IMG/VR virus record: IMGVR_UViG_3300028536_000014
Coordinates: 62,001 to 126,000 of that record
DNA: 64,000 nucleotides
Direction: 5' to 3' (one strand)
Part shown: positions 1-64,000 of the stretch, one piece after another
Layout of the letters: every line of letters starts with the position of its first letter
How positions within the stretch are numbered: position 1 is the first letter of the stretch
Translations under genes and position numbers: made by a program
Notes under the pieces: generated by a model
The model's input: only the letters and a program-made list of their open reading frames with translations
Told to the model about the DNA's origin: nothing
Databases searched by the model: none

Positions 1-414
1 GACGTAGCTAATAATACCACTCGGTAATACAATACTTGCACCACCATTATCTACTGTGTCATATACTTGTGAGATAATACCATGTAAACCACCGAGTGTT
101 GAGCGCTCGAAAAATTTCCTAGTATTAGCACCGCTATTAACCGTAGAAGTATTCATACTAGAAGGAGATAATGCAAGCGAATTGATATCTCCACTACCTA
201 CGAGAGATTTCGCTTGATTCCACGCAATATTTGGAATTGAATTTGATCCAGATGGAATTCCACTAAGTGGATTTGCCCAATGGTTCAATTCGACTAAAGC
301 AATACCACCTTGTTGTGGTAATATAAGATCGTAATCATCCCGCCACGGAAGAGTTGAATCAGGATCAACAGTGGAGGGAATCTTGATTCTAAGGCCGGTA
401 ATGATAGCAGTCAT
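1..414 (-). CDS. Hypothetical protein, partial (runs off the window start); possibly virion/tail-associated
   Basis: ATG at 414 opens a frame (MTAIITGLRIKIPSTVDPDS...) with no stop to base 1; follows the tail-fibre-like gene. Confidence 0.6.
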   Translation of the reverse strand, partial: MTAIITGLRIKIPSTVDPDSTLPWRDDYDLILPQQGGIALVELNHWANPLSGIPSGSNSIPNIAWNQAKSLVGSGDINSLALSPSSMNTSTVNSGANTRKFFERSTLGGLHGIISQVYDTVDNGGASIVLPSGIISYV

Positions 415-428
415 TGTTTCAATCCTAG

Positions 429-3098
429 TTAAAAGAGAGCGGGCAACGACTGCCCACTGTCGGTAGTTGCCCAGCCAAGTGTACGAATTTGGTTATAGAT
501 ACGAAGAGCGATAAATTTATCACCGAAGCTATTTGGATGTTCGAAATCATTATTAGCGTGGTCTCGCATTCCACTAGGAATTTGTCCATTAGCAAGATCA
601 ATCGCATCGGTACTTCCATTGCTGTACGCACCATAATTATCCGGAACAAAACCTATGTAAGCCATCTCAGCTGTTGTAGGTGGTGAGTTATTGACCTCAA
701 CATAAGTCAACGGACCCTGCGCTTGAATAGCTGTATTGATTGTTATCTGAGCAGCGTGATCGGTCATATTACCGGCGATGCTAATAATCGATACTCGTAA
801 CTGTTTCTGATTGTACGATTTAATATAAGCTTTACCCAATGTTAAATCTGTAGTGATAGCGGTTTGATTAGGACCATTACGACCCCATAGACAGATTTGT
901 ACAAAAGTCTGAAGAGATACACCGATATCGGTAACAAATGCTGCACCACCAGACGGTATTGTTACCGTACTTGTTGGCCCAGTAGATGGGGTAAATGTCA
1001 TACCTGTAGGTTGACCATTACCATCATAACCGGTAGCGTTTAATGTACCATGAACAGAAGTAGAAACTCCACCTACTGTACCCGTAACGGTACCTGTTAC
1101 AGTTCCAATGTTACCAGAAGTCTGATTGGTGATAAGACCAACTGTGAACCCAACAGCTAATGCTGAAGTACTTCCAGACGGGATTTGATTACTTGGAAAT
1201 GTTAACAAAGTAGGATTACCACCTTGTAATGCTACAATCTGATCAGCGGTATAACCACCAACTCCATACCGACTTGTTGTATATTTGGTTGCACCACCCG
1301 CTGCCAAAAATGTACCAAGTTGTGCCATATATGTTGTGCCAGCTGGATGCGAACTATAAGTTTCGCTATCACCAATACCAACAAAAGTACTATCAGCATT
1401 AACAGGCCATAGTTGTGTACTGGTCCCATCTGCTTTACAATACATCTCACGTCCGTCTCCATCACTCCAAAATAAGACATTATTGTTATTGTCTAATTCT
1501 GGATTACGATAAGGAGATGAACCGGAAGTTAATTGCAAACTCTGAGATGTGGTTTTGTTAAATGAATGGATTTGCAGAATTCCATTAACATCGTATCGAG
1601 ACTGTACTGTAAATGAATTATTAGCACTTGCACTACCACCTCCACCAAATCGAGTGGAAAGGTTGACTGTGGGTAAATCAGCCATTTTAGCATCACTCGG
1701 TATCATCATCCGAGATGGAGAAAACCCATTGGCTTTATCCCATTCAAATAACAACCGATTAGCCCAAGTAGCACTTAGAACCCCAGTACCATCAAACTGT
1801 TGCCCTACACCAATCAGCATAGAACTAATAATAGATGACAACAATCGCGATGTAATAGCTGATGTAACATCATCATCTATTGTTGTATTTGCTGGTAATG
1901 TTGCTTTTCGTGGATAAAATCCATTCGTGGGATCTATTGTTGCATAAAGTCGATTACTAATTAAGATATCGAGTTCTGTTCCTGGTGCGTTATATAAATT
2001 CAGTTGGTTGAAAAACCCACCAATGGCATCACTAAAGATACGTGATACAAGTGTAATAGCAGATTGATCATCCATTGTGGTATTGCTAGCAGATAATATC
2101 GCTTTATAGAGTTGGACTCCAGCGGTTGTTACTTCTGCATAGAGTCTATTACCAATTATAACTTGAAAAGAACCAGAACTTAAATAGTCGTTAAGTGCTA
2201 TAAGAGTTTTAGCCAACGGATCAAGTACGTTATGAATGATTGTATCTGCAGTAGCTCGAGCTGCTGCTTCAGCAATAGTACCTGTGGATTGTCCTGCAAA
2301 TGTAATTGCTGTCGTACCTATTGTAATTGAACCAGATGCTTGTTGACATAAATAAGTCCAACCCGTATTATTGGTTCCATCTGTTATCTGCAAACAAGCG
2401 TTACCAAGCCCGTTTGCATTATTCTCAGTACTGCGACGAGTCAATACTGCTGCAACACCTGTAGCTCCAGCGGTAGTGCAGTGATAGACACCGTTTTTAA
2501 ATTGATTTGGAGATGGTTCGTCTTTTACAACAACATCATCACTTAGTGCGACTGTCTTACCATCTACAGTCAACACACCTGTTGCTGTAACTGTTATGAT
2601 ACCAGACGAATAAGTATTGGTTGGTAATACACCATTTGTAGCAAGTCTTGCCGATGGTCTATTAGTCTCAAAAGTTGCAACAGTTTGAGCAGTATTGGCA
2701 TATGTAGCTGCATCTGTTACTGAGTTACTAATACTAGCTAATGCAGATGCAATCGTATCTAAATTTCCCTTCATGGTAACGGGTTTAGGTACGATAGAAC
2801 TAACAGCGGTCAATTTAACTTCACCATCGGTCCAAGAACTCGAACTCACTAAAATGAATTGGAATCCAACAACATCGACGAAGACGTCAGTATTAGTACC
2901 ATTTTCTAAAATAATAATGTTTCCATTTACATCGTAAAGAGTAAGTGGATATCCTTGACCAGTTTGTGCGATATAACCTTCAATGATAAGATTGGCATTA
3001 TAAACACCACCAATATTTAAACCAATACAAGCAGTACCTTCTGAAATAGGTATTCTGAGATAATCGGATGAATTAACAAGCTTCTTTCTAAAGAGCAT
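429..3098 (-). CDS. Tail fibre/spike-like protein with C-terminal SGNH(GDSL)-like hydrolase domain
   Basis: 889 aa, G/T/S-rich; fibre motif RLATNG..TVDG..LSDDVVVKD...NGVY...TR; SGNH-like blocks FVGIGDS, WGRNG and DFEHPN. Confidence 0.65.
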   Translation of the reverse strand: MLFRKKLVNSSDYLRIPISEGTACIGLNIGGVYNANLIIEGYIAQTGQGYPLTLYDVNGNIIILENGTNTDVFVDVVGFQFILVSSSSWTDGEVKLTAVSSIVPKPVTMKGNLDTIASALASISNSVTDAATYANTAQTVATFETNRPSARLATNGVLPTNTYSSGIITVTATGVLTVDGKTVALSDDVVVKDEPSPNQFKNGVYHCTTAGATGVAAVLTRRSTENNANGLGNACLQITDGTNNTGWTYLCQQASGSITIGTTAITFAGQSTGTIAEAAARATADTIIHNVLDPLAKTLIALNDYLSSGSFQVIIGNRLYAEVTTAGVQLYKAILSASNTTMDDQSAITLVSRIFSDAIGGFFNQLNLYNAPGTELDILISNRLYATIDPTNGFYPRKATLPANTTIDDDVTSAITSRLLSSIISSMLIGVGQQFDGTGVLSATWANRLLFEWDKANGFSPSRMMIPSDAKMADLPTVNLSTRFGGGGSASANNSFTVQSRYDVNGILQIHSFNKTTSQSLQLTSGSSPYRNPELDNNNNVLFWSDGDGREMYCKADGTSTQLWPVNADSTFVGIGDSETYSSHPAGTTYMAQLGTFLAAGGATKYTTSRYGVGGYTADQIVALQGGNPTLLTFPSNQIPSGSTSALAVGFTVGLITNQTSGNIGTVTGTVTGTVGGVSTSVHGTLNATGYDGNGQPTGMTFTPSTGPTSTVTIPSGGAAFVTDIGVSLQTFVQICLWGRNGPNQTAITTDLTLGKAYIKSYNQKQLRVSIISIAGNMTDHAAQITINTAIQAQGPLTYVEVNNSPPTTAEMAYIGFVPDNYGAYSNGSTDAIDLANGQIPSGMRDHANNDFEHPNSFGDKFIALRIYNQIRTLGWATTDSGQSLPALF

Positions 3099-3446
3099 TT
3101 AATTTCTCGTTTGGTTCGATATAACTGCTATTAGTTTTACACTACCGCTCGTCCAACTCGCTGGTAAGATATTCACAAATTGAAGACCACCAACATCAAA
3201 AAAGACATCTTTCTGATCTCCAGCATTTAACACACTAGTGTTATTGTTTTCATCAAAAAGTTCAAGGTCATAACCAGTTCCAGTTGCGGCTACATAACCT
3301 TTGATTGTGAGTAGACCAGAATAAGTACCTGAAATATTCAGGCTAACTGATCCGGTATTCATTCCCACCGGTATTTTGAAAAAATCATTTGCATGGGAAA
3401 TCGTCTTACTCGTAGCCATTATCACACCCGTTTTATTTTTAATCAA
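3099..3446 (-). CDS. Small paralogue of the N-terminal domain of the 889-aa fibre protein
   Basis: Aligns by eye with the first ~100 aa of 429-3098 (IP..G...LNI.G.Y...L.I.GY.A.TG.GY.L.L.D...DVF.DV.G.QF...SWT.G.VKL.AV). Confidence 0.7.
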   Translation of the reverse strand: MIKNKTGVIMATSKTISHANDFFKIPVGMNTGSVSLNISGTYSGLLTIKGYVAATGTGYDLELFDENNNTSVLNAGDQKDVFFDVGGLQFVNILPASWTSGSVKLIAVISNQTRN

Positions 3447-3492
3447 GGTCCATTAGATTTAACAAAAGAGGTCTCAATACACAAACATATAA

Positions 3493-3528
3493 ATACACAT
3501 CCGACGCTTAACTGCGTCGGATGTGTAT
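3493..3528 (-). terminator. Intrinsic terminator-like hairpin
   Basis: 15-bp inverted repeat atacacatccgacgc/gcgtcggatgtgtat between ORFs. Confidence 0.6.
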
Positions 3529-3542
3529 CATAAATTCGTTAT

Positions 3543-4559
3543 TTAAATGATCAAACTATCTTCGTCACGTGTTACAAAGTATTCCAGAATACCCGTTCGT
3601 AATGTCGGATTTGCATCTGTGAATTCAATCAACCCATCTTCTCGATAATAGATATCTCGAGAAACCACATATTCAGCATCAATCAAATAACTGTTTCGAG
3701 TACGATAACCTCGAGCAGAACGACGACCGTGCCAATAATGCAAAATAAGTCCGGGAACATAACTCACTTGACCACCGACTTTTTCCAGTGCGTTAGCTTG
3801 CCAAGCATAGAGTTTTTCCTGATATTCAGGAAGTGCTTCTTCTGCCGGAATTACGATCTTACTACCTTTCTTTTCAAGTTCTTTAAAGATCGAATCTCCT
3901 AAATATCCGAAGAATGAACTGGCCATAAAAAAGTCTGCGCTTCCAAGAATAGGGAAGTCAGGAATACCACCCATGAGATCATACGCTTCACGAGTAAATG
4001 CCCACGCAAATCCTGGTGCTCCAACACTACCGTAAGATTTGCCAGGCACATACATGCCATTCAGAACCCTGTAGGTAAAGCTAGGTCCCTTAGTAGGTGT
4101 ACATGAACAATCAGGTAACAGATCTTGTACTTCTGAGAAAGTCTGAACAACTGGGAATTGTTTTAACTTCTCGATGATTTTGGTTGCAAAATTAGGATCG
4201 GCATAAATGATATCAGCATCTGTAGGAGAGAGATATTTACATCCTTTTGGAAGTCGTTTGATAACCATGTTAATTAAATTTTCTTTATGCCAAAGAATGT
4301 CGTTAGTACGGAATTGGAAATGATAAGGATTATCAGATTGCGTAATTGCAAATTCTTGATCACCTATTGCAAGTTCTGCTGTCCATAATACAACATTGAT
4401 TGCGTTCTTCATATATCGCTCAAATTGTCGATATAATTGATAACGCGATTTGAAATTTAAAGGATTAGAGATAACAGCAATCACGTGCAGTTTATCGTGA
4501 CTCATGAATAGTTCCCGGATAATAAACGAGTTGGAGGAGATAGTTTGCAGCCATAACAT
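3543..4559 (-). CDS. Glycosyltransferase, GT-A/GT2-like
   Basis: DAD (DxD) motif, WHKENLIN, GFAWAFTREAY..MGG, LHYWHG. Confidence 0.6.
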   Translation of the reverse strand: MLWLQTISSNSFIIRELFMSHDKLHVIAVISNPLNFKSRYQLYRQFERYMKNAINVVLWTAELAIGDQEFAITQSDNPYHFQFRTNDILWHKENLINMVIKRLPKGCKYLSPTDADIIYADPNFATKIIEKLKQFPVVQTFSEVQDLLPDCSCTPTKGPSFTYRVLNGMYVPGKSYGSVGAPGFAWAFTREAYDLMGGIPDFPILGSADFFMASSFFGYLGDSIFKELEKKGSKIVIPAEEALPEYQEKLYAWQANALEKVGGQVSYVPGLILHYWHGRRSARGYRTRNSYLIDAEYVVSRDIYYREDGLIEFTDANPTLRTGILEYFVTRDEDSLII

Positions 4560-4641
4560 TTTACCCCCAATATAAAAAGATTACAAAATTTATAGATCAC
4601 ATCCACAGACCTTTTATTGAGGTCTGTGGATGTGATCTGAA

Positions 4642-4908
4642 TTATAGAATAACTTTATGAGATTTCTGTAAAATGACATACCAATGATCTTCCGATAATT
4701 CATTGTTGACGTATGCCATATATAGAGAATTAGAACATTGTCCGCAAGATCCTCCACATAAAGAACAAACAACCTCATTACCTTTCCATTTATAATCATT
4801 ACGAAGATGTACTTCTAAATCAACACCACCGTATTTAACGATAGCGGGTTTAATCTTATTTTGTTGTAAAATTGACACATATTTATTCTGTATAACCGTT
4901 TGTGTCAA
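4642..4908 (-). CDS. Hypothetical protein, Cys cluster (CxxCxxxCxxC)
   Basis: 88-aa ORF on the coding strand. Confidence 0.45.
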   Translation of the reverse strand: MTQTVIQNKYVSILQQNKIKPAIVKYGGVDLEVHLRNDYKWKGNEVVCSLCGGSCGQCSNSLYMAYVNNELSEDHWYVILQKSHKVIL

Positions 4909-5021
4909 TTTATTTCTAAGTAGTTTTTTCTTCCATTCAACTAGTGTGGTAAAAATACCATCTGTTATTGATGTTTCATTTATCGCGGCATCTCACTGGT
5001 GATACTGAATAAGTTCTGTCC

Positions 5022-5146
5022 TGACTCTTATTCAATATCATTGTAAGTTCCTGCTTCGCAGAGAGCGCTTTCATGATGACAAGACTGACCTCTCTCCACA
5101 GGCTTCAACATTCGGCGTGCCTCGCCGTAGTGTGAAACTATAACAC
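5022..5146 (-). ncRNA. Putative TnpB omega/reRNA scaffold (IS right end)
   Basis: Downstream of tnpB: GAAGCCTGTGGAG...GAAGCAGGAA, then a small hairpin ending GTCA, typical of IS200/IS605 right ends. Confidence 0.6.
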
Positions 5147-6358
5147 TTAGCGTTTGTTATTCGCTAAGAGCACGATACCTTTCGGTTCGTTCGCATTGTG
5201 ATAGGCTATCGCCGCTTCATCTCGGATGTTTATAGCAGCATTAACATCTCGATCATGGGTTTGATGACAGTGAGGACAGGTCCAAGTTCTTTCTGACAAC
5301 TTTAACTTACGATCAAGACGTTGTTGACAACTGCTACAAATATGACTTGAAGGGTAATAAGCATCCATAACGACTACAGAACAATGTCCAGATTCCTGGG
5401 CTTTATAGATCACGAAGGTCTTAAAGGTAGACCACGCTGCGTCTGAGATGTGTTTCGCTAATCGATAGTTTTTGACCATATTACTAGGCACAAGCGCTTC
5501 GAGTCCGATGACTTGGTTTTCGTCGACGAGGATTCGAGAGAGTTTGTGTAGATGGTCTTGACGTGCGTTAGCGATATGTTGGTGTATGGTAGAGACTTTA
5601 AGACAGGCTTTCTTGCGGTTATGGCTACCTTTGACTTTACGAGCTAAGGATTGTTGAGCCCGTTTAAGCTTTAAAGCGTATTTTTTAGTATGATGAGGGT
5701 TATCGATCTTGGTACCGTCTGAGAAAGTAAATAGAGACGTTAGACCTGCATCGATACCCGTAATTTTAGTACCTTTAGTAATATTAAATTCGTATTCACA
5801 AATAAAACAAACATAATACTTACCACTAGCTCTTTTAATTATAGTTAAAGAAGAAGGAGCTGATGGAAGTTCACGGTGCCATTCAATTTTAATAGGGTTA
5901 TCACATTTCGCTATGGTGAATTGACCATTTCTTATTTGAAAACCATCTCTCATTAAAGAGAATGTTTGTCGACCTTCTTTCTTTTTAAACCTAGGATACC
6001 CAATCCTCCGTCGGAAGAAATTAGAATAGGCTGTACCAAGATGTAACATCTCTTGCTGAAGGGCTGTAGCGATAGCTTCTTTTAACCATTCACAAATTGG
6101 GTCTGCTTTATAAATAGGAAGTCGTTTAACAAAATCATACCCGGTGGAGATAGGACGAGAAAGGTTAATAACCCCTTGTTCTTTTAAAGCTAGCCAGTTT
6201 TCATATTCTAGTTTAGCTTCTGATAATCCTCGATTAAAGACATATCGACAACATCCGAAGTTCTTAGCCAAGAATTCTTTCTGACTATCTGTAGGATATA
6301 TCCGAAAACAATAACCTTTTTTCATAATTGACGATATCCAATGTACTTCTACATACAA
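5147..6358 (-). mobile_element. tnpB: IS200/IS605-family RNA-guided endonuclease TnpB, no tnpA nearby
   Basis: N-terminal HTH (YCFRIYPT..Q...FGCCRYVFN), RuvC residues GIDAG, GLEAL and DRDVNAAINI, zinc finger CSSC...CPHC. Confidence 0.92.
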
Positions 6359-6532
6359 TATAGATACCAGTGAGATATAATTTTAGTGGTGCACTACGAT
6401 ACTCCGGAGTCCCATCCATATCGGTGGGTCGTCAGACGCACACGCGCAACGTCATGCTGTGTTTCCGTGTCTGACTAATGGAACTTCAGGTGATGTAAAA
6501 ACACTCATTATTGTATTCATTTGATTTTAGTC

Positions 6533-7135
6533 CTAAACATGTAGAATCGAATCCTCATTCTTTATAGACGTAATCGTATTAACACGTCTAAATTTTAGAC
6601 TGTAATGATTAAATCGACCATTAAGAATCATGTTGATTAAATCATAAATCCTATTATCATTACGATTAATAATATCGCCATTCTTATCAGTGATATCTTT
6701 TACATAAAAAGAATATCCATGAACTGTTGAATGACCATTATCAATACGAATACTACCACTCATCATCACGTGACAATTCAGTTTTAGATCTTCTTTGACA
6801 ATTTGGTTAAGTGTTCCAGATAGAGGTTCACCAACAGCTGTAAGCGTATTCTTATCGATAAGAATAGAACTGTAATTAGCATTCAAACTCAATCGCATAA
6901 ATTCAGATGAATTTTTCAATACGAATTTGAACTGTGGTAGATTCTCAGTTTGAAACCACAATATTTGATTATCGATTTTCATCGAGAACTGATAAAGTTG
7001 AATATCGGGATGAAGTCTATCAGTACGACTTACACTGCCGTCTTCAATAGCTTCATTTGTCAAAGTGATATCGAGAACATCTCGCATATCGTCAAACGGT
7101 AAAATGATCTTGTAGATTTTACTTTCGTCAGTCAT
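6533..7135 (-). CDS. Hypothetical protein
   Basis: 200-aa ORF. Confidence 0.55.
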   Translation of the reverse strand: MTDESKIYKIILPFDDMRDVLDITLTNEAIEDGSVSRTDRLHPDIQLYQFSMKIDNQILWFQTENLPQFKFVLKNSSEFMRLSLNANYSSILIDKNTLTAVGEPLSGTLNQIVKEDLKLNCHVMMSGSIRIDNGHSTVHGYSFYVKDITDKNGDIINRNDNRIYDLINMILNGRFNHYSLKFRRVNTITSIKNEDSILHV

Positions 7136-7147
7136 ACATTACTTTAT

Positions 7148-7654
7148 TTATTCAGGAATAAAGCGGGGTGGTTGTTTTTCTGATATACCGTCTGATGCTG
7201 TTGACCAACCATGATACCACATAAAAGCACAGAAGTTAGCAACATCAATAGGATCACCTTTTTCCATATGGTGACGAAGTTGTTCTCGATAGAGTTGTTC
7301 TCGATCAGGATTCATCCAACCTTCAGCAGGTTCTTTTCTACCTTCATACTCAACTTGAGCTTTATAAAGTTTCTTGGCCATAACAGCTGAAAACTGTAGA
7401 ACTAACTCCATAGTTTCTGAATTTAGTCCTATAGGAATTTCAACATGTCCAATGAGTCGGACAAGCTTATCTGTTCGATTGGTAAAAGTAACATCTTCAG
7501 GCCATTTTACAACAGATGACAATCTAGATGTATTTTCAACAAGACCTACAATCGGTGAAAAATCTACTATAGAAAGATCTCCTTGTACAAGTCTATCATC
7601 ATCCACATTTGTATGGTCATTTAGTTGTGATTCTGATTTTTCCGTTTCCGACAT
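7148..7654 (-). CDS. Hypothetical phage protein with KGDPxDVANF motif (MazG-like helical fold possible)
   Basis: LRHHMEKGDPIDVANFCAFMWY, a motif recurrent in phage proteins. Confidence 0.5.
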   Translation of the reverse strand: MSETEKSESQLNDHTNVDDDRLVQGDLSIVDFSPIVGLVENTSRLSSVVKWPEDVTFTNRTDKLVRLIGHVEIPIGLNSETMELVLQFSAVMAKKLYKAQVEYEGRKEPAEGWMNPDREQLYREQLRHHMEKGDPIDVANFCAFMWYHGWSTASDGISEKQPPRFIPE

Positions 7655-7865
7655 GTTGGGTCTCGCAAGTTTGATTCAAACCACGTCTATGACCCATTGG
7701 GTCCTTGGTATCATAAGGAACAGCAAAAGGACACCATGTACTTCCGTGATGAATCCCATTACAGTTGGTACAATACGGTGTCGAAGGAACGTAATCTTTT
7801 ACTTCTTCTGCCTTAAGCCAACGACCCATTGATATCCCCTGATTGAGTAAAAATAAATAAATCAA
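7617..7865 (-). CDS. Hypothetical Cys/His-containing protein
   Basis: CTNC...H...WC. Confidence 0.4.
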   Translation of the reverse strand: MIYLFLLNQGISMGRWLKAEEVKDYVPSTPYCTNCNGIHHGSTWCPFAVPYDTKDPMGHRRGLNQTCETQHVGNGKIRITTK

Positions 7866-7911
7866 TATGTTACATCAAAAAATAAACGGCTAAACAAAAA
7901 AAAATAAGGAA

Positions 7912-7939
7912 TGTGAGCAAGGAATTAACCTTGCTCACA
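7912..7939 (-). terminator. Intrinsic terminator
   Basis: 11-bp hairpin followed by a T tract on the minus strand. Confidence 0.6.
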
Positions 7940-7955
7940 GTTCCAAAATTTATTA

Positions 7956-8156
7956 TCAACGACGGATCAGTACTCCTCCAGCAGATCGGATATCACGGAC
8001 ACCTTTCCAAGTTGTATCCTTCTTGTTATTAGAACTGGGTGCAGATTGATCAGAAGCACGATTGGTATGCCCCTGACATTGACACGCTTGTGATTTGGGC
8101 TGAAGCACACCACAAGTGCACTCTTTTGGCCATCCAAAACAAGTTGTACAAAACAT
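7956..8156 (-). CDS. Hypothetical Cys-rich small protein
   Basis: 66-aa ORF preceded by AGGAG. Confidence 0.4.
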   Translation of the reverse strand: MFCTTCFGWPKECTCGVLQPKSQACQCQGHTNRASDQSAPSSNNKKDTTWKGVRDIRSAGGVLIRR

Positions 8157-8219
8157 AAACTTTCTCCTTAAAACATATAAAAACCACAGATAAGGAAGTC
8201 CTTATCTGTGGTCGATGGA

Positions 8220-8669
8220 TTACACAACGAACTTCAGGTAATCCCAGAGTGCCTGAGCCTTCTCAGACTTTCCAAGACTCTTCAGATGTTGGTAAGCTTC
8301 CGGGTGATCGAACAACCACTGATTGATTCTTGCGAACTCATCAGCATTTCGCCTGATCTGAACATCCACATTCAGTTTCCGGAATACACTAACACCAGGG
8401 ATACCATCGTATCCTTCACCGGAACCAAGAATGACGAAACCATTCTTGATCAACCAATTACAAACATCTTCGTCTTTTTGAACGAAGAAATCGTAATCAG
8501 AGTTCAGTTTCGCATCACCGAAGTAACGCGAACCGGTTAAGGTGAAAACGAATGAAGCCGTTTTCAACAACTGGATAGGGGAACGAACATCACCCAAGTC
8601 TCTGGGTTTCGTGATGTACTTCAGCATGACAATCTCCTGTTGCGGGTGGGAACTGCACAAGTACAGCAA
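8220..8669 (-). CDS. Pol-beta-superfamily nucleotidyltransferase-like protein
   Basis: LTGSRYFG.....SDYDFFV (GS...DxD) and a later VDVQI. Confidence 0.55.
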   Translation of the reverse strand: MLYLCSSHPQQEIVMLKYITKPRDLGDVRSPIQLLKTASFVFTLTGSRYFGDAKLNSDYDFFVQKDEDVCNWLIKNGFVILGSGEGYDGIPGVSVFRKLNVDVQIRRNADEFARINQWLFDHPEAYQHLKSLGKSEKAQALWDYLKFVV

Positions 8670-8923
8670 TTTATATATTTACAATAACCCACGAAACAGA
8701 ACATCATCAAGCAGTAGTTTGTATTGACGCCTTCTCAGAACAGATAACTAGAATACCGTTTCTGAAAAGGACTTTCATTCTACAACCAATATTTTGTTTA
8801 TCTAGTATAGCTCACGACCGAGTGGCGAATCGTGAACATTTCTTTGTCAGCCACCGTTCACAGATATTCGAAAAGCCACACCAAGGCTCTCTGCGTAACG
8901 AGTGTTCTTTCTAAAAACATAAC

Positions 8924-8999
8924 TGGTGGACCGTGATGGACTCGAACCATCGACCGACGGATTAAAAGTCCGCTACTCTACCAACTGAGTTAACGGTCC
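8924..8999 (-). tRNA. tRNA-Lys(UUU)
   Basis: Canonical cloverleaf, anticodon loop CTTTTAA, TTCGAGT T-loop, encoded CCA. Confidence 0.95.
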
Positions 9000-9057
9000 A
9001 TATACGACAAACATTTGTATAACCTTTGTATCCAAGAAAATCAAAACATTATGAGTA

Positions 9058-9131
9058 TGGGCGCGGTGAGATTCGAACTCACTATTTACCGATTATGAGT
9101 CGGGACCTTATACCTAATTAGGATCACGCCC
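9058..9131 (-). tRNA. tRNA-CAU (Ile2-like or elongator Met)
   Basis: Cloverleaf with CGA-CTCATAA-TCG arm resembling Ile2 tRNAs; CCA not encoded. Confidence 0.85.
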
Positions 9132-9234
9132 ATTGTCGAAACGATTCATGCTTTTCTCTTGAGTAATTATACAAACTTTATACTCAAGAAAACTCTATCA
9201 AGATATAATTAATGAGAGTTTTCTTGAATACTGA

Positions 9235-10030
9235 GCGACAGAAAATCTGATCTTCTCCTCCAAATTACGGCACGACCACTACTCACCTCGGCCGAAGTGA
9301 AGGTGTGGTTCATCCGATTGTTGAAAGAGAAGATCGGGTCGGTTCCTCCTCACTTATGATTTTGATCCCAATCAGCAATACATCTTCCGTTAGACGGACG
9401 ACATACTGATTTACTGACAGAGTATCTCACTAAGAATATTGGATTCTTCTAACAGGACTGTAAAGACAATCCATGGTTTTTTACAACGGTGATCGTTCGC
9501 CACAGCTGTTAACAAAGTTAAATTCGCTGCCGACCTTTGGCATTTTCTGGCAAAGCCAGAGCCCCTGTACCGGATGTTCATTTACCAAGTTACCAGGCTG
9601 AATCTGATCAGGGAACCATCAGCTGAATGGCTATTGATCAGACTATGAGAACTCATTAAACAAACTGTTGGCATACTAGTCTAATCCAACATAACGATAA
9701 TAGGGCTAAATACAAACGATTGCTCGGAGCATGTGGATCTCCACTGATGTTGTCGGGCATGACCACCGAATGCATTCGGCTAAGTCTTGGGATCGTGGAT
9801 TCGTACACTTACTGCTACCACTCAGTTGGCGCAAGTTTTAGTGCACTTACCACACCGTAAAGTACAACTCGAGGTACCGCTACAGGCATCGCCTGCAGAC
9901 CCGTAGGTCTGCAGGCGATCCGACGTCTACAAGACCGAACAAGAGATCTCGTAGTTTTTAACCCTAATCCCCACACATTGTAGAAAGTAATGCGCCGGGA
10001 AAAGGGAATATTAGATAGCCGAGTTATCGA
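9235..10030 (-). ncRNA. Candidate large structured ncRNA of unknown class (~0.8 kb)
   Basis: No ORF of 60 aa or more; 14-bp stem with cUACGg loop (9888-9919) and a cUUCGg loop (~9290) read on the minus strand; long hairpin at 9180-9232. Confidence 0.5.
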
Positions 10031-10040
10031 CTCTCCTTAA

Positions 10041-10538
10041 TTAATGTCTCACTATGCTAACAGATGCCGATTCACCAACAGGCTTGTCAATTCCGGTTGA
10101 TTTACTTCCAGATGTGTCTTTGAATGCGTTGACCGCTTGCATCAGCTGTTCATCAGACAATGAATCTTGTTCGATATTTAATGATTGGCCACTTGCAATA
10201 ATAGTAAGAAGTTCGTTTGAATTGTCGTCAATAATATCGAGACAAAATTTGAAGAAAGTGTTTCGAACAGTGGCTCTCAAACCTAGTGAGAAGTTTGCTT
10301 GATTTGTCCATATGCAGCCGATTGAAAAATCATCGGTGAGATGGTCGTCGTGATAATGTTGGAAGACCTTCTTGAAATCGAGTGCTTCCATACAGCAAAG
10401 AGGACCGCTGAAGGTACCACCACCAGCAGTGTTATGAGACCTGCCGATAAGTGCGGTCAGTTTGGCGTGATATTCCTCGAAAACCGCTACCTGAGTAGCA
10501 AAATCTTCAATGTTCATCACAGACTCCTTTTTAGTCAA
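10041..10538 (-). CDS. Hypothetical protein
   Basis: 165-aa ORF within the tRNA region. Confidence 0.55.
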   Translation of the reverse strand: MTKKESVMNIEDFATQVAVFEEYHAKLTALIGRSHNTAGGGTFSGPLCCMEALDFKKVFQHYHDDHLTDDFSIGCIWTNQANFSLGLRATVRNTFFKFCLDIIDDNSNELLTIIASGQSLNIEQDSLSDEQLMQAVNAFKDTSGSKSTGIDKPVGESASVSIVRH

Positions 10539-10576
10539 ATATCCTTAAAACAGAAAAGATACTGGACTAAAAAAAT

Positions 10577-10652
10577 TGATCCTTTCCCCCGCAACAATCA
10601 AGGCGCTGTGAGAACTCGTCTCGGGCCAGGTTGTATCTAAGAGGAAAGGATC
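10577..10652 (-). repeat. Hairpin element, copy 1, carrying the 21-mer CTGGCCCGAGACGAGTTCTCA
   Basis: Exact 21-nt match at 10609-10629 and 12598-12618; closed by GATCCTTTCC/GGAAAGGATC. Confidence 0.8.
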
Positions 10653-10895
10653 CTGTCTTTTTCATTGCTGCATTGATCCTTCACTTCTGATCTCTGCAAA
10701 CAGATGTGTGCACACACATCGTCATTTTCATTTGTTGTCAGCACGGTGCATAGGTGAGTTCACGTGCGCATATCATTTCTTCCTGTCATAAGCTACCTAC
10801 TTGTTATTTCCACAAGCCGGATTTTTCAGTAGCCCAAACGTGTTTAGTATCCCTAAAATATTAAACACAACCTTCCGCTATTGGCCCTACAAAAC

Positions 10896-11041
10896 TGGTC
10901 AGTCACGGTGTGATTCGAACACACAGCCAAATTGGTCCTTACGCCGAACACCCAATTTGGTACCAACTTTCCATTATCGATATCATGAGTCTCGATAACT
11001 TCTTTGCTAGTAACGTCTACCGTAATTCCGCCACGCGACTG
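10896..11041 (-). tRNA. Non-canonical 146-nt tRNA-Leu-like RNA with extended anticodon and variable arms
   Basis: Acceptor (C)AGTCGCG/CGTGACT(G), discriminator A, CCA; Leu-type D arm TGGCGGAATTACGGTAGACG; T arm GTGTG-TTCGAAT-CACAC. Confidence 0.7.
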
Positions 11042-11049
11042 TTTGAAAA

Positions 11050-11153
11050 TGGCGATCACTCTAGGATTCGAACCCAGCCCCTTTCCGATCGTGTTCAATA
11101 GGCTCTTTGTTTCCTATCGTTCCTATAGACCGAACTGCTTCATCCCAGTACTC
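11050..11153 (-). tRNA. Non-canonical tRNA-like RNA (104 nt), identity unclear
   Basis: T arm CTGGG-TTCGAAT-CCTAG, acceptor GAGTACT/AGTGATC (6 of 7 pairs), G-CCA end; no 7-nt anticodon loop. Confidence 0.55.
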
Positions 11154-11241
11154 GTCTTATACTCAATCAAAGATACTCTCTAGAATTCTCTCTGATCTTT
11201 CTTTGGTTTTCCTGTTCTCTTAGCTTAGTGACCATTGACTA

Positions 11242-11703
11242 TTATGCCGCTAAAGCGGCATCGATTGCATTGATGGCATATAACGTAAAATTAGTTATTT
11301 CTTTACCATCAGAACCCAATTGTGTTATTCCAGCCGTACGAAACTTAACCCTGTCTTTGAATGCATTGGGGTTTTGGTTGAATAGATTTTGTAAAACTAA
11401 CCCTTGTGGTGTTCTAAGAAGACGTATATCGGCAAATAAACTACCATCTTTAATGGTCAGTCTTTCTACGCGATGACTAACTTTGTCTTCAGGAACTTTA
11501 AGAGCGTCGTATGGATCTGGTAACGTTCTTAAATCAGGCATTCCAATTTGTCCAAATATCGGAAACTCACTATTCTTTAAAGTCCGAGACACAACGTCAG
11601 ATGAATAGATTCTGTCATTTTTATTGGGTTTATCCAACGTCATGACTTCGACATCATGTACGATAATGTCTCGTGTAATACAATCGCAATCTTCATCGTA
11701 CAT
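11242..11703 (-). CDS. T4 gp21-like prohead protease homologue with apparently substituted catalytic residues
   Basis: NKNDRIY...FGQIGMP...VSHRV..L..KDG.L.ADIRLL.TPQG..L...FRTAG, resembling NRNGR.Y/GELGHP/VSH/TP.G/SSRG. Confidence 0.55.
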   Translation of the reverse strand: MYDEDCDCITRDIIVHDVEVMTLDKPNKNDRIYSSDVVSRTLKNSEFPIFGQIGMPDLRTLPDPYDALKVPEDKVSHRVERLTIKDGSLFADIRLLRTPQGLVLQNLFNQNPNAFKDRVKFRTAGITQLGSDGKEITNFTLYAINAIDAALAA

Positions 11704-11739
11704 GATGTCTCCTTGAATTCATCACAAATTGTTTTGAAA

Positions 11740-11994
11740 CTAGTGTCCGTAATTACAACCGATCTTGGCTCTTTGACCATTCACTTCGATAATGGTATCG
11801 AAAATACCGCAACATCCTTCATCACGAGCTCTTTGATATTTATCCAAAGCAGCCTCGTCATTCAGATATGCGAATCGACGATTATCGATGCAGTGATCGT
11901 CCACATGTCTTTCCATCCACTCAAGAGCTTCTTCTTGAGTAGCAAAACTTCTTTCTTCTTCTCCGTCGGATGACGTGAAATCGACGATTGTCAT
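11740..11994 (-). CDS. Hypothetical acidic protein
   Basis: 84-aa ORF. Confidence 0.5.
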   Translation of the reverse strand: MTIVDFTSSDGEEERSFATQEEALEWMERHVDDHCIDNRRFAYLNDEAALDKYQRARDEGCCGIFDTIIEVNGQRAKIGCNYGH

Positions 11995-12216
11995 ATCGGA
12001 TTCCTTGGATGATGATAGTTAAGCTACTTCAAAAGCTTCGATATGCTTCGAAGAAATAGTCGCGATTAACGGAAAGAAATCAGGGTCCTTCCCTTCTTTG
12101 ATCCATTGTTTGTAAAACTTCTTTTTGAACCTATAGTTCTTCCATGGAACAGATAGATTGTAAAAGAACAAATTGACTTTCTTACGAAAGGTCATACATC
12201 ATCTTTTAATGTTAAG

Positions 12217-12290
12217 TGGTTGGAGGACTAGGACTCGAACCTAGATTAATGACGTCAAAGGACACCGTCCTACCATTAGACGATCCTCCA
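12217..12290 (-). tRNA. tRNA-Gln(UUG)
   Basis: U1-A72 acceptor TGGAGGA/TCCTCCA, anticodon loop CTTTGAC, CCA. Confidence 0.9.
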
Positions 12291-12566
12291 TCATAATCAC
12301 TTAATCATTAGAAAGAAAATAGGAACAGTTCCGGTTTCCAGGTAAAAACACAAACGTGTCATTTCATACTCCAATCAATAAACCCTTAGACGAGCACACG
12401 ATCACTACGCCTGGTATCACTGGTCCGAATGGGGTTGCAGGGGGGACCCATTCAGCTGAGGCGAAGTTTAACCAAATACCTTCATAATCCATAATTGTAA
12501 CAACGACATCATTAGAATTAGAAGGTTTTCATGAACGTGTGCTCCTCTAAAGATTCACATTAGAAG

Positions 12567-12643
12567 ACCCCTTTCATCATTAACGTCACTGGCACAATGA
12601 GAACTCGTCTCGGGCCAGCCGTCCTTATTTGACGAAAGGGGTC
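12567..12643 (-). repeat. Hairpin element, copy 2, carrying the 21-mer
   Basis: GACCCCTTTC/GAAAGGGGTC stem enclosing CTGGCCCGAGACGAGTTCTCA. Confidence 0.8.
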
Positions 12644-13268
12644 ATGCCACATGCAATATTGGTTTCAACTCCCTTTGAGCGCGATGCTCTCTGCAGAGTT
12701 CCACCATCGAAAGTGTACGAACACTCTCTCTTTCTGCTTTTTCAGCGTGCGGTTAATACACAAGTTAGGACTAGTTGGTTTTGAGTGCCGTAACACTCAC
12801 CTAGGTAGTCCTTGCTGGCTTATGCCAGTAGCCGCGTAACAAACAACACGGGTTTACAAATTATGACCCATATCGTTACGCGGCTATTCGGAGCCTAACG
12901 TCTTCATGTGAGGTATCTCCTCTTGTTGGCAGGTCAAAAGACTTCTCGTAAGAAGCCTGAACATGATGTCGGTGGCGAAAGGTAAGCGGTACCCTCGCAA
13001 CCTGTGACATCACACCTTTCTTACAACGTTTGCCCGAACGAGCTTATGGATTCTCCCCATCTGGCTCGGTGATCTTTCGATCTATTGCCGAAACAGTTCG
13101 GCATAACAACACGGCGGGCAGGTGCTCCTTAACGCCTTTCGGCATACCCTATCTCGAAAGATAGATCAGTCATTCAAGAACAAGAGCGGATCCTTGAATC
13201 AAGACGTAGTGATCGCCGATACCTCGGAGTATCGGTTTAGTTACCGTTAACGTCATACTACCATGCTA

Positions 13269-13360
13269 AGATCAGTGAAGGATGCTATTTCAAGGACGAC
13301 TCCACCGTAATTGGCATCACGGCTTCAAAGTCTCGCATCTATCCTACACATCAAAGATCC
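13269..13360 (-). rRNA. 23S rRNA L1-stalk (H76-H78)-like segment embedded in a phage ncRNA; not a complete rRNA
   Basis: TTGATGTGTAGGATAGATGCGAGACTTTGAAGCCGTGATGCCAATTACGGTGGAGTCGTCCTTGAAATAGCATC: 56 of 74 nt identical to the E. coli sequence as recalled, differences keep pairing. Confidence 0.85.
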
Positions 13361-14150
13361 GTTAAAGTTTCAACAGTACTAAACTAAACCGCGTGAAAGA
13401 AAACACGGGGCGTAACACCGCACCGAAAGAGGGTGAGTATGTTCGTATAGCCCCAGATCATGATCCGCATTCTGTTACCCCAGTCACGTAGGTTAGAGAA
13501 TAACACGAATCACGATTGTTTTCTTTTGTTTAGCGTTCCTGCTAACGATTGCATTGGGTTAGTCCCACGTCCACATTCTGGATGCTCATTTCCAGACTCA
13601 GTTTTCGATGGAGCTTTGGTAACATTCTTTTCGTTGACCTTACCATTTTGATAAGGCTAGAAGTAATAGCGACTTCAAAGAACATGTCTATTGATCAGTG
13701 TATCAAGCACAGACCGTTACGTTGGTCTGTGTTGAATCCCGCTCCAGTTTCCCGGCTACGGCTTCTCCCGTCGATGTTCACTTTTACGAAAAGAATTCAT
13801 TGCTTGGTATAAAGCTTGATGGTAATGGCTTCGCCAGTGTTTATACCACCTGCGCATGGACGATCTCTCCTCCACGACTCACCATTGTTACGAGGCATGC
13901 ATTTGCCCAACACCATTCTGCATTTACCAACCAATACATATATCTGACTTTTTTGATCAGATTAAACGATAATACAAGCACTCCATTAAGCACTCGCGTA
14001 GTGCTCAACAGGCTGCTTCCTCAGACGTAAATAGATCACAAGGTCTACATATCTGAATAGACAACTTGACTAGTCGTGGCCACAACCAATCCGTAGGGTT
14101 TGAATAGTTTCGAATGCCTTCGCTACTACCCCTTCGCAAATCACCCTTAG

Positions 14151-14211
14151 CTGTTATACTTATTTTAATGTTAAAATAAGTTTCGTCCCTTAAAGGACTC
14201 GTCAGTAACAG
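14151..14211 (-). ncRNA. Hammerhead ribozyme (type I)
   Basis: CTGTTA-CTGACGA-GTCC(TTTAAG)GGAC-GAA-ACTTATTTTAA(CA)TTAAAATAAGT-A-TAACAG; predicted cut after GUA, between 14157 and 14156. Confidence 0.9.
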
Positions 14212-14225
14212 TTTTATTCTACAAA

Positions 14226-14301
14226 TGGTGCCCCTGTCTGGTACCGAGCCAGATTCCCTGGCTTACAAAGCCAGACCTCATCCATTAAAGGCTTCAGGGG
14301 C
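14226..14301 (-). tRNA. tRNA-Thr(UGU), atypical T loop
   Basis: GCCCCTG/CAGGGGC acceptor, anticodon loop TTTGTAA, T loop CTCGGTA, CCA. Confidence 0.85.
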
Positions 14302-14308
14302 ATGTTTG

Positions 14309-14782
14309 TCAATTGACGATATTATTTCTCGTCTTGTATTCCTGAATAGCGGCGTTGATTTGATCGTCTGTCAGAAGAAGAACATCGACAATTGAAAAAT
14401 ACATGACGAGCGTTTCATCACCTGTGATTTCTCGTATTTCTTCAACGAAAATGCTATACTTGGCTGGTTCACCAGGAAACAAACCGACAATGATTTCGAG
14501 GCTCACGTTAGAATCATCACGAATCGTACCATCATCATTGGCTGGATACCAATCCAAGCGATACTCGGAGTCCTCATGACATCCAAGATCTTCTTTACCA
14601 TCGATGATCAGATCGAACTCATGTTCACCGAGTTCGACAGAACCAAGACCGTTCGGTTCAGAACTCAAAGCTTCGGTTATCTTGGCAACATATTGAGCGA
14701 AGCGAGCTTTCTCTCGAATGTTTTTCCGAGAATCTTTCTCTACTTCTTCTTCGTACTCTTCATCAAGTTCAGTCATGTTCAA
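14309..14782 (-). CDS. Hypothetical acidic protein
   Basis: 157-aa ORF. Confidence 0.55.
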   Translation of the reverse strand: MNMTELDEEYEEEVEKDSRKNIREKARFAQYVAKITEALSSEPNGLGSVELGEHEFDLIIDGKEDLGCHEDSEYRLDWYPANDDGTIRDDSNVSLEIIVGLFPGEPAKYSIFVEEIREITGDETLVMYFSIVDVLLLTDDQINAAIQEYKTRNNIVN

Positions 14783-14810
14783 CTCCTCTGTTGCGTGCTA
14801 TACCTCTGAG

Positions 14811-15008
14811 TTACTTCGGTTGTTTTGGTTTCAGTTCTTTGACAGAGCCAACAAGAGGTGCGCCGTATCGGCTCCGTAGCAACATCCCACCTAAACGCAA
14901 TCGCTGACCTGGAGTGGCGTTTTTGAATCTGTCAGATGCCATCAGAGTCTCCAAATTCTTCTTGAAGGTTGTGATTCCGCTGAAGGACATATCGTTTCCT
15001 TTTAACAC
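14811..15008 (-). CDS. Hypothetical basic small protein
   Basis: 65-aa ORF. Confidence 0.45.
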   Translation of the reverse strand: MLKGNDMSFSGITTFKKNLETLMASDRFKNATPGQRLRLGGMLLRSRYGAPLVGSVKELKPKQPK

Positions 15009-15012
15009 AAAA

Positions 15013-15062
15013 TGGTCCCCGGAGCCGGAATCGAACCGGCACGCCTTACAGCGAGGGATTTT
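15013..15062 (-). pseudogene. 3-prime half (exon 2) of a tRNA-Leu(UAA)-type gene; 5-prime half decayed
   Basis: AAAATCCCTC-variable arm-GCCGGTTCGATTCCGGC-TCCGGGG-A-CCA; upstream exon keeps only AGGGAACTT, with no matching acceptor strand or D arm. Confidence 0.75.
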
Positions 15063-15706
15063 CTTACCACTATAGCTTTCGCTACCATTAAGAAGTATTC
15101 AGCCTTCACTCTTATAGAGTTATTAACTCAGAGCTATTCCTTACTAACTTCTACATGTTTGTGGTCTGGACTGTACCTTAACCTTAGTTCCAACAGAACT
15201 TTTGATGACTCAGCTACACGGTTTCCCGGCTTTTTATCGAAGTTACTTCGCTAGTCAAAGAAATGCTAATTACTAGAATTAGATCATCGCAATGAAAACT
15301 TTAGGTTGTTGCCTACCAGTCTCTACACGTTTTCTTCTCAAGAACAGTCTGTGGAGATCTAATGTTCTATCCCGGTATCATTACTCCCCAACCATTTCTG
15401 GTCACCGGCTCACATCTACCATACGGTAGCTATTGAAGAATTTCGCTCGGTATTAGCATATGAACTGCAACAGACAACTCACTTAGCTTTCACCGACTTT
15501 GACAACATTCACCCTAGCCCTTACCCCGTTGATATTATCTCTGGACGATGATATCTCTATCACCTATTTATAATGGATGCTAGTTTATACGTCTTTCGAT
15601 TGAGTTGTTTCATGAGGGTAGTGAGAGCTTCAACTCACATAAGCTTTTATTCTTCCAACTCTGTTTTACCAACTCATTTTTCGTAGGTGCTCAAATTAAA
15701 GTACTT
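15063..15706 (-). ncRNA. Group I intron, ORF-less (644 nt), in the tRNA-Leu anticodon
   Basis: P1 CTT|AAG with TTTGAG (U.G at the splice site); core motifs AAAGTCGGTGAAAGCT, GCTAATACCGAG, GTAGAGACTG, AAGGTACAGTCC; terminal G. Confidence 0.88.
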
Positions 15707-15738
15707 AAGTTCCCTTTTCTACAAACTACCAACAACAT

Positions 15739-15824
15739 TGGTGCCCAGGGGGGGACTCGAACCCCCAAAAACCACGGGTTTTAAGCCCGCAAAATGTGCC
15801 ATTCTTTATTAGGTTCACCCAGGC
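15739..15824 (-). tRNA. tRNA with UAA anticodon (Leu), enlarged D region and no long variable arm
   Basis: GCCTGGG/CCTGGGC acceptor, GCGGG-CTTAAAA-CCCGT, GGGGG-TTCGAGT-CCCCC, A-CCA. Confidence 0.75.
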
Positions 15825-15833
15825 TAATACAAA

Positions 15834-16697
15834 TCAGAGATAACTGTATTCTAAATCAGCTATCTTTGCAAAACCTTTTCTTCTTACTTGGTGATTAACA
15901 GCATCGTAACTATGACCGGTTTCTTTGATAGCTTCAGTTAAAGAATTATATATCGTTACTAACTTCCTCACGATATCTTTAACACAAACTATTTTGCGAT
16001 ACCCACCAGTTCTATGACCGTTAACAATATTTCCTTCACCAAGCTGTGTCATTTTCTTAAGATCAAGAATTGGCCACGGATTTCCATCAGCATATTTAAA
16101 CGCGTGATAATCAACGTGATAACCAAAGTTAAGACCTTTTCTTAAACATTTAGAAACTGTTGCTGGATGAACTTCAAATCTTTCGGAGAATTCTCTCAAC
16201 GAATACATAAGAAATTCTCTTGGTTCTAAACCAAGATATTTAACTGCGATAGGTTTGTTATCGCTCATAAATCCAGACAATCGTGCATGTTCTACATTCT
16301 CTTTTCCAGTACACCATTCAAGGTTATCTGGAAGATTATGTAGTTGATTTCCATCACAATGATTAACTTCTAAATTACTAAAAGATTTATCTAGATGTCT
16401 AGATGGTCGACCAATGAAAGTTTTTGCTATCAATCGACTAAATTTATGACATACAGGTTTTTTGCCAGGGCTTGTTATAATTACACCTACCGTACCATTA
16501 CCAGAAAGTTGTGGTTTTAACAAGTTACCTGTATGTATGTTTACTATTTTTCCATCTCGACTAACACCAAGTCTTTTGTCATCAGGAAAGTAAAAGAAGT
16601 TATCGAAACCGAGTACCGGTTCAGGATGAACTTCTTCCAAATCAGAAGGATCATTCATCCTTACTACGGCACTCATATCAAGACTCCTGTTGTTCAA
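15834..16697 (-). CDS. Free-standing HNH homing endonuclease (NUMOD4/HNH type)
   Basis: VSRDGKI...LKPQ...RLIAKTFI...VNHCDGNQLHNLPDNLEWCT.KEN..HA. Confidence 0.88.
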   Translation of the reverse strand: MNNRSLDMSAVVRMNDPSDLEEVHPEPVLGFDNFFYFPDDKRLGVSRDGKIVNIHTGNLLKPQLSGNGTVGVIITSPGKKPVCHKFSRLIAKTFIGRPSRHLDKSFSNLEVNHCDGNQLHNLPDNLEWCTGKENVEHARLSGFMSDNKPIAVKYLGLEPREFLMYSLREFSERFEVHPATVSKCLRKGLNFGYHVDYHAFKYADGNPWPILDLKKMTQLGEGNIVNGHRTGGYRKIVCVKDIVRKLVTIYNSLTEAIKETGHSYDAVNHQVRRKGFAKIADLEYSYL

Positions 16698-16750
16698 AAT
16701 GTGTATTCCAGTTCCACCACGCTTCCACAGTCGTGTGACACATTATTGCA

Positions 16751-17080
16751 TTACTTGGAAACGATTTTCTTCTTCTTTGGTTTGCTTCTTGGTGTGTATT
16801 TGACCTTAAGCAATGGAAGATTCTTCCAAGTTGTTTCGTTATTGCTATACGACTGTCCGAAGATCAAGACATCACCGATTCTAAAACAATCAGACGTTGT
16901 CTTGATTTCAACCAACTCGGTTGTACCAATTTGACCACCTATATAAAGGTGTCGTTCTCCAACAGCGATGATTTCGATATGAGAATCACGCTTATTTGAA
17001 GCTGGTAGATGTTGAAAAGGAATCGAAAGAATGTATCCTTTCAACTTCCCTCTGGGTTTGATTGGTAATGAAGTTTTCAT
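16751..17080 (-). CDS. Hypothetical protein, paralogue of 20464-20790
   Basis: Shared pattern GKL...IP...EIIA...G..GT..LVEI.T..D...I.DV. Confidence 0.55.
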   Translation of the reverse strand: MKTSLPIKPRGKLKGYILSIPFQHLPASNKRDSHIEIIAVGERHLYIGGQIGTTELVEIKTTSDCFRIGDVLIFGQSYSNNETTWKNLPLLKVKYTPRSKPKKKKIVSK

Positions 17081-17281
17081 GCTTCCCCTTATTTTGATAG
17101 ATATGAAAGTATGTCATTGAAATGTATTAACATCTCGATTAATGCAAGGAATAAAAGGTAAGGGACAAGATCAGAGATAATACCGATAATCTCGATGAAT
17201 AGATCGATTAAGTTAGATCGAATCTTTTTGTTTTCCAGTAAAGATTTACCTTTTTTCTTTTGCATGACACGACCCTATTTA

Positions 17282-17563
17282 TTAGTCAGCTGACTTCCAT
17301 CGAATATCTCGATAGATGTCGAGTGCATCCGATAAAGCGTTGATCATCATCTTCTGATGGAAGCCGAACACCACCATGTAGAAAACGACAGCTAACGGGT
17401 AATTGCTCAAGCAGCTGAGATAGAGGAGACCACCGATGAAGAAGTTATAACGTTTGAATGCTTCGAAATGCGCCGTCTTCGTCGCAAAACATAGGGTTGT
17501 ATGGAGACAAAAACCAATGACATTCCACACAACAAAGATAGAAAGAATGAGGTGATAATTCAC
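17282..17563 (-). CDS. Hypothetical membrane protein
   Basis: Two to three hydrophobic segments. Confidence 0.5.
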   Translation of the reverse strand: MNYHLILSIFVVWNVIGFCLHTTLCFATKTAHFEAFKRYNFFIGGLLYLSCLSNYPLAVVFYMVVFGFHQKMMINALSDALDIYRDIRWKSAD

Positions 17564-17599
17564 TATAACACTCCTTTAATAAATAGATCGGATTGATTC

Positions 17600-17620
17600 T
17601 CAGCTAGAATATATGTGACT
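17600..17620 (-). promoter_or_regulatory. Putative phage promoter motif
   Basis: tcagctagaatatatgtgact; same 21-nt spacing at 18177, 28193, 29713, 31244, 33995, 38525, 54254 and 56298, mostly intergenic. Confidence 0.6.
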
Positions 17621-17686
17621 GAAATTTTTTAATAAGGTGAAAAAAAAAGACATCCAAGAATAATATCCGGATGTCTTTTTATGTTT

Positions 17687-18142
17687 TTATGTTTTAAGCA
17701 TAGCAGTAGCGTTATTGATAGCAGCTACCGTATCTTCCACACTTTCAGGATCTTTCACACCTTCTTTCTTTCTAAGCGCATCAGCAGCACGTTCAATGAT
17801 AGCCATAGCTTCAGCAGAATGTTTATCCTGCTGCTTGATCCATTCACGAAAGAAGTCTGTCTTGCGTAATGTTTCTAATGCCTGCACGATATCGGGGTGT
17901 TCTCCACTAGCGATGTCAACTTGCATTTTCTTGAGAAGATGATTAAGAACCTTAACTTCTTCATTGATGTTCTGAAGTAAAGCTAATGCTTTCTCTCTTT
18001 TTGTAAGTTGTTTCGGTACTTCTGATTTCTTATTCATAGGTAACTCCGATAGTGAAGATAAGACAGGTTGTGGCAATATCCATGATGGTGGCATCATCCA
18101 ACGTGTCTTTGATATTTTGAATGAATTGTGGATGATTATCAT
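17687..18142 (-). CDS. Hypothetical coiled-coil protein (true start probably internal, MNKKSE)
   Basis: Helical, charged ORF. Confidence 0.5.
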   Translation of the reverse strand: MIIIHNSFKISKTRWMMPPSWILPQPVLSSLSELPMNKKSEVPKQLTKREKALALLQNINEEVKVLNHLLKKMQVDIASGEHPDIVQALETLRKTDFFREWIKQQDKHSAEAMAIIERAADALRKKEGVKDPESVEDTVAAINNATAMLKT

Positions 18143-18176
18143 AGTGTGTTATTTTAGACATGATTAACGACAGATG

Positions 18177-18197
18177 TCAATTAGAATATATGTCATT
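18177..18197 (-). promoter_or_regulatory. Putative phage promoter motif
   Basis: tcaattagaatatatgtcatt. Confidence 0.6.
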
Positions 18198-18219
18198 AAG
18201 ATCTTTTCAGAACTTGATA

Positions 18220-18603
18220 TCATTTTAAAAGCTGACCAATGACCTCACCGATCTCTTTACCTGCTTCACGGATCGCTTTACCAACTTCATGAGTTAGGAA
18301 GATTTGTTCTTTCCTATTATTAACTGTTTCTTGATCATACCACAACCATCGGTGTGAACCGTTGAATCTCATAAACATAGATGTCAATTTATCACATTTA
18401 AGACAATAACAATAAGCGATGTCGATAAGCGCTTCATCATAGTTGACGATCTTGTTTTTTGTGTTGTGTGTATGAAATCCTATTCGACATAAGAATGGTT
18501 TCTTGATGGGTTCTGGTGGAGTCCATGCATCGTAAGATGGAAGATCTTCAAGTTCTTCTGGTTTGGATGTCTTATTAATGATAGCTGGTTCTGAATCATT
18601 CAT
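18220..18603 (-). CDS. Hypothetical protein
   Basis: FLCRIGFH...YCYCLKC. Confidence 0.55.
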   Translation of the reverse strand: MNDSEPAIINKTSKPEELEDLPSYDAWTPPEPIKKPFLCRIGFHTHNTKNKIVNYDEALIDIAYCYCLKCDKLTSMFMRFNGSHRWLWYDQETVNNRKEQIFLTHEVGKAIREAGKEIGEVIGQLLK

Positions 18604-19076
18604 GTTTTAGGTCCTTTAAACATAGGTCGCCAATGAGTAGCATGGATAACCACAACATAATCAACAGTCCCAGCTCGTATCCACTGTCTCTTATACCAAT
18701 AACCAACTGCAATAATTGGTTCTGAATTTTCCGCAACACCGTTGAGTTCTCCACTTATTTTACCATAAAGAAAAAGTGGTTTATTATCAAAAACATCGAT
18801 TAACATTCCATCGATTACATTTGATTTAACTTTAACCATTGGTGCTGTTTCAATTGGAAACCATTCATCATCTACAATAGGAACGACAACATGAGTTTCC
18901 GTATCATAGATTTTATAACGTCCATGATCGATACTGTTAATTAACGGTATAATCATTGGACCGTAGTTTACTGGAGATTCTTTTTCAAAGAGAGGTTTAA
19001 CTAACTCTCGTTTAACGAATTCAAGAATTTCCTCATGTGTTAATTGATCCAATTGAGGGAATTTAGATTTAATCAT
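18600..19076 (-). CDS. Hypothetical phage protein (DUF551-like WxPIETAP...THWRP)
   Basis: EWFPIETAP and THWRPM motifs. Confidence 0.55.
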   Translation of the reverse strand: MIKSKFPQLDQLTHEEILEFVKRELVKPLFEKESPVNYGPMIIPLINSIDHGRYKIYDTETHVVVPIVDDEWFPIETAPMVKVKSNVIDGMLIDVFDNKPLFLYGKISGELNGVAENSEPIIAVGYWYKRQWIRAGTVDYVVVIHATHWRPMFKGPKT

Positions 19077-19156
19077 ATTTGTTTAACTCCACGAGGATAT
19101 TCTACATGTTCAGTGAAATACTGCATAAACTTTGACTGTTCCATGATAACTCCTTT

Positions 19157-19813
19157 TCAGTTGTAAATTTGTAATTTTGCATGAACTTCGAAATGACAAG
19201 ATAATTCATCGATTTCTGTTACAATCGCTTTTACTTGTTTCTTGATTTTTGGTGGAAATTTATTGTTTTCCACTTTCTCATCAGGATACTCATCTTGAAT
19301 TTTTTTATATTCCATTTCAAGGTCACGAATCTTCTTTAATGCCATTCCAATGTAAAGTAATCGGCCTGTATAAAATGGCATAACTTTCCAATTACAAGCT
19401 TTTAAAGCGGCTCGATAGATTTTATCAATTTCGTCATAAACAAAATAACCAGCTGTCGCAGCTGTCTCTATATCCCAATCAGAAGACCGCGTATAAAAGG
19501 AATCGTAGGCAATTGAAATAGGATTAACCGAAAGTGCACTACCATTGTTATAGAGTTCTTCTGCAAACCCATAAGGTTGTTTTATAACAGCGCCTATAGC
19601 TCCAACAGAGAGTTTATTATCCTTGAGAAAAGTACTCGTTGAGAAAGAGTTCAGCATGTGTGTACCATCTTTACCAAATGGTATCGCTAATGTTCCATTA
19701 GCTGGGTTAATAAGATCTTTCCAACCTATTTTTGTAGGCATAACATTAGGTTTCATAATGAATTGAGAAAAAGCAATTGACCCCGATCGAATAACTATTA
19801 ATCCAGTTGTCAT
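19157..19813 (-). CDS. Hypothetical protein
   Basis: 218-aa ORF. Confidence 0.55.
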   Translation of the reverse strand: MTTGLIVIRSGSIAFSQFIMKPNVMPTKIGWKDLINPANGTLAIPFGKDGTHMLNSFSTSTFLKDNKLSVGAIGAVIKQPYGFAEELYNNGSALSVNPISIAYDSFYTRSSDWDIETAATAGYFVYDEIDKIYRAALKACNWKVMPFYTGRLLYIGMALKKIRDLEMEYKKIQDEYPDEKVENNKFPPKIKKQVKAIVTEIDELSCHFEVHAKLQIYN

Positions 19814-20406
19814 TTTCTCACTCTCTTTTTAACACTTATCTTTTTGATAGGTTGTTTAGAATTGTACCAAGGTGTATCAATGATTGTTGAAAGATCTATC
19901 TTTGTAAATTCTGAAGTTACATCCGACACACTCATCGAAATGATTTGGTAAAATCTTTCAAAATTATCGATTTTATTACTATCGATAATCACATTAGCTG
20001 CCGATTTAGCTGTACCTGCAGTGTATGGAATATCACGTCTTAAATAAGTAAGACGACATCCATGGTCTATTTCGTGTTCAATATGAACAAACAAATTTCC
20101 CATTACCATGATGATGCTGGAAGATGTTGAGCGAGTTTTCTTATAAATTTGATCGAATGCTGCAGAGGCATTTTTCTCTGCTTCTTTATTATCGTCAGTT
20201 TTATAAAGCGAGTAGACACTAAGAATCTTTCGAGCTTTTTCCCATTCTTCAGGAATAAGAATGTGACCTACAGACACTCCAGCAAAATAACGATCATCGG
20301 AAACATAGGTCTTCTGAATTGTTTCGAAGATACTAAGTTTTTCCGTATTATTGGTCGAAGATATATCGGCTGTCAAGCAGTCACGATAATACATTGTTAA
20401 ACTCAT
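19810..20406 (-). CDS. Hypothetical protein
   Basis: 198-aa ORF overlapping the next start. Confidence 0.55.
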   Translation of the reverse strand: MSLTMYYRDCLTADISSTNNTEKLSIFETIQKTYVSDDRYFAGVSVGHILIPEEWEKARKILSVYSLYKTDDNKEAEKNASAAFDQIYKKTRSTSSSIIMVMGNLFVHIEHEIDHGCRLTYLRRDIPYTAGTAKSAANVIIDSNKIDNFERFYQIISMSVSDVTSEFTKIDLSTIIDTPWYNSKQPIKKISVKKRVRK

Positions 20407-20463
20407 AACGTTATAGATCCTCTCACATACTCCTATTGATGGAGTATGTGAGAGGATATTCCT

Positions 20464-20790
20464 TTATCGATTATTCGGCTTCTGGGTGGAACCCTGTCGA
20501 CGAGGAGTAGGTTCTGGAGTTTTCTCTGGAAGAGGTTTTGCGTACTTGACATATCCAACGATTTTTCCATTGATATCGAAATCCATGACATCTTTGATAC
20601 CAACTCCATCAGCATCTGTTTCGATTTCGACAAGAACGTTGGTTCCAGAGCGACCTACAAAAATGGTATCATTGACTTTGGCAATGATTTCAACAGCAAA
20701 TGCGGTATCAGCCAGAACATTCAACTTCTCTGCTGGGATTTTGATCTTTGACAACTTACCTGTTAACTTAGCCATGATTTTTTTTCTCAA
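20464..20790 (-). CDS. Hypothetical protein, paralogue of 16751-17080
   Basis: Shared pattern with 16751-17080. Confidence 0.55.
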   Translation of the reverse strand: MRKKIMAKLTGKLSKIKIPAEKLNVLADTAFAVEIIAKVNDTIFVGRSGTNVLVEIETDADGVGIKDVMDFDINGKIVGYVKYAKPLPEKTPEPTPRRQGSTQKPNNR

Positions 20791-20851
20791 ATTTCAAATG
20801 GAACTAAAAGTTGGTGAACATCGTTAAACTTTGAATCAATAAGAATCTGTT

Positions 20852-21247
20852 CTATTTTGTTTTGTTAGGTCCTAAAGTTTGTATCTTTTCTATTCCTAAG
20901 ACATCACGAATCTGTTCACGATCAGCATCAGATTCTGGGATTATAACGAGGACATTGTCTTCTTCATCCAATTCAAGTTTCATATTGAAATCTTCATTTT
21001 GGATAACCTTATTTAAATCATGTTTACCTTGGTCGGTTATTTTATTAAAAGACCACCACTTATCCCAACTATTGTCGTGTTTATAAAAACTGATTCCATT
21101 TTTAAATAGGGATCTGCAACTAGATGTTTCACAATCCAATCGGATTTTATCGATGTGTTCTTGAGAATCACATTTATTAACAAGAAATTCATGTTTCATA
21201 ACCATATTCCTCCAACTGGTATTTTGAACACAAAGTTGGAGAATCAA
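20852..21247 (-). CDS. Hypothetical protein
   Basis: ORF in a dense minus-strand run. Confidence 0.5.
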   Translation of the reverse strand: MILQLCVQNTSWRNMVMKHEFLVNKCDSQEHIDKIRLDCETSSCRSLFKNGISFYKHDNSWDKWWSFNKITDQGKHDLNKVIQNEDFNMKLELDEEDNVLVIIPESDADREQIRDVLGIEKIQTLGPNKTK

Positions 21248-21431
21248 AGAATTGATGTTTCTTCTGACTTACTTCACTGGAGTTATATGGTATAACATCA
21301 CCTTTGAAAGTTTTTGCTTCATCACACGGATGATGATAAGTCCTAATACACATCCCGCCTCGACAAGTATATTTTCGTTTATGAAAGAAGTTGTCTATAT
21401 CAGGTTTGTTAATATTCGAATAAGGTTTCAT
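21189..21431 (-). CDS. Hypothetical protein, paralogue of 21428-21679
   Basis: KP....F..K..Y.C..G.CI.T......T.KG....Y.S.E. Confidence 0.5.
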   Translation of the reverse strand: MKPYSNINKPDIDNFFHKRKYTCRGGMCIRTYHHPCDEAKTFKGDVIPYNSSEVSQKKHQFFDSPTLCSKYQLEEYGYET

Positions 21432-21679
21432 GGAGAGTAATAACCTTGTAAATTATCATTTATTTCCATTTTTGAAAACTCATTTGCTTTTTCAAAAATT
21501 CTCCATTTATCCATGATATCTTCTTCTGATTTATAATATACAAACCCACCTTTATATGTATCTCTACTTCCACTAAACATATAAAGAGTCGTAATACAGA
21601 ATCCTGTCTGACAAGGATAATCAGATTTACTAATAAACTGAGTCAGTTCTGGTTTGGTAATATTTAATTGACGTTTCAT
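21428..21679 (-). CDS. Hypothetical protein, paralogue of 21189-21431
   Basis: Same pattern. Confidence 0.5.
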   Translation of the reverse strand: MKRQLNITKPELTQFISKSDYPCQTGFCITTLYMFSGSRDTYKGGFVYYKSEEDIMDKWRIFEKANEFSKMEINDNLQGYYSP

Positions 21680-21682
21680 GCC

Positions 21683-22111
21683 TTAGGGTTTTATTCTACC
21701 TGACTTTAATAACTCTTGAAAAACATAAGCCCCATGGTAAGAACTTGCTTGATACCCCCATTCATACCCTTTCTTGATTTCTTCTTCTGGTAAGAGCGGA
21801 GGTGGTTTAACATATTGAGCGCACACACTCGGCATAGCTCTTCCACTGACGATGATTTTCGAACAAAGTTCTAAATCAAGAAGTGTATCTCGAGCTGATT
21901 TGGAAGGAACATCACCATCCCAAAGAGGACCAGAACGCATTAAAGCGACAAGTGTATCAAGTTCTGCACCGTTTAATTTACTAGCAGTATCTTTATACCA
22001 TTCATCCCAAGCATCAGAACGTTCATCAGAATCAGGATGAGATTCACAAGTAGGAAATGGTTTAAATCGAGGTTCTTTTTTCCTAGTCTCGATATTGGCA
22101 AACTTTGTCAT
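21683..22111 (-). CDS. Hypothetical phage protein
   Basis: GPLWDGDVPSKSARD motif. Confidence 0.55.
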   Translation of the reverse strand: MTKFANIETRKKEPRFKPFPTCESHPDSDERSDAWDEWYKDTASKLNGAELDTLVALMRSGPLWDGDVPSKSARDTLLDLELCSKIIVSGRAMPSVCAQYVKPPPLLPEEEIKKGYEWGYQASSYHGAYVFQELLKSGRIKP

Positions 22112-22123
22112 GTTAGTTCCTTT

Positions 22124-22408
22124 TCATAAACACAAAAGAATGATTTTTGGAACGATATAACCTATTCCACTAAAGATAGAGACGAGTAAGACAAAAGCAA
22201 AAACGATTCCGTAATATAATGATTGATCAAACAACCGAATAGTAATGTTGATAACAAAATAGGTCAAACCATAAATTGGAAAACCGTAGAAGTAATCTAA
22301 GAAACTTTTCTCTTTGTCCTCTTTATCGAGGTAATGATTAAAGAAGAAAACAACTGCATTACCAACCCAAATGAACAGAGCCGCGTCTGTTATTAAGAAA
22401 ACGTACAT
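22124..22408 (-). CDS. Hypothetical membrane protein
   Basis: Three hydrophobic segments. Confidence 0.5.
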   Translation of the reverse strand: MYVFLITDAALFIWVGNAVVFFFNHYLDKEDKEKSFLDYFYGFPIYGLTYFVINITIRLFDQSLYYGIVFAFVLLVSIFSGIGYIVPKIILLCL

Positions 22409-22410
22409 GA

Positions 22411-22614
22411 CTATTTATTATCCTTTTTGTTGGTAATAGAAAAGCATGGGAGTACTGCAGAAGCATTCGTTTTAACCTGAACACCTATATAGGGTGTTTT
22501 ATCAATTTTTGTATTGAATTTCGTATTGAATTTTTTATCTGCTTCCAAAATGTCGTTAGCAATTATTAAAGCTAAAAACTTTTTAGTTTGATTGTTGGTA
22601 TAGAAATATAACAT
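22411..22614 (-). CDS. Hypothetical protein
   Basis: 67-aa ORF. Confidence 0.4.
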   Translation of the reverse strand: MLYFYTNNQTKKFLALIIANDILEADKKFNTKFNTKIDKTPYIGVQVKTNASAVLPCFSITNKKDNK

Positions 22615-22631
22615 ATAAGGTTTCCATTTTG

Positions 22632-23261
22632 TTAAGTATTTATTTTGTTAGAAGGTATAGGTGGCATAACAGAAATATCGATTTGTTTGTAATAACCATC
22701 GATTTGAATCGTTGCAGCGATACGTCCTACTGGTTTGTTTTCCAGTTTATCAACGACACGTGCATTCATTCCTTTGGCGATATGTTCAAAGAGTTTTTCA
22801 GGTGTCACTGCTTCTTCAACCCAAGGCATCGCCACGATGTCTAAATCACGTTCTCTTGAACCATGGATACCGATAGCATAACCCACTTCTTTGGCTAATA
22901 CACGAATCTTATTGATATCTGGAAGTTTAGTGAAACTCCATCCTTCACAAGGTTTAGTTGTATCACCATTACATTTCCAACACTGTTCACCTTCACGAGG
23001 TGCATTGCATGTTTTGCAATACATCCAGGTATCAGGAACAGTGATCTTATAAATGTCATGAATTCTTAAAGGTTCTGGTGGATCTAGAATCTCGATAAGT
23101 AGATAAGGAACAGTATCGAAATTACACCCTACAAGACAAGCAACATACCACTCACTAATACCTTTTGTCAAAACCCTGACAGAAAAACTGGTATCTGGTT
23201 TTACATTCAGAAGTCCATCAGGCATTCTGATAAGACCTAGATTTGATTTGAATTCGAACAT
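22632..23261 (-). CDS. Zinc-ribbon plus nucleotidyltransferase-like protein
   Basis: CKTC...CWKC, then GYAIGIHGSRERDLDIVAMPW. Confidence 0.5.
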   Translation of the reverse strand: MFEFKSNLGLIRMPDGLLNVKPDTSFSVRVLTKGISEWYVACLVGCNFDTVPYLLIEILDPPEPLRIHDIYKITVPDTWMYCKTCNAPREGEQCWKCNGDTTKPCEGWSFTKLPDINKIRVLAKEVGYAIGIHGSRERDLDIVAMPWVEEAVTPEKLFEHIAKGMNARVVDKLENKPVGRIAATIQIDGYYKQIDISVMPPIPSNKINT

Positions 23262-23277
23262 TGGAAATTAATCCCCA

Positions 23278-23466
23278 TTAAGTATTATCAGTGATATGTT
23301 TTTCTTGTGTGTTTGTTAATAGCTCTTTATCCCGAATGTCCAAACCAATAACAAGACAGTGTGGGCAACGAGCACGACCATCCTTTACCGGATGATCTGG
23401 CAACTTTGCAAATACGTGATTATGATCACAACGATCAATAACAACATCATTAATAGAAAAGTTCAT
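23278..23466 (-). CDS. Hypothetical protein
   Basis: RCDH...RCPHC. Confidence 0.4.
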   Translation of the reverse strand: MNFSINDVVIDRCDHNHVFAKLPDHPVKDGRARCPHCLVIGLDIRDKELLTNTQEKHITDNT

Positions 23467-23478
23467 ATTTATCTTTGT

Positions 23479-23916
23479 TTAAAAGATAGGAAAGAATTTA
23501 TTAATTTCTGCTTTAGCACTTTCGTTGCTGTCAGAACCATGGACAGAGTTCTCACACAACCTAGTTTCCAAAGCATATTTTCCACGAATGGTATTGGGAC
23601 CTGCTTTGGTACGATCGGTTGGTCCCATGAGTTCACGAAACTTTGACACGCAATTAGGACCATCCATCCGAAGAAGTAATAACTCAACGTCAGCTGAGAC
23701 GGTGTATTCAATTAGATCATTAAAATGAGCTCGTCCTTTGTGTTCACGATAAAGCCATTCCGCTTCTTCACGTGTCAAAAAACAAGCTTTGTACTCGATG
23801 ATTTCGAATCCGGCATTTTCGATATCTGTCTTAATAACAGCAGTAAAACCTCGAATAGTTGCATCGGGTTTGATCATTGCAAAAGTTTGCGAATAGACTG
23901 CTTGTTCTTCGTTCAT
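23479..23916 (-). CDS. ndk: Nucleoside diphosphate kinase
   Basis: TFAMIKPDA, Y.EHKGR.HF, RELMGPT, TIRG, NSVHGSDS (catalytic His). Confidence 0.95.
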   Translation of the reverse strand: MNEEQAVYSQTFAMIKPDATIRGFTAVIKTDIENAGFEIIEYKACFLTREEAEWLYREHKGRAHFNDLIEYTVSADVELLLLRMDGPNCVSKFRELMGPTDRTKAGPNTIRGKYALETRLCENSVHGSDSNESAKAEINKFFPIF

Positions 23917-23925
23917 AACTAATCC

Positions 23926-24444
23926 TTAAAAAGAAATGGTGTTGAGGATAATACAGTACCTCTTCCCATGAAGAATCTCCTCAACAGAATGTAGAGGCCC
24001 TTGCACGCCATCGATTGTGCAATCTTGGATAATGATATCACCTGACTCTGCAACATAAGGCTCTTCATCACACCAAGAATAAACAGGATCGAAATTACCA
24101 AACACTGCTATAATGGTTTTACCTATATTGTTTAAAGGATCACGATGTTCTTTTACAAATGAACCTTCAGGATAACGTTGAATAAAGATCGTAGTGAATA
24201 CCTGGGTATTAAACATATCCATCAACCGTATAATCACGTCATAAATATGAAGTGGAAGATAGCGGTAGTTACGAAATTGTGAGTATTCAAAATTACCCAA
24301 GAACGTAGGAGAGGGACAATAATCGATTGTGTCGAGTTCTTTAACGATTTCTTCTTGTTGTTCTGGCGTAAATACCGCTTTAATGATAGTCGGTAACATT
24401 CGCAACTTCTCCATTTCTAAGAGGATGTGTGTACACGCAACCAT
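23926..24444 (-). CDS. 2OG-Fe(II) oxygenase (AlkB-like fold)
   Basis: QRYPEG....EHRD (HxD), LHSV, KRYCI. Confidence 0.65.
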   Translation of the reverse strand: MVACTHILLEMEKLRMLPTIIKAVFTPEQQEEIVKELDTIDYCPSPTFLGNFEYSQFRNYRYLPLHIYDVIIRLMDMFNTQVFTTIFIQRYPEGSFVKEHRDPLNNIGKTIIAVFGNFDPVYSWCDEEPYVAESGDIIIQDCTIDGVQGPLHSVEEILHGKRYCIILNTISF

Positions 24445-24785
24445 TCTCGCGTGTCCTTAAGCTGATCAGTATCAATAGATTCTAACCCTGGTTCTTTATT
24501 ATCCAGAGCAATAAAGAATTCCTTAATCTTTAATAAACTTTCATCACCCCAGTTTATAAGAATACAGACGTGTGTGTAAGGTATCTGAAAACTATAATTC
24601 TCAGAAACAGGAGTATCATTACGGGCTAGAAATATACCGTTAATAGTCCAAAATTCTGTTACCTTACGAAAAGGATCCCAATCATAACCACCGCCTTCCC
24701 AGAAAGTGCGTTGCTGTACCTCCAAAATGTTGGATAAATACTTAACTTTCACTTGTTCGGTTGACTGTTGAATAGACCCATTCAT
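24417..24785 (-). CDS. Hypothetical protein
   Basis: 122-aa ORF. Confidence 0.5.
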   Translation of the reverse strand: MNGSIQQSTEQVKVKYLSNILEVQQRTFWEGGGYDWDPFRKVTEFWTINGIFLARNDTPVSENYSFQIPYTHVCILINWGDESLLKIKEFFIALDNKEPGLESIDTDQLKDTREWLRVHTSS

Positions 24786-24815
24786 GATTTCGTTCCTATT
24801 GATGGTTTAAGACAT

Positions 24816-25331
24816 TTAAGAAAGAATTCTAGGGATAGTACCACGTCTCTGGTTCATTTTCATCTGAACTATCATTTTTTCTGTAAACATAAAACTTTTG
24901 AATGCAGCTACGCCACGAATAAAATCTACTTCGTGAAGTTCTTCGAGGTGACGAACAATGTACTGCGGGTTCTCATAGTGAACATCACCATAACTAGTTT
25001 CGTTGACTAAAAGATCAAACGTACAATGACTTCCGTGATCGTGGTGTTGGGTTCCTTCAAACTCTAAAATTTGAGCATTGTAACCTTGCCAGAAAGCCAG
25101 TTCCAACGATACACCAGGTACTTCCCAGAAAAGCTGAACGAAGTATTGTTCCTCCGAAGTGGAATATAATTCATTTACCGCCAACTGCTCATCATCATTG
25201 ATGTCTGTCATCTTTGTATGAGACATACCGAGCATTGACGTCAAGCGATCACGATACTGCAGAAACTTTTGGTAAGCCTCAACACGTTCTGCTTCTGTAA
25301 GATTGACTGGCACTGTTTCATTATGTCTCAT
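24816..25331 (-). CDS. Hypothetical protein
   Basis: 171-aa ORF. Confidence 0.55.
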   Translation of the reverse strand: MRHNETVPVNLTEAERVEAYQKFLQYRDRLTSMLGMSHTKMTDINDDEQLAVNELYSTSEEQYFVQLFWEVPGVSLELAFWQGYNAQILEFEGTQHHDHGSHCTFDLLVNETSYGDVHYENPQYIVRHLEELHEVDFIRGVAAFKSFMFTEKMIVQMKMNQRRGTIPRILS

Positions 25332-25376
25332 TGTTTTTCCTTTGAAGAGATGAAATTGGTAAGTTAAATCTGTGAT

Positions 25377-26051
25377 CTAATACAACATCTCTGAATAGAG
25401 TTCATTTCCAAGATAAAGATGTCGACAATCTTCTTTTACTTTGTCTAATTGACCTGCAATCTTAGCAATAAGAAATGCTTCTTCACGAGACATGTAGATT
25501 CCATAGTTACATATGAAACCTTGCTCTTCATGAGGTCTATTCTTAAACATATCACCATCAACACGTTTACTGATCTGTTCACGCATTTCCATACTGTAGT
25601 GTCGTATACCGGTTACAATAAAACCGTTTTCTCCACGAACAGCTGCACACACCACAACGTGTTTAGTTGGATTTATATTTATCCAAATAACATCAGTCCA
25701 CCAACCATCATTAAGTTTGTCGTCACTATTAATGAGTGGTGGATTAATAGCTCCCACTGGCCATCCATTTGGATACATATCTGGATATTTATCTTTTTCA
25801 GAACCGAGAGTAAGACCTAATAAACGTAATGCAGTTAGGTATTTTAAGTTCCATTCTTCATCTCGATTTCCAGCCATTGTACTGGCTAGACGAAAACGAC
25901 GTATATATTCTTCAGGTGTTCGATTCATCTTTACTCTCCTAATCTGGTTTGTATGTAATGGTTTTGATAACAAGATGTCTAGAACCTGGAATACTTGGTT
26001 TAGAACCAGCAATAACAGGTATGATACCATCTGTATCAATAATAACATCAC
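25377..26051 (-). CDS. Conserved phage hypothetical protein (true start probably MNRTPEE)
   Basis: VVCAA...G.RH...QGF...G..MSR.EA..IA..AGQ...LYSE. Confidence 0.55.
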   Translation of the reverse strand: MMLLLIQMVSYLLLLVLNQVFQVLDILLSKPLHTNQIRRVKMNRTPEEYIRRFRLASTMAGNRDEEWNLKYLTALRLLGLTLGSEKDKYPDMYPNGWPVGAINPPLINSDDKLNDGWWTDVIWININPTKHVVVCAAVRGENGFIVTGIRHYSMEMREQISKRVDGDMFKNRPHEEQGFICNYGIYMSREEAFLIAKIAGQLDKVKEDCRHLYLGNELYSEMLY

Positions 26052-26178
26052 CTACTTTAATATCTGTAGATTCCTTCAGAGGTAAAGTTCCAAGAGATGA
26101 TCGTTTATCTTTGTTGATAAGATTATAAGCTTCTATTTGTGTTGGCGTTAATTTATTCATGTTAGAGTTTCTGATCAA
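25939..26178 (-). CDS. Hypothetical protein
   Basis: 79-aa ORF. Confidence 0.4.
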   Translation of the reverse strand: MIRNSNMNKLTPTQIEAYNLINKDKRSSLGTLPLKESTDIKVGDVIIDTDGIIPVIAGSKPSIPGSRHLVIKTITYKPD

Positions 26179-26923
26179 AGCGCGTCAGGACTTTTAGTAG
26201 TCTTGCCTGCACTCTGGTTTCCATTTCTTCTGGTGTTAATCGACTTTTCTCGATAGGACATTTACCTAGATGAGTTATAACTTCTTCCTTGGGATCAAAA
26301 TAAAGTTTACGACAACTCCATTTGACAACATTATCAAGAGGCCATACTTGAGTTTCGTCATCACTAACTGAAGTGAATTGGATGTGTTTACCTGGCATCC
26401 AGACATCAAATAAATAACCATCTGGTGTTCTGAGTTTATCGTTTTCTGTTTCTGATGAATGAGGTTCATCAATTTTATCAAATCGAAGATCTTTACCCAT
26501 TATTGGAAATTCTACTTGTTCTCGATTTGTCGATACCCAACTATTGTAATCGATTATGCTATCTCTTTCGGGATACATTTCATTAATAGAAATGTAGTAA
26601 TGAGGAACCTCAGATTTCCATTTTCCATTAAATAGAATAGGAACAGCACACCAAATCTTATCATCGAAAAACCAATAAGAACGATCAGTAGTACCACTAT
26701 CGCCCCATAACCAAGGCCAACATTGACTTGCAAGAACACTATTCCTATATTGGTGTAGATAGTTACTTACAAAATGTTTGAATAATTCAGGAGTATGACA
26801 CTCCAGAAATTGTTGACCGAATGAGCTTCTAGCGATCGTGTTTATATCACCGTTAGAACTAACACTACCTAACCATTCAGCTTCCTTACCTTTACCGATA
26901 TAAAAATCCGCATCAATATTCAT
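26162..26923 (-). CDS. Hypothetical protein
   Basis: ADFYIGKG..AEWLGS..S.G motif, WPW.W..S.TTD..Y.F. Confidence 0.55.
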   Translation of the reverse strand: MNIDADFYIGKGKEAEWLGSVSSNGDINTIARSSFGQQFLECHTPELFKHFVSNYLHQYRNSVLASQCWPWLWGDSGTTDRSYWFFDDKIWCAVPILFNGKWKSEVPHYYISINEMYPERDSIIDYNSWVSTNREQVEFPIMGKDLRFDKIDEPHSSETENDKLRTPDGYLFDVWMPGKHIQFTSVSDDETQVWPLDNVVKWSCRKLYFDPKEEVITHLGKCPIEKSRLTPEEMETRVQARLLKVLTRFDQKL

Positions 26924-27008
26924 TAATTATTATCCATCTGGTTCTGCAAAGGTGGTTGCAACCACGGTATGTGTTTACTCACGATGTTTGATTCCTGATT
27001 CTGGTGTT

Positions 27009-27479
27009 TCATTCTCTGACACGTTTATTCTCATCAGCGATAAGTTCACGAATGAATTTACGAGCATCATAGATTAAAATGAAAGAATTATTACCGTATT
27101 TTAATCTTATATCGTCATATGGTAATTGTTGGATATTGGCATAAGCTTCTGTAATCCAAAGACCACCACGATTATCCACAATCGACTTAAGTGATCGTCC
27201 GTAATATGTCCATGCGTATTCTTCATTCAAAAGACGCCATGGTATTTCTTTGAATTCTTCATCATGAACGATAGGACACATTTTCTCATTTGTTAATGCT
27301 TTGGAACGTAAACGGTTCCAAAGATCTTCGTTATCAACACCTTCTTCTTGAATGCAAATCCCGTATTTGTTGGTCATTGCAACAAATAGTCTACGTTCAC
27401 CATTCATGTGGTAATGATTCATACCAACGATTGACCAATCCAGCAATTGTGGTTGTAGCCATGGAGCATTGTTATTCAT
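27009..27479 (-). CDS. Hypothetical protein, tandem paralogue of 27472-27777
   Basis: KEIPW.LLNEEYAW....SL......GGL...EA.ANI. Confidence 0.55.
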   Translation of the reverse strand: MNNNAPWLQPQLLDWSIVGMNHYHMNGERRLFVAMTNKYGICIQEEGVDNEDLWNRLRSKALTNEKMCPIVHDEEFKEIPWRLLNEEYAWTYYGRSLKSIVDNRGGLWITEAYANIQQLPYDDIRLKYGNNSFILIYDARKFIRELIADENKRVRE

Positions 27480-27777
27480 AAATGCTCTTTTCTAAATTTT
27501 TGATAGATTGTAATTGACGAATATAATTACGTGCTGAAGTAATACCTTCTTCAGTTAACTTGATAGTAAATATTATCATACCTTTTTGACAAGTTGCGCG
27601 TTTAATATTAGCCCATGCTTCTACAATGTTAAGACCACCATGGTGTGCTAAATATGAAAGCGACTGACGATGATTCTTCCATGCATATTCTTCGTTTAAA
27701 AGATGCCAAGGAATTTCTTTGATTTCATCATCTTGAATGGGAAACATCTTTCCAATTGGTGCATCAGTTTCCAGCAT
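27472..27777 (-). CDS. Hypothetical protein, tandem paralogue of 27009-27479
   Basis: Same motif. Confidence 0.55.
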   Translation of the reverse strand: MLETDAPIGKMFPIQDDEIKEIPWHLLNEEYAWKNHRQSLSYLAHHGGLNIVEAWANIKRATCQKGMIIFTIKLTEEGITSARNYIRQLQSIKNLEKSIYE

Positions 27778-28159
27778 ATTTCTCTCTCCAATCTCCTGGT
27801 AGATTACAATTACTCGGAGCTTTTTGGAATAAAGGACCGATCAATTCTTCTTTATGGCCGGCTAATCCGCATCCAATTTTCACTATATGAAATTTCAGTT
27901 CAGGATGTTCGTTGGCATAAATAATAAATCGATCAACATAAGGTTTAATTTCCTCAATTGTCATTGTTTCAAACTGATGACGACCATGCATGAAACCAAT
28001 ATACTTTTTGGTTGGTATAGCGAATGCTTCACCAGTACGTCCAAAACCAACACCTAGTTGTGCTCCATGTTTCTCACGAGCTGCTAAAGCACTCCCAGCG
28101 CCATGAATTCCTTTTGTGTTACTACCGAATACCATGATTTCATTATTACTGACAAACAT
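27764..28159 (-). CDS. Macro-domain-like phage protein (A1S_2505-type)
   Basis: VFGSN..G.HG.G.A..A...HGA..G.G.G..G.AFAIPTK...IGCGLAG. Confidence 0.6.
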   Translation of the reverse strand: MFVSNNEIMVFGSNTKGIHGAGSALAAREKHGAQLGVGFGRTGEAFAIPTKKYIGFMHGRHQFETMTIEEIKPYVDRFIIYANEHPELKFHIVKIGCGLAGHKEELIGPLFQKAPSNCNLPGDWREKYAGN

Positions 28160-28222
28160 TTTGATCTCCTAGAATATCATCATAATACGTCTACAAATAA
28201 AATATATATTATCAACATAATC

Positions 28223-28264
28223 TAAGTACACCATGATAGCATTATAGCTATCATGGTGTACTTA
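28223..28264 (-). terminator. Long intergenic hairpin, terminator-like
   Basis: 18-bp inverted repeat. Confidence 0.55.
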
Positions 28265-28269
28265 TAGTT

Positions 28270-28500
28270 TTATGTGTTTAGATATATTCGAGGTGTTTTG
28301 GTTGTACGATTAGCGGTTTCACCACAATCATAACACATCTTGTATTCTTTAATAACCCTGAATCTATTACCTTGACCATCACGTATGATCTCAATGTCTT
28401 CAACAATCCATTTAGACCAGTGATGAAAGAATAGACAAGTTCGTTTTTGTTTCGAGAGACCGCTAGGACTCAGGTGGTAGAAGTTCTTGATAGTGTTCAT
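28270..28500 (-). CDS. Hypothetical protein
   Basis: CLFFHHWSKW...KMCYDCG. Confidence 0.45.
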   Translation of the reverse strand: MNTIKNFYHLSPSGLSKQKRTCLFFHHWSKWIVEDIEIIRDGQGNRFRVIKEYKMCYDCGETANRTTKTPRIYLNT

Positions 28501-29656
28501 TGTTAAGCGCTATGCTATCTTTGAACGCCAGTTCAATACTTTCCATAATACTTATAGGAGTATTATCAACATCAACAACTCTACCATCAATAATAAGACT
28601 GAATGAATCGGATATTTCGATATCAGAACTGAATATATGTCGTATTTCGTACAACTTATGCTTATTTAAATAAGCATAATAAGTAACACCAGCTTGAAGT
28701 TCACTAACTGTAATGAAACGTGGTGTTTCGATATTACCATAGAAAGGAAGTTGATGATCGCTAGTGTTCTTATTCCTGGTACTATTCCTATAGGTTGTTG
28801 AGTCTATAGGAGTAATCTTGACTTCCTTAAGAAGTTCAATAATCATCGTACCTAATGTTCTTTCGTTAACACGTGGATGTTTATTGATTTTGACTTTATC
28901 CAAAAGCCATTGGTATTCATGAATAAGATCAGTATATGGATCAAAAACACTTTTACGAAACAGAGGTTTAACAAGATGAATACCTTCTATTCGAACCCAT
29001 ACTTTTTCGATATCAACATAAATATATGTTAATGCAGTTCCATTTCTTGAAACACAAATAACATAGTTGTGGAAATTAATAACAACCACCCATTGTTTAT
29101 CTGGACTAGAATTATGCGACATATTTAATTTAGACCGATAAAAACCAGTCTTTAAACTTCTAGGATCAAAATAGACACCATTTTCTAACAATGGGTCTGG
29201 TTGATTAAAAACATATTCTCCCAATTGTTCAGGAGTTGTGTTATAGAGCCAACTACTTTGTTCCAATCTCGCATTGACTGGTAATTGCTTAAGTGTCATA
29301 TCAAGATAGTCTCGAAACATTTTGAGCTGACCCTGATCAGGTTCAATCAGTTTCGGAATACCGATATTGATATAAGTTTCCATATGTGCTTTATCAGGAA
29401 TTACATCAATAAGTTGACGAATCAATAAAGCACGTGGACCATTACCATTGATATATGCAAACGATTCATCTTTGTCCATTTCGTTGTCTACTGCATTAAG
29501 GATATCCTTAAAACCTGGTAGGAAAGAACCCATCATCGGAAAGTGTTGTTCTAACAAAAGAGTAAGTTGAACAAATTGACTTTCCATAAATTGGAGACGT
29601 CGCCGAATACCTAAATATTGATGATCGGTTAATTCAGATGTTGTTCTAAAGATCAT
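28463..29656 (-). CDS. Hypothetical protein
   Basis: 397-aa ORF. Confidence 0.6.
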   Translation of the reverse strand: MIFRTTSELTDHQYLGIRRRLQFMESQFVQLTLLLEQHFPMMGSFLPGFKDILNAVDNEMDKDESFAYINGNGPRALLIRQLIDVIPDKAHMETYINIGIPKLIEPDQGQLKMFRDYLDMTLKQLPVNARLEQSSWLYNTTPEQLGEYVFNQPDPLLENGVYFDPRSLKTGFYRSKLNMSHNSSPDKQWVVVINFHNYVICVSRNGTALTYIYVDIEKVWVRIEGIHLVKPLFRKSVFDPYTDLIHEYQWLLDKVKINKHPRVNERTLGTMIIELLKEVKITPIDSTTYRNSTRNKNTSDHQLPFYGNIETPRFITVSELQAGVTYYAYLNKHKLYEIRHIFSSDIEISDSFSLIIDGRVVDVDNTPISIMESIELAFKDSIALNNEHYQELLPPES

Positions 29657-29712
29657 GATAGGATTCCCTTTAATAAGAATTGGGTTTAAGACTCGTATAA
29701 TCTACAAGTCTA

Positions 29713-29733
29713 TCAGTTAAAATATATCTGATT
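29713..29733 (-). promoter_or_regulatory. Putative phage promoter motif
   Basis: tcagttaaaatatatctgatt. Confidence 0.6.
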
Positions 29734-29796
29734 AAAAACAAATGAGAACAAAAAAAATAGAAGAGGCTAGTGCCTCTTCTATGTTACGATTTATCA

Positions 29797-30186
29797 TTAC
29801 ATTCTAATAAATGGAATTTTGGTCAAATCTTCTTTTGATAAATAGACAGGTATAAATCTAGGAACCTTTGTGATCTTCATATCCTTGATATGATCTTTTA
29901 TGTAGTCTTCTCCAACGAGTTTGTTATAACTCTCTATTGAGGCTATAACTCCATTTGGAAGAAGATAAACATCTACTGATCCCCAGAACCGATTCAATGG
30001 TTGACAGGAACGAACCGGGGTATCGTAGAGGTTGTAATATTCAACGATTGGTTCTTGACTATCGCAGTCTCTCAGAATACCTGTGACAAGATATAGCGGA
30101 CCTTTATAGTGTCTCCATATTCCTGGTTTTAATGTTTGAATCTCTGGTTCAGCCATTGGTAATTTCTTCTTCTGGATGTTCGGCAA
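29797..30186 (-). CDS. DUF1653-like protein
   Basis: GIWRHYKG.LY.V......D..E..V.Y..LY.....PL..F. Confidence 0.7.
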   Translation of the reverse strand: MPNIQKKKLPMAEPEIQTLKPGIWRHYKGPLYLVTGILRDCDSQEPIVEYYNLYDTPVRSCQPLNRFWGSVDVYLLPNGVIASIESYNKLVGEDYIKDHIKDMKITKVPRFIPVYLSKEDLTKIPFIRM

Positions 30187-30724
30187 GCCAATTAGATTCT
30201 TCCTCTGTTAGAAGAAAGAATGATTTGTAGTGGTCAACAAGATTAGTACCATCTAACAATTTCTGTTTATCCCACATTTCTTTGAAAACTTCATTACTAG
30301 GAAATTTTCCTTCGAAAATATTAGTCAGATATTCATAGGTAATGATACGTTTATTCTCGATGTCGTTGGCAAACAATGTATGAGTAATAACAGCAACCAA
30401 CATAGATATGTGACTAGGATTGATTACCATGCAAGAAAGAAATATCAACGCTTTCCCAGTAAATTCAATACCGAAAATGAGAAATCGTTCAGCTATATAT
30501 TTTCTTGGGCCATTATCTCTTTCTGATAAACTAAGATAAAGATAAGTCGCTGGTATCGTATCAAACTCTGGATGTAGTGATTCATAGTCATCTTTATCAA
30601 AAGCCTTTATAATGTTTTTGATGCTATCGGTAAATGGTTCGCATTTGTCCCAGAATTCATCAACCCATTCTGTTGCAAGTGTTTTGAGTTTGATACAGGT
30701 TTTGATATCATATTCTGTGTTCAT
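30149..30724 (-). CDS. Hypothetical protein
   Basis: 191-aa ORF. Confidence 0.55.
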   Translation of the reverse strand: MNTEYDIKTCIKLKTLATEWVDEFWDKCEPFTDSIKNIIKAFDKDDYESLHPEFDTIPATYLYLSLSERDNGPRKYIAERFLIFGIEFTGKALIFLSCMVINPSHISMLVAVITHTLFANDIENKRIITYEYLTNIFEGKFPSNEVFKEMWDKQKLLDGTNLVDHYKSFFLLTEEESNWLAEHPEEEITNG

Positions 30725-31221
30725 GTTTTTCTCTTATTTAAATGTTGTCGTAAATGGTATTCCATCGATCTCATTTCACAGAATGATTTAGGAATTTGAA
30801 GTTTATTTCTTAAGTAGGATGCTTCTTTGTTATAACCTGTATTAACGACTTTTTGATTTAATATGAAGTGTCGTTTTAATTGTTTCCAGGCTTTTGTAAT
30901 ATAACCATTTCTACGATATTTCTTTTTAATAAAGAAAGAAGTTAATCGACTCCATACAAGAATACAACCGATTAAGTCATTTAGTTCATCGTAGATAAGA
31001 CAAACAATAAAGAAAGGTCTTTCATGTTTTTGTTTATTGAAAGTCCATTTTAATTTTTCGTTTACATAAAAAGGTTGAACATCTGTTTTCATTTTTAAGA
31101 AACGTTCACATTCTGATTTGATAAAACTACCATCTTTATCTGTAAAATGTAGTTTATCTTTTAATATTAAAGAACATGCAGCAATATATTCATAATGTGT
31201 TCTGGCTATTTTTATTTTCAC
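30721..31221 (-). CDS. Possible GNAT acetyltransferase-like protein
   Basis: FFIKKKYRRNGYITK resembles the acetyl-CoA-binding motif A. Confidence 0.4.
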   Translation of the reverse strand: MKIKIARTHYEYIAACSLILKDKLHFTDKDGSFIKSECERFLKMKTDVQPFYVNEKLKWTFNKQKHERPFFIVCLIYDELNDLIGCILVWSRLTSFFIKKKYRRNGYITKAWKQLKRHFILNQKVVNTGYNKEASYLRNKLQIPKSFCEMRSMEYHLRQHLNKRKT

Positions 31222-31243
31222 TATTGATGACCTTTGATGGATG

Positions 31244-31264
31244 TCAATTTAAGTATATAGAATC
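31244..31264 (-). promoter_or_regulatory. Putative phage promoter motif
   Basis: tcaatttaagtatatagaatc. Confidence 0.55.
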
Positions 31265-31333
31265 AAAAAGATTTGAAAATAAAAAAAAAATAGAGAGAGC
31301 CATCAGGCTCTCTCATGTTTAAGTAACAATTCC

Positions 31334-31948
31334 TTATTTGATTGCTACGCCATAATTAAGAAGACCATTATTATGACTATTTGAAGAAACTTGGAATTTA
31401 AACGTTAACACACTCCCAGATTTTGTCATCAATTTTGAACCATTACGAATAAATGGGTAGAGATAAAGCGGAATCAACATAATGATCGGTTCTAACGGAC
31501 CTATGTCTTGCATCGGATCGTTTCGATCGTGATGACCGAAATCCAGCTTTTCAAATTGCCAAGGTGTCAAATCGTTGGGATCGAAGTCGGTTAATTTCGT
31601 TATCTTATTAAGAAAACCTCCGTCGAAAAACGCTATTGAATCAGTGATAACATTCACATCGAACATATCCGGGTATTCTGTATCGCCCGGTACTTTGTGA
31701 GTATGATCCAGCATGACACCAACACGCATGAGCATGTTAGAACGAATAGCTCTACAGAACTTGAATGCCTCTTCGGCTTTCCTGGCTTTGGCTGCTTTAC
31801 TGATGATTTCAGTATTCATAAATTTCTCGATAGTAATAACATGAAAGATAGAGATAGCCATATGGCTATCTCTATCTAATTTGCTCAACCAAATGCTTAT
31901 TGACCCACTGTTCATCCCAGATACAAAATGCTCTGTGACGATTACCAC
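31334..31948 (-). CDS. Hypothetical protein (true start probably MNTEII)
   Basis: ORF. Confidence 0.5.
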   Translation of the reverse strand: MVIVTEHFVSGMNSGSISIWLSKLDRDSHMAISIFHVITIEKFMNTEIISKAAKARKAEEAFKFCRAIRSNMLMRVGVMLDHTHKVPGDTEYPDMFDVNVITDSIAFFDGGFLNKITKLTDFDPNDLTPWQFEKLDFGHHDRNDPMQDIGPLEPIIMLIPLYLYPFIRNGSKLMTKSGSVLTFKFQVSSNSHNNGLLNYGVAIK

Positions 31949-32735
31949 CCATCATGATACCACCAGAATATTCAAACCCATTGTAACCATAGGGTTCTAG
32001 AACATGTCGGATCTCACGATAAATGGTTGTGAAATATTTATTCAGTGGATTTCTATCAGCTTGTTCGATATTGAACTTGATAAACAGGTCTTTATCTTTA
32101 ATGGGGCTATCAGGCCAAACAGTTCGGTAACGACCAAACTGAATTTGATTATCCCAGATCAGTTCCCAAAAAGCAGGATCGTAAACTTGATCAATTTTAA
32201 AAACGGATTGGTTAAATTCTTTTTCATCGAAAACAAATCTGGAAAGATATCCAGTTGGTTCTCCATGATGATACTCCACTTTGATAGGACGTCTTCCATG
32301 ACTGTCTTTCAAAGTACTTGTATACTCTGCAGTGATTTTTTCATCATCTTTTAACTGATCATAAAGCGCTCTATATTGTTGAAGTGCTTTTTGTTCTTTC
32401 TTGGACAACTCACCATGTCGTTTAGGATTGTCGATTTTTACCTTAAGCACGTAGACGTTAACGTCTTCAAACTTCGGAAGACCATCAACGTTAATAAATG
32501 ACATAAAGGCTCTTTCGTAAGCATCCAATCGGTTAAAAGCAGATTCGTTAAATAGAACTTCAACCCGGTGAGATTTTCTAGACCAGTTTCCTTTTTTACG
32601 ATAAGTATCTGCAATCTTCTCAGAGTTTGTGAGATATATGCCTTGTCCAACCAGACATGTAGACTTAGTCTTCTTGAACTTGAATTCATCAATTACTGTT
32701 GAATCACCACGATACAAAATGAGTTGTTTTGACAC
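31872..32735 (-). CDS. ADP-ribosyltransferase-fold protein (ART-PolyVal-like)
   Basis: LYRG.....EF........GQGIYLT.....A..Y at the N-terminus; GYNGFEY...AFCIWD at the C-terminus. Confidence 0.5.
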   Translation of the reverse strand: MSKQLILYRGDSTVIDEFKFKKTKSTCLVGQGIYLTNSEKIADTYRKKGNWSRKSHRVEVLFNESAFNRLDAYERAFMSFINVDGLPKFEDVNVYVLKVKIDNPKRHGELSKKEQKALQQYRALYDQLKDDEKITAEYTSTLKDSHGRRPIKVEYHHGEPTGYLSRFVFDEKEFNQSVFKIDQVYDPAFWELIWDNQIQFGRYRTVWPDSPIKDKDLFIKFNIEQADRNPLNKYFTTIYREIRHVLEPYGYNGFEYSGGIMMGGNRHRAFCIWDEQWVNKHLVEQIR

Positions 32736-32813
32736 ATAAACTCCTAATGTTCTAGATTAAAGTATCTCCCTCAGTCGTTATAGACTGAGGGAGAGTTATG
32801 TTGTCTTTTTGAT

Positions 32814-33119
32814 CTATGTTCCGTAATGATGATGACGAAACTTATAGTCATGGATTTTCCATCCCATCCTTTCCAGTCTCTTAAACAGCTTGAGGATATG
32901 AGACGGATTGATATGCGGACCACGACCATCTTTGTAATTCAATTTGTCCCAGAGAATCTTGGTCTCATTAACCGAGTCGAACGGACGATCTGTAGCTACA
33001 CACCCACGACGTGATTTACCAATTGTGAATCCACTACCGGACGTCAAATCCACGGATTTACTGGTTGCCGAAATGAAGGCATTCGTTCCATGAACCGAGA
33101 AAGCGATATAGTATTGCAT
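32814..33119 (-). CDS. Hypothetical protein
   Basis: 101-aa ORF. Confidence 0.5.
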   Translation of the reverse strand: MQYYIAFSVHGTNAFISATSKSVDLTSGSGFTIGKSRRGCVATDRPFDSVNETKILWDKLNYKDGRGPHINPSHILKLFKRLERMGWKIHDYKFRHHHYGT

Positions 33120-33123
33120 TGTT

Positions 33124-33489
33124 TTACCCTTTTATGGCACTGTAATGTTTGAAAACAATATCGAAGAATACTTCTTCGAGAGTTTCCATTGCAGCAAAAA
33201 TAATGAATGAAGTACAATATTTTTGCTGTCGTTGAGTTATCTTCAGTGTGTAATTATTAACATCACAAGGAGTAAAATTACCCTTCAGAAGAATTTCGAT
33301 TGTCTTGTGTTCCCACCTATAGGCAAGATCATAGATGGTACCTTTGAAATATTCTTGATTTTCTTCAACCTCGATACATGTAGCTTCGAAGCCCAAGACT
33401 TCAGTGATTTTATCTCGATAGACATCGAGATGTTTCAATCTAGTCGGATCAATTCTTTTGATGATTTCTTTAAGGTTATCGATTTTCAT
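33124..33489 (-). CDS. Hypothetical protein
   Basis: 121-aa ORF. Confidence 0.5.
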   Translation of the reverse strand: MKIDNLKEIIKRIDPTRLKHLDVYRDKITEVLGFEATCIEVEENQEYFKGTIYDLAYRWEHKTIEILLKGNFTPCDVNNYTLKITQRQQKYCTSFIIFAAMETLEEVFFDIVFKHYSAIKG

Positions 33490-33517
33490 GTCAAACTCCG
33501 TGCTTCGATCAAAAGAA

Positions 33518-33946
33518 TTAGGTGTGTTGTGTTGGATTGGTTACAAAGGTTTCCAATCCATATTTACGTGAAAGACGATCACGAAGATATTTCGCATTCT
33601 GTTTATCACGAAAACCAATGATTTCTTTCTTGGTATTCACGATCAGTGTGTTATTGTTATCACGTAATGCAAACAGAGAATCTTCTTTCGGAATGATTCT
33701 CTGTTGATCCAGATATTGTTCCAGCGTTGTAACGACGATGACTTTAGGAGCATCGCCAGCTTTCTTCTTTTCAGACAGGAGCTTAGCAGCACGTAGCTGG
33801 TGAGTTATTGGAGATGCTTCAGCAGCTAGCGCATTAATCTCATCAGTTTGCATTTGTAACATCGCGTCATTAACACGATGCTCTTCCTCAGATTCCTCAA
33901 AACCACCACTGAGACGCCTGAATTTTCCACTCATGTTTTTCTCCAT
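33518..33946 (-). CDS. Hypothetical protein
   Basis: 142-aa ORF. Confidence 0.55.
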   Translation of the reverse strand: MEKNMSGKFRRLSGGFEESEEEHRVNDAMLQMQTDEINALAAEASPITHQLRAAKLLSEKKKAGDAPKVIVVTTLEQYLDQQRIIPKEDSLFALRDNNNTLIVNTKKEIIGFRDKQNAKYLRDRLSRKYGLETFVTNPTQHT

Positions 33947-34152
33947 TCAAAAATAGTTGAACTTCTCGGAAATTAAATTAGTCTGTTATAGCGACTACCT
34001 AATGTATATATAATCGAATAATTTTAATAATAGAACAAAAAAAAACACAAAATACAAATTTGTGTTTTTTAGAACGATCTTACAATGTCTGCATCAATAA
34101 AATCGGTATGATTCTCTAACTGATTAGATTTACTGATATGCAGTGCCATGAG

Positions 34153-34521
34153 TTATGATTCCCAAAGTTTGATATTCCACGCCCCTGTTTTTCCAAAACT
34201 ATATCTGGAATTATTGATTTGTACATTCTTCCACCCAGCATTCGTATATCTAGAAATCAACTCATTTTGAATAACTGTTGAAATCTCACGATCTGTAGTG
34301 ATAGGAATTATCCAGTAGAACATCTCTTGACTTTCATGTACGTATCTTTGTGCGTTTTTTCTCATCCAAGATGTGTTGTTCAGATACACATCGATGACTG
34401 TTTCGAAGTTTAAAAGTTTCTTCTTAATGCTGTCATCAGTTTCTGGTTGTTAGCTACTATCATTTACCTGACTCTGAGTTGGTTTTAACAACTCGATAAC
34501 ACGATTTCTTGTAGTTGGCAT
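34153..34521 (-). pseudogene. Member of the tandem AGW family with an in-frame TAA at codon 24
   Basis: ATG at 34521 (MPTTRNRVIE...), TAA at 34450-34452, frame then continues to the YTNAGWKNV motif. Confidence 0.6.
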
Positions 34522-34538
34522 ATAAACCTCCTAAAACG

Positions 34539-34871
34539 TTAATTAAGATCCCAAAGAGAGATGTAGAACATCTCCTCGTTAGTTGATTTCCGGATGATGT
34601 TAACAGAATACCAACCCACTTGTTCGTAGCGCTCTTTCAGCGTCTTCTGATCTTCTTCAGTCAAGCCGGTCATGATCGGAATCAACCAATGTCGCTTGAT
34701 GGTTTTTGAACCATAAGTCAATTGGTTTTTTAACATCCACTCTTTATTACAAAGATGTCTGTCGATAAGAAGTTCAAGAACTTCTATGCTCGGAGTAATG
34801 GGTTTCTCATCCAGAGTGAAGTTTTCGAAACGTGCTACTAGTTCTAAAGCGATGTCAATATGGAGGGCCAT
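34539..34871 (-). CDS. Tandem paralogue family member (Y..(A/V/S)GW..V)
   Basis: ID.HL...EW....W.IPI...RYEQVGW.SV. Confidence 0.6.
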   Translation of the reverse strand: MALHIDIALELVARFENFTLDEKPITPSIEVLELLIDRHLCNKEWMLKNQLTYGSKTIKRHWLIPIMTGLTEEDQKTLKERYEQVGWYSVNIIRKSTNEEMFYISLWDLN

Positions 34872-34913
34872 AATAAAGGTTCCTTTTAAACAAAGATGAT
34901 GAAGGGACCTTTA

Positions 34914-35234
34914 TTAAGATCCCCAGAGTGTGATATTCCAAGTCCTGATATTCTTATCATCAGGAACACTATGATTAATACGAACGTGTTTCCATCCAGC
35001 GTTTGAATACCGGAAAACAAGTTCAAGCTGAACACCAATTGGGATTTCGTCCTCAGTAATCGGAACGACCCAGTATTTGATATCTTGATAAAGAGATACG
35101 TTATCTTTGATCCATTCCGTGCTAAACAAATGAGCATCGATCCTGGATTCCAATTTCGTAACGATGTCGTTCTCAACGATAGGTGAGTTAACGGACTTGA
35201 ATGACTGAATGACATATTCTCTTGACGTAGCCAT
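34914..35234 (-). CDS. Tandem paralogue family member
   Basis: IDAHL...EW...WVVPI...RYSNAGWKHV...W.I.LW. Confidence 0.6.
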   Translation of the reverse strand: MATSREYVIQSFKSVNSPIVENDIVTKLESRIDAHLFSTEWIKDNVSLYQDIKYWVVPITEDEIPIGVQLELVFRYSNAGWKHVRINHSVPDDKNIRTWNITLWGS

Positions 35235-35258
35235 ATAAGGCTCCTTATGAGTGATTGT

Positions 35259-35591
35259 TTATTCCGGTATATTACAACAGAGTTCGATGGTCCAGGTTTT
35301 CATTTCTTGTTCGTCGGAATTATATATTCTAACGAAATTCCAACCACTTTCTCCATATAAAACCGCTAGAGAATTTCTGACCTCTATACTGAGTTCACCC
35401 TGGAAACATAAAGTACAAACCATTCTTCCATTCAAAATATGAACGGCATGTTCGTCCAATTGGAGATGAAGTGAAATTTTGGATAAAGCGACTTCGATCA
35501 ACTCGATTGCGTAGTTCAAACACAATTCATGAACTTTCATTCCTTGTCGAAGAGGAATAGAAGCTAGAACTGAAGTAGGTGATGTTGGCAT
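35259..35591 (-). CDS. Tandem paralogue family member (divergent)
   Basis: LYGESGWNFVRI...WTIEL. Confidence 0.55.
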   Translation of the reverse strand: MPTSPTSVLASIPLRQGMKVHELCLNYAIELIEVALSKISLHLQLDEHAVHILNGRMVCTLCFQGELSIEVRNSLAVLYGESGWNFVRIYNSDEQEMKTWTIELCCNIPE

Positions 35592-35654
35592 GATAATTCT
35601 CCTGGTAATTTTTGTATCAACCTAGAACCAACTAGCTTCAACACAACACGTGGT

Positions 35655-36056
35655 TTAATCTTTCCAGACAACATAACCTGGAACTGGCCAAGAATATGTA
35701 ATCTTTCGATTGTACGGAGGAAGTGCTACTTCACCACGTTTGTGGATGAGAACGACGTCTACTTCGTTTTCAATAAATTGGAAAATACTACGAGCATAAG
35801 AGATATTAGGATATGAATCTGTTGCTCCAAGCCAATCGGCACGAGGGGCCGCCATTGGGTAGTTATCCGGATATTGGGATGGATTGACAATGAAGTCTTT
35901 AGCAACAATGGTCATACCAATTTCATCTAACATCGTAAGATATACACCGGTATCTGTTTCACCCGGATTAATAATACGTGTTACTCTCATTTCTTCCAAC
36001 AATTTTTTGTAATTCTCAGGAGTCTTTTCCATAAATGTTTCCTCTTGTTGTTTCAT
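35655..36056 (-). CDS. Hypothetical protein
   Basis: 133-aa ORF. Confidence 0.55.
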   Translation of the reverse strand: MKQQEETFMEKTPENYKKLLEEMRVTRIINPGETDTGVYLTMLDEIGMTIVAKDFIVNPSQYPDNYPMAAPRADWLGATDSYPNISYARSIFQFIENEVDVVLIHKRGEVALPPYNRKITYSWPVPGYVVWKD

Positions 36057-36086
36057 TAAAAAGATTTATGACGAATATAAAACAAA

Positions 36087-36118
36087 ACGGAGACCTAGGC
36101 CGAAACCTAGGTCTCCGT
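36087..36118 (-). terminator. Intrinsic terminator at the end of the intron-containing RNA
   Basis: acggagacctagg/cctaggtctccgt stem with TTTTGTTTT following on the minus strand. Confidence 0.7.
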
Positions 36119-36119
36119 A

Positions 36120-36593
36120 CTTGCCGTTGCTTAGAACAACATCGAACAAACATCTGACATATACTGATTACGACTAACGACCTATAACCACGAAAACGCA
36201 GATCGTGTCATTACAACCTTTACCAATAGGAGTCAGATATTCAAAACGCAGATCGCGTCGTTTGATCGAGTGTGATGATTTCTATACCAACTCACGGAGG
36301 TATAGCAGAACATTCATCACGATAGTGCCGATATTAACATACGAGTGAAGGATCGTTGATTTAACGCCCCAGTGCTTATATGTATCAATGAGCTAAGTTC
36401 TGTACCTTTCTATCCTACTCTAGTCCTAGTAAATCAAAGACACGGACTCTGGTTTCCCAGCTATCCCTTACCCTCGGAAGTATAACCCAATCTGCGCCTA
36501 TTAAGAGGACCAACAGCTCTAAGGGTTAACGTTTTGAAAGATTAATCAGTAGTTTTCACTACCGTCTAAGATTTTTGTTTCAAGGGAAAACAA
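36120..36593 (-). ncRNA. 3-prime exon of an unidentified large structured RNA
   Basis: ORF-free; hairpins such as GGTAGT-GAAA-ACTACT and CTGG-GAAA-CCAG; repeated CGATCTGCGTTTT. Confidence 0.55.
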
Positions 36594-37408
36594 CTACCAC
36601 TATAGCTTTCGCTACCAATAAAAAGCGTTCAATGTTTCACTCGTATTGAGTTATTAGCTCAACGTGCTATTATTTACTAACTTTACATGTTTGTGGTCTT
36701 GACTCTTTTAAGCATATAGCTCAGCTTCATCTCGCTAGAGGTTCTATTAGTTACTTGCTAGACTTACACTTGGTCTGATTCTTAAAGATTACTTCCGTCT
36801 GTCGGGAAAGATATGACTCTTTACTCCTAAGATTTCATCTATTCAGAAATAAGACTCTTCGCTTCCCGTCATCACTTTCACGCTGTATTAGGCGCTATTT
36901 AGCTTGTTGCCATTGAGTCTCTACACGTTCTAATCCAATTACCTGTTGTGCACATTTACTGTCACAACGCGGGTATAAACACGGTATATACATCACCGCA
37001 CTCGTTTAACCGATCAGTAATTCAGATTCGTTTCGCTCGGTATTAGCGTAGGATGGACCACTCATTCATTGAAGACTTTTTGTGTTCCCTATAGCTATAA
37101 CCGACTTTGACAACATTCACCAACATCTATATTAAGACATGATCGCCATGGAGACTAGGATTTCTCCGGTATTCCATATAGCTATTATCCATATCCTTCA
37201 GCTTGCTGAAATCACATTTCTCAAAGAAGACTGAGGGTCTGCTATTCAGTAGATGTTTATACGTCCTTTCGGATTGAGTTGTTTTCGCATTTTTAGATGG
37301 GGGTTCTCATACTTCCCCGGCAGCTCAGATTTAGGCTGAGTCCCAAACTTTTACCGTGCCGATTTTACCAACTCATTTTTCGTAGGTGCCCTTACATTAC
37401 ACGGTTAA
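36594..37408 (-). ncRNA. Group I intron, ORF-less (815 nt), paralogous to the tRNA-Leu intron
   Basis: Six shared blocks with 15063-15706; P1 TCT|TTA with TAAGGG; P7 GACTC/GAGTC; terminal G. Confidence 0.85.
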
Positions 37409-37820
37409 AGAAGTATTTCTACTCCCCAGTTCCTCAGGAACTGATGTCCTTTCCTCACCGTAAGTTCTTAAACAATGGACACTTTTGGCTGGTCAAAAAT
37501 TCACTTGTTCGTCAGACCATTATGGCATATACCTCACGATCGCCTGCAATTGAGAACAAGTATAGGAGAGTTTACAGTTCAGGAAGACGCAAAAAGGCGT
37601 CTCTCGTAACTGCTACAGAGGGCGAAAGGTCGACCCCAAACTCACAAACTTTAACAAACTAAAAATCTAAGTTTCGTTCGCACGACATAGGTCACCACGA
37701 CAATTGCGATATGTCGACTATTAAGATGATTCAGGCACGAAACACCACCCTTGACACAAGAGAACCAGATCGTGTTACCGGTTACTCCGTCTGAATTTGA
37801 ATTTATCAATAGCTTTCGCT
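37409..37820 (-). ncRNA. 5-prime exon of the unidentified large structured RNA (5-prime boundary uncertain)
   Basis: No minus-strand ORF; hairpins GGAGTA-GAAA-TACTTC, CAGTTCC/GGAACTG, GACGC/GCGTC, CTTGTTC/GAACAAG. Confidence 0.5.
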
Positions 37821-37847
37821 ACATGATGTATTAACTAACTAAATTTT

Positions 37848-38030
37848 CTATTTCATTAAACGGAAGTAAGAATATTCAGCTAGCATAACTGTTACAGCAA
37901 TGAGTGCTCCAGCTGTTATACATTGACCAATTGTTAAGCTTTGCAGCTTAAATAAAATAGCTGAAAGCAAGAAGATGATTACAACACCTTGTTGGTACAT
38001 CATCAGTTTTCCTTCAATCGTTCGATCCAT
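37848..38030 (-). CDS. Small two-TM membrane protein
   Basis: Two hydrophobic helices. Confidence 0.45.
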   Translation of the reverse strand: MDRTIEGKLMMYQQGVVIIFLLSAILFKLQSLTIGQCITAGALIAVTVMLAEYSYFRLMK

Positions 38031-38085
38031 ATTGAATTATTTACTTTATTATGAAGTAAATGTTTACAATAAGTATCGTTCTAAA

Positions 38086-38547
38086 CTACTGAATCGTGCT
38101 GGGATGGAACTCACGCCCCATGATTTTGGCAACTTTTTCCATTACCAAATCCATACTTTTGTTGGCTTTGACAACTTTTGCTTTGATTCGATTGAAATCT
38201 TCCAGCCGATTCTCTTCTTCGAATTTCTTGCGAGTTGCAGGATCAGTGATGAAATAGATACACGGTCCTTTCATCATGGAAGCTTCCATGCCCTTGCTGA
38301 CGATGTGAGAATTCTGGATCATCTTCTTCGTACACAACACCCTGTTCAGAATCGGTAATGCGTATTTTTCGAGACCATTAACAGAATACTCGTAGTCATA
38401 AGCAAACTTTTCGATCTCTTTGAGAGGATCGGCATCGACAGTGATTGTTTTTCCATCCGATAATCCAATTTCAACATTCATAGAGTTTCCTGATTGATAG
38501 AGAAAGAATATAAACCACCTATGCTCAATTAGAGTATATATAACCAA
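38086..38547 (-). CDS. Hypothetical protein (true start probably MNVEIG)
   Basis: ORF; promoter motif overlaps the annotated 5-prime extension. Confidence 0.5.
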   Translation of the reverse strand: MVIYTLIEHRWFIFFLYQSGNSMNVEIGLSDGKTITVDADPLKEIEKFAYDYEYSVNGLEKYALPILNRVLCTKKMIQNSHIVSKGMEASMMKGPCIYFITDPATRKKFEEENRLEDFNRIKAKVVKANKSMDLVMEKVAKIMGREFHPSTIQ

Positions 38548-38571
38548 AAACTTTTAACAAAGTGATTAGTT

Positions 38572-39051
38572 TTAAATAATGACCTGACTTGCTATTTTCA
38601 CAACATCAACAATCCGTTTTGAAACTGGATTTAAAACTAACGCAAGCATACCCATAGGAGCTATTGATGCGTTTTTATCCATATCAGAACAATCTTGAAA
38701 AGTTTGTCTATGAAAAATACATACCGTACTTGTTAGTACATTTTCACCTTGTGAGTTCATTGTGATAGATGGGAAATGAACAATAATAAAAAATTCATTT
38801 CCAAATCGTTCAACAAGTTCCATATAAAACATGTCTTTTGGAACATCTGAATAAAGTGAAAAAATCATGTTTTTAATACTTTCATAAAGATTAGCTATCC
38901 ACGAACGATAAGCAATACCAGTCATAGTGTTCATAATAAACAAAACGGCTTCATCACCAACATAGGCTTGCTTAGGTTCATTTAGTGATTGTATATTATC
39001 GAAGAAATCCATGATATTATTTCCTATCAGTTCAGACAATAAGGTATTCAT
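38572..39051 (-). CDS. Hypothetical protein
   Basis: 159-aa ORF. Confidence 0.5.
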   Translation of the reverse strand: MNTLLSELIGNNIMDFFDNIQSLNEPKQAYVGDEAVLFIMNTMTGIAYRSWIANLYESIKNMIFSLYSDVPKDMFYMELVERFGNEFFIIVHFPSITMNSQGENVLTSTVCIFHRQTFQDCSDMDKNASIAPMGMLALVLNPVSKRIVDVVKIASQVII

Positions 39052-39111
39052 AACGTTTAAATTAGAGACTCTGGGAATTCCCAGAGTCTCTATGAAATAT
39101 TCAATTAAATG

Positions 39112-39333
39112 TTATTTCTGTTTCCAGTATTTAGCTAGAACAGATTCCATTGCATCATGGATTCGATCTTCTAGTTTCTTCACTTCATCTTCAGTTAAAT
39201 CTAAATCGAACGGAATGGTAACCGAACAATTAACTTTACGAGAATGAATAGAAGTATTGTAGTACGCACCAGGAGTAAGACAAACCTTTTTAGCTCCAAG
39301 TTTATTAGCTACTTTTTGAAATTTCTTAGCCAT
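39112..39333 (-). CDS. Hypothetical protein
   Basis: 73-aa ORF abutting the helicase stop. Confidence 0.5.
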   Translation of the reverse strand: MAKKFQKVANKLGAKKVCLTPGAYYNTSIHSRKVNCSVTIPFDLDLTEDEVKKLEDRIHDAMESVLAKYWKQK

Positions 39334-41355
39334 TTACCATTTCTCCAAAACTGCTGGAGCAAAAGCTATTGTGGATTTAAATGTTTCAAATTCAGGGAAA
39401 CATTCCATTGTTACAACATCATCCTCGTCCAATGTCAGAGGCTGACCAATGATCTTCTCTATTTCTACACGACAAAATTCTAAGATGTCTCCAGAACGTG
39501 TAGAAAGATTAGATTCTTCTCCAGTGTCTAAATAAAAGTTATAGATATAAACCTGTGTATCTTGACCAAGTCTATCGACACGACTAATGGCTTGTTCAAA
39601 AATATAGGGTCGAAAAGGCACATTTAACATTAAACAAACGTTAGCCATAATCAAAGGAACAGCAGTTGAAAGACTAGCATAGGTTGCTAATAGAGGATTT
39701 GCATCCTCATCTTTATCAAACTGTTGGATGATACTCGTTAGATTCTTATTGGTTTCACCATAAACGATCAAAGGTTGATAGCCTTCACCTCTGAGATAAT
39801 GTTCTGCTTTTTTAACAGCATTAACATAAGTACTGAATATCAAGACTTTCTTATCTGCTTCATCAATGAAGTCTTGAAGGTTAACATGAGGTACCATATC
39901 AACGATACATTGTTCTCTCATCTTACCTAAAATTCGACCAAGAGCTTCACCATTTATTTTTAACAAAACATATTTAATAACAGTTCTGGCATTCTTGAAA
40001 GGTTCTTTAATGTGCTGTGGAAGTGTTTGAATAATAGTTTTTAATTCAAACTGATTACAAAACTTTGCCATTTCTTTATGAGCAACTGGATCATATCCTT
40101 TCCTAATGATCGAAATATAACTCTTGTAAATATCAAAGTTATGTTTTAATTCTTTTGTTTTAATTGTTTTATCAAAAAGTGAAAGCGATGTATTATAAGT
40201 ATTCTCATACTCTTTCATATGTTTTTGATAAAATTCAATTCGTTCTGCAATAAACGCTTTCAGAACGATCTTTACTTTCGAAAGCGTATAAATATCACCA
40301 TTTGGTATTTTAACTTTGACATCTTTGGAGATAGGTTCTTCACCTTGACGAAATTGAGCTTTAGTTGTCAAATGTATAATCATTCCAACTCGATGACTCA
40401 GAATGTCAACAGCACGACTCGTTGATTTACCAAAAATGTCAGTGAATCGTTGTTGAGCATCATCATTGAAATACGGATCAATAGATCGAAGTAGAGGAAT
40501 AACTTCACGCCCCATCGCTTTGATAGGTGTTCCAGAAGCATAGATTACGTTATTTGAATGAAGTACATCAACTAGTTTCATAAACAACTGAGACCGTTCT
40601 GATGTGGGTTCATTCAAATTATGACTTTCGTCCAACCAGAGCATTGGTTTGAAAAAATGATTCTTCTTAACAAACTCAATGGCATCAATAAGACGTTCAT
40701 AATGGAAAGCATAATTTCGACAATGTTTCGGTGGTTCTTCATCCGAAGAAGAAACCCAATAACTTGTTTTCTTTTTATAAGCTTCTTCAAACGTTTTTTT
40801 CCACACTAAGTCAATTGAGTTCTTAGGAACGATAATGATATTAACATCACTGTCTAAAAGTTCTCCTAGAAACAAAGACATCATTGTCTTACCACTACCA
40901 GGGGCTGCTGCTAAAAGATAACCTTTTAGATGGAATTTCTGAGTACTTTCTTCATAATCGTTAAAGAACTCAGTTTGATGTTCTAATGGATCAAACATAA
41001 ACTTCTTTAACTTATCTCGATCTAAAATAGCAAGAGTAGGTTCAGTAGAAGCAATGAACCATGTATTTTGTTTCAGAAGTTCAATCGTCTTCTGAATGAC
41101 TCTAACATTAACCCCTCTGGGCTTTTGTTCTGCCATTACCGAGAAACTATAAACTAAATCAGGTACAAAAAACTTATTAAACGATAAAGAAGAATGATTG
41201 GTATGAGTAAAAATATTATCACCAATTTTTGATGTTTTCCAAATATTGTAAAATGCATTAATGATAGGAGCTGTAGATATTCCTTCAATATGTACAAGGT
41301 CGTCTTTTTCGTAGACCTTAACTGCCCCCAGCAGACGTCTAAGATAAGACTCCAT
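39334..41355 (-). CDS. SF2 (SNF2/DEAD-like) helicase
   Basis: Q motif PLEHQ, Walker A AAPGSGKT, DESH, SGTP, VLIFS, QAISRVDRLGQ. Confidence 0.88.
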   Translation of the reverse strand: MESYLRRLLGAVKVYEKDDLVHIEGISTAPIINAFYNIWKTSKIGDNIFTHTNHSSLSFNKFFVPDLVYSFSVMAEQKPRGVNVRVIQKTIELLKQNTWFIASTEPTLAILDRDKLKKFMFDPLEHQTEFFNDYEESTQKFHLKGYLLAAAPGSGKTMMSLFLGELLDSDVNIIIVPKNSIDLVWKKTFEEAYKKKTSYWVSSSDEEPPKHCRNYAFHYERLIDAIEFVKKNHFFKPMLWLDESHNLNEPTSERSQLFMKLVDVLHSNNVIYASGTPIKAMGREVIPLLRSIDPYFNDDAQQRFTDIFGKSTSRAVDILSHRVGMIIHLTTKAQFRQGEEPISKDVKVKIPNGDIYTLSKVKIVLKAFIAERIEFYQKHMKEYENTYNTSLSLFDKTIKTKELKHNFDIYKSYISIIRKGYDPVAHKEMAKFCNQFELKTIIQTLPQHIKEPFKNARTVIKYVLLKINGEALGRILGKMREQCIVDMVPHVNLQDFIDEADKKVLIFSTYVNAVKKAEHYLRGEGYQPLIVYGETNKNLTSIIQQFDKDEDANPLLATYASLSTAVPLIMANVCLMLNVPFRPYIFEQAISRVDRLGQDTQVYIYNFYLDTGEESNLSTRSGDILEFCRVEIEKIIGQPLTLDEDDVVTMECFPEFETFKSTIAFAPAVLEKW

Positions 41356-41444
41356 AATTAATTCTCTAAGTTAGTTTTAGATACTCAAAGGATCATACGT
41401 TCTAGGAATTAACCTAGAACGTATGATTGTGTTTTGTTTAATGA

Positions 41445-41783
41445 TTAACCGATGATGAGCCAGCTGGTTCCATCACAACGCAGAGTGGCTTTAGAGCCAG
41501 CTGTATTGCCAACGATTGCAGTGCTGTTCGAACCGCCAGCAAGTGGTTTGACATTGGCTGATGCACTGTTCACAGCAAAGGCGGCTTGAGTGATCACCTT
41601 CAGAACACGATTGTTATTGGTCGATGGCGTTGGCAGAGTCAGGACACAAGTAGCGGCAGCTGTAACGATGATCGTTCCGTCATCGGGACCGACAGTATAA
41701 GCTGCGGCAGTGATCTTGACGAGCGTATCGGTTTCTGCTGTTTGGACATCAGCAGGAGTAAGTTTCTTGGAACTGAAAGACAT
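41445..41783 (-). CDS. Small beta-rich protein, possibly virion-associated
   Basis: A/T/V-rich, YTV...D.TIIV.A....LTLP. Confidence 0.5.
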   Translation of the reverse strand: MSFSSKKLTPADVQTAETDTLVKITAAAYTVGPDDGTIIVTAAATCVLTLPTPSTNNNRVLKVITQAAFAVNSASANVKPLAGGSNSTAIVGNTAGSKATLRCDGTSWLIIG

Positions 41784-41832
41784 GTGAGGGTTTCCTTGAA
41801 CGTTATTTAAAAAGTTGAGTAAATGACAAAAG

Positions 41833-42192
41833 TCAGTTTTTCAGCAAATAACATTCACGACCAATCTTGACGACTCCATTAGAATCCGGAACCGTGAACG
41901 TCATCTGATCTAGAAAAACTATTTCCTCTGAAGGAGGTATTTTAATAGCACCACTAATTGTTTTTCCAATTATACCACAATCCACTTTTTGTTTATAAGT
42001 AAAAGTAATTGTGTCAGATGGAGCAACCGATTGAATAAGAGACGGAATCACTACTGGAGTTTTAACTGGAGTAACAGGTGTAGGAACCGTTGTTTTGGTA
42101 GATGGCGTTGCAGCACTAGATGAATGTCCTGGACAAGCAGTCACAAGTGCTAAAACGATCAGAGAAATGGAAAAATAAAAAAGAGCTTTCAT
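41833..42192 (-). CDS. Putative lipoprotein
   Basis: Signal peptide ending LVTAC, then a P/T-rich linker. Confidence 0.55.
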   Translation of the reverse strand: MKALFYFSISLIVLALVTACPGHSSSAATPSTKTTVPTPVTPVKTPVVIPSLIQSVAPSDTITFTYKQKVDCGIIGKTISGAIKIPPSEEIVFLDQMTFTVPDSNGVVKIGRECYLLKN

Positions 42193-42201
42193 GATATCTT
42201 C

Positions 42202-42591
42202 CTATATTTTCGTGTACCGATAACCACCCGATTGTGTTTTATATACAATCGGAGTTTTGATTCCTGATGGATAAAGTTCAACTTTGATATTAGACGTCAA
42301 AGAAGAATGAGCTGCTTGGAGTTTATTGATATAAAGTCGAACATCACGATAATAGTCTTGCATCGCGATATCTGATTGTTCCAAAGTGTAATAAGTTTGA
42401 ACAACCATTTTATAGTTGTCAAGATGATAATATCGAAGTCGATTTGTTTTAGCGTCCATCAATTCAACGATGTAACTCATCTCTGGATGGAAAACAAAAC
42501 TAATTTGTCTGAGATCTCTAGTTTTAAAGGAAAGATGCGCTTGCGTTAACAAATCACTTAAAGAATAGAGATCTTGGAGTTCAAGACTCAT
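42202..42591 (-). CDS. Hypothetical protein
   Basis: 129-aa ORF. Confidence 0.5.
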   Translation of the reverse strand: MSLELQDLYSLSDLLTQAHLSFKTRDLRQISFVFHPEMSYIVELMDAKTNRLRYYHLDNYKMVVQTYYTLEQSDIAMQDYYRDVRLYINKLQAAHSSLTSNIKVELYPSGIKTPIVYKTQSGGYRYTKI

Positions 42592-42600
42592 AGGTTGTTA

Positions 42601-42933
42601 TTAAGGTGTGTATGTAATGATCAAAGTCCACTTCTGGGATCCACCAATACTATCATGCGGACTCTGAACATTGTTGTTGCAATCAGCAGTTGTCCAACCT
42701 GCATCAATCCACGCACCAATAATAGTAGAAATTTCTATAGCATTGAGATATCCTGAAGAAACAAAGATATATTTCAATGTCATTCCAGCAGTTTGATCTG
42801 CTACTGTTATTTTGTTATTAGCAGCAACATAAACAGGATCGAGCATATTGGCATCAATCTGATTGAACTGATCCTGAACATCATCACGAACAGCTTGACC
42901 ATTGTTACCAATCTCATTGGGTGGCATTGCCAT
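42601..42933 (-). CDS. Distant member of the AGW family
   Basis: M...P.E....AWIDAGWT.....W.L.I. Confidence 0.5.
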   Translation of the reverse strand: MAMPPNEIGNNGQAVRDDVQDQFNQIDANMLDPVYVAANNKITVADQTAGMTLKYIFVSSGYLNAIEISTIIGAWIDAGWTTADCNNNVQSPHDSIGGSQKWTLIITYTP

Positions 42934-42949
42934 TACACTTTACTCCTAA

Positions 42950-43333
42950 TCAAAAAGTGGTAAGTAGAAAACTGGTCTTTATCTTGATATGACGTTCTTG
43001 AGGAATTGTTTTTGCATGAATCGTATTACCATCAAGAAGTTCTACAAATGTGAAAGGAAGAACTTTATCTCCATCTTGAATCATGTTATTCATTTTAAGA
43101 TGAAAAAGTTCTTCCTCAATCGCATCTGACGAATGATTACTTAGAGATACTTCTTTAATGATGGATTTATTTGTATGGTCATCATCAGATTTTGAAATAA
43201 TGAAATAATCTCGTCCTTTAATCAAAGGAAAATAATCAGCATTGTTGTTAAAATTAAATAACGGCGTATAAACGATACAACGTTGGTCAAGACTTTTCAT
43301 ACACCCCTCTTTTTTAATATGAATCGGCATCAA
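42950..43333 (-). CDS. Hypothetical protein
   Basis: 127-aa ORF. Confidence 0.45.
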   Translation of the reverse strand: MMPIHIKKEGCMKSLDQRCIVYTPLFNFNNNADYFPLIKGRDYFIISKSDDDHTNKSIIKEVSLSNHSSDAIEEELFHLKMNNMIQDGDKVLPFTFVELLDGNTIHAKTIPQERHIKIKTSFLLTTF

Positions 43334-43399
43334 AAGATACTCTATCCGCCTAATAAAAAGGCGGATAGAGATTTTGTTTTATTAATCAACAAAATAAGG

Positions 43400-45019
43400 T
43401 TAGAATCCATCTAAATAATTTACTAATTCCCACTGTCCACCATTAATCGTAGCATCATATTCTAAGATTACTTTAGATTTCTTTCCGCTAGCAATGATAG
43501 CTGGAGAAATAAAAGTACTGGATGTGGGTACTACGATAGCTGCATCTAACGTCAGATTTCGTGCACCACCAGAAGCTGTAACCCAAATATTCAATTGAAC
43601 ACCATCAGCTGGACTAGAAGGTGGTGCTAATATCACATCGCCTGTTGCTATAATGCGACTATGCGTGTTTTGACTACCGTCTAATGTAACGGTAGATGCA
43701 TAAATTACACTACCGTAAGGTGTTGCAGGAACACCCAACATAGTTTGAACTTGCGTTGGAGTTAGGTCAAAAGTAAATGCAGTACTTCCTGTATTATTGC
43801 CTTTGATTGTATTCGAGGCACTTTGGATATCAGACGATTCCCAACGTTCCCAAACCGTTCCGTTATTGACAACTTTGTCATTCACAGCAAACGTAATGGA
43901 GCCAGCACCAAAATCATAAGATCCAGCAACCGTCACTTCGTAAAGATGACCTCCAACTCCTGTATCTGTGTTAGCTAATGTTGGAGTGTTCGTTGATGCG
44001 TTATATGTTCCAATATATTCTATCGGATTAGGAATCGCAGCAATTGCTGTACTGATTGCTGTATCTGTCTGAGTGTTAGTATAAACATCCGTAATTCCAA
44101 AACCAGAGACTGTAGTAGGTTTACTAGCTAAAGCACTCCAGCTTGTAGCAAGTGTTGCAACTGAAGAACCCCAAGCTCCAGCGGTTTTTTGACCATAAAG
44201 ATCACCGGTTGTTGTATCGATATAAACATCGCTATTATTACCAGTTCCGGAACTAGGAGCACCGCTACCTGTAATAACAGTACCACCTTGAACTCCTTGG
44301 ATACCTTGAGGACCTCTGATATTACCAGTAACAGAACCCCAGCTAGTAGTTTTGGGTCCATAAACATCACCATTAGTACCGTTAAGATAGAAATCATTAA
44401 CGAGACCAACAGAACCTGATGGTGCACCAGATCCGATACGCCAGATTGATCCAGCGGTTCCTTTCATTACAAGGATCTGAGCACCCCAAGTTCCACTGAC
44501 TTTCTTATACAGATAACCATTAGTAGTATTGATGTAATAATCACCATTGATACCATTACTGTCATTTGGTGCGATTGTACCTTGATAAATCGTACTACCT
44601 GCAGTACCTGCAACACCTTGTGGGCCTATCAATGAGTTCAAGAAATCAGTTTGAGTACCAGTATTACCATTATCTAACCAACTTTGGTAAGCGGATTCAC
44701 CAGTTGCACCGATCAAAGAAGTTAGAAACTCTGATTCGTTTCCAACGTTCCCATTAGCTAACCATTCTTGGTAAGCAGACTGTCCAGTAGCTCCAACTAG
44801 ACTATTTAAAAAATCTGTTTGATTTCCACTATGACCATTAGAAATCCAGACATCGTAAGCAGATGCACCTGCTGCACCAGCTTCGCCATCATGTCCATAG
44901 ATCGCCGTGATCGGAACACGCGCATTACGATCACTAATATTCTGAGCGTTGGGATTAAAGATAGGAACATATTCAGCACCTGTCAGAATAGACAGAATTG
45001 GCATAACTGAAATTTTCAT
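43400..45019 (-). CDS. Tail fibre-like protein with collagen-like and SAYxxW repeats
   Basis: Three G.SAY..W..NG..G....FL.SL.G repeats, G.GAP....G...D.Y...TG..Y repeats, GPQG triplets. Confidence 0.7.
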   Translation of the reverse strand: MKISVMPILSILTGAEYVPIFNPNAQNISDRNARVPITAIYGHDGEAGAAGASAYDVWISNGHSGNQTDFLNSLVGATGQSAYQEWLANGNVGNESEFLTSLIGATGESAYQSWLDNGNTGTQTDFLNSLIGPQGVAGTAGSTIYQGTIAPNDSNGINGDYYINTTNGYLYKKVSGTWGAQILVMKGTAGSIWRIGSGAPSGSVGLVNDFYLNGTNGDVYGPKTTSWGSVTGNIRGPQGIQGVQGGTVITGSGAPSSGTGNNSDVYIDTTTGDLYGQKTAGAWGSSVATLATSWSALASKPTTVSGFGITDVYTNTQTDTAISTAIAAIPNPIEYIGTYNASTNTPTLANTDTGVGGHLYEVTVAGSYDFGAGSITFAVNDKVVNNGTVWERWESSDIQSASNTIKGNNTGSTAFTFDLTPTQVQTMLGVPATPYGSVIYASTVTLDGSQNTHSRIIATGDVILAPPSSPADGVQLNIWVTASGGARNLTLDAAIVVPTSSTFISPAIIASGKKSKVILEYDATINGGQWELVNYLDGF

Positions 45020-45031
45020 AAAGTGTGTTCC

Positions 45032-47131
45032 TTAAACCTTACTAATGTTGTGTGTATAAATGTATTTACCTGCAACACTACCTGCAGCGTAAACACCTTT
45101 ATTCGTAATCGGACGAACAAGCTGTAAGCCGATTTCACTAATGGATTCAACTGTATCCCAATATGGAATAGCATTTTCTTCACCAATACGAACTGGAAGC
45201 TTCATACCTACTTTCAGTTCTGAAGACATAATTGTTGTATGATCTTCTAAACATAATGGCGTTGTTGTAGAAAATCCTAATTCTGCACCAGATGTCATTA
45301 CAATCCAGATACAAGGTTGCATCTCAGCATCACGAATAGAAACGATTGGTTTATCAAGGAATTCATAAGTATCCTCATCCATACCGTAGAGACTCATACC
45401 GACATAAGCGATATCTGCTGTTATATCAGATTTCAGATACATGTATGTCATTACACATCCACCACCATATCCGCCACCACTTGGCGGTGGTGTTGAACCA
45501 GAGAAGGTTAATGTTGTAACGGCAGCAGCAGTGATCGGTGTAGTTAAATACCCTATGACCTGCCAAGTAAAGAAGTTGTCATATGGATTACCAGACGAAC
45601 CAGAGTCTGTTTGAATCTTCACATAAACTTGACATCCTCGGCTTAACGTTGTTGGGGCTAATGCTTGACATTGAACTCCAACTTGATCACCAGATCCGTA
45701 AGCAGCAGTCGAAAGAAGAGTTTGTTGAACACTTGAAGAATCTGCACGTGCATAGACGCTACAAGGGTTTTGATGAGCTAAAATACCTGTCACTACCAAA
45801 ACAGCTGTAACTGGAATACTACTATCTACATTGGCTAGTGCAGTTGAAAAATCAGCATTCATCCAAACACCTGAGGTATTTGGGAACGTACAAATAACAG
45901 GTTGATCCAAAAGAATAAGACCAGGAGGCTCTATCCATCCAGTGTCATAATCAGCACCACTAAGTTTTACAAGAAGTTGTCCAGCTGATCCGCCAGCAGC
46001 AACACCAGCACCGGAACCAGTAGGCCCTTCAATATTACCGGTAGGACTGCCCCAGCTACCGGAGACTTTATGGTAAATGTCTCCATTATCATCATTAAGG
46101 TAATAATCACCATTGATACCAGTACCAGAACTAGGTACACCAGAACCGTTATACCAAACAGATCCAGGTGTACCAGTGCCAGTTGGACCCACAATGTTTG
46201 CGATGGGTGACCCCCAGCTACCAGAGACCTTGTGATAAACATCACCATTAGTGTCATTTAAGTAATAGTCACCATTAATACCAGTACCAGAACTAGGTAC
46301 TCCTGATCCATTGTACCAAATTGATCCAACAACACCAGAACCAGCCGGTCCTACAATATTAGCAACTGGAGAACCCCAGCTACCAGAAAGTTTCTGGTAA
46401 ACATCACCATTGGTGTCATTGAGGTAGTAATCGTTGTTAGCACCCAAACCACTACTAGGTGCACCAGCACCATTATACCAATGAGCACCAGTAGGTCCTT
46501 GAGGACCAATGGTTCCCTGAGGTCCTTGAGGTCCTGTTCCACCTGTTGCACCATTTTGACCGACAAGTGATGCAAGGAAGTCATTCTCAGTACCAGAGTT
46601 ACCAGCTTGTAACCATATCTGGTAAGCAGATAAACCTGTGATATAAGTAATAAAATCATCCTCAGTACCAGTATGTCCTGCACTGAGCCATATATCATAA
46701 TCAGAAAGTCCTTGAGGACCAGTCAATGAGTTAATGAAATCTTGACTAGAACCAGTATTACCAAGATCCAACCAAACCTGGTAAGCGGATTCTCCTTTTA
46801 GACTAGTGACGAAATCTTGTTCTGTACCTGTGTTACCAACGTCTAACCAACTCTGATAAGCGGATTCACCATTGGTACCATTAACACCATCTGTACCAGC
46901 AGCTCCTTTAATAGAGTTGATAAAATCAGTCTCGGTACCTGTATTACCGATATTCAACCAGCTCTGATAAGCAGAAAGACCCTGAAATCCACGTTCTCCC
47001 TGAAGACCTTGGAATAGTTCAACATTTACCTTACGGTTCTGCTGACTAACGGTTGATTGGTTTGGATCATAGACTGGAACGTACTCCGCTCCACTGAGCG
47101 CAGTTGAAGTAACCATACTGCTGATGCGCAT
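45032..47131 (-). CDS. Tail fibre-like protein with C-terminal Hint (intein-like) domain
   Basis: Same repeat types as the neighbour; GGG|C at 45457 opens a ~140-aa domain ending YTHN-ISKV. Confidence 0.7.
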   Translation of the reverse strand: MRISSMVTSTALSGAEYVPVYDPNQSTVSQQNRKVNVELFQGLQGERGFQGLSAYQSWLNIGNTGTETDFINSIKGAAGTDGVNGTNGESAYQSWLDVGNTGTEQDFVTSLKGESAYQVWLDLGNTGSSQDFINSLTGPQGLSDYDIWLSAGHTGTEDDFITYITGLSAYQIWLQAGNSGTENDFLASLVGQNGATGGTGPQGPQGTIGPQGPTGAHWYNGAGAPSSGLGANNDYYLNDTNGDVYQKLSGSWGSPVANIVGPAGSGVVGSIWYNGSGVPSSGTGINGDYYLNDTNGDVYHKVSGSWGSPIANIVGPTGTGTPGSVWYNGSGVPSSGTGINGDYYLNDDNGDIYHKVSGSWGSPTGNIEGPTGSGAGVAAGGSAGQLLVKLSGADYDTGWIEPPGLILLDQPVICTFPNTSGVWMNADFSTALANVDSSIPVTAVLVVTGILAHQNPCSVYARADSSSVQQTLLSTAAYGSGDQVGVQCQALAPTTLSRGCQVYVKIQTDSGSSGNPYDNFFTWQVIGYLTTPITAAAVTTLTFSGSTPPPSGGGYGGGCVMTYMYLKSDITADIAYVGMSLYGMDEDTYEFLDKPIVSIRDAEMQPCIWIVMTSGAELGFSTTTPLCLEDHTTIMSSELKVGMKLPVRIGEENAIPYWDTVESISEIGLQLVRPITNKGVYAAGSVAGKYIYTHNISKV

Positions 47132-47232
47132 TTTATTATCCTTGATGACCTATTGCCTTCACCTGATTTCCAAAAATACTAATTAACAACAAAAAAGAGA
47201 GACAGAAGCTAATGCTTCTGTCTCTATAGGTC

Positions 47233-48228
47233 TTATAAATAACAAATCAGATCGACTGATTGATTCGGAATGAATTCTTTATTCTGAAGATTATTGAACT
47301 CCAGCGAATGACACAGTTTATGATCATAGACCATATTGATAACTAATGCGGTACCTAATATTACGAAATAGATTTCGTAATAAGGATAGGTTACCATTTT
47401 TGTAACTTGATTTATCGTTCCATTAATATAGCCGGATATTGAATTTTCGGTCTTATTAAAAAGATCAAACCGATCCATTTGCTCGTTAATGAATTTCTGA
47501 TCAAACATGAATCCTTTCTTACGAAGGAATTCAACTAAACGCGCTTTCAATTCAGAAAACGTTTCAGTTCGATCATCTTTATCATTCAGTTCGGCAGGTC
47601 CATAATAACCATTGACAAAACCGAGACTAGCAGTAAGATCTAACTCACCATTTGGAAGTATCCAATTCCCATAGGGAATAATTTCAGGATCCCATAATTT
47701 ACAAACAAATTGTTTTCCAGCCATACCGGCTTTCAGCCAGTGATAGCCTTTTCGTTTCCGATATCGTATCGGTGGAGGCAAAATACGAAGAGTTTGTGTA
47801 TAACGTTCGTATTCAGAAAGTTCATTATACTCATCTTCATTACGAGGAAGTGCTTTCGGATTGAAGATCATTCGTCCAGCTAACTTCCGTCGATAAGCAT
47901 CCACTGCAAGAGTAATAAGATGAGCTTGAGGATAAATCAAGTAAGCACGATGAGTTTTTAGGTAAGTACGAAAATATTCGATGGTTGAAACTTCTTGACC
48001 CGCTTCGAAATCGAACACCGCATCGTCGTCTGAGATATTGACTTTGTTTTGATACAGAATACCGAACTCATTTGTTTCAAGAACGAATGCGATAACGGTC
48101 CGATCATGTCGAACCCAATATTGACCTCTCGATAATTGATAAGTATCATAATCGATCTGTTCTTTTTCAATTGTGACCGTGTTTTCTACTTCGCCTTCAA
48201 TAGGCACTAAAGAATTAGTTTCTTGCAC
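47233..48228 (-). CDS. Hypothetical protein
   Basis: 331-aa ORF. Confidence 0.6.
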   Translation of the reverse strand: MQETNSLVPIEGEVENTVTIEKEQIDYDTYQLSRGQYWVRHDRTVIAFVLETNEFGILYQNKVNISDDDAVFDFEAGQEVSTIEYFRTYLKTHRAYLIYPQAHLITLAVDAYRRKLAGRMIFNPKALPRNEDEYNELSEYERYTQTLRILPPPIRYRKRKGYHWLKAGMAGKQFVCKLWDPEIIPYGNWILPNGELDLTASLGFVNGYYGPAELNDKDDRTETFSELKARLVEFLRKKGFMFDQKFINEQMDRFDLFNKTENSISGYINGTINQVTKMVTYPYYEIYFVILGTALVINMVYDHKLCHSLEFNNLQNKEFIPNQSVDLICYL

Positions 48229-48329
48229 AATGAACTCCTTTAACTAGCAAAAGATAGATTGATTAATAAGAAAAAAAAAGATAGATCTGAGCTTTAAGCT
48301 CAGATCTATCTTAATGTAATTCACAAATG

Positions 48330-49607
48330 TTAAGCTGAGATGAACCCAACTTGCTTTTTCGATTTCGTGTGAATGTTATTCACACTTTCGTAGTTCAATG
48401 CTTCAGCCAGAGTCAAATTACCTACGATATGGTGATCTTCCGGAAGCTCTGATAGACCGATCGCCAATCGTGCCGTACTGGCCTCAGCAACTGTCAGTTT
48501 CCTGAAATTGATCACCATGAAGGTACGACCAGAACGAATCAGCGCTTCGTCGACCTGATTCACATTCGGGAGATTGGTCGAGATAATCAACTTCCGACGT
48601 GTCTTGATGATACCATCCGACATATTGAGAAGTGCTGACATCTTGCTATTACCATTTTGTCGACAGCCAATGTAATTATCGGCATCTTCAAGGGTAACTA
48701 AAGTTCCATCACCGAAATCACCGATCCAATTGCTAATGTTAGGTGATTCCAATGCATTCTGATCATTACAAATTCCGAAATGTTCAAATTCGCATTCCAG
48801 CATGATCGTGCGAGATAAGGTTGACTTGCCAGTACCTGGAGGACCAACCAGAAGTAGGATGTTCTGCTTGGAAGCCATGAAATCTTTAACCAGTTTCTTA
48901 ATACCATCAGTGATAAACGGATAGAAACTATCATGACCAACGTCAGCACCTTCAGATTCGATCGTACGATCGATAACCTTGAAAGTTCCATCGTTAGCAA
49001 CACCGGTTAGGATATGAACCTTCTTGATGCTTGGAGCTTGGAACCGTTCTAGGAAATGCTTTTCCCAACGCTTTACTTTATCGTGGTCACCGCACACCAC
49101 GATCGAGTAAGCTTCTTTGATATTGTAATGTGTCAAATGAATGACTAGATCAGGAATGTTGGGATTGGCTTCATCAACGATATAACCGCGCCAAACCAGA
49201 TTGGAAAAGAACTGGGTTTTGAAATTATACTCTTTGAAAAGAGCCATGAAGGTTTCGATCTTCATGTTTTCAGAACCGATGATATTGTAAATGAATGTAC
49301 CAGTATTCAGACCATGAGCGGCACGATAAGCCCAGACATATTCCACAAACCGTGTAGTATCGACATCCATCGACACCATGATTTCGGGTAAATTCTCGAT
49401 GAACGGTTTTCGAAATAGTTCAATTTCACCTTTATTGGTGAAATGCATTTCGCTATCCCACATTAATCTCAGTCCATCTTTCTGAAACTTATGATCGTTA
49501 TTTTTCAGAACCTTTTTGCTGTTATTGAAATAATACAGCAAACAAGCAACAAAAAGAATCGAGACAACAATGCTGATGGCCCAAATCGTTAGATTCATAG
49601 TAATCAT
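48330..49607 (-). CDS. Membrane-anchored AAA+ ATPase
   Basis: N-terminal TM; GPPGTGKS, LEDAD, LLN..DG, IISTN, DEALIRSGR. Confidence 0.85.
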   Translation of the reverse strand: MITMNLTIWAISIVVSILFVACLLYYFNNSKKVLKNNDHKFQKDGLRLMWDSEMHFTNKGEIELFRKPFIENLPEIMVSMDVDTTRFVEYVWAYRAAHGLNTGTFIYNIIGSENMKIETFMALFKEYNFKTQFFSNLVWRGYIVDEANPNIPDLVIHLTHYNIKEAYSIVVCGDHDKVKRWEKHFLERFQAPSIKKVHILTGVANDGTFKVIDRTIESEGADVGHDSFYPFITDGIKKLVKDFMASKQNILLLVGPPGTGKSTLSRTIMLECEFEHFGICNDQNALESPNISNWIGDFGDGTLVTLEDADNYIGCRQNGNSKMSALLNMSDGIIKTRRKLIISTNLPNVNQVDEALIRSGRTFMVINFRKLTVAEASTARLAIGLSELPEDHHIVGNLTLAEALNYESVNNIHTKSKKQVGFISA

Positions 49608-50035
49608 TTCTTCTTAGTGGTTGAAATTTTGGTTTCTTTTAGGAAATGCTTTTCCCAATAGGAAACACATGTTGGATCTCCAAAGATTACAATCGTGTAA
49701 GGTTCAGTAGGGTTATAGTGAGTCAAATGAATGATCAGATGTGGAACGTCGTCTGGATCTGTTTCATCAACGATATAACCGCGCCAGACCTTGTTAGATA
49801 AGAACTGGGTTTTGAAATTATACTCTTTAAAGAGTTCAATGATGGACTTGATTGTCACATTGTTAGAGAGATCGATCTCATGTTGGAATAATTTCGTATT
49901 CAAACCACGAGTGGCACGATAAGCCCAGACGTACTCTGTAAATCGACTTGTATCGATATCCATCGTAATAACGATAGCTGGGAGGGTGTCCAAGAATGGT
50001 TTATTGTGTACTTCCAAAAAGTCATTGGAATTCAT
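49604..50035 (-). CDS. Stand-alone duplicate of the AAA+ ATPase N-terminal domain
   Basis: KPF...LP.I...MD.DT.RF.EYVWAYRA..GLNT...FKEYNFKTQF.SN.VWRGYIVDE shared with 48330-49607. Confidence 0.75.
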   Translation of the reverse strand: MNSNDFLEVHNKPFLDTLPAIVITMDIDTSRFTEYVWAYRATRGLNTKLFQHEIDLSNNVTIKSIIELFKEYNFKTQFLSNKVWRGYIVDETDPDDVPHLIIHLTHYNPTEPYTIVIFGDPTCVSYWEKHFLKETKISTTKKK

Positions 50036-50040
50036 GATGA

Positions 50041-50295
50041 TTAAAACTCCTTAAGTGATTTGATTTGCTTATTTATAACATGTTTTTCTACAACAGTATT
50101 TAACAGACCTTTTTTACAGACTAACGATATTGATTGTTTTACTTTTATCCTACTTTTCCGACCATGAATATAATGGTCTTCTATCGTCTTGTTGTTTAAA
50201 AGAATGATTCCGTCCTCCTCTATTGAAAGAAGAAGACGGAATTGATAATGTTTTTGTTGATAAAACTCATTACCATTTATCCTAAAGTAAATCAA
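50041..50295 (-). CDS. Hypothetical protein
   Basis: 84-aa ORF. Confidence 0.4.
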   Translation of the reverse strand: MIYFRINGNEFYQQKHYQFRLLLSIEEDGIILLNNKTIEDHYIHGRKSRIKVKQSISLVCKKGLLNTVVEKHVINKQIKSLKEF

Positions 50296-50309
50296 AGCTT
50301 ACTCCTTGA

Positions 50310-50492
50310 TTAATCTTCCTCAGCTAACCAAGTTCCTACTGTTGCTATGATAGGTTTTGGTAAACGGATATTTCCAGATATTCTTAAAGGCTCTTCCATG
50401 TTCCAAATATTAAATTTTGGACTTAAAGAATACCACATATCTGCCATGGCTTCATCCAGAGACAAACACAACGAGCAAGAATCTCCATCAAA
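50310..50492 (-). CDS. Exon 2 of the non-virion RNA polymerase beta-prime-like subunit
   Basis: Begins TTT GAT GGA GAT (FDGD), completing NAD-FDGD; continues P..N....P..ISGN..LP.P...WL. Confidence 0.9.
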   Translation of the reverse strand, partial: FDGDSCSLCLSLDEAMADMWYSLSPKFNIWNMEEPLRISGNIRLPKPIIATVGTWLAEED

Positions 50493-50832
50493 CCTTACCT
50501 TCAAGTAGAATCGTTACTTCTACTCCGTGTTGATACACAGCTCTAACTTTCATTAGAAGAGGAGAACATATCACGATCTCTTTCGAGACCCCTTCCATTT
50601 CAGCTCACTTGAGCCTACTCCGCGCTACCGGATGTTCGTTGAACGTTTTTCTGACGGATCAGAAACTTCGCTGCGGATTATCCAATCTTCTTATTTGTTA
50701 CCATACCTGAGTGATTAGTTCAGCCATTGTTATATCACTATAACAACTTGGTATAAGAAGCTCTAAAGGACTTTCCCGACAATTAGAAAGGTGCTATTCA
50801 GATATCACTATCTGAAAGGACTAAAACTGTTA
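50493..50832 (-). ncRNA. Group I intron, ORF-less (340 nt), in the RNAP catalytic motif
   Basis: P1 GAT|TAA with TTAGTC; AATTGTCGGGAAA, AATCCGCAGC, GTTCAACGAACAT/ATGTTC (P7); terminal G. Confidence 0.92.
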
Positions 50833-52071
50833 ATCAGCGTTCATGCTCGTTGTGATCAAAATACTGACTCCAAATGTCAGATCCTTCGGATCGTTTTTAA
50901 CTCTTGGAATATAAACCTTCTGAATGGAACCTTGAAGCAAAGATGGAAATCGATTAAACAAGACTGGATAACGCCCATCTTTAGTATCAGAGATAATTTC
51001 TTTCAGATATTGATCAAGCAGTGGATGATAAATTTCAGTATGAGATAGAAGAAGTCCCACAGCGTCATTAATCAACATTCCACTTTTCTTGATAAGCTTG
51101 TTAATGAGCATCGGTCTGAAAATCGTTAAACCAACACCCCAAGGTATTTCAATTTCATCATATCGATGTGCGTCTGTTATCGAAGAGATAACAGCTCGTG
51201 CGGAATAATCGAATCGAGATCCACCGATATAATGTCGAAAGAGTCCAGACTTCTTAGCAACGATCGTCTTGAAATAACTGTCATAAAACTTACAGCTAAG
51301 AAGATACATCGCTCTAGCTGTACGATTTTCTTTAACAGAAACTGTTTGATTATGAAAATCTTTATCGATCGATACCAACATTTCGATAGCTTCAAGTGCT
51401 AACGGAACGGTACTGTCGATATAAGTGGCCAGAGATGTTTTCTCGATAACCAAGAGAGACTTATTCAGTAAAGGAATATAATCCGAGAACAAAATATCTT
51501 TCTTAACTGTTAAAAGATCAGCAAGATAATCTCGTCCTATTCCTTTGATTTTAAAATCTTTCAGACTCATCAAGAATTCGATGATCGATTGAAAATTCTG
51601 AACGAAGTAATTATATCCACGTTGAATACCAGCTTGTTCAATTTTATCTACGACATCAGGACGATTGATCTGAGGTGAATATGTTGTATCAGTTAACCAT
51701 CTCAAGATGCTAAATTTTGATTTGCTAAATCGATAATCCAACATAATCCAGATTATTGGTGACATCAATTTCTCAACACCAATAGGTTTTCGAAACCAAA
51801 CCAACGGTTCAATGGTGTTTTCAATCGCTGCACTGACGAGTGTGTCGCAGTGTTCACAAATCGTATTCTTACTGAATTCTCCTTTTGTCATTCCACATCG
51901 ACACGAAGGAAGAATTGTCACCATGTCACTTGAATAAGTTGTGGTGATTAATTGTTCAATACGTTCACGATCTTTCGTGGTAGTGTTAAGCAAGTCGTTT
52001 ATGATAATCGGAGGGTTCTTGAGCCCCTCGAACATCATATTGTTATCGATCAAACTCTGGATAATAGGCAC
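50833..52071 (-). CDS. Exon 1 of the non-virion RNA polymerase beta-prime-like subunit (phiKZ gp55-like); spliced product 473 aa
   Basis: Zinc finger CRCG...CEHC, K.GLFR..I.GSR.DYSARAVIS, FNRFPSL, ends SMNAD. Confidence 0.9.
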
Positions 52072-52084
52072 TTAAATACTCTTT

Positions 52085-52375
52085 TTAATTATCTTCATTA
52101 ATTATCAGAGCATCGACCTGATGATTATAAATCGGATCATCCTTTTTAAATCCATACATCTTTCTTTTCTTTTGTTCTTCTATTTCTTTCTTCTGCTCGA
52201 TGTCACGCAGTTCACGTGCACGTTTTGCATGTTCTTCAGAGAAGACGACACCCTGACGAGCTGTTTGAGATTCAGGATGTTCTCGACAAGCACGTCCTTT
52301 TCCTGGTACAGCATAGGACTTAGGTTTCGTGGTAGGTTTACCACAAACACAACAATTGAACGTCGAAAAGCTCAT
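52085..52375 (-). CDS. Hypothetical zinc-finger protein
   Basis: CCVCGK...ACREH. Confidence 0.55.
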   Translation of the reverse strand: MSFSTFNCCVCGKPTTKPKSYAVPGKGRACREHPESQTARQGVVFSEEHAKRARELRDIEQKKEIEEQKKRKMYGFKKDDPIYNHQVDALIINEDN

Positions 52376-52460
52376 GTTAGAAGAACTCCTTTTGAGGAAA
52401 TCGGGTGTGACATCAAATAGAGTATGTAGTATTGAAAATATTATAGAATAGGTTTATTAT

Positions 52461-52688
52461 TCAATAATTATGTTTTGGTTTTCTAGTTGTTTTATAACGC
52501 TTACCTGTATTAATTATTTTCATGGCTTCAGATTTATCTAAAGTGTTATCTGATTCTTTACCAGTAACATTTTCCATCAATAATTGTTTTTCGAATGCTG
52601 AACTCGTACCATAGAAAAGATCTTTGAATAGAATAACAGATCCGTGTGATAATGATTTATTTTTTCTAAATTGTGCTATCGGGTTCAT
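52461..52688 (-). CDS. Hypothetical protein
   Basis: AT-rich ORF. Confidence 0.4.
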   Translation of the reverse strand: MNPIAQFRKNKSLSHGSVILFKDLFYGTSSAFEKQLLMENVTGKESDNTLDKSEAMKIINTGKRYKTTRKPKHNY

Positions 52689-52853
52689 TTATATCACTTT
52701 TATAATGTTTAATTTATAGAACAATAAAGTATTTATTTAGTGATGAGAAATCTGTTCCACTTTAATATTTCCAATAATCATTCTTATCATGGTTACTTTT
52801 ATTAAAATAATTGATAGTAGAATTAAAATAATGTTGTTTTCTAAATACTAAAT

Positions 52854-53117
52854 TTATAACGTTTTTCTTATGAAATAGTCAGAATCATCTTTATGAGTTA
52901 CACTACACAATGCTCTAGGTTTATTACCATTAATAAACCTTCCACTGAATAGTTTTTCATTAATTATCGGTTGATCAAATAAGAAAAGTTTCTGTTCATA
53001 ACCAAGATGTTCAACCTGATTAAGAGATTTAAAATAAGAATTAACACCTAGATAACTTTTATCAAATGTTTTAACAATAGATTGATGTTGTATTTCTCTC
53101 TGAAGTGAAAGACTCAT
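52854..53117 (-). CDS. Hypothetical protein
   Basis: AT-rich ORF. Confidence 0.4.
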   Translation of the reverse strand: MSLSLQREIQHQSIVKTFDKSYLGVNSYFKSLNQVEHLGYEQKLFLFDQPIINEKLFSGRFINGNKPRALCSVTHKDDSDYFIRKTL

Positions 53118-53119
53118 TC

Positions 53120-53446
53120 TTATTCCTTCAATATGCTAATAGACTTACAAGATGGAAATCTATTATTTAATGATATATTTTTCATATCAACAATATCATC
53201 ATTAAGATATTTTATTAAATTACGTTTATACATTGAAATAAAACCACCGATAACGATTGGTGATTTATTCATATATTGTCTGGATTCTTTTATTAGATTA
53301 ACTAATATTCGTTTTATGGATTTAATCATTACTAATCTCAATAATAACTCACATAGAGTATATAATATTGAAACAAAATAGACAGTCTTCTCAGAACCAT
53401 CAATAGGTTCTGAGAAGACTGATTTGTTACTGACTAGAACCAGCAT
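53120..53446 (-). CDS. Hypothetical protein
   Basis: AT-rich ORF, start uncertain. Confidence 0.3.
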   Translation of the reverse strand: MLVLVSNKSVFSEPIDGSEKTVYFVSILYTLCELLLRLVMIKSIKRILVNLIKESRQYMNKSPIVIGGFISMYKRNLIKYLNDDIVDMKNISLNNRFPSCKSISILKE

Positions 53447-53909
53447 ATTGGAAATACGTTGTCACTGCAGTTTGTAAGGTAGCTAACTGAGTTGTATATG
53501 TTGTATAATTCGGATCATTCGAAAGTGCAGTAATCGACGTTGTAATCGCTTGCATGATATCATTGACAGTTCCATCTCTATCAAAAATAGTCTGTGGATC
53601 AGTGGTATAAGCATTGTAAGTTGTCATCGCTGTAATCAATAGTGGTTTCTGAGTTGCAAGAACCGCTGCTTGATCAGTTTGAGACACCATGGAATTACTT
53701 AACATATAGAAAGCGTTAGAAATGTCTTCACCATAACAACCTAACTGAGCTTGTTTTACATAAGACATTCCAGTTGCAGATGGATTACAAGGACCTAGGT
53801 CTGGTGGTATTTGACCAAACTGATTACAAACCCAAGGTTGATAAGAAGAAGAAGCGTAGCTGAAATATCTTGGGTATCCGTTATTACTACAACTACTATC
53901 TCCGCTCAT
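53427..53909 (-). CDS. Hypothetical protein
   Basis: 160-aa ORF. Confidence 0.55.
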   Translation of the reverse strand: MSGDSSCSNNGYPRYFSYASSSYQPWVCNQFGQIPPDLGPCNPSATGMSYVKQAQLGCYGEDISNAFYMLSNSMVSQTDQAAVLATQKPLLITAMTTYNAYTTDPQTIFDRDGTVNDIMQAITTSITALSNDPNYTTYTTQLATLQTAVTTYFQYAGSSQ

Positions 53910-54253
53910 GACTTTTCCTTAGGAAAGAAATAGATTCCACAAGATCAAACAAAAAAAAATAACAAAGTAAAACATCACAGACCGACGTAGTTAGTCGGTC
54001 TGTGATGCCTGGCGTGATCAACACGCCATCTGTGTGTTTATGGATAACACATACCCAGAGTGATCTATACTTCTAGATCAAACGTCGAAAGCAGCTTGTG
54101 TACCCACCTTCCAGAAATTCCGACTTTTATGAAAGTTTAATTCTTTGCCCCTTAATACGTCTATTAAGTTCTTAAGAATATGGGTGCCAGTCCTTAAACG
54201 ATGGAAATCAGGTCTCTGAAATTCATCGTTTTATATTAAGAACCAGCTAGTCA

Positions 54254-54274
54254 TCAGATTAAGTATATGTGATT
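54254..54274 (-). promoter_or_regulatory. Putative phage promoter motif
   Basis: tcagattaagtatatgtgatt, just past the chimallin terminator. Confidence 0.6.
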
Positions 54275-54306
54275 AAAATATTTTAAGAATGGTATTCAAT
54301 AAAAAA

Positions 54307-54340
54307 AGATACATCCGAGCTTTTAGGCTCGGATGTATCT
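54307..54340 (-). terminator. Intrinsic terminator after chimallin
   Basis: 14-bp stem plus T tract on the minus strand. Confidence 0.75.
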
Positions 54341-54367
54341 AATTGATTCTTATTGAAACCTATTTTC

Positions 54368-56230
54368 TTACCAACGAGCCTGGAAATAAGCTGATGCCGC
54401 AGCCGGTGTTGAACCATAACCACCCTGACGCATGTAGCTCTGACCAGTACCCAGCAATGCCTGCTGAGCATAAGTTGCCACACCACGTGCGTTGTAGAAG
54501 TCGTTGCCAGACATCGGTGTCCGGATATTGACCTGTAGGTTCTGAGTAGCGATAGCCGCGTCAAGCGCCGATAAGAAAGCACCAGTAAAAGTCACACGCT
54601 GATAGTAGCCCGTAAACTTCGCGGTATCGTTAGAAAGTTGCATAAGCATCTTCCGACGCGCTTCCAGTCGCAGATTCTCCGGATATTCCAAACGCAGGAA
54701 GGTATCAGACCATTCACGAATCATGGCCGGATTGCGTTGTCCGACGATATTCGCTACAGCAGCGTAGTCGAAATCACGCAGGTCACGCTTGTTGCCCTGG
54801 TTGTCTACCCAAGTACCAGCATGGATACGTTCCGATTGTGTTGCGAACAACGGAGTACCCATTTGGAAATGCTTGGCGTACTCACCATTGGTCAGTTCAT
54901 TGGCAGACTGGATGATGCGCTTGTAAGCACCATCGACGCCACGGGCCGCAGCCATGAAGACACTGAGATAATGGGTCTGCGGACCATACTCTGGAATATC
55001 CATCGAAATCATGAGATCGCTATTGAACAGAGCGGCAATATACATGCCGAGCTGTTCTGATTTGAAATCGTCAGACTTGGTGTCGATTGGCAAACCAAAC
55101 CCGCTTGTGTTGGTTGCCAGAATACCGCTAGGTTGCGGTACTGGCAAATTGCCTTCGTAGTTGTAGGCGCCAGGATCTGTGATGTCAAGCTCCTTCTTGG
55201 AGACAGCCATCGGACGAAACGCTTGGATCCAGTTTGACGATGGACGTAGTGCCAGTGCCGTCGAGAGTGCCAGCAGAACCGATGCTGTTGTTTGAGCAAC
55301 GTTGGCGGTAATGTCGGTGATCACTTGACGAGCGACAAATTTCCGAGTTTGAGCCATCTGCTGAGGCGCAAATGCCTGACCAAGTCCGCCGTTCGGATCT
55401 TGTGCAGGAAACCAGACCGCATCCACGAAACTGGAAAGAGTGGAGAAGTTCGCATTACGATCGCCAGTGTTCATCTGACGACTATCGCGATCTACGACCT
55501 TACGATCGGAGAAATTGATAAGCACGTCACTACGATAGACATTGCCAGCTGCATCTTCGAGTGTCTGACGAGCAAATGTCACATCGACCTGAGCCTGACC
55601 ACGCTTGTTCAGATTGGCGAGGTTGAGATCTTTGAAACCAGGTGTCCGAGAATTGAGTTCGGTAACACCAGCCATTGCAGCAGTCAGAGCCAGACGATGA
55701 ACCTGGGTCTTGTTAACTGGATTGAAGTTGCTATTGACGACTGTGCCGTCAACGAAGAGCACCTTGTTTGTGTTGTAAGCGGTCTCGATAATCCGCCGAG
55801 CTTTGCGAACCAGAATGTCGTTGATCGCATCGGACGGAACGCGATAGATCATTACGGTACGATCGTAGATCTGGTCCGAATACGGTTGGATTTCTTCACC
55901 GGTTTCGGCGAGAAGGATGATGTAAACAGCGACACCCAGTTCCGGCATGTTCTGCAATCGCGTGGCCACGAGAATGCAAGAGAAGTCGAGCGCTGGATCG
56001 GTTGCCCGACTCAATTCGACCACACCGATATCGACACTGCGGTCAGCGAGCTTGTAAATCTCGATCAGAGCCGTCTTGACACTATTGTAATACTCCGAAC
56101 CCATTCCACGCGGAATCGGGGCATTGAAGAGACCACCGTCATGCATGTTCCAACCGTTCTGACCTGCGGATGCGGCTGCTGCACGCGGATCACCATTGCT
56201 TGCACCACTACCTTCGTTAACAATACTCAC
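54368..56230 (-). CDS. chmA: Chimallin, phage nuclear shell protein
   Basis: 620 aa; GN..RSD, VITD, IDTKSDDF..EQLG, GTW.D..G.KRDLRDFD, TG..QRVTF...F..ALD resemble recalled 201phi2-1 gp105; sits upstream of the gp55-like RNAP subunit as in phiKZ. Confidence 0.88.
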   Translation of the reverse strand: MSIVNEGSGASNGDPRAAAASAGQNGWNMHDGGLFNAPIPRGMGSEYYNSVKTALIEIYKLADRSVDIGVVELSRATDPALDFSCILVATRLQNMPELGVAVYIILLAETGEEIQPYSDQIYDRTVMIYRVPSDAINDILVRKARRIIETAYNTNKVLFVDGTVVNSNFNPVNKTQVHRLALTAAMAGVTELNSRTPGFKDLNLANLNKRGQAQVDVTFARQTLEDAAGNVYRSDVLINFSDRKVVDRDSRQMNTGDRNANFSTLSSFVDAVWFPAQDPNGGLGQAFAPQQMAQTRKFVARQVITDITANVAQTTASVLLALSTALALRPSSNWIQAFRPMAVSKKELDITDPGAYNYEGNLPVPQPSGILATNTSGFGLPIDTKSDDFKSEQLGMYIAALFNSDLMISMDIPEYGPQTHYLSVFMAAARGVDGAYKRIIQSANELTNGEYAKHFQMGTPLFATQSERIHAGTWVDNQGNKRDLRDFDYAAVANIVGQRNPAMIREWSDTFLRLEYPENLRLEARRKMLMQLSNDTAKFTGYYQRVTFTGAFLSALDAAIATQNLQVNIRTPMSGNDFYNARGVATYAQQALLGTGQSYMRQGGYGSTPAAASAYFQARW

Positions 56231-56297
56231 ATAAACTCCTTGGTTTTTTTAAAACGTTTTAAATCAGCGCTGATGAGAACAAATGGAGAGTAAGTCC

Positions 56298-56318
56298 TCA
56301 CATAGAGTATATCTACTC
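56298..56318 (-). promoter_or_regulatory. Putative promoter upstream of chimallin
   Basis: tcacatagagtatatctactc, about 70 nt before the ATG. Confidence 0.6.
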
Positions 56319-56597
56319 AAAGATTTTTAGAAAAGGCTCTCCACACTCTGTTAAGGTATTCCGATACTTCCTCTTCTTGAAAAACATCTGGGGTACAGTT
56401 CCTGAACTCCTCCCTCAGCTTACACTGAAGAAGAAGTACTGGTTCAGATAATTGATATATGCAAAGAATTTTTTCATACAAACATTTTCTTATATCCTAT
56501 CAGGTCAGTCTGATGTTATGAAGATGTTTCTCCGTTATACTAATAAGGAGGGTTCGATGTTTGTATTTCGCAAACCCTTCAACAAGGGTCGCCTCTA

Positions 56598-57722
56598 ATG
56601 TTCCAACTCTTTCAACCAAGAACCCGATTCATCAAAGGTATTGTTCGACCTAGTCAGTCTGATTATATTAAACAGACTTATTTATATCGATTATCTAAAC
56701 TTCGTCATTACTATCAAGAACGAACGTTCTATTTAAAGAACGATCATATCTTGGTTAGATTACTGAATATAGGATTAGGCTCACTACGCACTAGTTATGA
56801 GACTTTTGTCTGGACATCAATGGATCGAACAGATGCTTTGATTCGTCATTTCCAATTTACAGGCTCTGCCAGTTATGGTAAAATCTGGTATGGAACTTTT
56901 TATGGAGAAGGAAGTTACGAAATTATCATTGGTGATGATGCTGAATTTGATATCAGAGATATTATTCAAAATTGGAAAACAGCAACACCTGTTAAAGTTT
57001 TAACACATCCCATCAGTGATTTCGGTTTAACAATACCAAATGGTAAAACAAATCATTACATAGATGGATTATCCGTTATCTACATTAACATTCCTATGTT
57101 AATGTTACAATATCGAATGTTTATCGAAGAACAATTAAAGAAACAGAAAGATGGAGAAGGAGATGGAATTATCTCTCCTAAACTTTTTCTATATCGATAT
57201 GTATTACCAGGAATGATGGTTTCTCATCTTGATCACGTCTTTGTAAACCGCATTATCAATCTGGAAGAAGGTGTTCCGATGTCAGAATCATTGACGAGGT
57301 CTCCTTTCTTTCAGGCAGAAGCAGGTAATGAAGAAGGTTCTGGAATTATTAATAGTGTTAATCGTGCTCAAGAAGCTGTTCTAGTGAAGTTGACACAAAG
57401 TCAAGTGAACTACGATCAGATGTTAGCAAACATCTTTGTTGTAACTGAAGAAGATGCTTTAAATCTTTTATCAATGCCAGCTATTGCACCTACTCGACAA
57501 GTTTGGTGGGCATTTCTGATGGCGCGATTAAAACATATGAAATTCTTATTGAAGATCGGAAGTGGTAATATCGCAGGTCAAAATCGACTTTACCAGAATC
57601 GAATCATTATCGATCTATCACGGTTACTCGATAGTCATGTTCTTGAACGAATGTTAACTGCTGAGTTACTGGAAATTGCGATTGAAGATATCAATGAAAC
57701 ATTAGCTCTGGCTCGATCATGA
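56598..57722 (+). CDS. Conserved phiKZ-like core protein, probably virion structural
   Basis: 374 aa, divergently transcribed from chimallin, as recalled for the phiKZ-like core block. Confidence 0.6.
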   Translation: MFQLFQPRTRFIKGIVRPSQSDYIKQTYLYRLSKLRHYYQERTFYLKNDHILVRLLNIGLGSLRTSYETFVWTSMDRTDALIRHFQFTGSASYGKIWYGTFYGEGSYEIIIGDDAEFDIRDIIQNWKTATPVKVLTHPISDFGLTIPNGKTNHYIDGLSVIYINIPMLMLQYRMFIEEQLKKQKDGEGDGIISPKLFLYRYVLPGMMVSHLDHVFVNRIINLEEGVPMSESLTRSPFFQAEAGNEEGSGIINSVNRAQEAVLVKLTQSQVNYDQMLANIFVVTEEDALNLLSMPAIAPTRQVWWAFLMARLKHMKFLLKIGSGNIAGQNRLYQNRIIIDLSRLLDSHVLERMLTAELLEIAIEDINETLALARS

Positions 57723-57732
57723 GGATTACAAG

Positions 57733-58560
57733 ATGATGAACCCTGTATCGAACGCGATTCGTGAGATCGAGAATGTGATACCTTCTCAGATCCTCACAGC
57801 AGTTTTTGGACATGAAGATTATAGAAACTGGCGTCGGCAAGCACCAGCTTCGATCGATGAGATGATTCGCAGTAAAGTTATTCGACCACGAGTTCTGAAA
57901 GATTGTAACCTCGTAGGTGGGAGACTTGTTTATGTCTCAACAGAAGGTCTAGAAGGTTATTCCGAAGATCCATTCTCTGTCATGTACACTATTCCACCTC
58001 AAAAAACAGGAAATAGAGAAATTATTTCTGTGATGGGAGTGAATTATCTTCCTCATAGTTCGGCTATGGGAACAATGGGAACTCCTTACGGTTCAGTAAA
58101 TCCAGTTACGCAATCTGATGTAGAAACTGTAGGACAGCGTGTAATGGACAGTTATGCTAACGTTCCACATATCTCGTCTGCACACGCAGAGTTGGTTGGT
58201 TACAATACTGTTATTATTCGAGACCAGATGCGCTCTACGGTTATTTATGAACTGAGATGTGTTTTAGCGAATGAAGAAAATCTTTCGAATATTTCACCTA
58301 GAAGCTATCCTATTCTAGCTAAAGCATGTATCTTGGCTGTTAAGTCCTATATCTATAACAATCTGATTATTAGGATCGATCAAGGTGTTCTTGAGCAAGG
58401 ACAAGCGTTGGGTGAATTCAAAACTATCGTCGATAAATACGACGATGCTGAAGAGCAATATCAAAATTATCTTGAGACAAAAGTCAAGAAAACGTTATTT
58501 ATGAATGATATCGAATCTTACGATCGATTCATCAACATTCAGATTAATCCTGGCTTGTAA
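57733..58560 (+). CDS. Conserved phiKZ-like core protein, probably virion structural
   Basis: 275 aa; IPSQIL..VF...I...VIRPRVL.DCN..GG, IYN.LII.ID.G.L..GQ.LG.FK.IVD.Y.DA. Confidence 0.6.
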   Translation: MMNPVSNAIREIENVIPSQILTAVFGHEDYRNWRRQAPASIDEMIRSKVIRPRVLKDCNLVGGRLVYVSTEGLEGYSEDPFSVMYTIPPQKTGNREIISVMGVNYLPHSSAMGTMGTPYGSVNPVTQSDVETVGQRVMDSYANVPHISSAHAELVGYNTVIIRDQMRSTVIYELRCVLANEENLSNISPRSYPILAKACILAVKSYIYNNLIIRIDQGVLEQGQALGEFKTIVDKYDDAEEQYQNYLETKVKKTLFMNDIESYDRFINIQINPGL

Positions 58561-58581
58561 AACCAAAAAGAAATAAATATA

Positions 58582-58614
58582 AGACTCCACAGTCCAATGC
58601 GGACTGTGGAGTCT
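58582..58614. terminator. Bidirectional terminator between convergent genes
   Basis: 14-bp stem flanked by A- and T-rich tracts. Confidence 0.7.
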
Positions 58615-58622
58615 ATTTTGTT

Positions 58623-59015
58623 TTAATCAACAAATGTGAAGTTAACACCCAAATGAGCCAGTGCCGTTTGAATATTAGTACGATCAGTCGAAGTCGCATT
58701 CACGATATTGATTGTGAAATTCTGATTAGTTACAACAACCAGGGATGAACCATCAATCCATGGTTCAGCAATAAAAATCTTTTGACCCGATTCAGAAGTG
58801 AAACGGTAGAAAAGAACTCCTGTAGGAGATTGTGGACTTCCTGACGGAAGTGCTGGATAAATCTGCTCATACAACACTGCGACATTTTCGAACTTAGTAG
58901 CTGTTTCGAAATCAAGGACCGCATTGAGAACAGCATTTTTGATTACAGCACCTAAAAGCGCTGGAGCCAAAGTATTAAAAGTATACGTGCTATTGATCTG
59001 AAGATTCAGGCTCAT
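58623..59015 (-). CDS. Conserved phiKZ-like hypothetical protein
   Basis: YTFNTLAP.LLG...N.....LD...A....PWI...S. Confidence 0.55.
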   Translation of the reverse strand: MSLNLQINSTYTFNTLAPALLGAVIKNAVLNAVLDFETATKFENVAVLYEQIYPALPSGSPQSPTGVLFYRFTSESGQKIFIAEPWIDGSSLVVVTNQNFTINIVNATSTDRTNIQTALAHLGVNFTFVD

Positions 59016-59055
59016 ATTGGCTCTCAGAGGAATGGAGATGTATCATTCAATACCA

Positions 59056-59472
59056 CTATACTTTAGGAAAAGGTATCGGCATTTTACGATCATATTTAAA
59101 AATGTACTGATTATTAATTTTGTATTTGTTTAAAATTGATGAAGACAATACTTTATCATCAAAATGTGATAACCCAAAATCGATACCAAAAAGAATTTCT
59201 TCATTATCTAGTTCTTTATGATATTCGTTTGCGTAAGAATTTAAAACAATGTTTTCAAATGAACATTCTTTAACTGCTCTTTGTATATTCTCAACATATG
59301 GTTTGTCTTCATTATAATCTGTTACGTTTACGGATGTGTAAACATATATAGGTTTTATATTATCATCGAATAACGAAACAATATCGAATAATAATGGTTT
59401 TTCACAAAGAATTAACCAATCCATGTTTCTCTTAGAGGTATTGATTAACATTGAGTCATAAACCTTTTTCAT
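59056..59472 (-). CDS. AT-rich hypothetical, paralogue of 59469-59843
   Basis: MKKV....LI....KPIY...S...T..N..K. Confidence 0.5.
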   Translation of the reverse strand: MKKVYDSMLINTSKRNMDWLILCEKPLLFDIVSLFDDNIKPIYVYTSVNVTDYNEDKPYVENIQRAVKECSFENIVLNSYANEYHKELDNEEILFGIDFGLSHFDDKVLSSSILNKYKINNQYIFKYDRKMPIPFPKV

Positions 59473-59843
59473 GTTTTAACCATTGGAAGTGGAGAATCTG
59501 AAAAATGATGAAGTTGTTCTTGTTTGAACAGTTTATATTTATCAACAATAATTAAAGTATGATATTTGTCGTCATATCGTTCAAGACCGTTATCGACGTA
59601 TTGTTCTTCGATAAACTCAATGTCTCTTGAAGCTTCATAAGGTTTGAAATAACTTTGAACACAATCTGATTCTTTATATCTATTATGCTCAGTTATATCA
59701 ATAGAATCAAAGGTATAAATTGGTTTAAAGTAATCAAAGTAAACACTGATGTTGATAAGAACCATAGGTCTATCTAGAATACTTTTTGTAAACCCACGAT
59801 TCTTATCTCGATGAATTAATTTTGTTTCAATAACTTTTTTCAT
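59469..59843 (-). CDS. AT-rich hypothetical, paralogue of 59056-59472
   Basis: Same pattern. Confidence 0.5.
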   Translation of the reverse strand: MKKVIETKLIHRDKNRGFTKSILDRPMVLINISVYFDYFKPIYTFDSIDITEHNRYKESDCVQSYFKPYEASRDIEFIEEQYVDNGLERYDDKYHTLIIVDKYKLFKQEQLHHFSDSPLPMVKT

Positions 59844-59862
59844 TTATATTTTAACACACTTA

Positions 59863-60159
59863 TTACAAATGACTTTGAAGGAATAAAATACATTTATAAG
59901 GAATAACATAAACGCTATTTTTATCCTCATTTAGAAAATAATAGAGTAATAATTCGTTATTTTCTAAATTAATAGGAATGGGATAACTTGTCTTTTTACT
60001 TAAAGATACAATCGATAATACTATGTTTTTAGGTATACAAACAGAAATATGAATATATTTATTTCTCATAATCTGATTATTTACTATCTTTGTATCGAAC
60101 GTATCTTCATCCAAATTACTGAACTTATATCTATTTATAGTGTCTGTAATCTTTTTCAT
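59863..60159 (-). CDS. AT-rich hypothetical protein
   Basis: 98-aa ORF. Confidence 0.4.
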   Translation of the reverse strand: MKKITDTINRYKFSNLDEDTFDTKIVNNQIMRNKYIHISVCIPKNIVLSIVSLSKKTSYPIPINLENNELLLYYFLNEDKNSVYVIPYKCILFLQSHL

Positions 60160-60162
60160 TTG

Positions 60163-60624
60163 TTATAAATTTCCTGCATCACGATAACATGATTGTTTAA
60201 ACATTTTACACTTATCTTTAATTATACCTGATTTGGTTTTATCCATTGTAAGAATATAACCAATTGGATAACGAAAACAATCATCTACAAAATTAGTCTT
60301 CTCAGAAGCAGGAAAAATAAGGTAATTAAAAACACCTGTTATTATTCCATCAAGTTCTGTTTTGAGTTCTTCTTGATCTTGTTCAAACATCTTTTCAGAC
60401 TGGAAATGAGTTGTATCTTCTATCCACTCTCTTTTAGAATACAGTTTATCTCGTTGATGTAGATTCTTATTTTTATATACTTTTCTATCTGCATGAGCAT
60501 GTTTATATTGATTATTAGTGAAACTAACTATTTTCATAATCTTCCTAAAAGATATTTTCTTGATTATTAATGGTACACTCACGGTGTACCATAGCCGGTG
60601 TTTCCATTTTCGTGATTTGACCAA
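60163..60624 (-). CDS. AT-rich hypothetical protein (true start probably MKIVSF)
   Basis: ORF. Confidence 0.45.
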   Translation of the reverse strand: MVKSRKWKHRLWYTVSVPLIIKKISFRKIMKIVSFTNNQYKHAHADRKVYKNKNLHQRDKLYSKREWIEDTTHFQSEKMFEQDQEELKTELDGIITGVFNYLIFPASEKTNFVDDCFRYPIGYILTMDKTKSGIIKDKCKMFKQSCYRDAGNL

Positions 60625-60889
60625 AGCACATATTCTTTTTCACCAACATCTTTTCCACCAACATATAGTTGGATTCTTTATTTTCATAAGCTAAAATAAA
60701 GATACCCCCCAAGATTAACTTATTTAATCCGTATGAATGATGTTTTTTGTTTTTTAAGTTCTATGTCAAATTGACAGGATTGTTTGTGTTCAATATTATC
60801 AGTTAAAACATGATGATAATTATTATCGTCAAACTTATAATTATCATAACGAATATCTTTATAAATCGAAATAGTGTTATGGACTTGTT

Positions 60890-61252
60890 TTAACATAAAT
60901 CAGTGCTCTGAATAAATAGTTCTGATTTATTTTTAATAACACCACTATTAAACTTATCCACAGATGGATAACAAGCAAACATGCGTCCAGAATCATTATG
61001 ATGCATAAAGTATTCAACATCACTCCACTCATGGATATTGATGTAATCTTCTACTATTGTTATTTTATCTTCATCAACCACTGATTCTAATGTTATAACA
61101 TATTTATCGTCAGGAGTATTGATGCAGTTGAATTTATTATCATCATAATGTTCAAGACCTATCGGAATAAAAAGAGGTTTTTCTTGTTGATGGAAAAATT
61201 GATCGATGTCCTTATTGTGTTTATAAGTTAAATGAATAGATGAAATTTCCAT
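60890..61252 (-). CDS. Hypothetical protein
   Basis: 120-aa ORF preceded by AGGAG. Confidence 0.5.
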   Translation of the reverse strand: MEISSIHLTYKHNKDIDQFFHQQEKPLFIPIGLEHYDDNKFNCINTPDDKYVITLESVVDEDKITIVEDYINIHEWSDVEYFMHHNDSGRMFACYPSVDKFNSGVIKNKSELFIQSTDLC

Positions 61253-61317
61253 AAAACTCCTACATCACAAGAGACAAGTCTAGACTTGTCTCTTGTGATG
61301 TGTTGTTAGATATCGAA

Positions 61318-61782
61318 TTAATCTCCATTGGTATATGAAGATAGTTTTCTTGCTTGACTTACAACAACATAATCAATACCTAATTGAATTGGAATATAAC
61401 AAACATCATTCGGTATTTCCTGAAATTGAAACTTCAAATGAAGATAAATCTTAAGACCGTACTCTTGACAAACGATGGCTACTTCATCGTAAGATTCATG
61501 TTCAATGAAAGACCAAACATCTGTCAAACTGTCTGATCGTGGAAAGTATTTCAACCTTTCCACAACTTCACTAGGATGCAGATGTAAAATTCTAATAAGA
61601 TCATTGATTGTAGTTTCATAAATCAATTTAACAGCCCAGGTGAATTCTTGATGATAGTTTTGAACACCTGCAACGATCTCATTAAGTTTTTGATAAAAAT
61701 CATGCCCACAACGTCCAAGATCAAGGATAACGTTATCCCCTAATTCATAATAGGGTACGTTATTCCGCATTAATGTTTCCAT
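61318..61782 (-). CDS. phiKZ-like hypothetical, paralogue of the upstream gene
   Basis: ILDLG...FY...DLIR.L.L.P.E..E.L...G.DYVVV. Confidence 0.55.
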   Translation of the reverse strand: METLMRNNVPYYELGDNVILDLGRCGHDFYQKLNEIVAGVQNYHQEFTWAVKLIYETTINDLIRILHLHPSEVVERLKYFPRSDSLTDVWSFIEHESYDEVAIVCQEYGLKIYLHLKFQFQEIPNDVCYIPIQLGIDYVVVSQARKLSSYTNGD

Positions 61783-62435
61783 AATGAATTACGGATTTTG
61801 TTATGATGAGTTGCAGTCATAGGAACATAACTCATCATAATCTCTCTTACCACTACATAATCCATTCCAATGTTCTGTGAGGTATATTGAACATTCATTT
61901 TAATCTCTAATTGTGACCGCATCTTGATGTAAAGATTTAATAAACTCTCTTTACATATTTCTGAAAACAGATCTTGTTCGTGACAAAGAATACATTTAAG
62001 GAATTGAGGAATATAGTCTGTTGTATTATCTTTACTTAAATGTTCTATTGCCTCAGCTGGAGGAAGATTAAGCATTCTGATAAGATCGCTCATAACAACA
62101 CGATATACAATGTCAGCAACTGAATCAAAATTGACTTTTTCATCAGTAATCTTACGAACATAGTCACCAATGCTATCGTAAAATCGAATAGATTCAACTC
62201 CCAAGTCAAGGACAATTATTAATCCACCTTCTTGAAGTTCCATTTTAATTATCTCCCAAAATAAAGGTTTTACCCATTGGAAGAATGTCTTTTTCAAGAC
62301 ATAGACAAATTGAAATAGGATCAACCCATTTATAGAAAACATAATGACCAGAGCAAAAATAGTCTGGTGACTTACGTGCGATCTCGAGTTCCAATTCTTG
62401 TGTGAGACCTTCAAAGAAGATGAAAAGGCTATCAA
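61770..62435 (-). CDS. phiKZ-like hypothetical (true start probably MELQEGG near 62243)
   Basis: Same pattern as 61318-61782. Confidence 0.55.
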   Translation of the reverse strand: MIAFSSSLKVSHKNWNSRSHVSHQTIFALVIMFSINGLILFQFVYVLKKTFFQWVKPLFWEIIKMELQEGGLIIVLDLGVESIRFYDSIGDYVRKITDEKVNFDSVADIVYRVVMSDLIRMLNLPPAEAIEHLSKDNTTDYIPQFLKCILCHEQDLFSEICKESLLNLYIKMRSQLEIKMNVQYTSQNIGMDYVVVREIMMSYVPMTATHHNKIRNSLWKH

Positions 62436-62763
62436 TATCGATTTTTTCCATCATCGATCCCATTCGCTCTTCGACATAAAACAATAAGCGATCAGTAAGT
62501 CCTGGAATTTCTGCATTCTTAATACTGACTGATAACAACATTTCTATCATGTCGTGTAACGGAAACACCTGATAAAGTCTTACCATGTTATTGAAACGCA
62601 TATATCGACCTATCGTACTCGATACATCCGTAATCATAAATGGTTGAATAATCGATGGTGTATCTGGAAATGGTGGGGTACTATAATCTATATACTCAAT
62701 GAAATTGGTTCGTTCAGTTGGAGGGTATAGATGCTTATAGATTGCAGAACGTTCTTGTACCAT
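62245..62763 (-). CDS. phiKZ-like hypothetical protein
   Basis: 172-aa ORF. Confidence 0.55.
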   Translation of the reverse strand: MVQERSAIYKHLYPPTERTNFIEYIDYSTPPFPDTPSIIQPFMITDVSSTIGRYMRFNNMVRLYQVFPLHDMIEMLLSVSIKNAEIPGLTDRLLFYVEERMGSMMEKIDIDSLFIFFEGLTQELELEIARKSPDYFCSGHYVFYKWVDPISICLCLEKDILPMGKTFILGDN

Positions 62764-62772
62764 AATGGCTCA

Positions 62773-63501
62773 TCAGCGTTTTAATTCAATAGGAATGAAA
62801 CTTTCCGAGATACCTCCAAGGTCATGATCATAACCATCTGAATTCTTGATCTGACTCATATGCCAATCTACGATTCTGAAATCAAGACCTTTTTCAATTA
62901 TAAGTGTAGTTCCCAGTACCCTATAAAAATATAAGTTCCAGGAATCACGTCCTACGAAATCTCTAACTTCAAGGAAGAGTTCATCAAACGCTATTTCATA
63001 ACTCTCTTGATCGAGTAAGTAATGAGATTCTTCTTTAACCAATAAAGGAAGTTGATAGTTATAAGCAGCAACGTTTGTGTGTGGTGATAGTGTATTCAGA
63101 TACCCTACAACTGTTGCGATTGCAACTTCACACCCCTTAACTGGAATGTTTGGATTCGTAATGAAATATGGTTTAACCCGTTCATATTGAGAACGTCTTA
63201 ATCTAAATTTCATCTTCTCATGAAAGAAATCACCACCAGGAAGACGTTTGTCATTAATGAAATCTTTCATAATGTCATCAAATGTAATTTGAATAACACC
63301 TCTCTTTTGAATAAGTGTGTAAACCTCACCCTTTTCAAAAATCGGTTGAATTGAACCTGGCATATAAAGACCTGGTCGAGGATCATTTAAGGCGGCTAAT
63401 AAATTTGGAGCAATACCAACAGCATGAGGAATGAGATCGATAATCTTACATTCCACAATCTCATTATAAAGATCCATAATGCTGGTATATATTTTACTCA
63501 T
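62773..63501 (-). CDS. phiKZ-like conserved hypothetical protein
   Basis: 242 aa; F...L..EV..FVGRD.W..Y......T.LIIEK..DFRI.DW. Confidence 0.55.
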   Translation of the reverse strand: MSKIYTSIMDLYNEIVECKIIDLIPHAVGIAPNLLAALNDPRPGLYMPGSIQPIFEKGEVYTLIQKRGVIQITFDDIMKDFINDKRLPGGDFFHEKMKFRLRRSQYERVKPYFITNPNIPVKGCEVAIATVVGYLNTLSPHTNVAAYNYQLPLLVKEESHYLLDQESYEIAFDELFLEVRDFVGRDSWNLYFYRVLGTTLIIEKGLDFRIVDWHMSQIKNSDGYDHDLGGISESFIPIELKR

Positions 63502-63938
63502 TTCTCATGATCCTGCTTTTGAATAACATCTGGACTGAAAACTAACGTTTCTCTCAAATTTCCATCACTGTCTATAAATGGTAAATCCAAATCAGACGAT
63601 GTAGTTTTTACTATCATTTTAAATCCCGGTTCATTTAAATTACCTATGAAGGAGATTTCATCTACTGGAGGTGGAGAAGTTAGTTTGGATATTGCATCAG
63701 TTGTTAAGGCATTATTTTCTTCTTCGAGAGTTTCTATCCATGAATGGATATCTTTCATTGCAAATGTTTGTATTTCGTATTTAGCTATATCGAAAGCAAC
63801 AAGAAACCATTGCGGTTTAGTATGATATTCCGTTGTTCCGTGGAAAATACTCATCGGTATAACAGAGCGTTTATGTCTTTCACTTTTATAGTCAGTATAG
63901 TCGATGACTATTTTTTTAATTACGTCTGTATTACTCAT
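63498..63938 (-). CDS. WYL-domain-like protein
   Basis: IDYTDYKSE...R.V.P..I..G.TEYH..PQW.L.AFD..K....TFAMKDI. Confidence 0.7.
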   Translation of the reverse strand: MSNTDVIKKIVIDYTDYKSERHKRSVIPMSIFHGTTEYHTKPQWFLVAFDIAKYEIQTFAMKDIHSWIETLEEENNALTTDAISKLTSPPPVDEISFIGNLNEPGFKMIVKTTSSDLDLPFIDSDGNLRETLVFSPDVIQKQDHEK

Positions 63939-64000
63939 ATAGCTCCTTAAAATTCGAACAACATTCCAACAACAAGAATATTTCCAACCGTCATCATCTT

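What the first reader, a model, noticed from the sequence alone, without database searches (positions are those of the whole stretch)
10577..12643. A 21-nt motif repeated exactly at the tip of two unrelated long hairpins, 2 kb apart
CTGGCCCGAGACGAGTTCTCA occurs at 10629-10609 and 12618-12598. The closing stems differ in sequence (GATCCTTTCC/GGAAAGGATC versus GACCCCTTTC/GAAAGGGGTC) but not in shape, so the apical domain is selected. One copy is inside the rRNA-like RNA and one is in a separate small RNA downstream of the odd tRNAs. The motif resembles enterobacterial 23S near nt 2770-2788 (CCCCGAGATGAGTTCTC, from memory), which may be a third rRNA-derived piece or chance. Inference: a shared protein-binding, export or packaging tag.
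Basis: partly seen in the sequence, partly recalled or inferred. Interest (0 to 1): 0.65.

Follow-up and report, generated by a model that had tools for sequence, protein, structure and literature searches.

The report
rRNA-derived hairpin pair in jumbo phage
Two copies of a ~75-base RNA hairpin in an uncultivated giant phage carry an identical 21-base tip that appears to descend from a piece of bacterial 23S ribosomal RNA, so the phage seems to keep ribosome look-alike RNAs, but their function is untested.

Summary
CTGGCCCGAGACGAGTTCTCA occurs exactly twice, on the - strand, at the apex of two 75-78-nt hairpins (10652-10578 and 12643-12566).

The hairpins are not unrelated. They are paralogs with the same three-helix shape. 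Outside the motif they are only 47% identical, and four base pairs are kept through changes on both sides.

The resemblance to 23S rRNA holds up against a real E. coli 23S. For copy 1, the best local alignment anywhere in the 23S (both strands) is nt 2754-2800 (p about 0.001).

Copy 2 sits where that piece belongs in a remodelled tail of an rRNA operon on the same strand:
- an L1-stalk mimic (Rfam LSU, 63.6 bits);
- the copy 2 hairpin;
- a degenerate 5S-like piece (p about 0.001);
- tRNA-Gln.

No Rfam family matches the hairpins, and the Rfam 5S model does not recognise the 5S-like piece. No other genome searched carries the element; it appears only in assemblies of this one phiKZ-like 245-kb phage.

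Best reading: an rRNA-derived structured RNA module that was duplicated, with its apex kept by selection as a recognition surface. It may act as a decoy for a factor that binds 23S domain VI. The ancestry and the selection are supported. The function is inference. Interest is moderate to high, but this is a single genome with no functional data.

The parts
10578..10652 (-). Hairpin copy 1 (75 nt). It has a 13-bp closing stem P1, short P2 and P3 helices and an apical GAGA/UCUC stem-loop. It is followed by AAUUUUUUU and a second small hairpin, then the RBS and ATG (10517) of ORF158.
   Evidence: 89.5 bits with model R1
10609..10629 (-). 21-nt motif, copy 1. The conserved block extends to 10602-10629 (28 nt).
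   Evidence: D10
12566..12643 (-). Hairpin copy 2 (78 nt). It has a 14-bp closing stem and the same architecture as copy 1. It forms the 3' module of a highly structured noncoding RNA.
   Evidence: 99.2 bits
12598..12618 (-). 21-nt motif, copy 2. The conserved block extends to 12591-12618.
13250..13410 (-). Mimic of the 23S rRNA L1 stalk (E. coli nt about 2062-2203). The Rfam LSU core match is at 13270-13359. The stems are kept through compensatory changes.
   Evidence: 63.6 bits, E 2e-16; z 13
12644..13249 (-). Structured noncoding body between the L1 mimic and hairpin copy 2. It has no recognisable rRNA sequence, but its length (653 nt from the end of the L1 match to the motif) is close to the 579 nt of 23S between the same points. 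It contains an odd tRNA-like element at 13077-13168.
   Evidence: (12555-13080 folds with z -7.0)
12361..12466 (-). Degenerate 5S rRNA-like remnant, enclosed by a long closing helix (about 12565-12536 pairing with 12400-12370).
   Evidence: top of 2554 windows, z 7.1; 2 of 2000 shuffles reach the score; z -3.8. It is NOT recognised by the Rfam 5S model.
12217..12290 (-). tRNA-Gln(UUG), the last element of the rrn-like series.
10900..11135 (-). Two tRNA-like genes upstream of copy 1 (Ser-like at 11050-11135, Pro-like at 10900-10990). They are found only at relaxed ARAGORN thresholds.

Best explanation
The two hairpins are paralogous modules of structured RNA transcribed from the - strand. They lie in the tRNA/ncRNA island of an uncultivated phiKZ-like jumbo phage.

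Their shared apex descends from the junction of helices H97, H94 and H98 in domain VI of a gammaproteobacterial-type 23S rRNA (E. coli nt about 2754-2800). Copy 2 still sits at the matching place in a captured and heavily remodelled tail of an rRNA operon: L1-stalk mimic, then hairpin, then 5S-like remnant, then tRNA. Copy 1 is a dispersed duplicate placed between tRNA-like genes and ORF158.

In both copies a new 13-14-bp closing stem presents the old rRNA segment as an exposed apical stem-loop. The native rRNA pairings are not reproduced.

The apex is held identical by purifying selection because it is a sequence-specific recognition surface. The most likely use is as an rRNA mimic or decoy for a host or phage factor that normally recognises this part of 23S. 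Candidates are a ribosomal protein, an assembly factor, or an rRNA-cleaving defence nuclease.

Shown: the two copies, their fold and strand preference, the compensatory stem changes, the sequence similarity to rRNA, and the rrn-like order.

Inferred: transcription, common descent from a captured operon, binding of a trans factor, and the decoy role.
For: 1. Selection on structure and apex. RNAalifold gives 20 consensus pairs. Four are kept through changes on both sides and one through a change on one side. Only 27 of 57 columns outside the motif are identical, so 21 consecutive identities are not expected by drift (0.47^21 is about 1e-7).

2. Strand. The G-U pairs in P1 work only on the - strand. 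The - strand folds better. All neighbouring genes and tRNAs are on the - strand.

3. rRNA ancestry.
- For copy 1, the best local alignment anywhere in E. coli 23S or 16S on both strands is 23S 2754-2800. It scores 43 and none of 300 shuffles reach it. Against the whole 23S, 1 of 500 shuffles reach it, Gumbel p 0.0009.
- blastn gives 29/36 identities, E 0.009, the second-best hit in the 7-kb island after the L1 stalk.
- For copy 2, the best location in the 23S is the same place, nt 2756-2787.
- Extension from a 7-nt anchor is significant on both sides against E. coli.

4. rrn-like order on one strand.
- L1-stalk mimic: 63.6 bits.
- Hairpin copy 2.
- 5S-like piece: the best 5S-like site of 2554 windows across the whole window, z 7.1; 2 of 2000 shuffles reach it; a Xanthomonas 5S aligns over nt 1-109.
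- tRNA-Gln.

5. The surrounding RNA is far more structured than shuffled sequence (z -7.0 and -3.8). This is not decaying junk.

6. Context from papers.
- H94 and H98 contact H1, and uL13 anchors H98 (PMC12274283).
- uL6 binds H97 and uL3 stabilises domain VI (PMC9687910).
- Defence nucleases that cleave rRNAs and tRNAs exist (bioRxiv 10.64898/2026.07.14.738597).
Against: - No Rfam model (LSU, 5S, ribosomal-protein leaders) matches either hairpin or the 5S-like piece, even in the most permissive searches.
- Copy 2 alone is not significantly similar to 23S (p about 0.1).
- Flank-only similarity, tested without positional constraint, is not significant.
- The match is good only to the Enterobacterales-type sequence. 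Aeromonas, Xanthomonas, Ralstonia, Acinetobacter and Priestia score 16-26. No 23S among 185,579 species genomes carries the 18-mer.
- The predicted fold does not reproduce H94, H97 or H98, so a faithful three-dimensional mimic is not shown.
- There is only one genotype. All other assemblies are identical apart from a single 1-nt gap, which lies outside the hairpins, so there is no comparative test beyond the two paralogs.
- There is no expression data and no binding data.
- No ribosomal-protein, RNase or RNA-binding gene was recognised nearby.
Confidence: 0.45

Rival explanations
1. The hairpins are RNA processing, stability or termination signals that mark the ends of units in the polycistronic tRNA/ncRNA transcripts. 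This would resemble the family of similar imperfect hairpins cut by RNase III between phage T7 early genes. Alternatively they could be sites for a phage endoribonuclease. The conserved apex would then be the nuclease's recognition element, and the rRNA resemblance would be incidental or merely historical.
For: - Both hairpins lie at boundaries. Copy 1 is between the tRNA-like genes and ORF158. Copy 2 is between the large structured RNA and the 5S-like domain and tRNA-Gln.
- Copy 1 is followed by a run of seven U.
- The rods, of about 20-25 stacked pairs with internal loops, are of the general kind RNase III accepts (general knowledge, not tested).
Against: - Copy 2 has no U tract.
- The genome's ordinary intergenic hairpins are a different class: perfect 14-20-bp stems with loops of 0-7 nt.
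- The terminator scan did not call either hairpin.
- RNase III does not need a 21-nt conserved apical sequence.
Confidence: 0.2
2. The apex is an RNA-RNA contact element, such as a loop-receptor or kissing-loop module. It would dock copy 2 in cis and copy 1 in trans onto the large structured RNA, or join RNAs into a higher-order particle, as in the multimeric ROOL and GOLLD RNAs found near tRNA genes in phages.
For: - The hairpins flank or belong to an unusually structured RNA (z -7.0) next to tRNA genes.
- The apex contains GAGA...UCUC, which could pair within one molecule or between two.
Against: - No partner complementary to the loop stands out on either strand of the window or in the E. 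coli rrn operon. The best duplex on the - strand is -19.3 kcal/mol, against a mean of -20.5 for shuffled loops.
- There is no Rfam match to ROOL, GOLLD, HEARO or OLE.
Confidence: 0.1
3. The hairpins are a neutral relic. A decaying fragment of captured rRNA was duplicated, or recently patched by gene conversion, and the identity of the 21-mer reflects recency rather than function. On this view the 23S and 5S resemblances to these small pieces may be partly chance.
For: - There are only two copies, in one genome, with no relatives.
- The covariance-model tests for rRNA membership fail.
- Copy 2 alone is not significantly 23S-like.
Against: - The flanks have diverged to 47% identity, yet every stem change is compensated. 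That requires selection on the fold.
- A 21-28-nt conversion tract with no flanking homology is unlikely.
- Three rRNA-like pieces in the correct order and orientation are unlikely by chance.
- The surrounding RNA is strongly structured.
Confidence: 0.1
4. The element acts at the DNA level. The two hairpins would be single-strand DNA structures recognised by a recombinase, a transposase (as at IS200/IS605-type ends) or a priming protein, and they would bound a mobile 2-kb cassette holding the 5S-like piece, tRNA-Gln, three small ORFs and the tRNA-like genes.
For: - The two copies are direct repeats 1989 bp apart that bracket a gene cassette.
- A TnpB (IS605 OrfB) gene is present in the window at 5147-6358.
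- The closing stems are nearly palindromic in DNA.
Against: - The TnpB gene is 4 kb away and has its own flanks. No TnpA or recombinase gene lies in or beside the cassette.
- The hairpins are about three times longer than IS200/IS605 end hairpins (general knowledge).
- The wobble pairs favour the - strand RNA.
- No copy of the motif lies next to the TnpB 3' end, where a guide would be.
Confidence: 0.07

Closest known systems
Bacterial 23S rRNA domain VI, junction of helices H97, H94 and H98 (E. coli nt 2754-2800)
   Same: Sequence. The motif matches 15/16 at nt 2772-2787. Copy 1 matches 29/36 over nt 2765-2800, and this is its best alignment anywhere in the rRNA genes. Copy 2 lies at the corresponding place between an L1-stalk-like piece and a 5S-like piece.
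   Different: The LSU covariance model does not recognise it. The native helices are not reproduced: the segments homologous to the 3' strand of H97 and the 5' strand of H98 pair with each other, and the partner strand of H94 is absent. The closing stem is new. The 18-mer is in no 23S of 185,579 species genomes.
rRNA-mimicking operator RNAs of ribosomal-protein operons (for example the L1 site in the L11-operon mRNA, and the L10 and L20 leaders)
   Same: These are short structured RNAs that copy a protein-binding piece of rRNA and compete with rRNA for the protein. This is the proposed working principle here. The same phage RNA carries a clear L1-stalk copy.
   Different: The hairpins are not in the leader of any ribosomal-protein gene. 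No ribosomal-protein genes were recognised nearby. No Rfam leader family matches. Binding is untested.
Host-derived translation RNAs carried by large phages (tRNA clusters, tmRNA)
   Same: The hairpins lie inside a tRNA island of a jumbo phage (five standard tRNAs plus tRNA-like genes). They are most simply explained by capture of host RNA genes.
   Different: These pieces come from rRNA. They are not functional copies but remodelled fragments. I found no description of phage-borne rRNA-derived modules in the paper searches I ran or in 50,697 deposited phage records.
RNase III processing hairpins of phage T7 early transcripts
   Same: They are a family of 60-80-nt imperfect hairpins with shared sequence, placed between transcription units.
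   Different: Cleavage is untested here. The conservation is concentrated in the apical loop rather than in the internal loop or stem. There are only two copies.
ROOL and GOLLD large ornate RNAs of phages
   Same: They are large, highly structured noncoding RNAs next to tRNA genes in phage genomes.
   Different: There is no covariance-model match. The RNA here contains recognisable rRNA-derived pieces.

Membership tests
Bacterial LSU rRNA (Rfam RF02541) fragment | Scores against the LSU covariance model at the site | tested here: not met
   There is no LSU hit at either hairpin with E up to 10, even when only 111 nt were searched. Only the L1 stalk at 13270-13359 scores (63.6 bits).
Bacterial LSU rRNA (Rfam RF02541) fragment | Primary-sequence similarity to a defined 23S segment beyond chance | tested here: met
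   For copy 1, the best alignment in the whole 23S and 16S on both strands is nt 2754-2800, p about 0.001, and blastn gives E 0.009. For copy 2, the best location is the same but is not significant alone (p 0.1).
Bacterial LSU rRNA (Rfam RF02541) fragment | Native secondary structure (H94, H97, H98) preserved | tested here: not met
   The predicted folds pair the H97-3'-like segment with the H98-5'-like segment. The partner strand of H94 is absent (comparison with E. coli helix numbering from general knowledge).
Bacterial LSU rRNA (Rfam RF02541) fragment | Position in rrn gene order (23S, 5S, distal tRNA) | tested here: met
   For copy 2, the order on the - strand is L1-stalk piece, hairpin, 5S-like piece, tRNA-Gln.
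5S rRNA (for the neighbouring piece at 12361-12466) | Scores against the Rfam 5S model | tested here: not met
   There is no hit at E up to 10 in a 151-nt search. It is supported only as a sequence-level remnant.
Intrinsic (rho-independent) terminator | G+C-rich stem, short loop, U tract directly after the stem | tested here: not met
   The region enclosed by the closing stem is 49-50 nt. Copy 1 has AAUUUUUUU but copy 2 has no U tract. Neither is called by the terminator scan.
Ribosomal-protein leader / autoregulatory rRNA mimic | Lies in the 5' leader of a ribosomal-protein operon and matches a known leader family | tested here: not met
   No ribosomal-protein genes were recognised among neighbouring ORFs. 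No Rfam leader hits.
Ribosomal-protein leader / autoregulatory rRNA mimic | Binds the cognate ribosomal protein | not testable with these tools
   This needs EMSA or a pull-down.
IS200/IS605 transposon-end hairpins or TnpB guide RNA | Subterminal hairpins directly flanking tnpA/tnpB; guide adjacent to the 3' end of tnpB | tested here: not met
   TnpB is at 5147-6358, 4-6 kb away. There is no motif-like sequence near its 3' end. No transposase lies in the bracketed segment.
CRISPR repeat mimic (RNA anti-CRISPR) | Sequence equals or nearly equals a CRISPR repeat found as arrays in bacterial genomes | tested here: not met
   The 18-mer scan of 185,579 species genomes gave two single chance hits and no arrays. 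No Rfam CRISPR-DR hit falls on the hairpins.
RNase III processing hairpin (T7 type) | About two turns of imperfect duplex between cistrons, cleaved by RNase III | tested here: inconclusive
   The shape and the intercistronic position are compatible. Cleavage is not testable here.
ROOL / GOLLD / HEARO / OLE large RNAs | Match to the family covariance model | tested here: not met
   No hits.

The most novel reading that the evidence does not exclude
A jumbo phage carries a purpose-built 'pseudo-rrn' RNA. It would be a chain of independently folding rRNA look-alike modules: an L1 stalk, a minimal copy of the domain VI junction (present twice), and a remodelled 5S. During infection these would soak up ribosomal proteins or assembly factors, or draw off defence nucleases that cleave rRNA. 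The 21-nt apex would be the bait of one such module.
Probability: 0.3. Interest if true: 0.8.

Novelty: new variant of a known kind. Interest (0 to 1): 0.6.

Why it matters
Large phages are known to carry tRNAs, tmRNA and some ribosomal proteins. phiKZ proteins are known to dock on the ribosome. I found no description of phage RNAs built from pieces of rRNA.

If these modules bind ribosomal proteins, assembly factors or rRNA-cleaving defence enzymes, they would be a new, RNA-based way for a virus to manipulate or protect translation. They would also be a natural set of minimal rRNA fragments that still carry recognition information.

The hairpin is small (75 nt). It has a sharply defined 21-nt candidate recognition site and a built-in control, since the two copies have different stems. 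That makes the idea directly testable by pull-down.

Tried and rejected
1. More copies or relatives.
- Exact and degenerate scans of IMG/VR with a 21-mer, a 16-mer with Y, and a 15-mer.
- An 18-mer scan of JGI metagenomes and of 185,579 species genomes.
- All returned only this phage, plus chance hits in coding sequence and one genuine 23S.
- The covariance model R1 found nothing else in the window or in 98 fetched loci.

2. Relatives through proteins.
- ORF158, ORF153 and the capsid fragment find only the same contig.
- The capsid fragment has no tblastn hit in deposited phages.
- Other assemblies of the phage are identical apart from a single 1-nt gap outside the hairpins, so there is no usable microdiversity.

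3. Antisense target. No complement to the loop stands out above shuffled loops on either strand of the window or in the E. coli rrn operon.

4. Known RNA families. None matches.

5. Other short 23S matches in the island. These include 12814-12827 = 23S 2329-2342, 13085-13097, 13132-13143, and 10746-10798 against 23S 2718-2762. They are at chance level or not collinear.

6. A 14-nt exact 5S match at 58792-58805 (+) has no Rfam support and is not in the rRNA-like array, so I treated it as chance.

7. Flank-only similarity to 23S, without positional constraint, is not significant. Only the anchored extension is.

8. A scan of IMG/VR with a conserved 23S 16-mer, meant to harvest diverse 23S tails, gave one real 23S only. 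Plasmid-borne rrn copies were used instead.

9. Neighbouring proteins as candidate partners. There are no Pfam or PDB sequence matches for ORF158, ORF153 or ORF84.

10. A phiKZ-type promoter-like repeat does not occur near the hairpins.
Full report
**Observation**

The 21-mer CTGGCCCGAGACGAGTTCTCA occurs exactly twice in the 64-kb window, both times on the - strand, at 10609-10629 and 12598-12618. No further match appears with up to 3 mismatches, and none is expected by chance. A scan allowing up to 7 mismatches gave nothing credible.

Each copy sits at the apex of a long hairpin. The exact limits are 10652-10578 (75 nt) and 12643-12566 (78 nt). As - strand RNA they fold at -31.5 kcal/mol (z -2.8) and -39.0 kcal/mol (z -4.6). 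The + strand versions are weaker, because the closing stems contain G-U pairs that become A-C mismatches on the other strand. All surrounding genes and tRNAs are on the - strand.

**The two hairpins are paralogs**

- They align end to end and share one architecture: a 13-14-bp closing stem P1, an internal loop, a short P2, an internal loop, a GGC/GCC helix P3, and a terminal GAGA-CGAGU-UCUC stem-loop.
- RNAalifold finds 20 consensus pairs. Four are kept through changes on both sides and one through a one-sided change.
- Outside the motif only 27 of 57 aligned columns are identical. An unbroken run of 21 identities (28 nt at 89%) therefore indicates purifying selection on the apex sequence, on top of selection on the stem shape.
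- Between the two 1-kb neighbourhoods, the only significant shared sequence is the 21-mer.
- A covariance model built from the pair finds just these two in the window with all filters off. It finds nothing in 98 other loci.

**Source**

The window is part of a 244.7-kb contig, assembled in IMG/VR and from JGI soil metagenomes and, as a shorter 39-kb contig, from a Logan run. The overlapping parts are identical apart from a single 1-nt gap.

It is a phage: there are tail-fibre proteins, a helicase, a phiKZ-type major-capsid fragment and HNH endonucleases. It has no close relative in IMG/VR or among 50,697 deposited phages. One small neighbouring ORF has homologues in phages of Pseudomonas and Enterobacterales, a weak hint at a gammaproteobacterial host.

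**The rRNA lead**

I fetched a real E. coli rrn operon.

- The motif matches 23S nt 2772-2787 at 15/16.
- For copy 1 the similarity extends to 29/36 over nt 2765-2800 (blastn E 0.009). This is the second-best hit of the whole 7-kb RNA island, after the L1 stalk.
- The best Smith-Waterman alignment of copy 1 anywhere in 23S or 16S, on either strand, is nt 2754-2800. It scores 43; none of 300 and 1 of 500 dinucleotide shuffles reach it, Gumbel p about 0.001.
- For copy 2 the best location in the 23S is the same (nt 2756-2787), but the score is not significant alone (p about 0.1).
- Extension from a 7-nt anchor is significant on both sides against E. coli. Flank-only similarity without positional constraint is not.
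- The match is specific to the Enterobacterales-type sequence. Five other taxa score much lower. No 23S in 185,579 species genomes contains the 18-mer.

**Context that raises the prior**

On the same strand, the noncoding stretch 13410-12217 reads in rrn order.

1. A clear L1-stalk mimic, matching 23S nt about 2062-2203 (Rfam LSU 63.6 bits, E 2e-16). Its stems are kept by compensatory changes.
2. About 650 nt of very strongly structured RNA (z -7.0). This is close in length to the 579 nt that separate the same two points in 23S.
3. Hairpin copy 2.
4. A degenerate 5S-like piece at 12466-12361.
   - It is the top-scoring 5S-like site of 2554 windows on both strands of the whole window (z 7.1).
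   - Two of 2000 shuffles reach its score.
   - A Xanthomonas 5S aligns over nt 1-109.
   - It is enclosed by a long helix (z -3.8).
5. tRNA-Gln.

The Rfam 5S and LSU models do not recognise the 5S-like piece or the hairpins, even in minimal-length permissive searches. These are therefore remodelled derivatives, not functional rRNA.

Three rRNA-like pieces in the right order and orientation make common descent from a captured rrn tail the simplest reading. Copy 1 is then a dispersed duplicate of the hairpin module. It lies downstream of two tRNA-like genes and 60 nt upstream of ORF158.

**How it may work**

The hairpin does not rebuild the native rRNA helices. The segment homologous to the 3' strand of H97 pairs with the segment homologous to the 5' strand of H98. 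The H94 3'-strand sequence is left in the apical stem-loop without its rRNA partner. A new closing stem carries the whole structure. In effect the old junction sequence is displayed at the tip of a rod.

In the ribosome, H94 and H98 contact H1, and uL13 anchors H98 (PMC12274283). uL6 binds H97, and uL3 stabilises domain VI (PMC9687910).

My best-supported mechanism is that the apex is a sequence-specific recognition surface for a factor that normally reads this part of 23S, making the hairpin a mimic or decoy. The same RNA carries an L1-stalk copy, which fits a multi-module 'ribosome look-alike' RNA.

Candidate clients are ribosomal proteins, assembly factors, or defence nucleases that cleave rRNA and tRNA (such enzymes exist: bioRxiv 10.64898/2026.07.14.738597). 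phiKZ-type phages are already known to target the ribosome with proteins (PMC10914614).

All of this functional part is inference. I give it about 0.3. I give about 0.7 to the narrower statement that these are selected, rRNA-derived structured RNA modules.

**Rivals**

- *Processing, stability or termination signal.* Both copies lie at unit boundaries, and copy 1 has a U7 tract. But copy 2 has none. The genome's ordinary intergenic hairpins are a different class, with perfect 14-20-bp stems and tiny loops. The terminator scan calls neither.
- *RNA-RNA docking or kissing module.* No complementary partner stands out.
- *DNA-level site or transposon end.* A TnpB gene is in the window, but it is 4 kb away, no transposase lies in the bracketed 2-kb segment, and the wobble pairs favour RNA.
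- *Neutral relic with recent conversion.* This is contradicted by the compensated stems and by the strongly structured surroundings.
- *CRISPR-repeat mimicry.* Rejected because no genome carries the motif in arrays.

**Novelty and verdict**

No Rfam family, no deposited phage and no other metagenomic contig searched here carries the element. My paper searches found no description of phage-borne rRNA-derived modules.

The principle is known: rRNA mimicry by small RNAs, and capture of host translation RNAs by large phages. I therefore rate it a new variant of a known kind.

'Unrelated hairpins' is wrong. The 'binding, export or packaging tag' idea remains untested.

The main weaknesses are the single genotype, the failure of model-based rRNA membership tests, and the absence of any expression or binding data.

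Noticed in passing
window 13250-13410 (-): A clear mimic of the 23S rRNA L1 stalk (Rfam LSU positions 2126-2215, 63.6 bits). Its stems are kept by compensatory changes. No deposited phage record has anything similar; the only hits were contaminating bacterial 23S.
   Followed up: yes
window 12361-12466 (-): A degenerate 5S rRNA-like remnant between hairpin copy 2 and tRNA-Gln. It has deletions in the helix III / loop C and helix IV regions and sits inside a long closing helix. It is significant at the sequence level but is not recognised by the Rfam 5S model.
   Followed up: yes
window 5147-7135 (-): A 200-aa ORF (6533-7135) matches only the middle of the phiKZ-type major capsid protein (Pfam PhiKZ_MCP positions 189-365 of 635; phrog_3231 positions 272-448 of 746). 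It is immediately followed by a complete TnpB (IS605 OrfB / Cas12f-like) gene at 5147-6358. The capsid gene appears to be interrupted by an insertion element or an intron-like element.
   Followed up: partly
window 15151-15571 (-), 50541-50852 (-), 36595-37389: There are group I intron matches: 59.5 bits at 50541-50852, and 43.3 bits (below the gathering score) at 15151-15571. Segments of 15065-15690 are repeated at 36595-37389 with 84-100% identity, which suggests a third, paralogous intron-like element.
   Followed up: no
window 14152-14226 (-): A hammerhead-like match (RAGATH-1 hammerhead 34.8 bits, below the gathering score of 56.3; type I hammerhead 23.4 bits). It directly abuts the 3' end of tRNA-Thr (14226-14301).
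   Followed up: no
window 10900-11135 (-) and 13077-13168 (-): tRNA-like genes seen only at relaxed ARAGORN thresholds: Ser-like, Pro-like, and one with a 4-nt anticodon call. The last lies inside the rRNA-like RNA.
   Followed up: partly
window 14500-14600 (-), inside ORF 14309-14782: A possible second remnant of the L1-stalk flank. 14500-14519 matches 23S nt 2189-2207 at 18/20, and a gappy alignment covers nt 2091-2207. Its significance is unresolved, and the 157-aa ORF there has no family match.
   Followed up: no
window 17600-17640, 18177-18217, 38525-38565, 54254-54294: A 41-nt repeat in four intergenic places. On the - strand its core reads ACATATATTCTA (exact in two copies, variant in the others), which resembles the phiKZ early-promoter motif as I recall it. 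None lies near the hairpins.
   Followed up: partly
window 3493-61301, about a dozen sites (for example 4594-4638, 48278-48312, 54307-54340, 61262-61301): Perfect 14-20-bp intergenic hairpins with loops of 0-7 nt, some followed by U runs. These are the genome's ordinary terminator or stability hairpins and are clearly a different class from the two studied here.
   Followed up: partly
window 49020-49409 and 49610-50002: About 390 nt repeated with a 590-593-nt offset at 72-79% identity, at the 5' end of the AAA-ATPase ORF (48330-49607) and just upstream of it, next to the group I intron at 50541-50852.
   Followed up: no
window 43400-47131 (-): Two adjacent tail-fibre-like ORFs (539 and 699 aa) built from internal repeats with periods of 84 nt and 162 nt.
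   Followed up: no

What the first reader, a model, noticed from the sequence alone, without database searches (positions are those of the whole stretch)
10896..11041. 146-nt tRNA-Leu-like RNA with a telescoped anticodon arm
Acceptor (7 bp, possibly 8 with C-G), Leu-type D arm, T arm and A-CCA are canonical. The anticodon stem (ACTAGC/GTTGGT) continues through a purine-rich internal loop into a second hairpin (TTATCGA/TCGATAA) capped by GA-CTCATGA-TA, and the variable arm is a 9-bp stem with a large loop. LeuRS largely ignores the anticodon, so it could be charged yet not decode. Inference: an aminoacylated decoy, a bulge-type intron-containing tRNA, or a tRNA-scaffolded aptamer.
Basis: partly seen in the sequence, partly recalled or inferred. 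Interest (0 to 1): 0.65.

Follow-up and report, generated by a model that had tools for sequence, protein, structure and literature searches.

The report
Anticodon-less tRNA-Leu-shaped phage RNA
A jumbo phage encodes a 146-nt RNA that keeps the leucine-tRNA shape but has a long custom hairpin where the anticodon should be, and it belongs to a large, apparently undescribed class of such tRNA look-alikes in uncultured phages.

Summary
On the minus strand (11041→10896) lies a tRNA-Leu-type frame: a 7- or 8-bp acceptor stem, a Leu-type D arm, a T arm and an encoded ACCA. Its anticodon arm is replaced by a roughly 50-nt rod, and its variable arm is a 9-bp hairpin. The window is part of a chimallin-encoding (nucleus-forming) jumbo phage, and the RNA sits in that phage's tRNA island. 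ARAGORN and the Rfam tRNA model miss it, and no splicing scheme restores an anticodon loop.

Pattern scans of viral contigs found more than 140 elements with the same plan. They keep the tRNA-Leu acceptor, D and T frame, including U8, U48 and A73. Between the D and T arms they carry a hypervariable, structured insert of 17 to about 150 nt, and they have no anticodon arm (1 of 138, the chance level). Some contigs hold up to about 9 copies.

A covariance model built from these elements, without the window, ranks the candidate first in the 64 kb (46.7 bits). Where two contigs share an insert, it is 81–100% identical while the flanks are only 58–73% identical.

Best reading: a non-decoding RNA on a natural tRNA scaffold. 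It is probably matured like a tRNA and may be chargeable by LeuRS, and the insert is the functional module. The function is unknown. The closest precedent is phage T4 RNA C, whose role is also unknown.

The parts
10896..11041 (-). Whole 146-nt tRNA-Leu-framed, anticodon-less RNA gene
   Evidence: Sequence. MFE cloverleaf z = -2.2. Family covariance model R1 hit at 11040-10900, 46.7 bits, E = 6e-10. Strand-specific fold.
11034..11041 (-). 5' acceptor strand AGUCGCG, preceded by C(-1), which can pair with G10900 as an 8th pair
   Evidence: The first four pairs (A1-U72, G2-C71, U3-A70, C4-G69) are the same as in the abundant AGUCAGG clade.
11013..11033 (-). U8, G9 and the Leu-type D arm (GCG / GAAUUACGGUAGA / CGU), with G18G19 and a 2-nt AC insertion
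   Evidence: The 5' frame is 23/28 identical to the family consensus, against 14-18/27 for genuine tRNA-Leu genes.
10962..11011 (-). Extended arm replacing the anticodon arm: 6-bp outer stem, purine-rich 7x6 internal loop, 7-bp inner helix, G.A and A-U, then the 7-nt loop CUCAUGA
   Evidence: There is no canonical 5-bp stem with a 7-nt loop at the tRNA position.
10927..10960 (-). Variable-arm hairpin: 9 perfect bp with a 16-nt loop
10908..10926 (-). C47 and U48, then the T arm GUGUG-UUCGAAU-CACAC
   Evidence: U48 and the T-loop residues are the positions conserved across the class.
10896..10907 (-). 3' acceptor strand CGUGACU, then G10900 (discriminator by the family alignment, or 8th pair), then A-CCA
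   Evidence: Four of the 5 canonical tRNAs in the window end in A-CCA.

Best explanation
This is a real gene for a non-decoding small RNA built on a tRNA-Leu scaffold. It lies in the tRNA island of a nucleus-forming (chimallin) jumbo phage.

Shown:
- The acceptor, D and T frame, with the nucleotides that build the tRNA L-shape, is intact.
- The anticodon arm is replaced by a long rod and the variable arm is enlarged, so no anticodon sits at decoding distance.
- The same design recurs in more than 140 elements from uncultured phage contigs. The frame is conserved there, while the insert is hypervariable between lineages and conserved within them.

Inferred mechanism:
- The RNA is transcribed with the neighbouring tRNA-like piece and tRNAs.
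- The frame lets host RNase P and the 3'-end/CCA machinery cut it out and stabilise it as an L-shaped RNA, just as in the engineered 'tRNA scaffold'.
- The frame also carries the full LeuRS identity set, so the RNA may be leucylated and bound by EF-Tu.
- The insert is the lineage-specific working part, binding a host or phage protein or RNA. In this phage the insert is a rod of roughly 21 stacked layers, ending in an anticodon-loop-like CUCAUGA, plus a 9-bp hairpin.

The target of the insert is unknown.
For: 1. Anatomy and strand specificity.
2. Genome context. Chimallin, split RNAP and a PhiKZ-type capsid protein. Five canonical tRNAs on the same strand. The candidate starts 8 nt after a preceding ...GCCA end.
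3. Class discovery. A D-loop...T-loop pattern with an 80-110-nt gap gave 116 viral loci. Forty-six distinct sequences have perfect 7-bp acceptor closure and a T stem, where about 0.2% would be expected by chance.
4. The Rfam tRNA model matches several members end to end at 32-40 bits while skipping the whole anticodon arm.
5. Only 1 of 138 members has a canonical anticodon arm, against 1.4 expected from shuffles.
6. U8 is present in 137/138, G9 in 138/138, U48 in 129/138 and A73 in 116/138. These match the published LeuRS identity elements, and the varied parts are the ones dispensable for charging (PMC9976931).
7. Inserts fall into 118 unrelated clusters among 138 elements. They are more structured than shuffles (mean z = -0.82, p about 1e-15). 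Where shared, they are 81-100% identical while the flanking 200 nt are 58-73% identical. One insert occurs in two different frames.
8. Up to about 9 copies with different inserts lie in one tRNA array.
9. Model R1, built without the window, ranks the candidate first in the window.
Against: - There is no expression, processing or charging data for this RNA or any class member.
- No diverged homologue of this particular insert exists in the collections searched. Only the identical phage was found, so its extra stems have no covariation support of their own.
- The R1 score of the candidate (46.7 bits) is only slightly above that of canonical phage tRNA-Leu genes (41-42 bits) and below bona fide members (55-92 bits). 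Its T stem and 3' frame are no closer to the class than ordinary tRNA-Leu. It may therefore be an independent derivation rather than a true relative.
- No shared motif, no enriched antisense target and no recurrent partner protein point to what the inserts bind.
- Members were selected for closed stems, so the pairing statistics are partly circular.
Confidence: 0.5

Rival explanations
1. Frame-only decoy or sink. The working part is the tRNA-Leu frame itself. The RNA is leucylated, or simply bound, and titrates LeuRS, EF-Tu, RNase P, or a host toxin or defence nuclease that recognises class II tRNA bodies. The insert only keeps it off the ribosome.
For: The class conserves exactly the LeuRS identity set, including A73 in 84% (PMC9976931). 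Minimal tRNA-Leu lacking the anticodon and variable arms is still charged. No common motif or target was found for the inserts.
Against: Inserts are conserved far above their flanks and are structured. A phage can carry about 9 copies with different inserts, which a generic decoy does not need. CCA is encoded in only 4 of 138 members. The window's D loop has a 2-nt insertion before G18G19, and the acceptor stem may be 8 bp, both of which could impair LeuRS recognition.
Confidence: 0.22
2. RNA-processing punctuation. The tRNA-like frame serves only as an RNase P/RNase Z cleavage signal that cuts long phage transcripts, and the excised RNA has no function of its own.
For: It sits between ORFs on the same strand, with no recognisable sigma-70 promoter or terminator of its own. 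The frame is what the processing enzymes need.
Against: This does not explain the Leu-specific identity elements, the conserved inserts, or the ORF-free arrays of many copies.
Confidence: 0.1
3. Decaying tRNA-Leu pseudogene. A former phage tRNA-Leu whose anticodon and variable regions have drifted and expanded, with no current function.
For: Standard tRNA finders miss it. No homologue of the insert is known. This phage is a database singleton.
Against: All four helices of the frame and the L-shape nucleotides are intact. The insert forms long perfect helices (7 bp and 9 bp; core z = -3.2) rather than random sequence. The same design is maintained in more than 140 elements, with insert conservation.
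Confidence: 0.1
4. Intron-containing tRNA. The extra hairpin is an intron (bulge-helix-bulge, group I or other) that is removed to give a decoding tRNA.
For: The outer stem CUAGC/GUUGG resembles a tRNA-Leu anticodon stem. Group I introns do occur elsewhere in this window.
Against: There is no 3-4-3 bulge-helix-bulge geometry. The 38 nt between the stem strands contain no U33-NNN-R37 loop context at the stem, so excision leaves no anticodon loop. The insert is too short for a group I intron and gives no Rfam intron hit. ARAGORN in intron mode gives no call here at normal stringency and gives arbitrary anticodons across the class.
Confidence: 0.03
5. tmRNA-like or peptide-coding RNA. The 15-codon ORF starting at the AUG in the distal loop is translated or used as a tag template.
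For: An AUG...UAA frame of 15 codons spans the insert (read from the sequence).
Against: ARAGORN finds no tmRNA. There is no alanine-type G3:U70, a full D arm is present, the ORF is buried in helices, and class inserts can be as short as 17 nt.
Confidence: 0.02

Closest known systems
Phage T4 'species 1' RNA (rnaC) and 'species 2' RNA (rnaD)
   Same: Both are stable small RNAs of 139 and 119 nt, encoded in tandem at the end of a phage tRNA cluster. rnaC has a canonical T arm (CCGGG-UUCGAAU-CCCGG), a 10-bp hairpin directly before it in the variable-arm position, an arm of about 60 nt, and pairing ends. Their function is still unknown (PMC3014915, PMC9697503).
   Different: There is no detectable sequence homology: R1 gives rnaC only 19.4 bits and Rfam gives no tRNA hit. 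rnaC lacks the Leu-type D arm. The acceptor closure of rnaC is weak in my fold.
Engineered 'tRNA scaffold' for recombinant RNA (anticodon arm replaced by the RNA of interest)
   Same: The design principle is identical: keep the acceptor, D and T arms so that the cell processes and protects the RNA, and put the cargo where the anticodon stem-loop was (PMC3753655; further details from my own knowledge of Ponchon and Dardel's method).
   Different: That is a laboratory construct. Here the design is natural, Leu-type, and also enlarges or replaces the variable arm.
Minimalist E. coli tRNA-Leu lacking the anticodon and variable arms
   Same: It shows that a tRNA-Leu frame alone is a LeuRS substrate provided A73 and the D/T-loop contacts are intact (PMC9976931, citing Larkin 2002).
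   Different: Those are in vitro constructs. Charging of the phage RNA has not been tested. According to the same review, editing needs the anticodon arm.
Allo-tRNA-like 'irregular tRNA' polycistrons and tRNA-Sec-like tRNAs (8/4, 9/3, 8/5)
   Same: They have unusual acceptor lengths and long variable arms, occur in clusters and in some phages, and were proposed to be possible regulatory ncRNAs (PMC5389517, PMC7609411).
   Different: Those keep an anticodon arm and mostly have Ser identity. The candidate has a Leu-type 3-bp D stem, not the 6-bp/4-nt D arm of tRNA-Sec, and gives no Rfam tRNA-Sec hit.
Other tRNA mimics: tmRNA, bacterial Y RNA (YrlA), B. cereus tRNA-Other, gammaherpesvirus tRNA-miRNA hybrids (TMERs)
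   Same: All are tRNA-shaped modules reused for non-decoding roles. TMERs (from my own knowledge) couple a viral tRNA-like unit to effector hairpins processed by tRNA enzymes.
   Different: tmRNA is Ala-type, lacks a true D arm and is much larger, and none is detected here. YrlA has its ends in the anticodon-equivalent stem, so it is permuted (10.1101/312249). TMER hairpins lie 3' of the tRNA unit rather than inside it.

Membership tests
Canonical decoding tRNA-Leu | 7-bp acceptor stem, discriminator A73, CCA end | tested here: inconclusive
   The 7 bp are present. The 3' tail reads G-ACCA, so it is either G73 without an in-register CCA or an 8-bp stem with A73-CCA.
Canonical decoding tRNA-Leu | 5-bp anticodon stem with a 7-nt loop (U33, Leu anticodon, R37) directly after position 26 | tested here: not met
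   A 6-bp stem is followed by 38 nt of internal loop, helix and cap, so there is no loop at the canonical distance. ARAGORN and Rfam tRNA give no call.
Canonical decoding tRNA-Leu | Leu-type D arm (3-bp stem, GG in a long loop), T arm with UUCGAAU, U8, U48 | tested here: met
   with a 2-nt AC insertion in the D loop.
Phage tRNA-Leu-framed, anticodon-less RNAs (class defined here) | Closed acceptor stem, U8 G9, GCG...CGY D stem with GGAAU..GGUAGA loop, U48, UUCGAAU T arm | tested here: met
   R1 covariance model 46.7 bits, E = 6e-10, top hit in the window. 5' frame 23/28 identical to the consensus.
Phage tRNA-Leu-framed, anticodon-less RNAs (class defined here) | No canonical anticodon arm. A structured insert lies between the D arm and the T arm. 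| tested here: met
   Insert of about 88 nt, z = -3.2. In the class, 1 of 138 has an anticodon arm.
Phage tRNA-Leu-framed, anticodon-less RNAs (class defined here) | Common descent with the abundant AGUCAGG clade (shared acceptor and T-arm sequence) | tested here: inconclusive
   It shares A1-U72, G2-C71, U3-A70 and C4-G69 and the D arm. The T stem differs, the 3' frame is no closer than in true tRNA-Leu, and the R1 score lies between canonical tRNA-Leu (41-42 bits) and members (55-92 bits).
Intron-containing tRNA (bulge-helix-bulge or group I) | A recognisable splice motif, and an exon junction that restores a 7-nt anticodon loop | tested here: not met
   No 3-4-3 BHB geometry, no Rfam intron hit, and no restorable loop.
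tmRNA | Ala-type acceptor (G3:U70), reduced D region, tag ORF with pseudoknots, detection by ARAGORN | tested here: not met
   One search finds no tmRNA. Positions 3:70 are U-A, and a full D arm is present.
tRNA-Sec / allo-tRNA | 8/5, 8/4 or 9/3 acceptor-T branch, 6-bp D stem with a 4-nt loop, an anticodon arm with an anticodon | tested here: not met
   An 8/5 branch is possible, but the D arm is 3 bp with a 13-nt loop, there is no anticodon loop, and there is no Rfam tRNA-Sec hit.
T4 rnaC-type stable RNA | Stable, RNase P-processed RNA of about 140 nt from a phage tRNA cluster | not testable with these tools
   The architecture is similar and the position in a tRNA cluster is similar. Stability and processing need experiments. 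No sequence homology was found.

The most novel reading that the evidence does not exclude
Phages widely use natural 'cargo tRNAs'. These are tRNA-Leu frames that are matured, and possibly leucylated, like tRNAs, but carry interchangeable, selectively maintained RNA modules in place of the anticodon and variable arms. Several different modules can occur per genome. They would act as trans-acting effectors (sponges, aptamers or guides) against host or rival-phage factors. The window's RNA would be a jumbo-phage representative, and T4 RNA C a distant functional cousin, which would give a handle on a 50-year-old unknown.
Probability: 0.35. Interest if true: 0.85.

Novelty: new variant of a known kind. 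Interest (0 to 1): 0.7.

Why it matters
If the reading is right, phages have evolved the same trick that RNA engineers use. They embed a functional RNA in a tRNA body so that the host's own tRNA enzymes cut it out, protect it and perhaps charge it.

It is absent from Rfam except as weak tRNA hits, and I found no description of it in the searchable literature. It would therefore add a new kind of phage-encoded regulatory or counter-defence RNA.

It would also explain 'odd tRNA' calls with nonsensical anticodons in phage annotations. And it would offer testable hypotheses for the long-unexplained T4 RNAs C and D.

For this particular phage, it adds to an unusually rich RNA island that also holds a hammerhead, group I introns and an L1-stalk-like rRNA mimic.

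Tried and rejected
- Organellar origin. Suggested at first by scattered tRNAs, an rRNA fragment and a group I intron, and rejected because the proteins are those of a chimallin jumbo phage.
- Nucleotide search of the region and of the element in cultured phages: no match. A class member searched there hit only tRNA-Gln T arms.
- Close relatives sought through neighbouring ORFs, capsid pieces, exact and degenerate DNA patterns, and the large protein collection. Only the same phage came back: IMG/VR UViG 3300028536_000014, and Ga0137416_10000001, which is 100% identical. The closest cultured relative has 33% chimallin identity. No covariation test of the candidate's own extra stems was therefore possible.
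- 'Present in all bacterial phyla'. The genome scan returned 122 hits, but about 110 are chance 16-mers inside coding sequence, so this idea was rejected.
- Intron readings, tmRNA and tRNA-Sec: rejected (see the membership table).
- The relaxed ARAGORN call 'tRNA-Pro(ggg) 10900-10990' uses the variable hairpin as an anticodon arm and appears only below the default threshold, so it was rejected.
- Recurrent partner protein near class members: none, only ordinary phage genes (TerL in 18 of 141 loci, SSB, exonuclease, HNH).
- Inserts antisense to their own locus: no enrichment.
- Shared k-mer or motif among inserts: none after correction.
- A closing stem at the anticodon-stem position as a universal class feature: not enriched (44% against 40%).
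- Similarity of the candidate's insert to any other insert: none.
- The upstream '184-nt second element'. Its 7-bp closure has a chance probability of about 0.3 and there is no D arm, so only the 3' half (T arm + acceptor strand + CCA) is solid.

Full report
WHAT THE WINDOW IS

The 64-kb window has 37.6% G+C. Its genes are tightly packed and almost all lie on the minus strand. Its large proteins match the PhiKZ-type nuclear shell protein chimallin, a split multisubunit RNA polymerase beta' subunit, the PhiKZ major capsid protein, tail proteins and a TnpB transposase. It is therefore part of a nucleus-forming jumbo phage.

The source contig is IMG/VR UViG 3300028536_000014, 244.7 kb. An identical copy is metagenome contig Ga0137416_10000001. 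The nearest cultured phage, Burkholderia phage FLC9, shares only 33% chimallin identity.

Positions of roughly 8900-16000 form an RNA island. On the minus strand it holds tRNA-Lys, Met, Gln, Thr and Leu(UAA), a group I intron-like element, a hammerhead-like core and a 23S-rRNA-like piece.

THE OBSERVATION

- Acceptor stem AGUCGCG/CGUGACU, 7 bp with one G.U. C11041:G10900 can add an eighth pair.
- U8 and G9.
- A 3-bp D stem with the loop GAAUUACGGUAGA. This is the tRNA-Leu type with two extra bases.
- A 6-bp stem at the anticodon-stem position (ACUAGC/GUUGGU, two G.U pairs). It continues through a purine-rich 7x6 internal loop into a perfect 7-bp helix, capped by G.A, A-U and the loop CUCAUGA.
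- A 9-bp perfect hairpin with a 16-nt loop in the variable-arm position.
- C47 and U48, then the T arm GUGUG-UUCGAAU-CACAC.
- ACCA at the 3' end.

Unconstrained folding reproduces this cloverleaf: -44.3 kcal/mol, z = -2.2. The insert alone gives z = -3.2. The opposite strand folds markedly worse and loses the G.U-containing stem. Default ARAGORN and the Rfam tRNA model do not call the element. Four of the five canonical tRNAs in the window end in A-CCA, so I favour an 8-bp acceptor stem followed by A73-CCA.

IT CANNOT DECODE AND IT IS NOT AN INTRON-CONTAINING tRNA

There is no 7-nt loop at the canonical distance from the elbow. The 38 nt between the two strands of the outer stem contain no U33-anticodon-R37 context next to that stem, so no excision would restore an anticodon loop. 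The geometry is not bulge-helix-bulge. The insert is far too short for a group I intron, and Rfam finds no intron, ribozyme, riboswitch or tmRNA there even at E = 10. Relaxed ARAGORN calls are noise.

A LARGER CLASS

No diverged relative of this phage could be found. I therefore searched viral contigs for the Leu-type D-loop motif and the T-loop motif separated by 80-110 nt, a spacing no normal tRNA has.

I estimate that about 0.2% would do so by chance. Nearly half share the acceptor AGUCAGG/CCUGACU, whose first four pairs are those of the window's RNA.

A second scan with that 5' frame returned 122 viral hits, of which 98 are closed elements 70 to more than 190 nt long. The same pattern in bacterial genomes gave mostly chance 16-mers in coding sequence and only about 10 real elements. 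The class is therefore essentially viral. No cultured phage in the annotated collection carries the frame.

The Rfam tRNA model matches several members end to end at 32-40 bits, above its threshold, while skipping all 17 positions of the anticodon arm and absorbing 62-80 nt there.

PROPERTIES OF THE CLASS (138 PARSED UNIQUE ELEMENTS)

- The frame is tRNA-Leu: U8 in 137, G9 in 138, the D arm UGGCGGAAU(U)GGUAGACGC, U48 in 129, the T loop UUCGAAU in 95, and discriminator A in 116 or G in 17.
- These conserved residues, together with G18G19 and the T-loop residues, are the ones that build the L-shape. They are also the documented identity set for bacterial LeuRS. The anticodon and variable arms are dispensable for charging, and minimal tRNA-Leu lacking both is still aminoacylated (PMC9976931).
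- Only 1 of 138 elements has a canonical anticodon arm, against 1.4 expected from shuffles.
- The inserts range from 17 to about 150 nt and fall into 118 unrelated clusters, 104 of them singletons.
- The inserts share no k-mer, are not antisense to their own loci and have no recurrent neighbouring protein.
- The inserts are nonetheless not junk. They fold better than dinucleotide shuffles (mean z = -0.82, p about 1e-15). In every subfamily that shares an insert, the insert is 81-100% identical while the 200 nt on each side are only 58-73% identical.
- One subfamily shows a compensatory C-G to U-A change in the stem at the anticodon-stem position. One insert occurs in two different acceptor frames.
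- Some contigs carry arrays. L130 has at least 9 elements with different inserts, mixed with canonical tRNAs, in about 3.5 kb without ORFs. L012 and the window have two tRNA-like pieces in tandem.

Caveat: both scans fixed part of the frame, and I filtered for closed stems. Frame conservation and the 99.8% pairing are therefore partly by construction. The unbiased signals are the high fraction of hits that close, plus U8, G9, U48, A73 and C74, the lack of anticodon arms, and insert conservation relative to flanks.

DOES THE WINDOW'S RNA BELONG?

A covariance model of 32 members, built without the window, ranks the candidate first in the 64 kb. It scores 46.7 bits, E = 6e-10, full length. The phage's own tRNA-Leu scores 23.7 bits and its tRNA-Gln 21.1 bits. 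The 5' frame is 23/28 identical to the class consensus, against 14-18/27 for genuine tRNA-Leu genes.

However, canonical tRNA-Leu genes of other phages score 41-42 bits and bona fide members 55-92 bits. The candidate's T stem and 3' frame are no closer to the class than ordinary tRNA-Leu. I conclude that it shares the design and a Leu-type frame with the class. Common descent with the AGUCAGG clade remains unproven.

It also differs in several ways: an encoded CCA (only 4 of 138 in the class), a probable 8th acceptor pair, a 2-nt D-loop insertion, and an insert with no similarity to any other.

HOW IT MOST LIKELY WORKS

Shown: an intact tRNA-Leu frame, no decoding geometry, a stable strand-specific insert, residence in a tRNA cluster, and a recurrent design with conserved inserts.

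Inferred:
- The frame is recognised by RNase P and the 3'-end/CCA machinery, so the RNA is excised and stabilised like a tRNA. The 5' end lies 8 nt after a preceding ...GCCA.
- Because the LeuRS identity set is kept, it may be leucylated and bound by EF-Tu.
- The insert is the lineage-specific effector that binds a protein or RNA.

This is the logic of the engineered tRNA scaffold (PMC3753655).

Rivals:
- A frame-only chargeable decoy explains the identity elements but not the insert conservation or the multiple different copies.
- A pure processing signal explains neither the Leu identity nor the arrays.
- A decaying pseudogene is contradicted by the perfect helices and the recurrent design.
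- The intron and tmRNA readings are largely refuted.

COMPARISON WITH WHAT IS KNOWN

The closest precedent is phage T4's species 1 RNA (rnaC, 139 nt). It sits with rnaD in tandem at the end of the T4 tRNA cluster. It has a canonical T arm, a 10-bp hairpin in the variable-arm position and an arm of about 60 nt. It is expressed and stable, and its role is still unknown (PMC3014915, PMC9697503). There is no detectable sequence homology.

Other comparators:
- Allo-tRNA-like irregular tRNA polycistrons (PMC5389517, PMC7609411).
- B. cereus tRNA-Other (PMC3399842).
- YrlA (10.1101/312249).
- tmRNA.
- Gammaherpesvirus tRNA-miRNA hybrids (from my own knowledge).

A survey of structured RNAs in IMG/VR mentions unspecified tRNA-like candidates but not this class (PMC10690425). 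Seven literature searches found no description. That library is incomplete, so prior description cannot be excluded.

VERDICT

The feature is real and is not a decoding tRNA. It is best described as a new variant of the 'phage tRNA-cluster stable RNA' kind: a tRNA-Leu-scaffolded, anticodon-less RNA that exemplifies a large class apparently not yet characterised. Its function is unknown. The scaffold-plus-cargo mechanism is my best-supported inference (confidence about 0.5). Interest: 0.7.

Noticed in passing
window 13270-13359 (-): A stand-alone 90-nt piece matches bacterial 23S rRNA (Rfam LSU model positions 2126-2215, 63.6 bits, E = 2e-16). From memory of the E. coli sequence, it reads like the L1 stalk (helices 76-78), which is the uL1 binding site and the E-site tRNA-elbow binder. 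It lies in a 2-kb ORF-poor stretch of the phage RNA island, 2.2 kb from the candidate. It could be a possible uL1 or tRNA-elbow mimic.
   Followed up: partly
window 14152-14226 (-): A hammerhead ribozyme core (CUGACGAG...CGAAAC) lies immediately 3' of tRNA-Thr (14226-14301). RAGATH-1 hammerhead 34.8 bits (below the gathering score of 56.3) and type I hammerhead 23.4 bits. It may release the tRNA 3' end.
   Followed up: partly
window 11050-11077 (-), possibly up to 11233: A perfect tRNA 3' half (T arm CUGGG-UUCGAAU-CCUAG, AGUGAUC, G, CCA) ends 8 nt before the candidate. A complementary GGUCACU at 11233 would make a 184-nt element overlapping the stop codon of ORF 11242-11703. That closure has a chance probability of about 0.3 and there is no D arm.
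   Followed up: partly
window 15151-15571 (-) and 50541-50852 (-): Two group I intron matches. One (43 bits, below threshold) lies just downstream of tRNA-Leu(UAA). The other (59.5 bits) lies between ORFs that match pieces of the RNA polymerase beta' subunit.
   Followed up: no
window 15742-15824 (-) and 16642-16727 (-): The phage's tRNA-Leu(UAA) has a poor D arm and scores only 32.6 bits with Rfam. A weak tRNA-Leu-like 5' part (R1 16.7 bits, E = 0.03) lies about 0.9 kb upstream, across an HNH-endonuclease ORF (15834-16697). A split or rearranged tRNA-Leu gene is possible.
   Followed up: no
window ~16593-16606 (minus-strand transcript): The insert segment AAAGAAGUUAUCGA of the candidate is perfectly complementary to 14 nt near the 5' end of the HNH ORF. 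About 0.02-0.05 such matches are expected by chance in the window.
   Followed up: partly
window 5147-6358 (-): A TnpB (IS605 OrfB-type) gene lies among separate ORFs of which at least one (6533-7135) matches part of the PhiKZ major capsid protein. This suggests that the capsid gene region is interrupted by mobile elements.
   Followed up: no
class members in viral loci (e.g. L006-L229): The three bases after the discriminator are CAA (55), CUA (21) or CAC (16), and CCA in only 4 of 138. C74 is present in 127/138 and U(-1) in 113/138. This near-CCA but non-CCA trailer is unexplained.
   Followed up: partly
L130:280-3480 (-), also L162, L140, L146, L179, L264: Arrays of up to about 9 anticodon-less tRNA-Leu-framed elements with different inserts are interleaved with canonical tRNAs in ORF-free DNA. 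ARAGORN labels some of them as tRNAs with arbitrary or 4-base anticodons.
   Followed up: partly
L077:576-626 (+): A DUF2693-FD RNA motif (Rfam RF02926, 59.9 bits) sits about 80 nt upstream of a class member (705-850).
   Followed up: no

What the first reader, a model, noticed from the sequence alone, without database searches (positions are those of the whole stretch)
12300..14156. Phage-encoded ~1.85 kb RNA built partly from 23S rRNA modules (L1 stalk and central protuberance/E-site region) but lacking the peptidyl-transferase centre
Seen: an interval with no credible coding-strand ORF between tRNA-Thr and tRNA-Gln. On the minus strand it opens with a hammerhead ribozyme, is dense in GNRA/UUCG hairpins, and carries an L1-stalk copy followed, in 23S order, by H83-H88-like motifs. 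The A2451 region (GGATAACAGG) and the A loop are not visible. Known: phages carry tRNAs, ribosomal proteins and large RNAs such as GOLLD and ROOL; I know of no phage RNA carrying structurally maintained rRNA domains. Inference: a ribosome-mimic RNA acting as a decoy or scaffold for L1 and central-protuberance proteins, or for factors and anti-phage effectors that bind the E site.
Basis: partly seen in the sequence, partly recalled or inferred. Interest (0 to 1): 0.95.

Follow-up and report, generated by a model that had tools for sequence, protein, structure and literature searches.

The report
Phage RNA carrying an L1-stalk copy
A nucleus-forming jumbo phage encodes a 1.87 kb non-coding RNA, cut out of a tRNA cluster, containing a structurally maintained free-standing copy of the ribosome's L1 stalk (the arm that grips the elbow of departing tRNAs); similar copies sit in the tRNA arrays of many other large phages, and I found no paper describing them.

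Summary
Window 12291-14156 (minus strand) has no coding potential under any stop-codon reading. It lies between tRNA-Thr and tRNA-Gln and opens with a complete type I hammerhead that would cut between 14157 and 14156. At 13270-13359 it holds a genuine L1-stalk domain (23S H76-H78; Rfam 63.6 bits, E 2e-16).

The claimed H83-H88 / central-protuberance modules are not supported. Only two short collinear 23S-like strings remain: a 14/14 match to E. coli 2329-2342 and a 17/19 match to 2768-2787. The peptidyl-transferase centre, A loop, P loop and sarcin-ricin loop are absent. It is not GOLLD or ROOL. The whole RNA has no homologue apart from an identical contig.

New here: free-standing L1-stalk modules occur in about 16 other phage or metagenome lineages and in several CPR bacteria, none inside a 23S gene. 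The helices covary strongly (88.8% paired; 20 of 23 pairs changed on both sides). In 10 phage lineages the module lies inside or beside a tRNA array, always on the tRNA strand.

Best reading: a stable RNA processed from the tRNA transcript whose L1 domain offers an off-ribosome docking site for tRNA elbows and/or protein uL1. The function is inferred, not shown.

The parts
14226..14301 (-). tRNA-Thr (anticodon UGU), with CCA encoded; the upstream boundary of the unit
   Evidence: ARAGORN; sequence
14152..14226 (-). Type I (RAGATH-1-like) hammerhead ribozyme directly after the tRNA. The predicted self-cleavage between 14157 and 14156 would create the 5' end of the large RNA
   Evidence: Rfam sub-threshold hits of 34.8 and 23.4 bits. 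Complete core and three stems found by my pattern scan, unique among all sequences scanned. Read directly. Cleavage not tested
12291..14156 (-). The 1866-nt non-coding RNA. Its 5' end would come from hammerhead cleavage and its 3' end from RNase P cutting at the 5' end of tRNA-Gln; both ends are inferred
   Evidence: No ORF under any code. GC 0.45-0.49 against 0.35-0.43 in the flanks. Folding z-scores -4.7, -3.1 and -9.9. No Rfam family other than the LSU local hit
13270..13359 (-). L1-stalk domain (23S H76-H78).
- H76: 13349-13359 with 13270-13280.
- H77: 13335-13339 with 13281-13285.
- 3-bp helix: 13330-13332 with 13298-13300.
- H78: 13316-13323 with 13304-13311.
- T-loop strands: 13340-13348 and 13286-13297.
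- Equivalents of G2112 and A2169 (the tRNA-elbow stacking pair): G13347 and A13290
   Evidence: Rfam LSU_rRNA_bacteria 63.6 bits, E 2e-16. Model R1 103.9 bits. Covariation across 20 extraribosomal copies. E. coli numbering mapped. Role of G2112-A2169 from PMC5309774
13235..13384 (-). Predicted mounting of the stalk. A 15-bp helix (13370-13384 with 13235-13250) encloses the L1 domain and a small hairpin (13254-13265). This gives a three-way junction with the topology of H75/H76/H79
   Evidence: Minimum-free-energy folds only. No covariation is available, so this is inference
12814..12827 (-). Hairpin UGGC-AUAA-GCCA(GC), identical over 14 nt to E. coli 23S 2329-2342 (domain V, H84/H85 region)
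   Evidence: 0 of 200 shuffles in the collinear partition; 13 of 200 against the whole 23S. Weak
12591..12618 (-). 28-nt element CUGGCCCGAGACGAGUUCUCAUUGUGCC. It is repeated at 10602-10629 and resembles 23S 2768-2787 (the 3' strand of H94) in 17 of 19 positions
   Evidence: Repeat family D2. Alignments and shuffles. Meaning unknown
12291..12912 (-). The 3' third of the RNA, its most strongly structured part, with perfect helices of 12-14 bp
   Evidence: z = -9.9 against dinucleotide shuffles. Helix list
12217..12290 (-). tRNA-Gln (anticodon UUG). Its 5' processing would define the 3' end of the large RNA
   Evidence: ARAGORN and Rfam tRNA, 59 bits

Best explanation
The interval is a gene for a stable non-coding RNA of 1866 nt, transcribed with the tRNA island of a phiKZ-like (chimallin-encoding) jumbo phage. 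The hammerhead that follows tRNA-Thr cuts itself and frees the 5' end. RNase P cutting in front of tRNA-Gln frees the 3' end.

About 90 nt in the middle fold as a complete, free-standing L1 stalk (H76-H78, with its two interdigitated T-loops), mounted on a long helix. The rest is a lineage-specific structured scaffold.

Proposed mechanism (inferred): off the ribosome, the L1 domain presents the same surface that in the E site stacks on the G19-C56 pair of the tRNA elbow and binds protein uL1. The RNA would therefore dock folded tRNAs or pre-tRNAs, probably as an RNA-uL1 particle. It could act as a holder, chaperone or shield for the tRNAs made from the same array.

Shown: the non-coding nature, the hammerhead motif, the L1 fold and its maintenance by compensatory change, the recurrence of the module, and its linkage to tRNA arrays.
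Inferred: the ends of the transcript, ligand binding, and the biological purpose.
For: - Non-coding.
- Phage identity: chimallin, PhiKZ major capsid protein and an RNA polymerase subunit.
- Hammerhead with the cut at 14157/14156.
- L1 domain.
- The module is a conserved family outside rRNA genes. Twenty extraribosomal copies give 88.8% paired cells, 20 of 23 pairs with changes on both sides, 0 of 500 shuffles reaching the covariation score, and 36-49% pairing in slid controls.
- None of the host contigs has other 23S similarity. True rRNA records were recognised as such by the same test (L008, L041).
- The 3' half of the module (UGGAG.C.....UG..AUA) was invariant in the first set, although the search pattern covered only the 5' half.
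- G2112 and A2169, the tRNA-stacking pair (PMC5309774), are kept in the window copy.
- Linkage to tRNAs: in 10 phage lineages the module lies in or next to a tRNA array, always on the tRNA strand. In one group it ends about 40 nt before tRNA-Arg(ACG); in a Saccharibacteria genome it ends about 10 nt before tRNA-Trp.
- The interdigitated T-loop motif is the known RNA device for docking tRNA elbows in the L1 stalk, RNase P and T-boxes (PMC4810234).
Against: - No homologue of the whole RNA exists apart from an identical contig. About 95% of the RNA therefore has no comparative support, and its unity as one transcript is unproven.
- There are no expression data.
- Binding of tRNA to an isolated L1 stalk is not established, to my knowledge.
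- In 8 of the 20 copies the G2112 position is U or A, and A2169 is G in 4. The stacking platform is therefore not strictly conserved.
- Six or so lineages show no tRNA within the few kb available.
- Placement in tRNA arrays may only reflect shared processing, as for other stable phage RNAs.
- The 5' and most 3' core nucleotides were imposed by my search patterns in the second set, so their invariance there is not independent evidence.
Confidence: 0.45

Rival explanations
1. uL1 sponge or regulator only. The domain binds free ribosomal protein uL1, as the L11-operon leader and archaeal L1 mRNAs do, and titrates it. That would disturb autoregulation of rplKA, or yield L1-poor ribosomes, or simply use uL1 to stabilise the RNA. 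tRNA is not a ligand.
For: - The H77/H78 region that uL1 recognises is present, and its helices are maintained.
- L1 binds the same motif in rRNA and mRNA, mainly through its domain I (PMC2175363).
- Three megaphage loci also carry a look-alike of the uL11-binding H43 hairpin. This would fit 'sponges for stalk proteins'.
- One CPR copy lies in front of rpsL-rpsG.
Against: - Known uL1 regulatory sites are minimal H77/H78 mimics of 36-49 nt. Here the entire stalk, with both T-loops and H76, is kept.
- The window copy is not next to any ribosomal protein gene, and none was found in 54 ORFs scanned.
- H77 base pairs vary freely among copies.
- The strong same-strand linkage to tRNA arrays is not predicted by this reading.
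Confidence: 0.2
2. Decaying relic. The phage once captured part of a host 23S gene (domains V-VI). The interval is what remains, and the L1 stalk is merely the slowest part to erode. It has no function.
For: The L1 stalk, the 14-mer (E. coli 2329-2342) and the 2768-2787-like string lie in 23S order. There is no homologue with which to show purifying selection on the rest.
Against: - The L1 domain carries compensated, not random, changes.
- The same module recurs in about 16 other phage or metagenome lineages that have no other rRNA remnants, and it covaries strongly.
- The interval has a dedicated ribozyme at its exact 5' end.
- Its structure signal exceeds that of coding controls, especially in the non-rRNA-like 3' third (z -9.9).
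- Phage genomes rarely keep 1.9 kb of junk.
Confidence: 0.1
3. Decoy for a factor or anti-phage effector that recognises the L1 stalk or E site. The free stalk would soak up a host protein that would otherwise act on ribosomes.
For: A complete, exposed stalk domain is maintained. Phage RNAs acting as molecular mimics against defence systems are known (papers listed, e.g. PMC3475682).
Against: I know of no effector that targets the L1 stalk, and none turned up in the literature searches. This reading does not explain the placement in tRNA arrays or the copies in CPR bacteria.
Confidence: 0.1
4. A multi-module ribosome mimic. The RNA reproduces the L1 stalk plus the H83-H88 / central-protuberance region and assembles several ribosomal proteins.
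For: A 14/14 hairpin match to 23S 2329-2342, flanked by hairpins. A 17/19 match to 2768-2787.
Against: - There is no significant alignment to 23S outside the L1 stalk. The best local score is reached by 13 of 200 shuffles, and the stretch between the L1 stalk and the 14-mer is at chance, 99 of 200.
- Rfam's LSU model aligned only H76-H78.
- Spacing differs greatly from 23S: 443 nt against 133 nt, and 196 nt against 426 nt.
- The other phage L1 RNAs have no such strings.
Confidence: 0.05
5. Artefact: an assembly chimera with host rRNA, or an unrecognised protein gene or intron.
For: Phage records do sometimes contain host rRNA (L008; L041; the records listed).
Against: - Only 90 nt are rRNA-like, at 77-81% identity, with compensated changes.
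- The sequence is identical in a second record, Ga0137416_10000001.
- No ORF under any code.
- No intron, GOLLD or ROOL match at gathering score. The sub-range E-value scan also listed none, but it missed the known L1 hit.
Confidence: 0.01

Closest known systems
L1 stalk of 23S rRNA (helices H76-H78)
   Same: The helices, both T-loop strands and the G2112/A2169 equivalents are the same. Rfam aligns it to model positions 2126-2215 at 63.6 bits. The predicted three-way mounting resembles H75/H76/H79.
   Different: It is not part of a 23S gene: there is no peptidyl-transferase centre, A loop, P loop or sarcin-ricin loop. H76 has 11 bp rather than about 18. H77 is rewritten by compensatory changes. 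It is encoded by a phage between tRNAs.
uL1-binding autoregulatory mRNA sites (bacterial L11-operon leader; archaeal L1 operon mRNA)
   Same: These are extraribosomal RNAs that imitate the uL1 site of 23S (PMC2175363).
   Different: They are minimal 36-49 nt mimics of H77/H78 placed in front of ribosomal protein genes. Here the whole stalk is kept, inside a 1.87 kb non-coding RNA with no ribosomal protein gene nearby.
Interdigitated T-loop modules of T-box Stem I and of the RNase P specificity domain
   Same: They use the same structural device, which docks the tRNA elbow (PMC4810234). Like them, the phage module sits next to its presumed tRNA ligands.
   Different: Those are thought to be convergent and share no sequence with the L1 stalk. 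The phage module is a sequence homologue of the L1 stalk. The whole-window Rfam gathering scan found no T-box or RNase P, and I did not look for a specifier or catalytic partner.
GOLLD and ROOL (large structured RNAs of phages and prophages, often beside tRNAs)
   Same: These are also large, ORF-free, highly structured phage RNAs in a tRNA neighbourhood (from my knowledge of those families).
   Different: Neither Rfam family matches at gathering score in the whole window. A sub-range E-value scan also listed neither, but that mode missed the known L1 hit, so it is weak evidence. At 1866 nt this RNA is much longer than either, and it contains an rRNA domain, which they are not known to have.
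Stable small RNAs encoded within the phage T4 tRNA gene cluster (species 1 and 2), from memory
   Same: These are non-tRNA stable RNAs co-transcribed and processed with phage tRNAs, of unknown function.
   Different: They are far smaller and have no known rRNA-like domain. This comparison was not tested here.
Type I / RAGATH-1 hammerhead ribozymes
   Same: The catalytic core and three-stem layout are the same, and the best Rfam hits are these two families.
   Different: Scores are below both gathering thresholds. It is used here as a 5'-end-defining device directly after a tRNA.

Membership tests
23S rRNA L1-stalk fold (H76-H78) | Three helices in the H76/H77/H78 arrangement, supported by covariation | tested here: met
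   Rfam local alignment. 88.8% of cells paired and 20 of 23 pairs changed on both sides across 21 sequences; slid controls gave 36-49%
23S rRNA L1-stalk fold (H76-H78) | Conserved T-loop strands (UAGGAUA ... GGAG.C ... UUGAAAUA) and the G2112-A2169 platform | tested here: met
   Present in the window copy (G13347, A13290). The 3' strand was invariant in a set found with a pattern covering only the 5' half. Role taken from PMC5309774
Bacterial 23S rRNA gene (functional large-subunit rRNA) | Embedded in a full 23S with the peptidyl-transferase centre, A and P loops and sarcin-ricin loop | tested here: not met
   Only model positions 2126-2215 align. The motifs are absent. There is no other significant similarity to 23S, 16S or 5S
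Hammerhead ribozyme, type I | CUGANGA ... GAAA core, three stems, and a UH cleavage site | tested here: met
   Sequence read; pattern scan
Hammerhead ribozyme, type I | Score at or above the Rfam gathering threshold | tested here: not met
   RAGATH-1-hammerhead 34.8 against 56.3; Hammerhead_1 23.4 against 34
Hammerhead ribozyme, type I | Self-cleavage activity | not testable with these tools
   Needs in vitro transcription of window 14140-14230(-)
GOLLD / ROOL large RNAs | Match to the Rfam covariance models | tested here: not met
   No hit at gathering score in the whole window. No hit at E up to 10 in 11800-14700, but that mode also missed the known L1 hit, so it is weak evidence
uL1-binding autoregulatory leader | Lies in the 5' leader of a uL11/uL1 (or other ribosomal protein) operon | tested here: not met
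   The flanks are tRNAs and ORFan genes. No ribosomal protein was found among 54 ORFs of the window
uL1-binding autoregulatory leader | Binds uL1 | not testable with these tools
   Needs a gel shift with purified uL1
tRNA-elbow-docking RNAs (T-box Stem I, RNase P S-domain) | Interdigitated T-loop platform | tested here: met
   Inherited from the L1-stalk fold (PMC4810234)
tRNA-elbow-docking RNAs (T-box Stem I, RNase P S-domain) | A second tRNA contact (specifier-anticodon pairing or a catalytic domain) at ruler distance | not tested
   No T-box or RNase P match in the whole-window Rfam gathering scan. No homologues are available to look for a conserved specifier
Group I / group II introns | Match to the Rfam intron models or to conserved catalytic cores | tested here: not met
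   No hit in this interval. The window's one group I intron is at 50541-50852

The most novel reading that the evidence does not exclude
Large phages (jumbo and megaphages), and some CPR bacteria, carry a previously undescribed class of free-standing ribosomal-RNA domains. These are complete L1 stalks, and in some megaphages also a look-alike of the uL11-binding H43 hairpin of the GTPase-associated centre. They are encoded inside tRNA arrays and work in trans, away from the ribosome, on the ligands of those stalks (tRNA elbows, uL1/uL11, or factors that read them). The window's 1.87 kb RNA would be the largest and most elaborate member, with its own ribozyme for 5' end formation.
Probability: 0.4. 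Interest if true: 0.9.

Novelty: new variant of a known kind. Interest (0 to 1): 0.8.

Why it matters
rRNA mimicry is known from short mRNA leaders that bind single ribosomal proteins. The interdigitated T-loop platform is known in three RNAs only: the L1 stalk, RNase P and T-boxes. A complete, covarying L1 stalk living outside the ribosome, repeatedly placed in phage tRNA arrays, would be a fourth context for that device. It would also be the first case of a virus encoding a ribosomal RNA domain.

It offers a direct handle on why large phages invest in tRNA islands, for example tRNA protection, handling or sensing during infection. It suggests that ribosome stalk elements can work as portable modules. 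It also provides compact natural RNAs (about 90-110 nt) for binding and structural studies.

If the module binds uL1, it would instead be a viral way to tap or disturb the supply of ribosomal proteins.

The copies in CPR bacteria raise a separate question: are those L1 stalks regulatory, or are they supplied to the ribosome in trans?

Tried and rejected
1. GOLLD, ROOL, group I/II introns, RNase P, T-box, tmRNA. No Rfam hit in the interval.
   - Caveat: Rfam's 'evalue' mode on sub-ranges failed to return even the known L1 hit. I do not use it as a negative for LSU sub-domains.
2. Homologues of the whole RNA.
   - INPHARED blastn found only rRNA-contaminated records.
   - The flanking proteins are ORFans and retrieve only the source contig.
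   - Viral and metagenome pattern scans retrieve only the source contig and an identical contig.
3. Other rRNA modules in the RNA.
   - k-mer, Smith-Waterman and chained-match tests against Salmonella and E. coli 23S, 16S and 5S.
   - Fuzzy searches for the peptidyl-transferase centre, A loop, P loop, sarcin-ricin loop and H69 gave two loose hits. These are GUGAUACCAGGC at RNA position 1737 and a 12/15 H69-like string at 1278. I judge both to be chance: they are not collinear, the wrong fold is predicted, and eight motifs were tested.
4. Coding under recoded stops: rejected.
5. A second L1 module in the window: none.
6. Motif M inside the RNA: none.
7. A cultured phage with the module. The only candidate, Paenibacillus phage Pd_22F, turned out to hold a full 23S plus 5S, so it is host rRNA.
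8. Sigma-70 promoters and intrinsic terminators: not above chance.
9. Hammerheads next to the other L1 modules: none by my strict pattern.
11. I did not build a covariance model of 23S H80-H88, because only a few closely related 23S sequences were in hand. That test remains open.
Full report
**What the window is.** The window is part of IMGVR_UViG_3300028536_000014, a 244.7 kb contig. An identical stretch is present in Ga0137416_10000001. It encodes a chimallin (E 1.7e-24), a PhiKZ-type major capsid protein fragment, a multisubunit RNA polymerase domain and a SNF2 helicase. It is therefore a nucleus-forming, phiKZ-like jumbo phage. It has no close relative among deposited phage genomes.

**The interval.**
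- ARAGORN places tRNA-Thr(tgt) at 14226-14301 and tRNA-Gln(ttg) at 12217-12290, both on the minus strand. They belong to an island that also holds tRNA-Leu, tRNA-Met and tRNA-Lys.
- No minus-strand ORF between the two tRNAs exceeds 55 aa.
- Each minus-strand frame has 33-43 stops, of all three kinds. Recoding any one stop codon gives nothing longer than 153 codons on either strand.
- GC is 0.45-0.49 here, against 0.35-0.43 around it.
- Against dinucleotide shuffles, the three 622-nt thirds fold with z = -4.7, -3.1 and -9.9 on the minus strand. Five coding controls give -1.0 to -3.9.
- GNRA/UNCG tetraloops closed by at least 4 bp number 6, against 2.0 expected; 5 of 500 shuffles reach that.

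The interval is a non-coding, structured RNA gene on the minus strand.

**The 5' end.** A textbook type I hammerhead follows tRNA-Thr directly: UGUUA-CUGACGA-GUCC..GGAC-GAAA-C UUAUUUU..AAAAUAAG-UA|UAACA.
- Rfam's closest families are RAGATH-1-hammerhead (34.8 bits) and Hammerhead_1 (23.4 bits), both below gathering.
- A strict pattern for the core plus three stems finds this one site and no other in the window plus the roughly 30 other distinct loci fetched by then.
- The cut falls between 14157 and 14156.
- The 3' end would be made by RNase P at the 5' end of tRNA-Gln (inference). The resulting RNA is 1866 nt.

**The L1 stalk.**
- Rfam's bacterial LSU model aligns positions 2126-2215 to 13359-13270 at 63.6 bits, E 2e-16, with every posterior at the maximum.
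- H77 is rewritten from GGUGG/CCACC to GAUGC/GCAUC, and the 3-bp helix from GGC/GCC to GAC/GUC. H78 is different but fully paired.
- Mapped to E. coli numbering, the equivalents of G2112 and A2169 are kept as G13347 and A13290. This pair stacks on G19-C56 of the tRNA elbow (PMC5309774).
- Folding of the surroundings predicts that the 11-bp H76 sits with a small hairpin inside a 15-bp closing helix. That is a three-way junction with H75/H76/H79 topology. It is a prediction only.
- My covariance model finds no second copy in the 64 kb.

**The other claimed rRNA modules.** I compared the RNA with Salmonella and E. coli rRNAs.
- Outside the stalk, the best local alignment is a 14-mer, TGGCATAAGCCAGC (12814-12827), identical to E. 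coli 2329-2342. It is reached by 13 of 200 shuffles against the whole 23S, and by 0 of 200 if only the collinear downstream parts are compared.
- A 17/19 match of 12600-12618 to E. coli 2768-2787 is reached by 2 of 200 shuffles in its collinear partition.
- The stretch between the stalk and the 14-mer is at chance, 99 of 200.
- The spacings differ from 23S: 443 nt against 133 nt, and 196 nt against 426 nt.
- Motifs of the peptidyl-transferase centre, A loop, P loop and sarcin-ricin loop are absent.

The RNA therefore contains one rRNA domain. At most it also holds two short strings, in 23S order, which may be the last traces of an ancestral capture of domains V-VI. The 'H83-H88 / central protuberance' description is not supported. 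A dedicated covariance model for H80-H88 was not built, and Rfam's E-value mode proved unreliable for this purpose because it missed the known L1 hit.

**Relatives of the whole RNA.** There are none. Flanking proteins are ORFans. Scans of IMG/VR, JGI metagenomes and GTDB genomes with L1-based patterns, and a scan with the 21-nt repeat, return only the source contig and its identical twin.

**The L1 module as a family.**
- The pattern scans uncovered L1-stalk modules that are not in 23S genes.
- IMG/VR contigs with one: 190.9, 116.8/58.6, 42.8, 412.8/409.5, 104.7/104.9, 74.8, 205.1, 119.4/69.8, 194.2, 294.9, 143.1, 205.4 and 108.7 kb.
- Short metagenome contigs with one: L010/L019 and L017.
- CPR genomes with one: Moraniibacteriota (between rmlD and rpsL-rpsG), Nomurabacteria and Saccharibacteria (about 10 nt before tRNA-Trp) (contexts).
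- None of these loci shows any other 23S similarity.
- The same checks recognised true rRNA in L008, and probably in L024 and L035. They also recognised it in the Paenibacillus phage Pd_22F record, which holds a full 23S plus 5S.
- In an alignment of 20 extraribosomal modules plus E. coli, 88.8% of cells pair and 20 of 23 pairs show changes on both sides. No shuffle in 500 reaches the covariation score, and sliding the partners drops pairing to 36-49% (first set).
- H77 and H78 are 96% paired, with up to six pair types per position.
- In the first set, found with a pattern covering only the 5' half, the 3' strand UGGAG.C.....UG..AUA was invariant.

This is a maintained fold, not debris.

**Link to tRNAs.**
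- In 10 phage lineages the module lies inside or beside a tRNA array, and in all 13 loci with a tRNA nearby it is on the tRNA strand.
- In L025, L026, L028 and L036 it lies between tRNA-Arg(UCU) and tRNA-Arg(ACG), ending about 40 nt before the latter.
- In L029 it lies between tRNA-Val and tRNA-Tyr, and in L031 between tRNA-Pro and tRNA-Ser.
- It lies before tRNA-Val in L030/L032 and before tRNA-Leu in L033.
- It lies after tRNA-Gln in L034, after tRNA-Leu and tRNA-Met in L037, and after tRNA-Thr in L017.
- The ORF-free RNA around it ranges from about 0.4 kb to about 2 kb. It shares no sequence between groups except within close relatives.
- Each module closes on its own H76-like stem of 6-15 bp.

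The window's RNA is the longest of these and, by my pattern, the only one with a hammerhead.

**Mechanism.** The interdigitated T-loop platform of the L1 stalk is one of three known RNA devices that dock the flat face of the tRNA elbow. The authors of that review expected more examples (PMC4810234). The stalk is also the binding site of uL1, which recognises the same motif in rRNA and in its regulatory mRNAs (PMC2175363).
- Keeping the whole stalk, rather than the 36-49 nt uL1 mini-site, argues that the three-dimensional head is what matters. The placement among tRNA genes on their strand argues that tRNA is at least one of the ligands.
- I therefore favour a processed stable RNA, or RNA-uL1 particle, that docks tRNA or pre-tRNA elbows off the ribosome. 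I put this at about 0.45.
- What that achieves is open. It could be folding or processing help, storage, or shielding of phage tRNAs from host nucleases.
- The main rival is uL1 titration alone (0.2).
- Lesser rivals are a functionless relic (0.1) and a decoy for an unknown stalk-binding factor (0.1).

Weak points:
- No expression or binding data exist.
- No comparative support exists for the other 95% of the RNA.
- The G2112 position is U or A in 8 copies.
- tRNA-array placement could simply reflect shared processing.

**Novelty.** Seven full-text searches found nothing on phage-encoded L1-stalk or rRNA-domain copies. They covered the L1 stalk with phage, jumbo phage and mimic, interdigitated T-loops, huge phages with rRNA fragments, and ribosomal leaders. 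Rfam 15 has no family for them other than the LSU model itself. The library is incomplete, so prior description cannot be excluded.

Noticed in passing
window 15568-15704(-) and 37250-37403(-); also L011 2083-2241(-), L017 2945-3110(+), L031 5676-5840(+) and 1200-1316(+), L037 5145-5341(+): A conserved structured element, 'motif M'. Its layout is GCAYC-NNCG-AAAAAU-[7-bp strand]-GGUA ... variable insert ... AA-[7-bp strand]-AAYC-GAAAG-NCGN-UAAAAC. Eight of its 11 predicted pairs change on both sides. The window has two copies sharing an exact 24-mer. In four other phages it lies 200-540 nt upstream of the L1 module on the same strand. No Rfam family matches at gathering score in the window, and its function is unknown.
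   Followed up: partly
window 10598-10632(-), with a related copy at 12591-12618(-): A 28-nt repeat (89% identical between copies). The 10.6 kb copy aligns over 36 nt to E. coli 23S 2764-2800 (the 3' strand of H94 and beyond), reached by 0 of 200 shuffles. It lies in another ORF-poor stretch, inside a 19-nt inverted repeat. It could be a second rRNA-derived element or a strand able to pair with 23S 2630-2643.
   Followed up: partly
window about 9133-10040(-) and 10540-11240(-): Two further ORF-poor stretches in the tRNA island. The second contains tRNA-like T-arm/acceptor ends (GGGUUCGAAUCCUAG..., GUGUUCGAAUCACACC...GACCA) that ARAGORN does not call. The first has a 19/22 match (9252-9273) to 23S 1681-1702, which is not significant (15 of 200 shuffles).
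   Followed up: no
window about 35000-38800(-): The richest stretch of the window for GNRA/UNCG hairpins (7-9 per 1866 nt, against a median of 2). It has no minus-strand ORF of 120 aa or more between 36056 and 38086. It is probably another large non-coding RNA region, and it contains motif M copy 2.
   Followed up: no
L026 4045-4076(-), L036 4219-4248(-), L028 about 6862-6929(-): Three megaphage loci that carry the L1 module also carry a look-alike of the H43 hairpin of the GTPase-associated centre (the uL11-binding region, E. coli 1057-1088). It lies next to tRNA-Leu and shows a compensated change in L028 (GGCU/AGCC becomes GGAU/GUCC). The H44 part diverges.
   Followed up: partly
L016 = L023 (Ca. 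Moraniibacteriota CP175956.1), L021 (Ca. Nomurabacteria), L022 (Ca. Saccharibacteria), L018 (unknown organism, between pgk and a HIT gene): Free-standing L1-stalk modules occur in CPR bacterial genomes, far from any 23S sequence. Contexts: between rmlD and rpsL-rpsG; near an RNase J-like gene; and about 10 nt before tRNA-Trp, downstream of a class II aminoacyl-tRNA synthetase. Whether their 23S genes still have H76-H78 could not be checked.
   Followed up: partly
window 5147-7654(-): A TnpB (IS605 OrfB / Cas12f-like) gene at 5147-6358 lies next to a 200-aa ORF (6533-7135) that matches only residues 189-365 of the PhiKZ major capsid protein. The capsid gene seems split or interrupted.
   Followed up: no
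window 50541-50852(-): A group I intron (Rfam 59.5 bits) with large insertions, just downstream of the ORF at 50830-52071.
   Followed up: no
L017 1697-1740 and 2843-2880 (+): Two copies of a roughly 37-nt element (..UAAGUGCUUUCUAACGAGAGUAUUUA..) in the non-coding stretches that follow tRNA-Thr and precede the L1 module.
   Followed up: no
L041 (Paenibacillus phage Pd_22F, MZ092003.1, record 82209-85116): This deposited 'complete phage genome' contains a full-length 23S and a 5S rRNA gene, annotated only as small hypothetical proteins. It is either host DNA in the record or a genuine capture.
   Followed up: partly
Rfam tool: In 'evalue' mode on a sub-range of the window, the 63.6-bit LSU hit on the L1 stalk is not returned, although it is in 'gathering' mode on the whole window. 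Negative results for the large rRNA models in that mode should not be trusted.
   Followed up: yes
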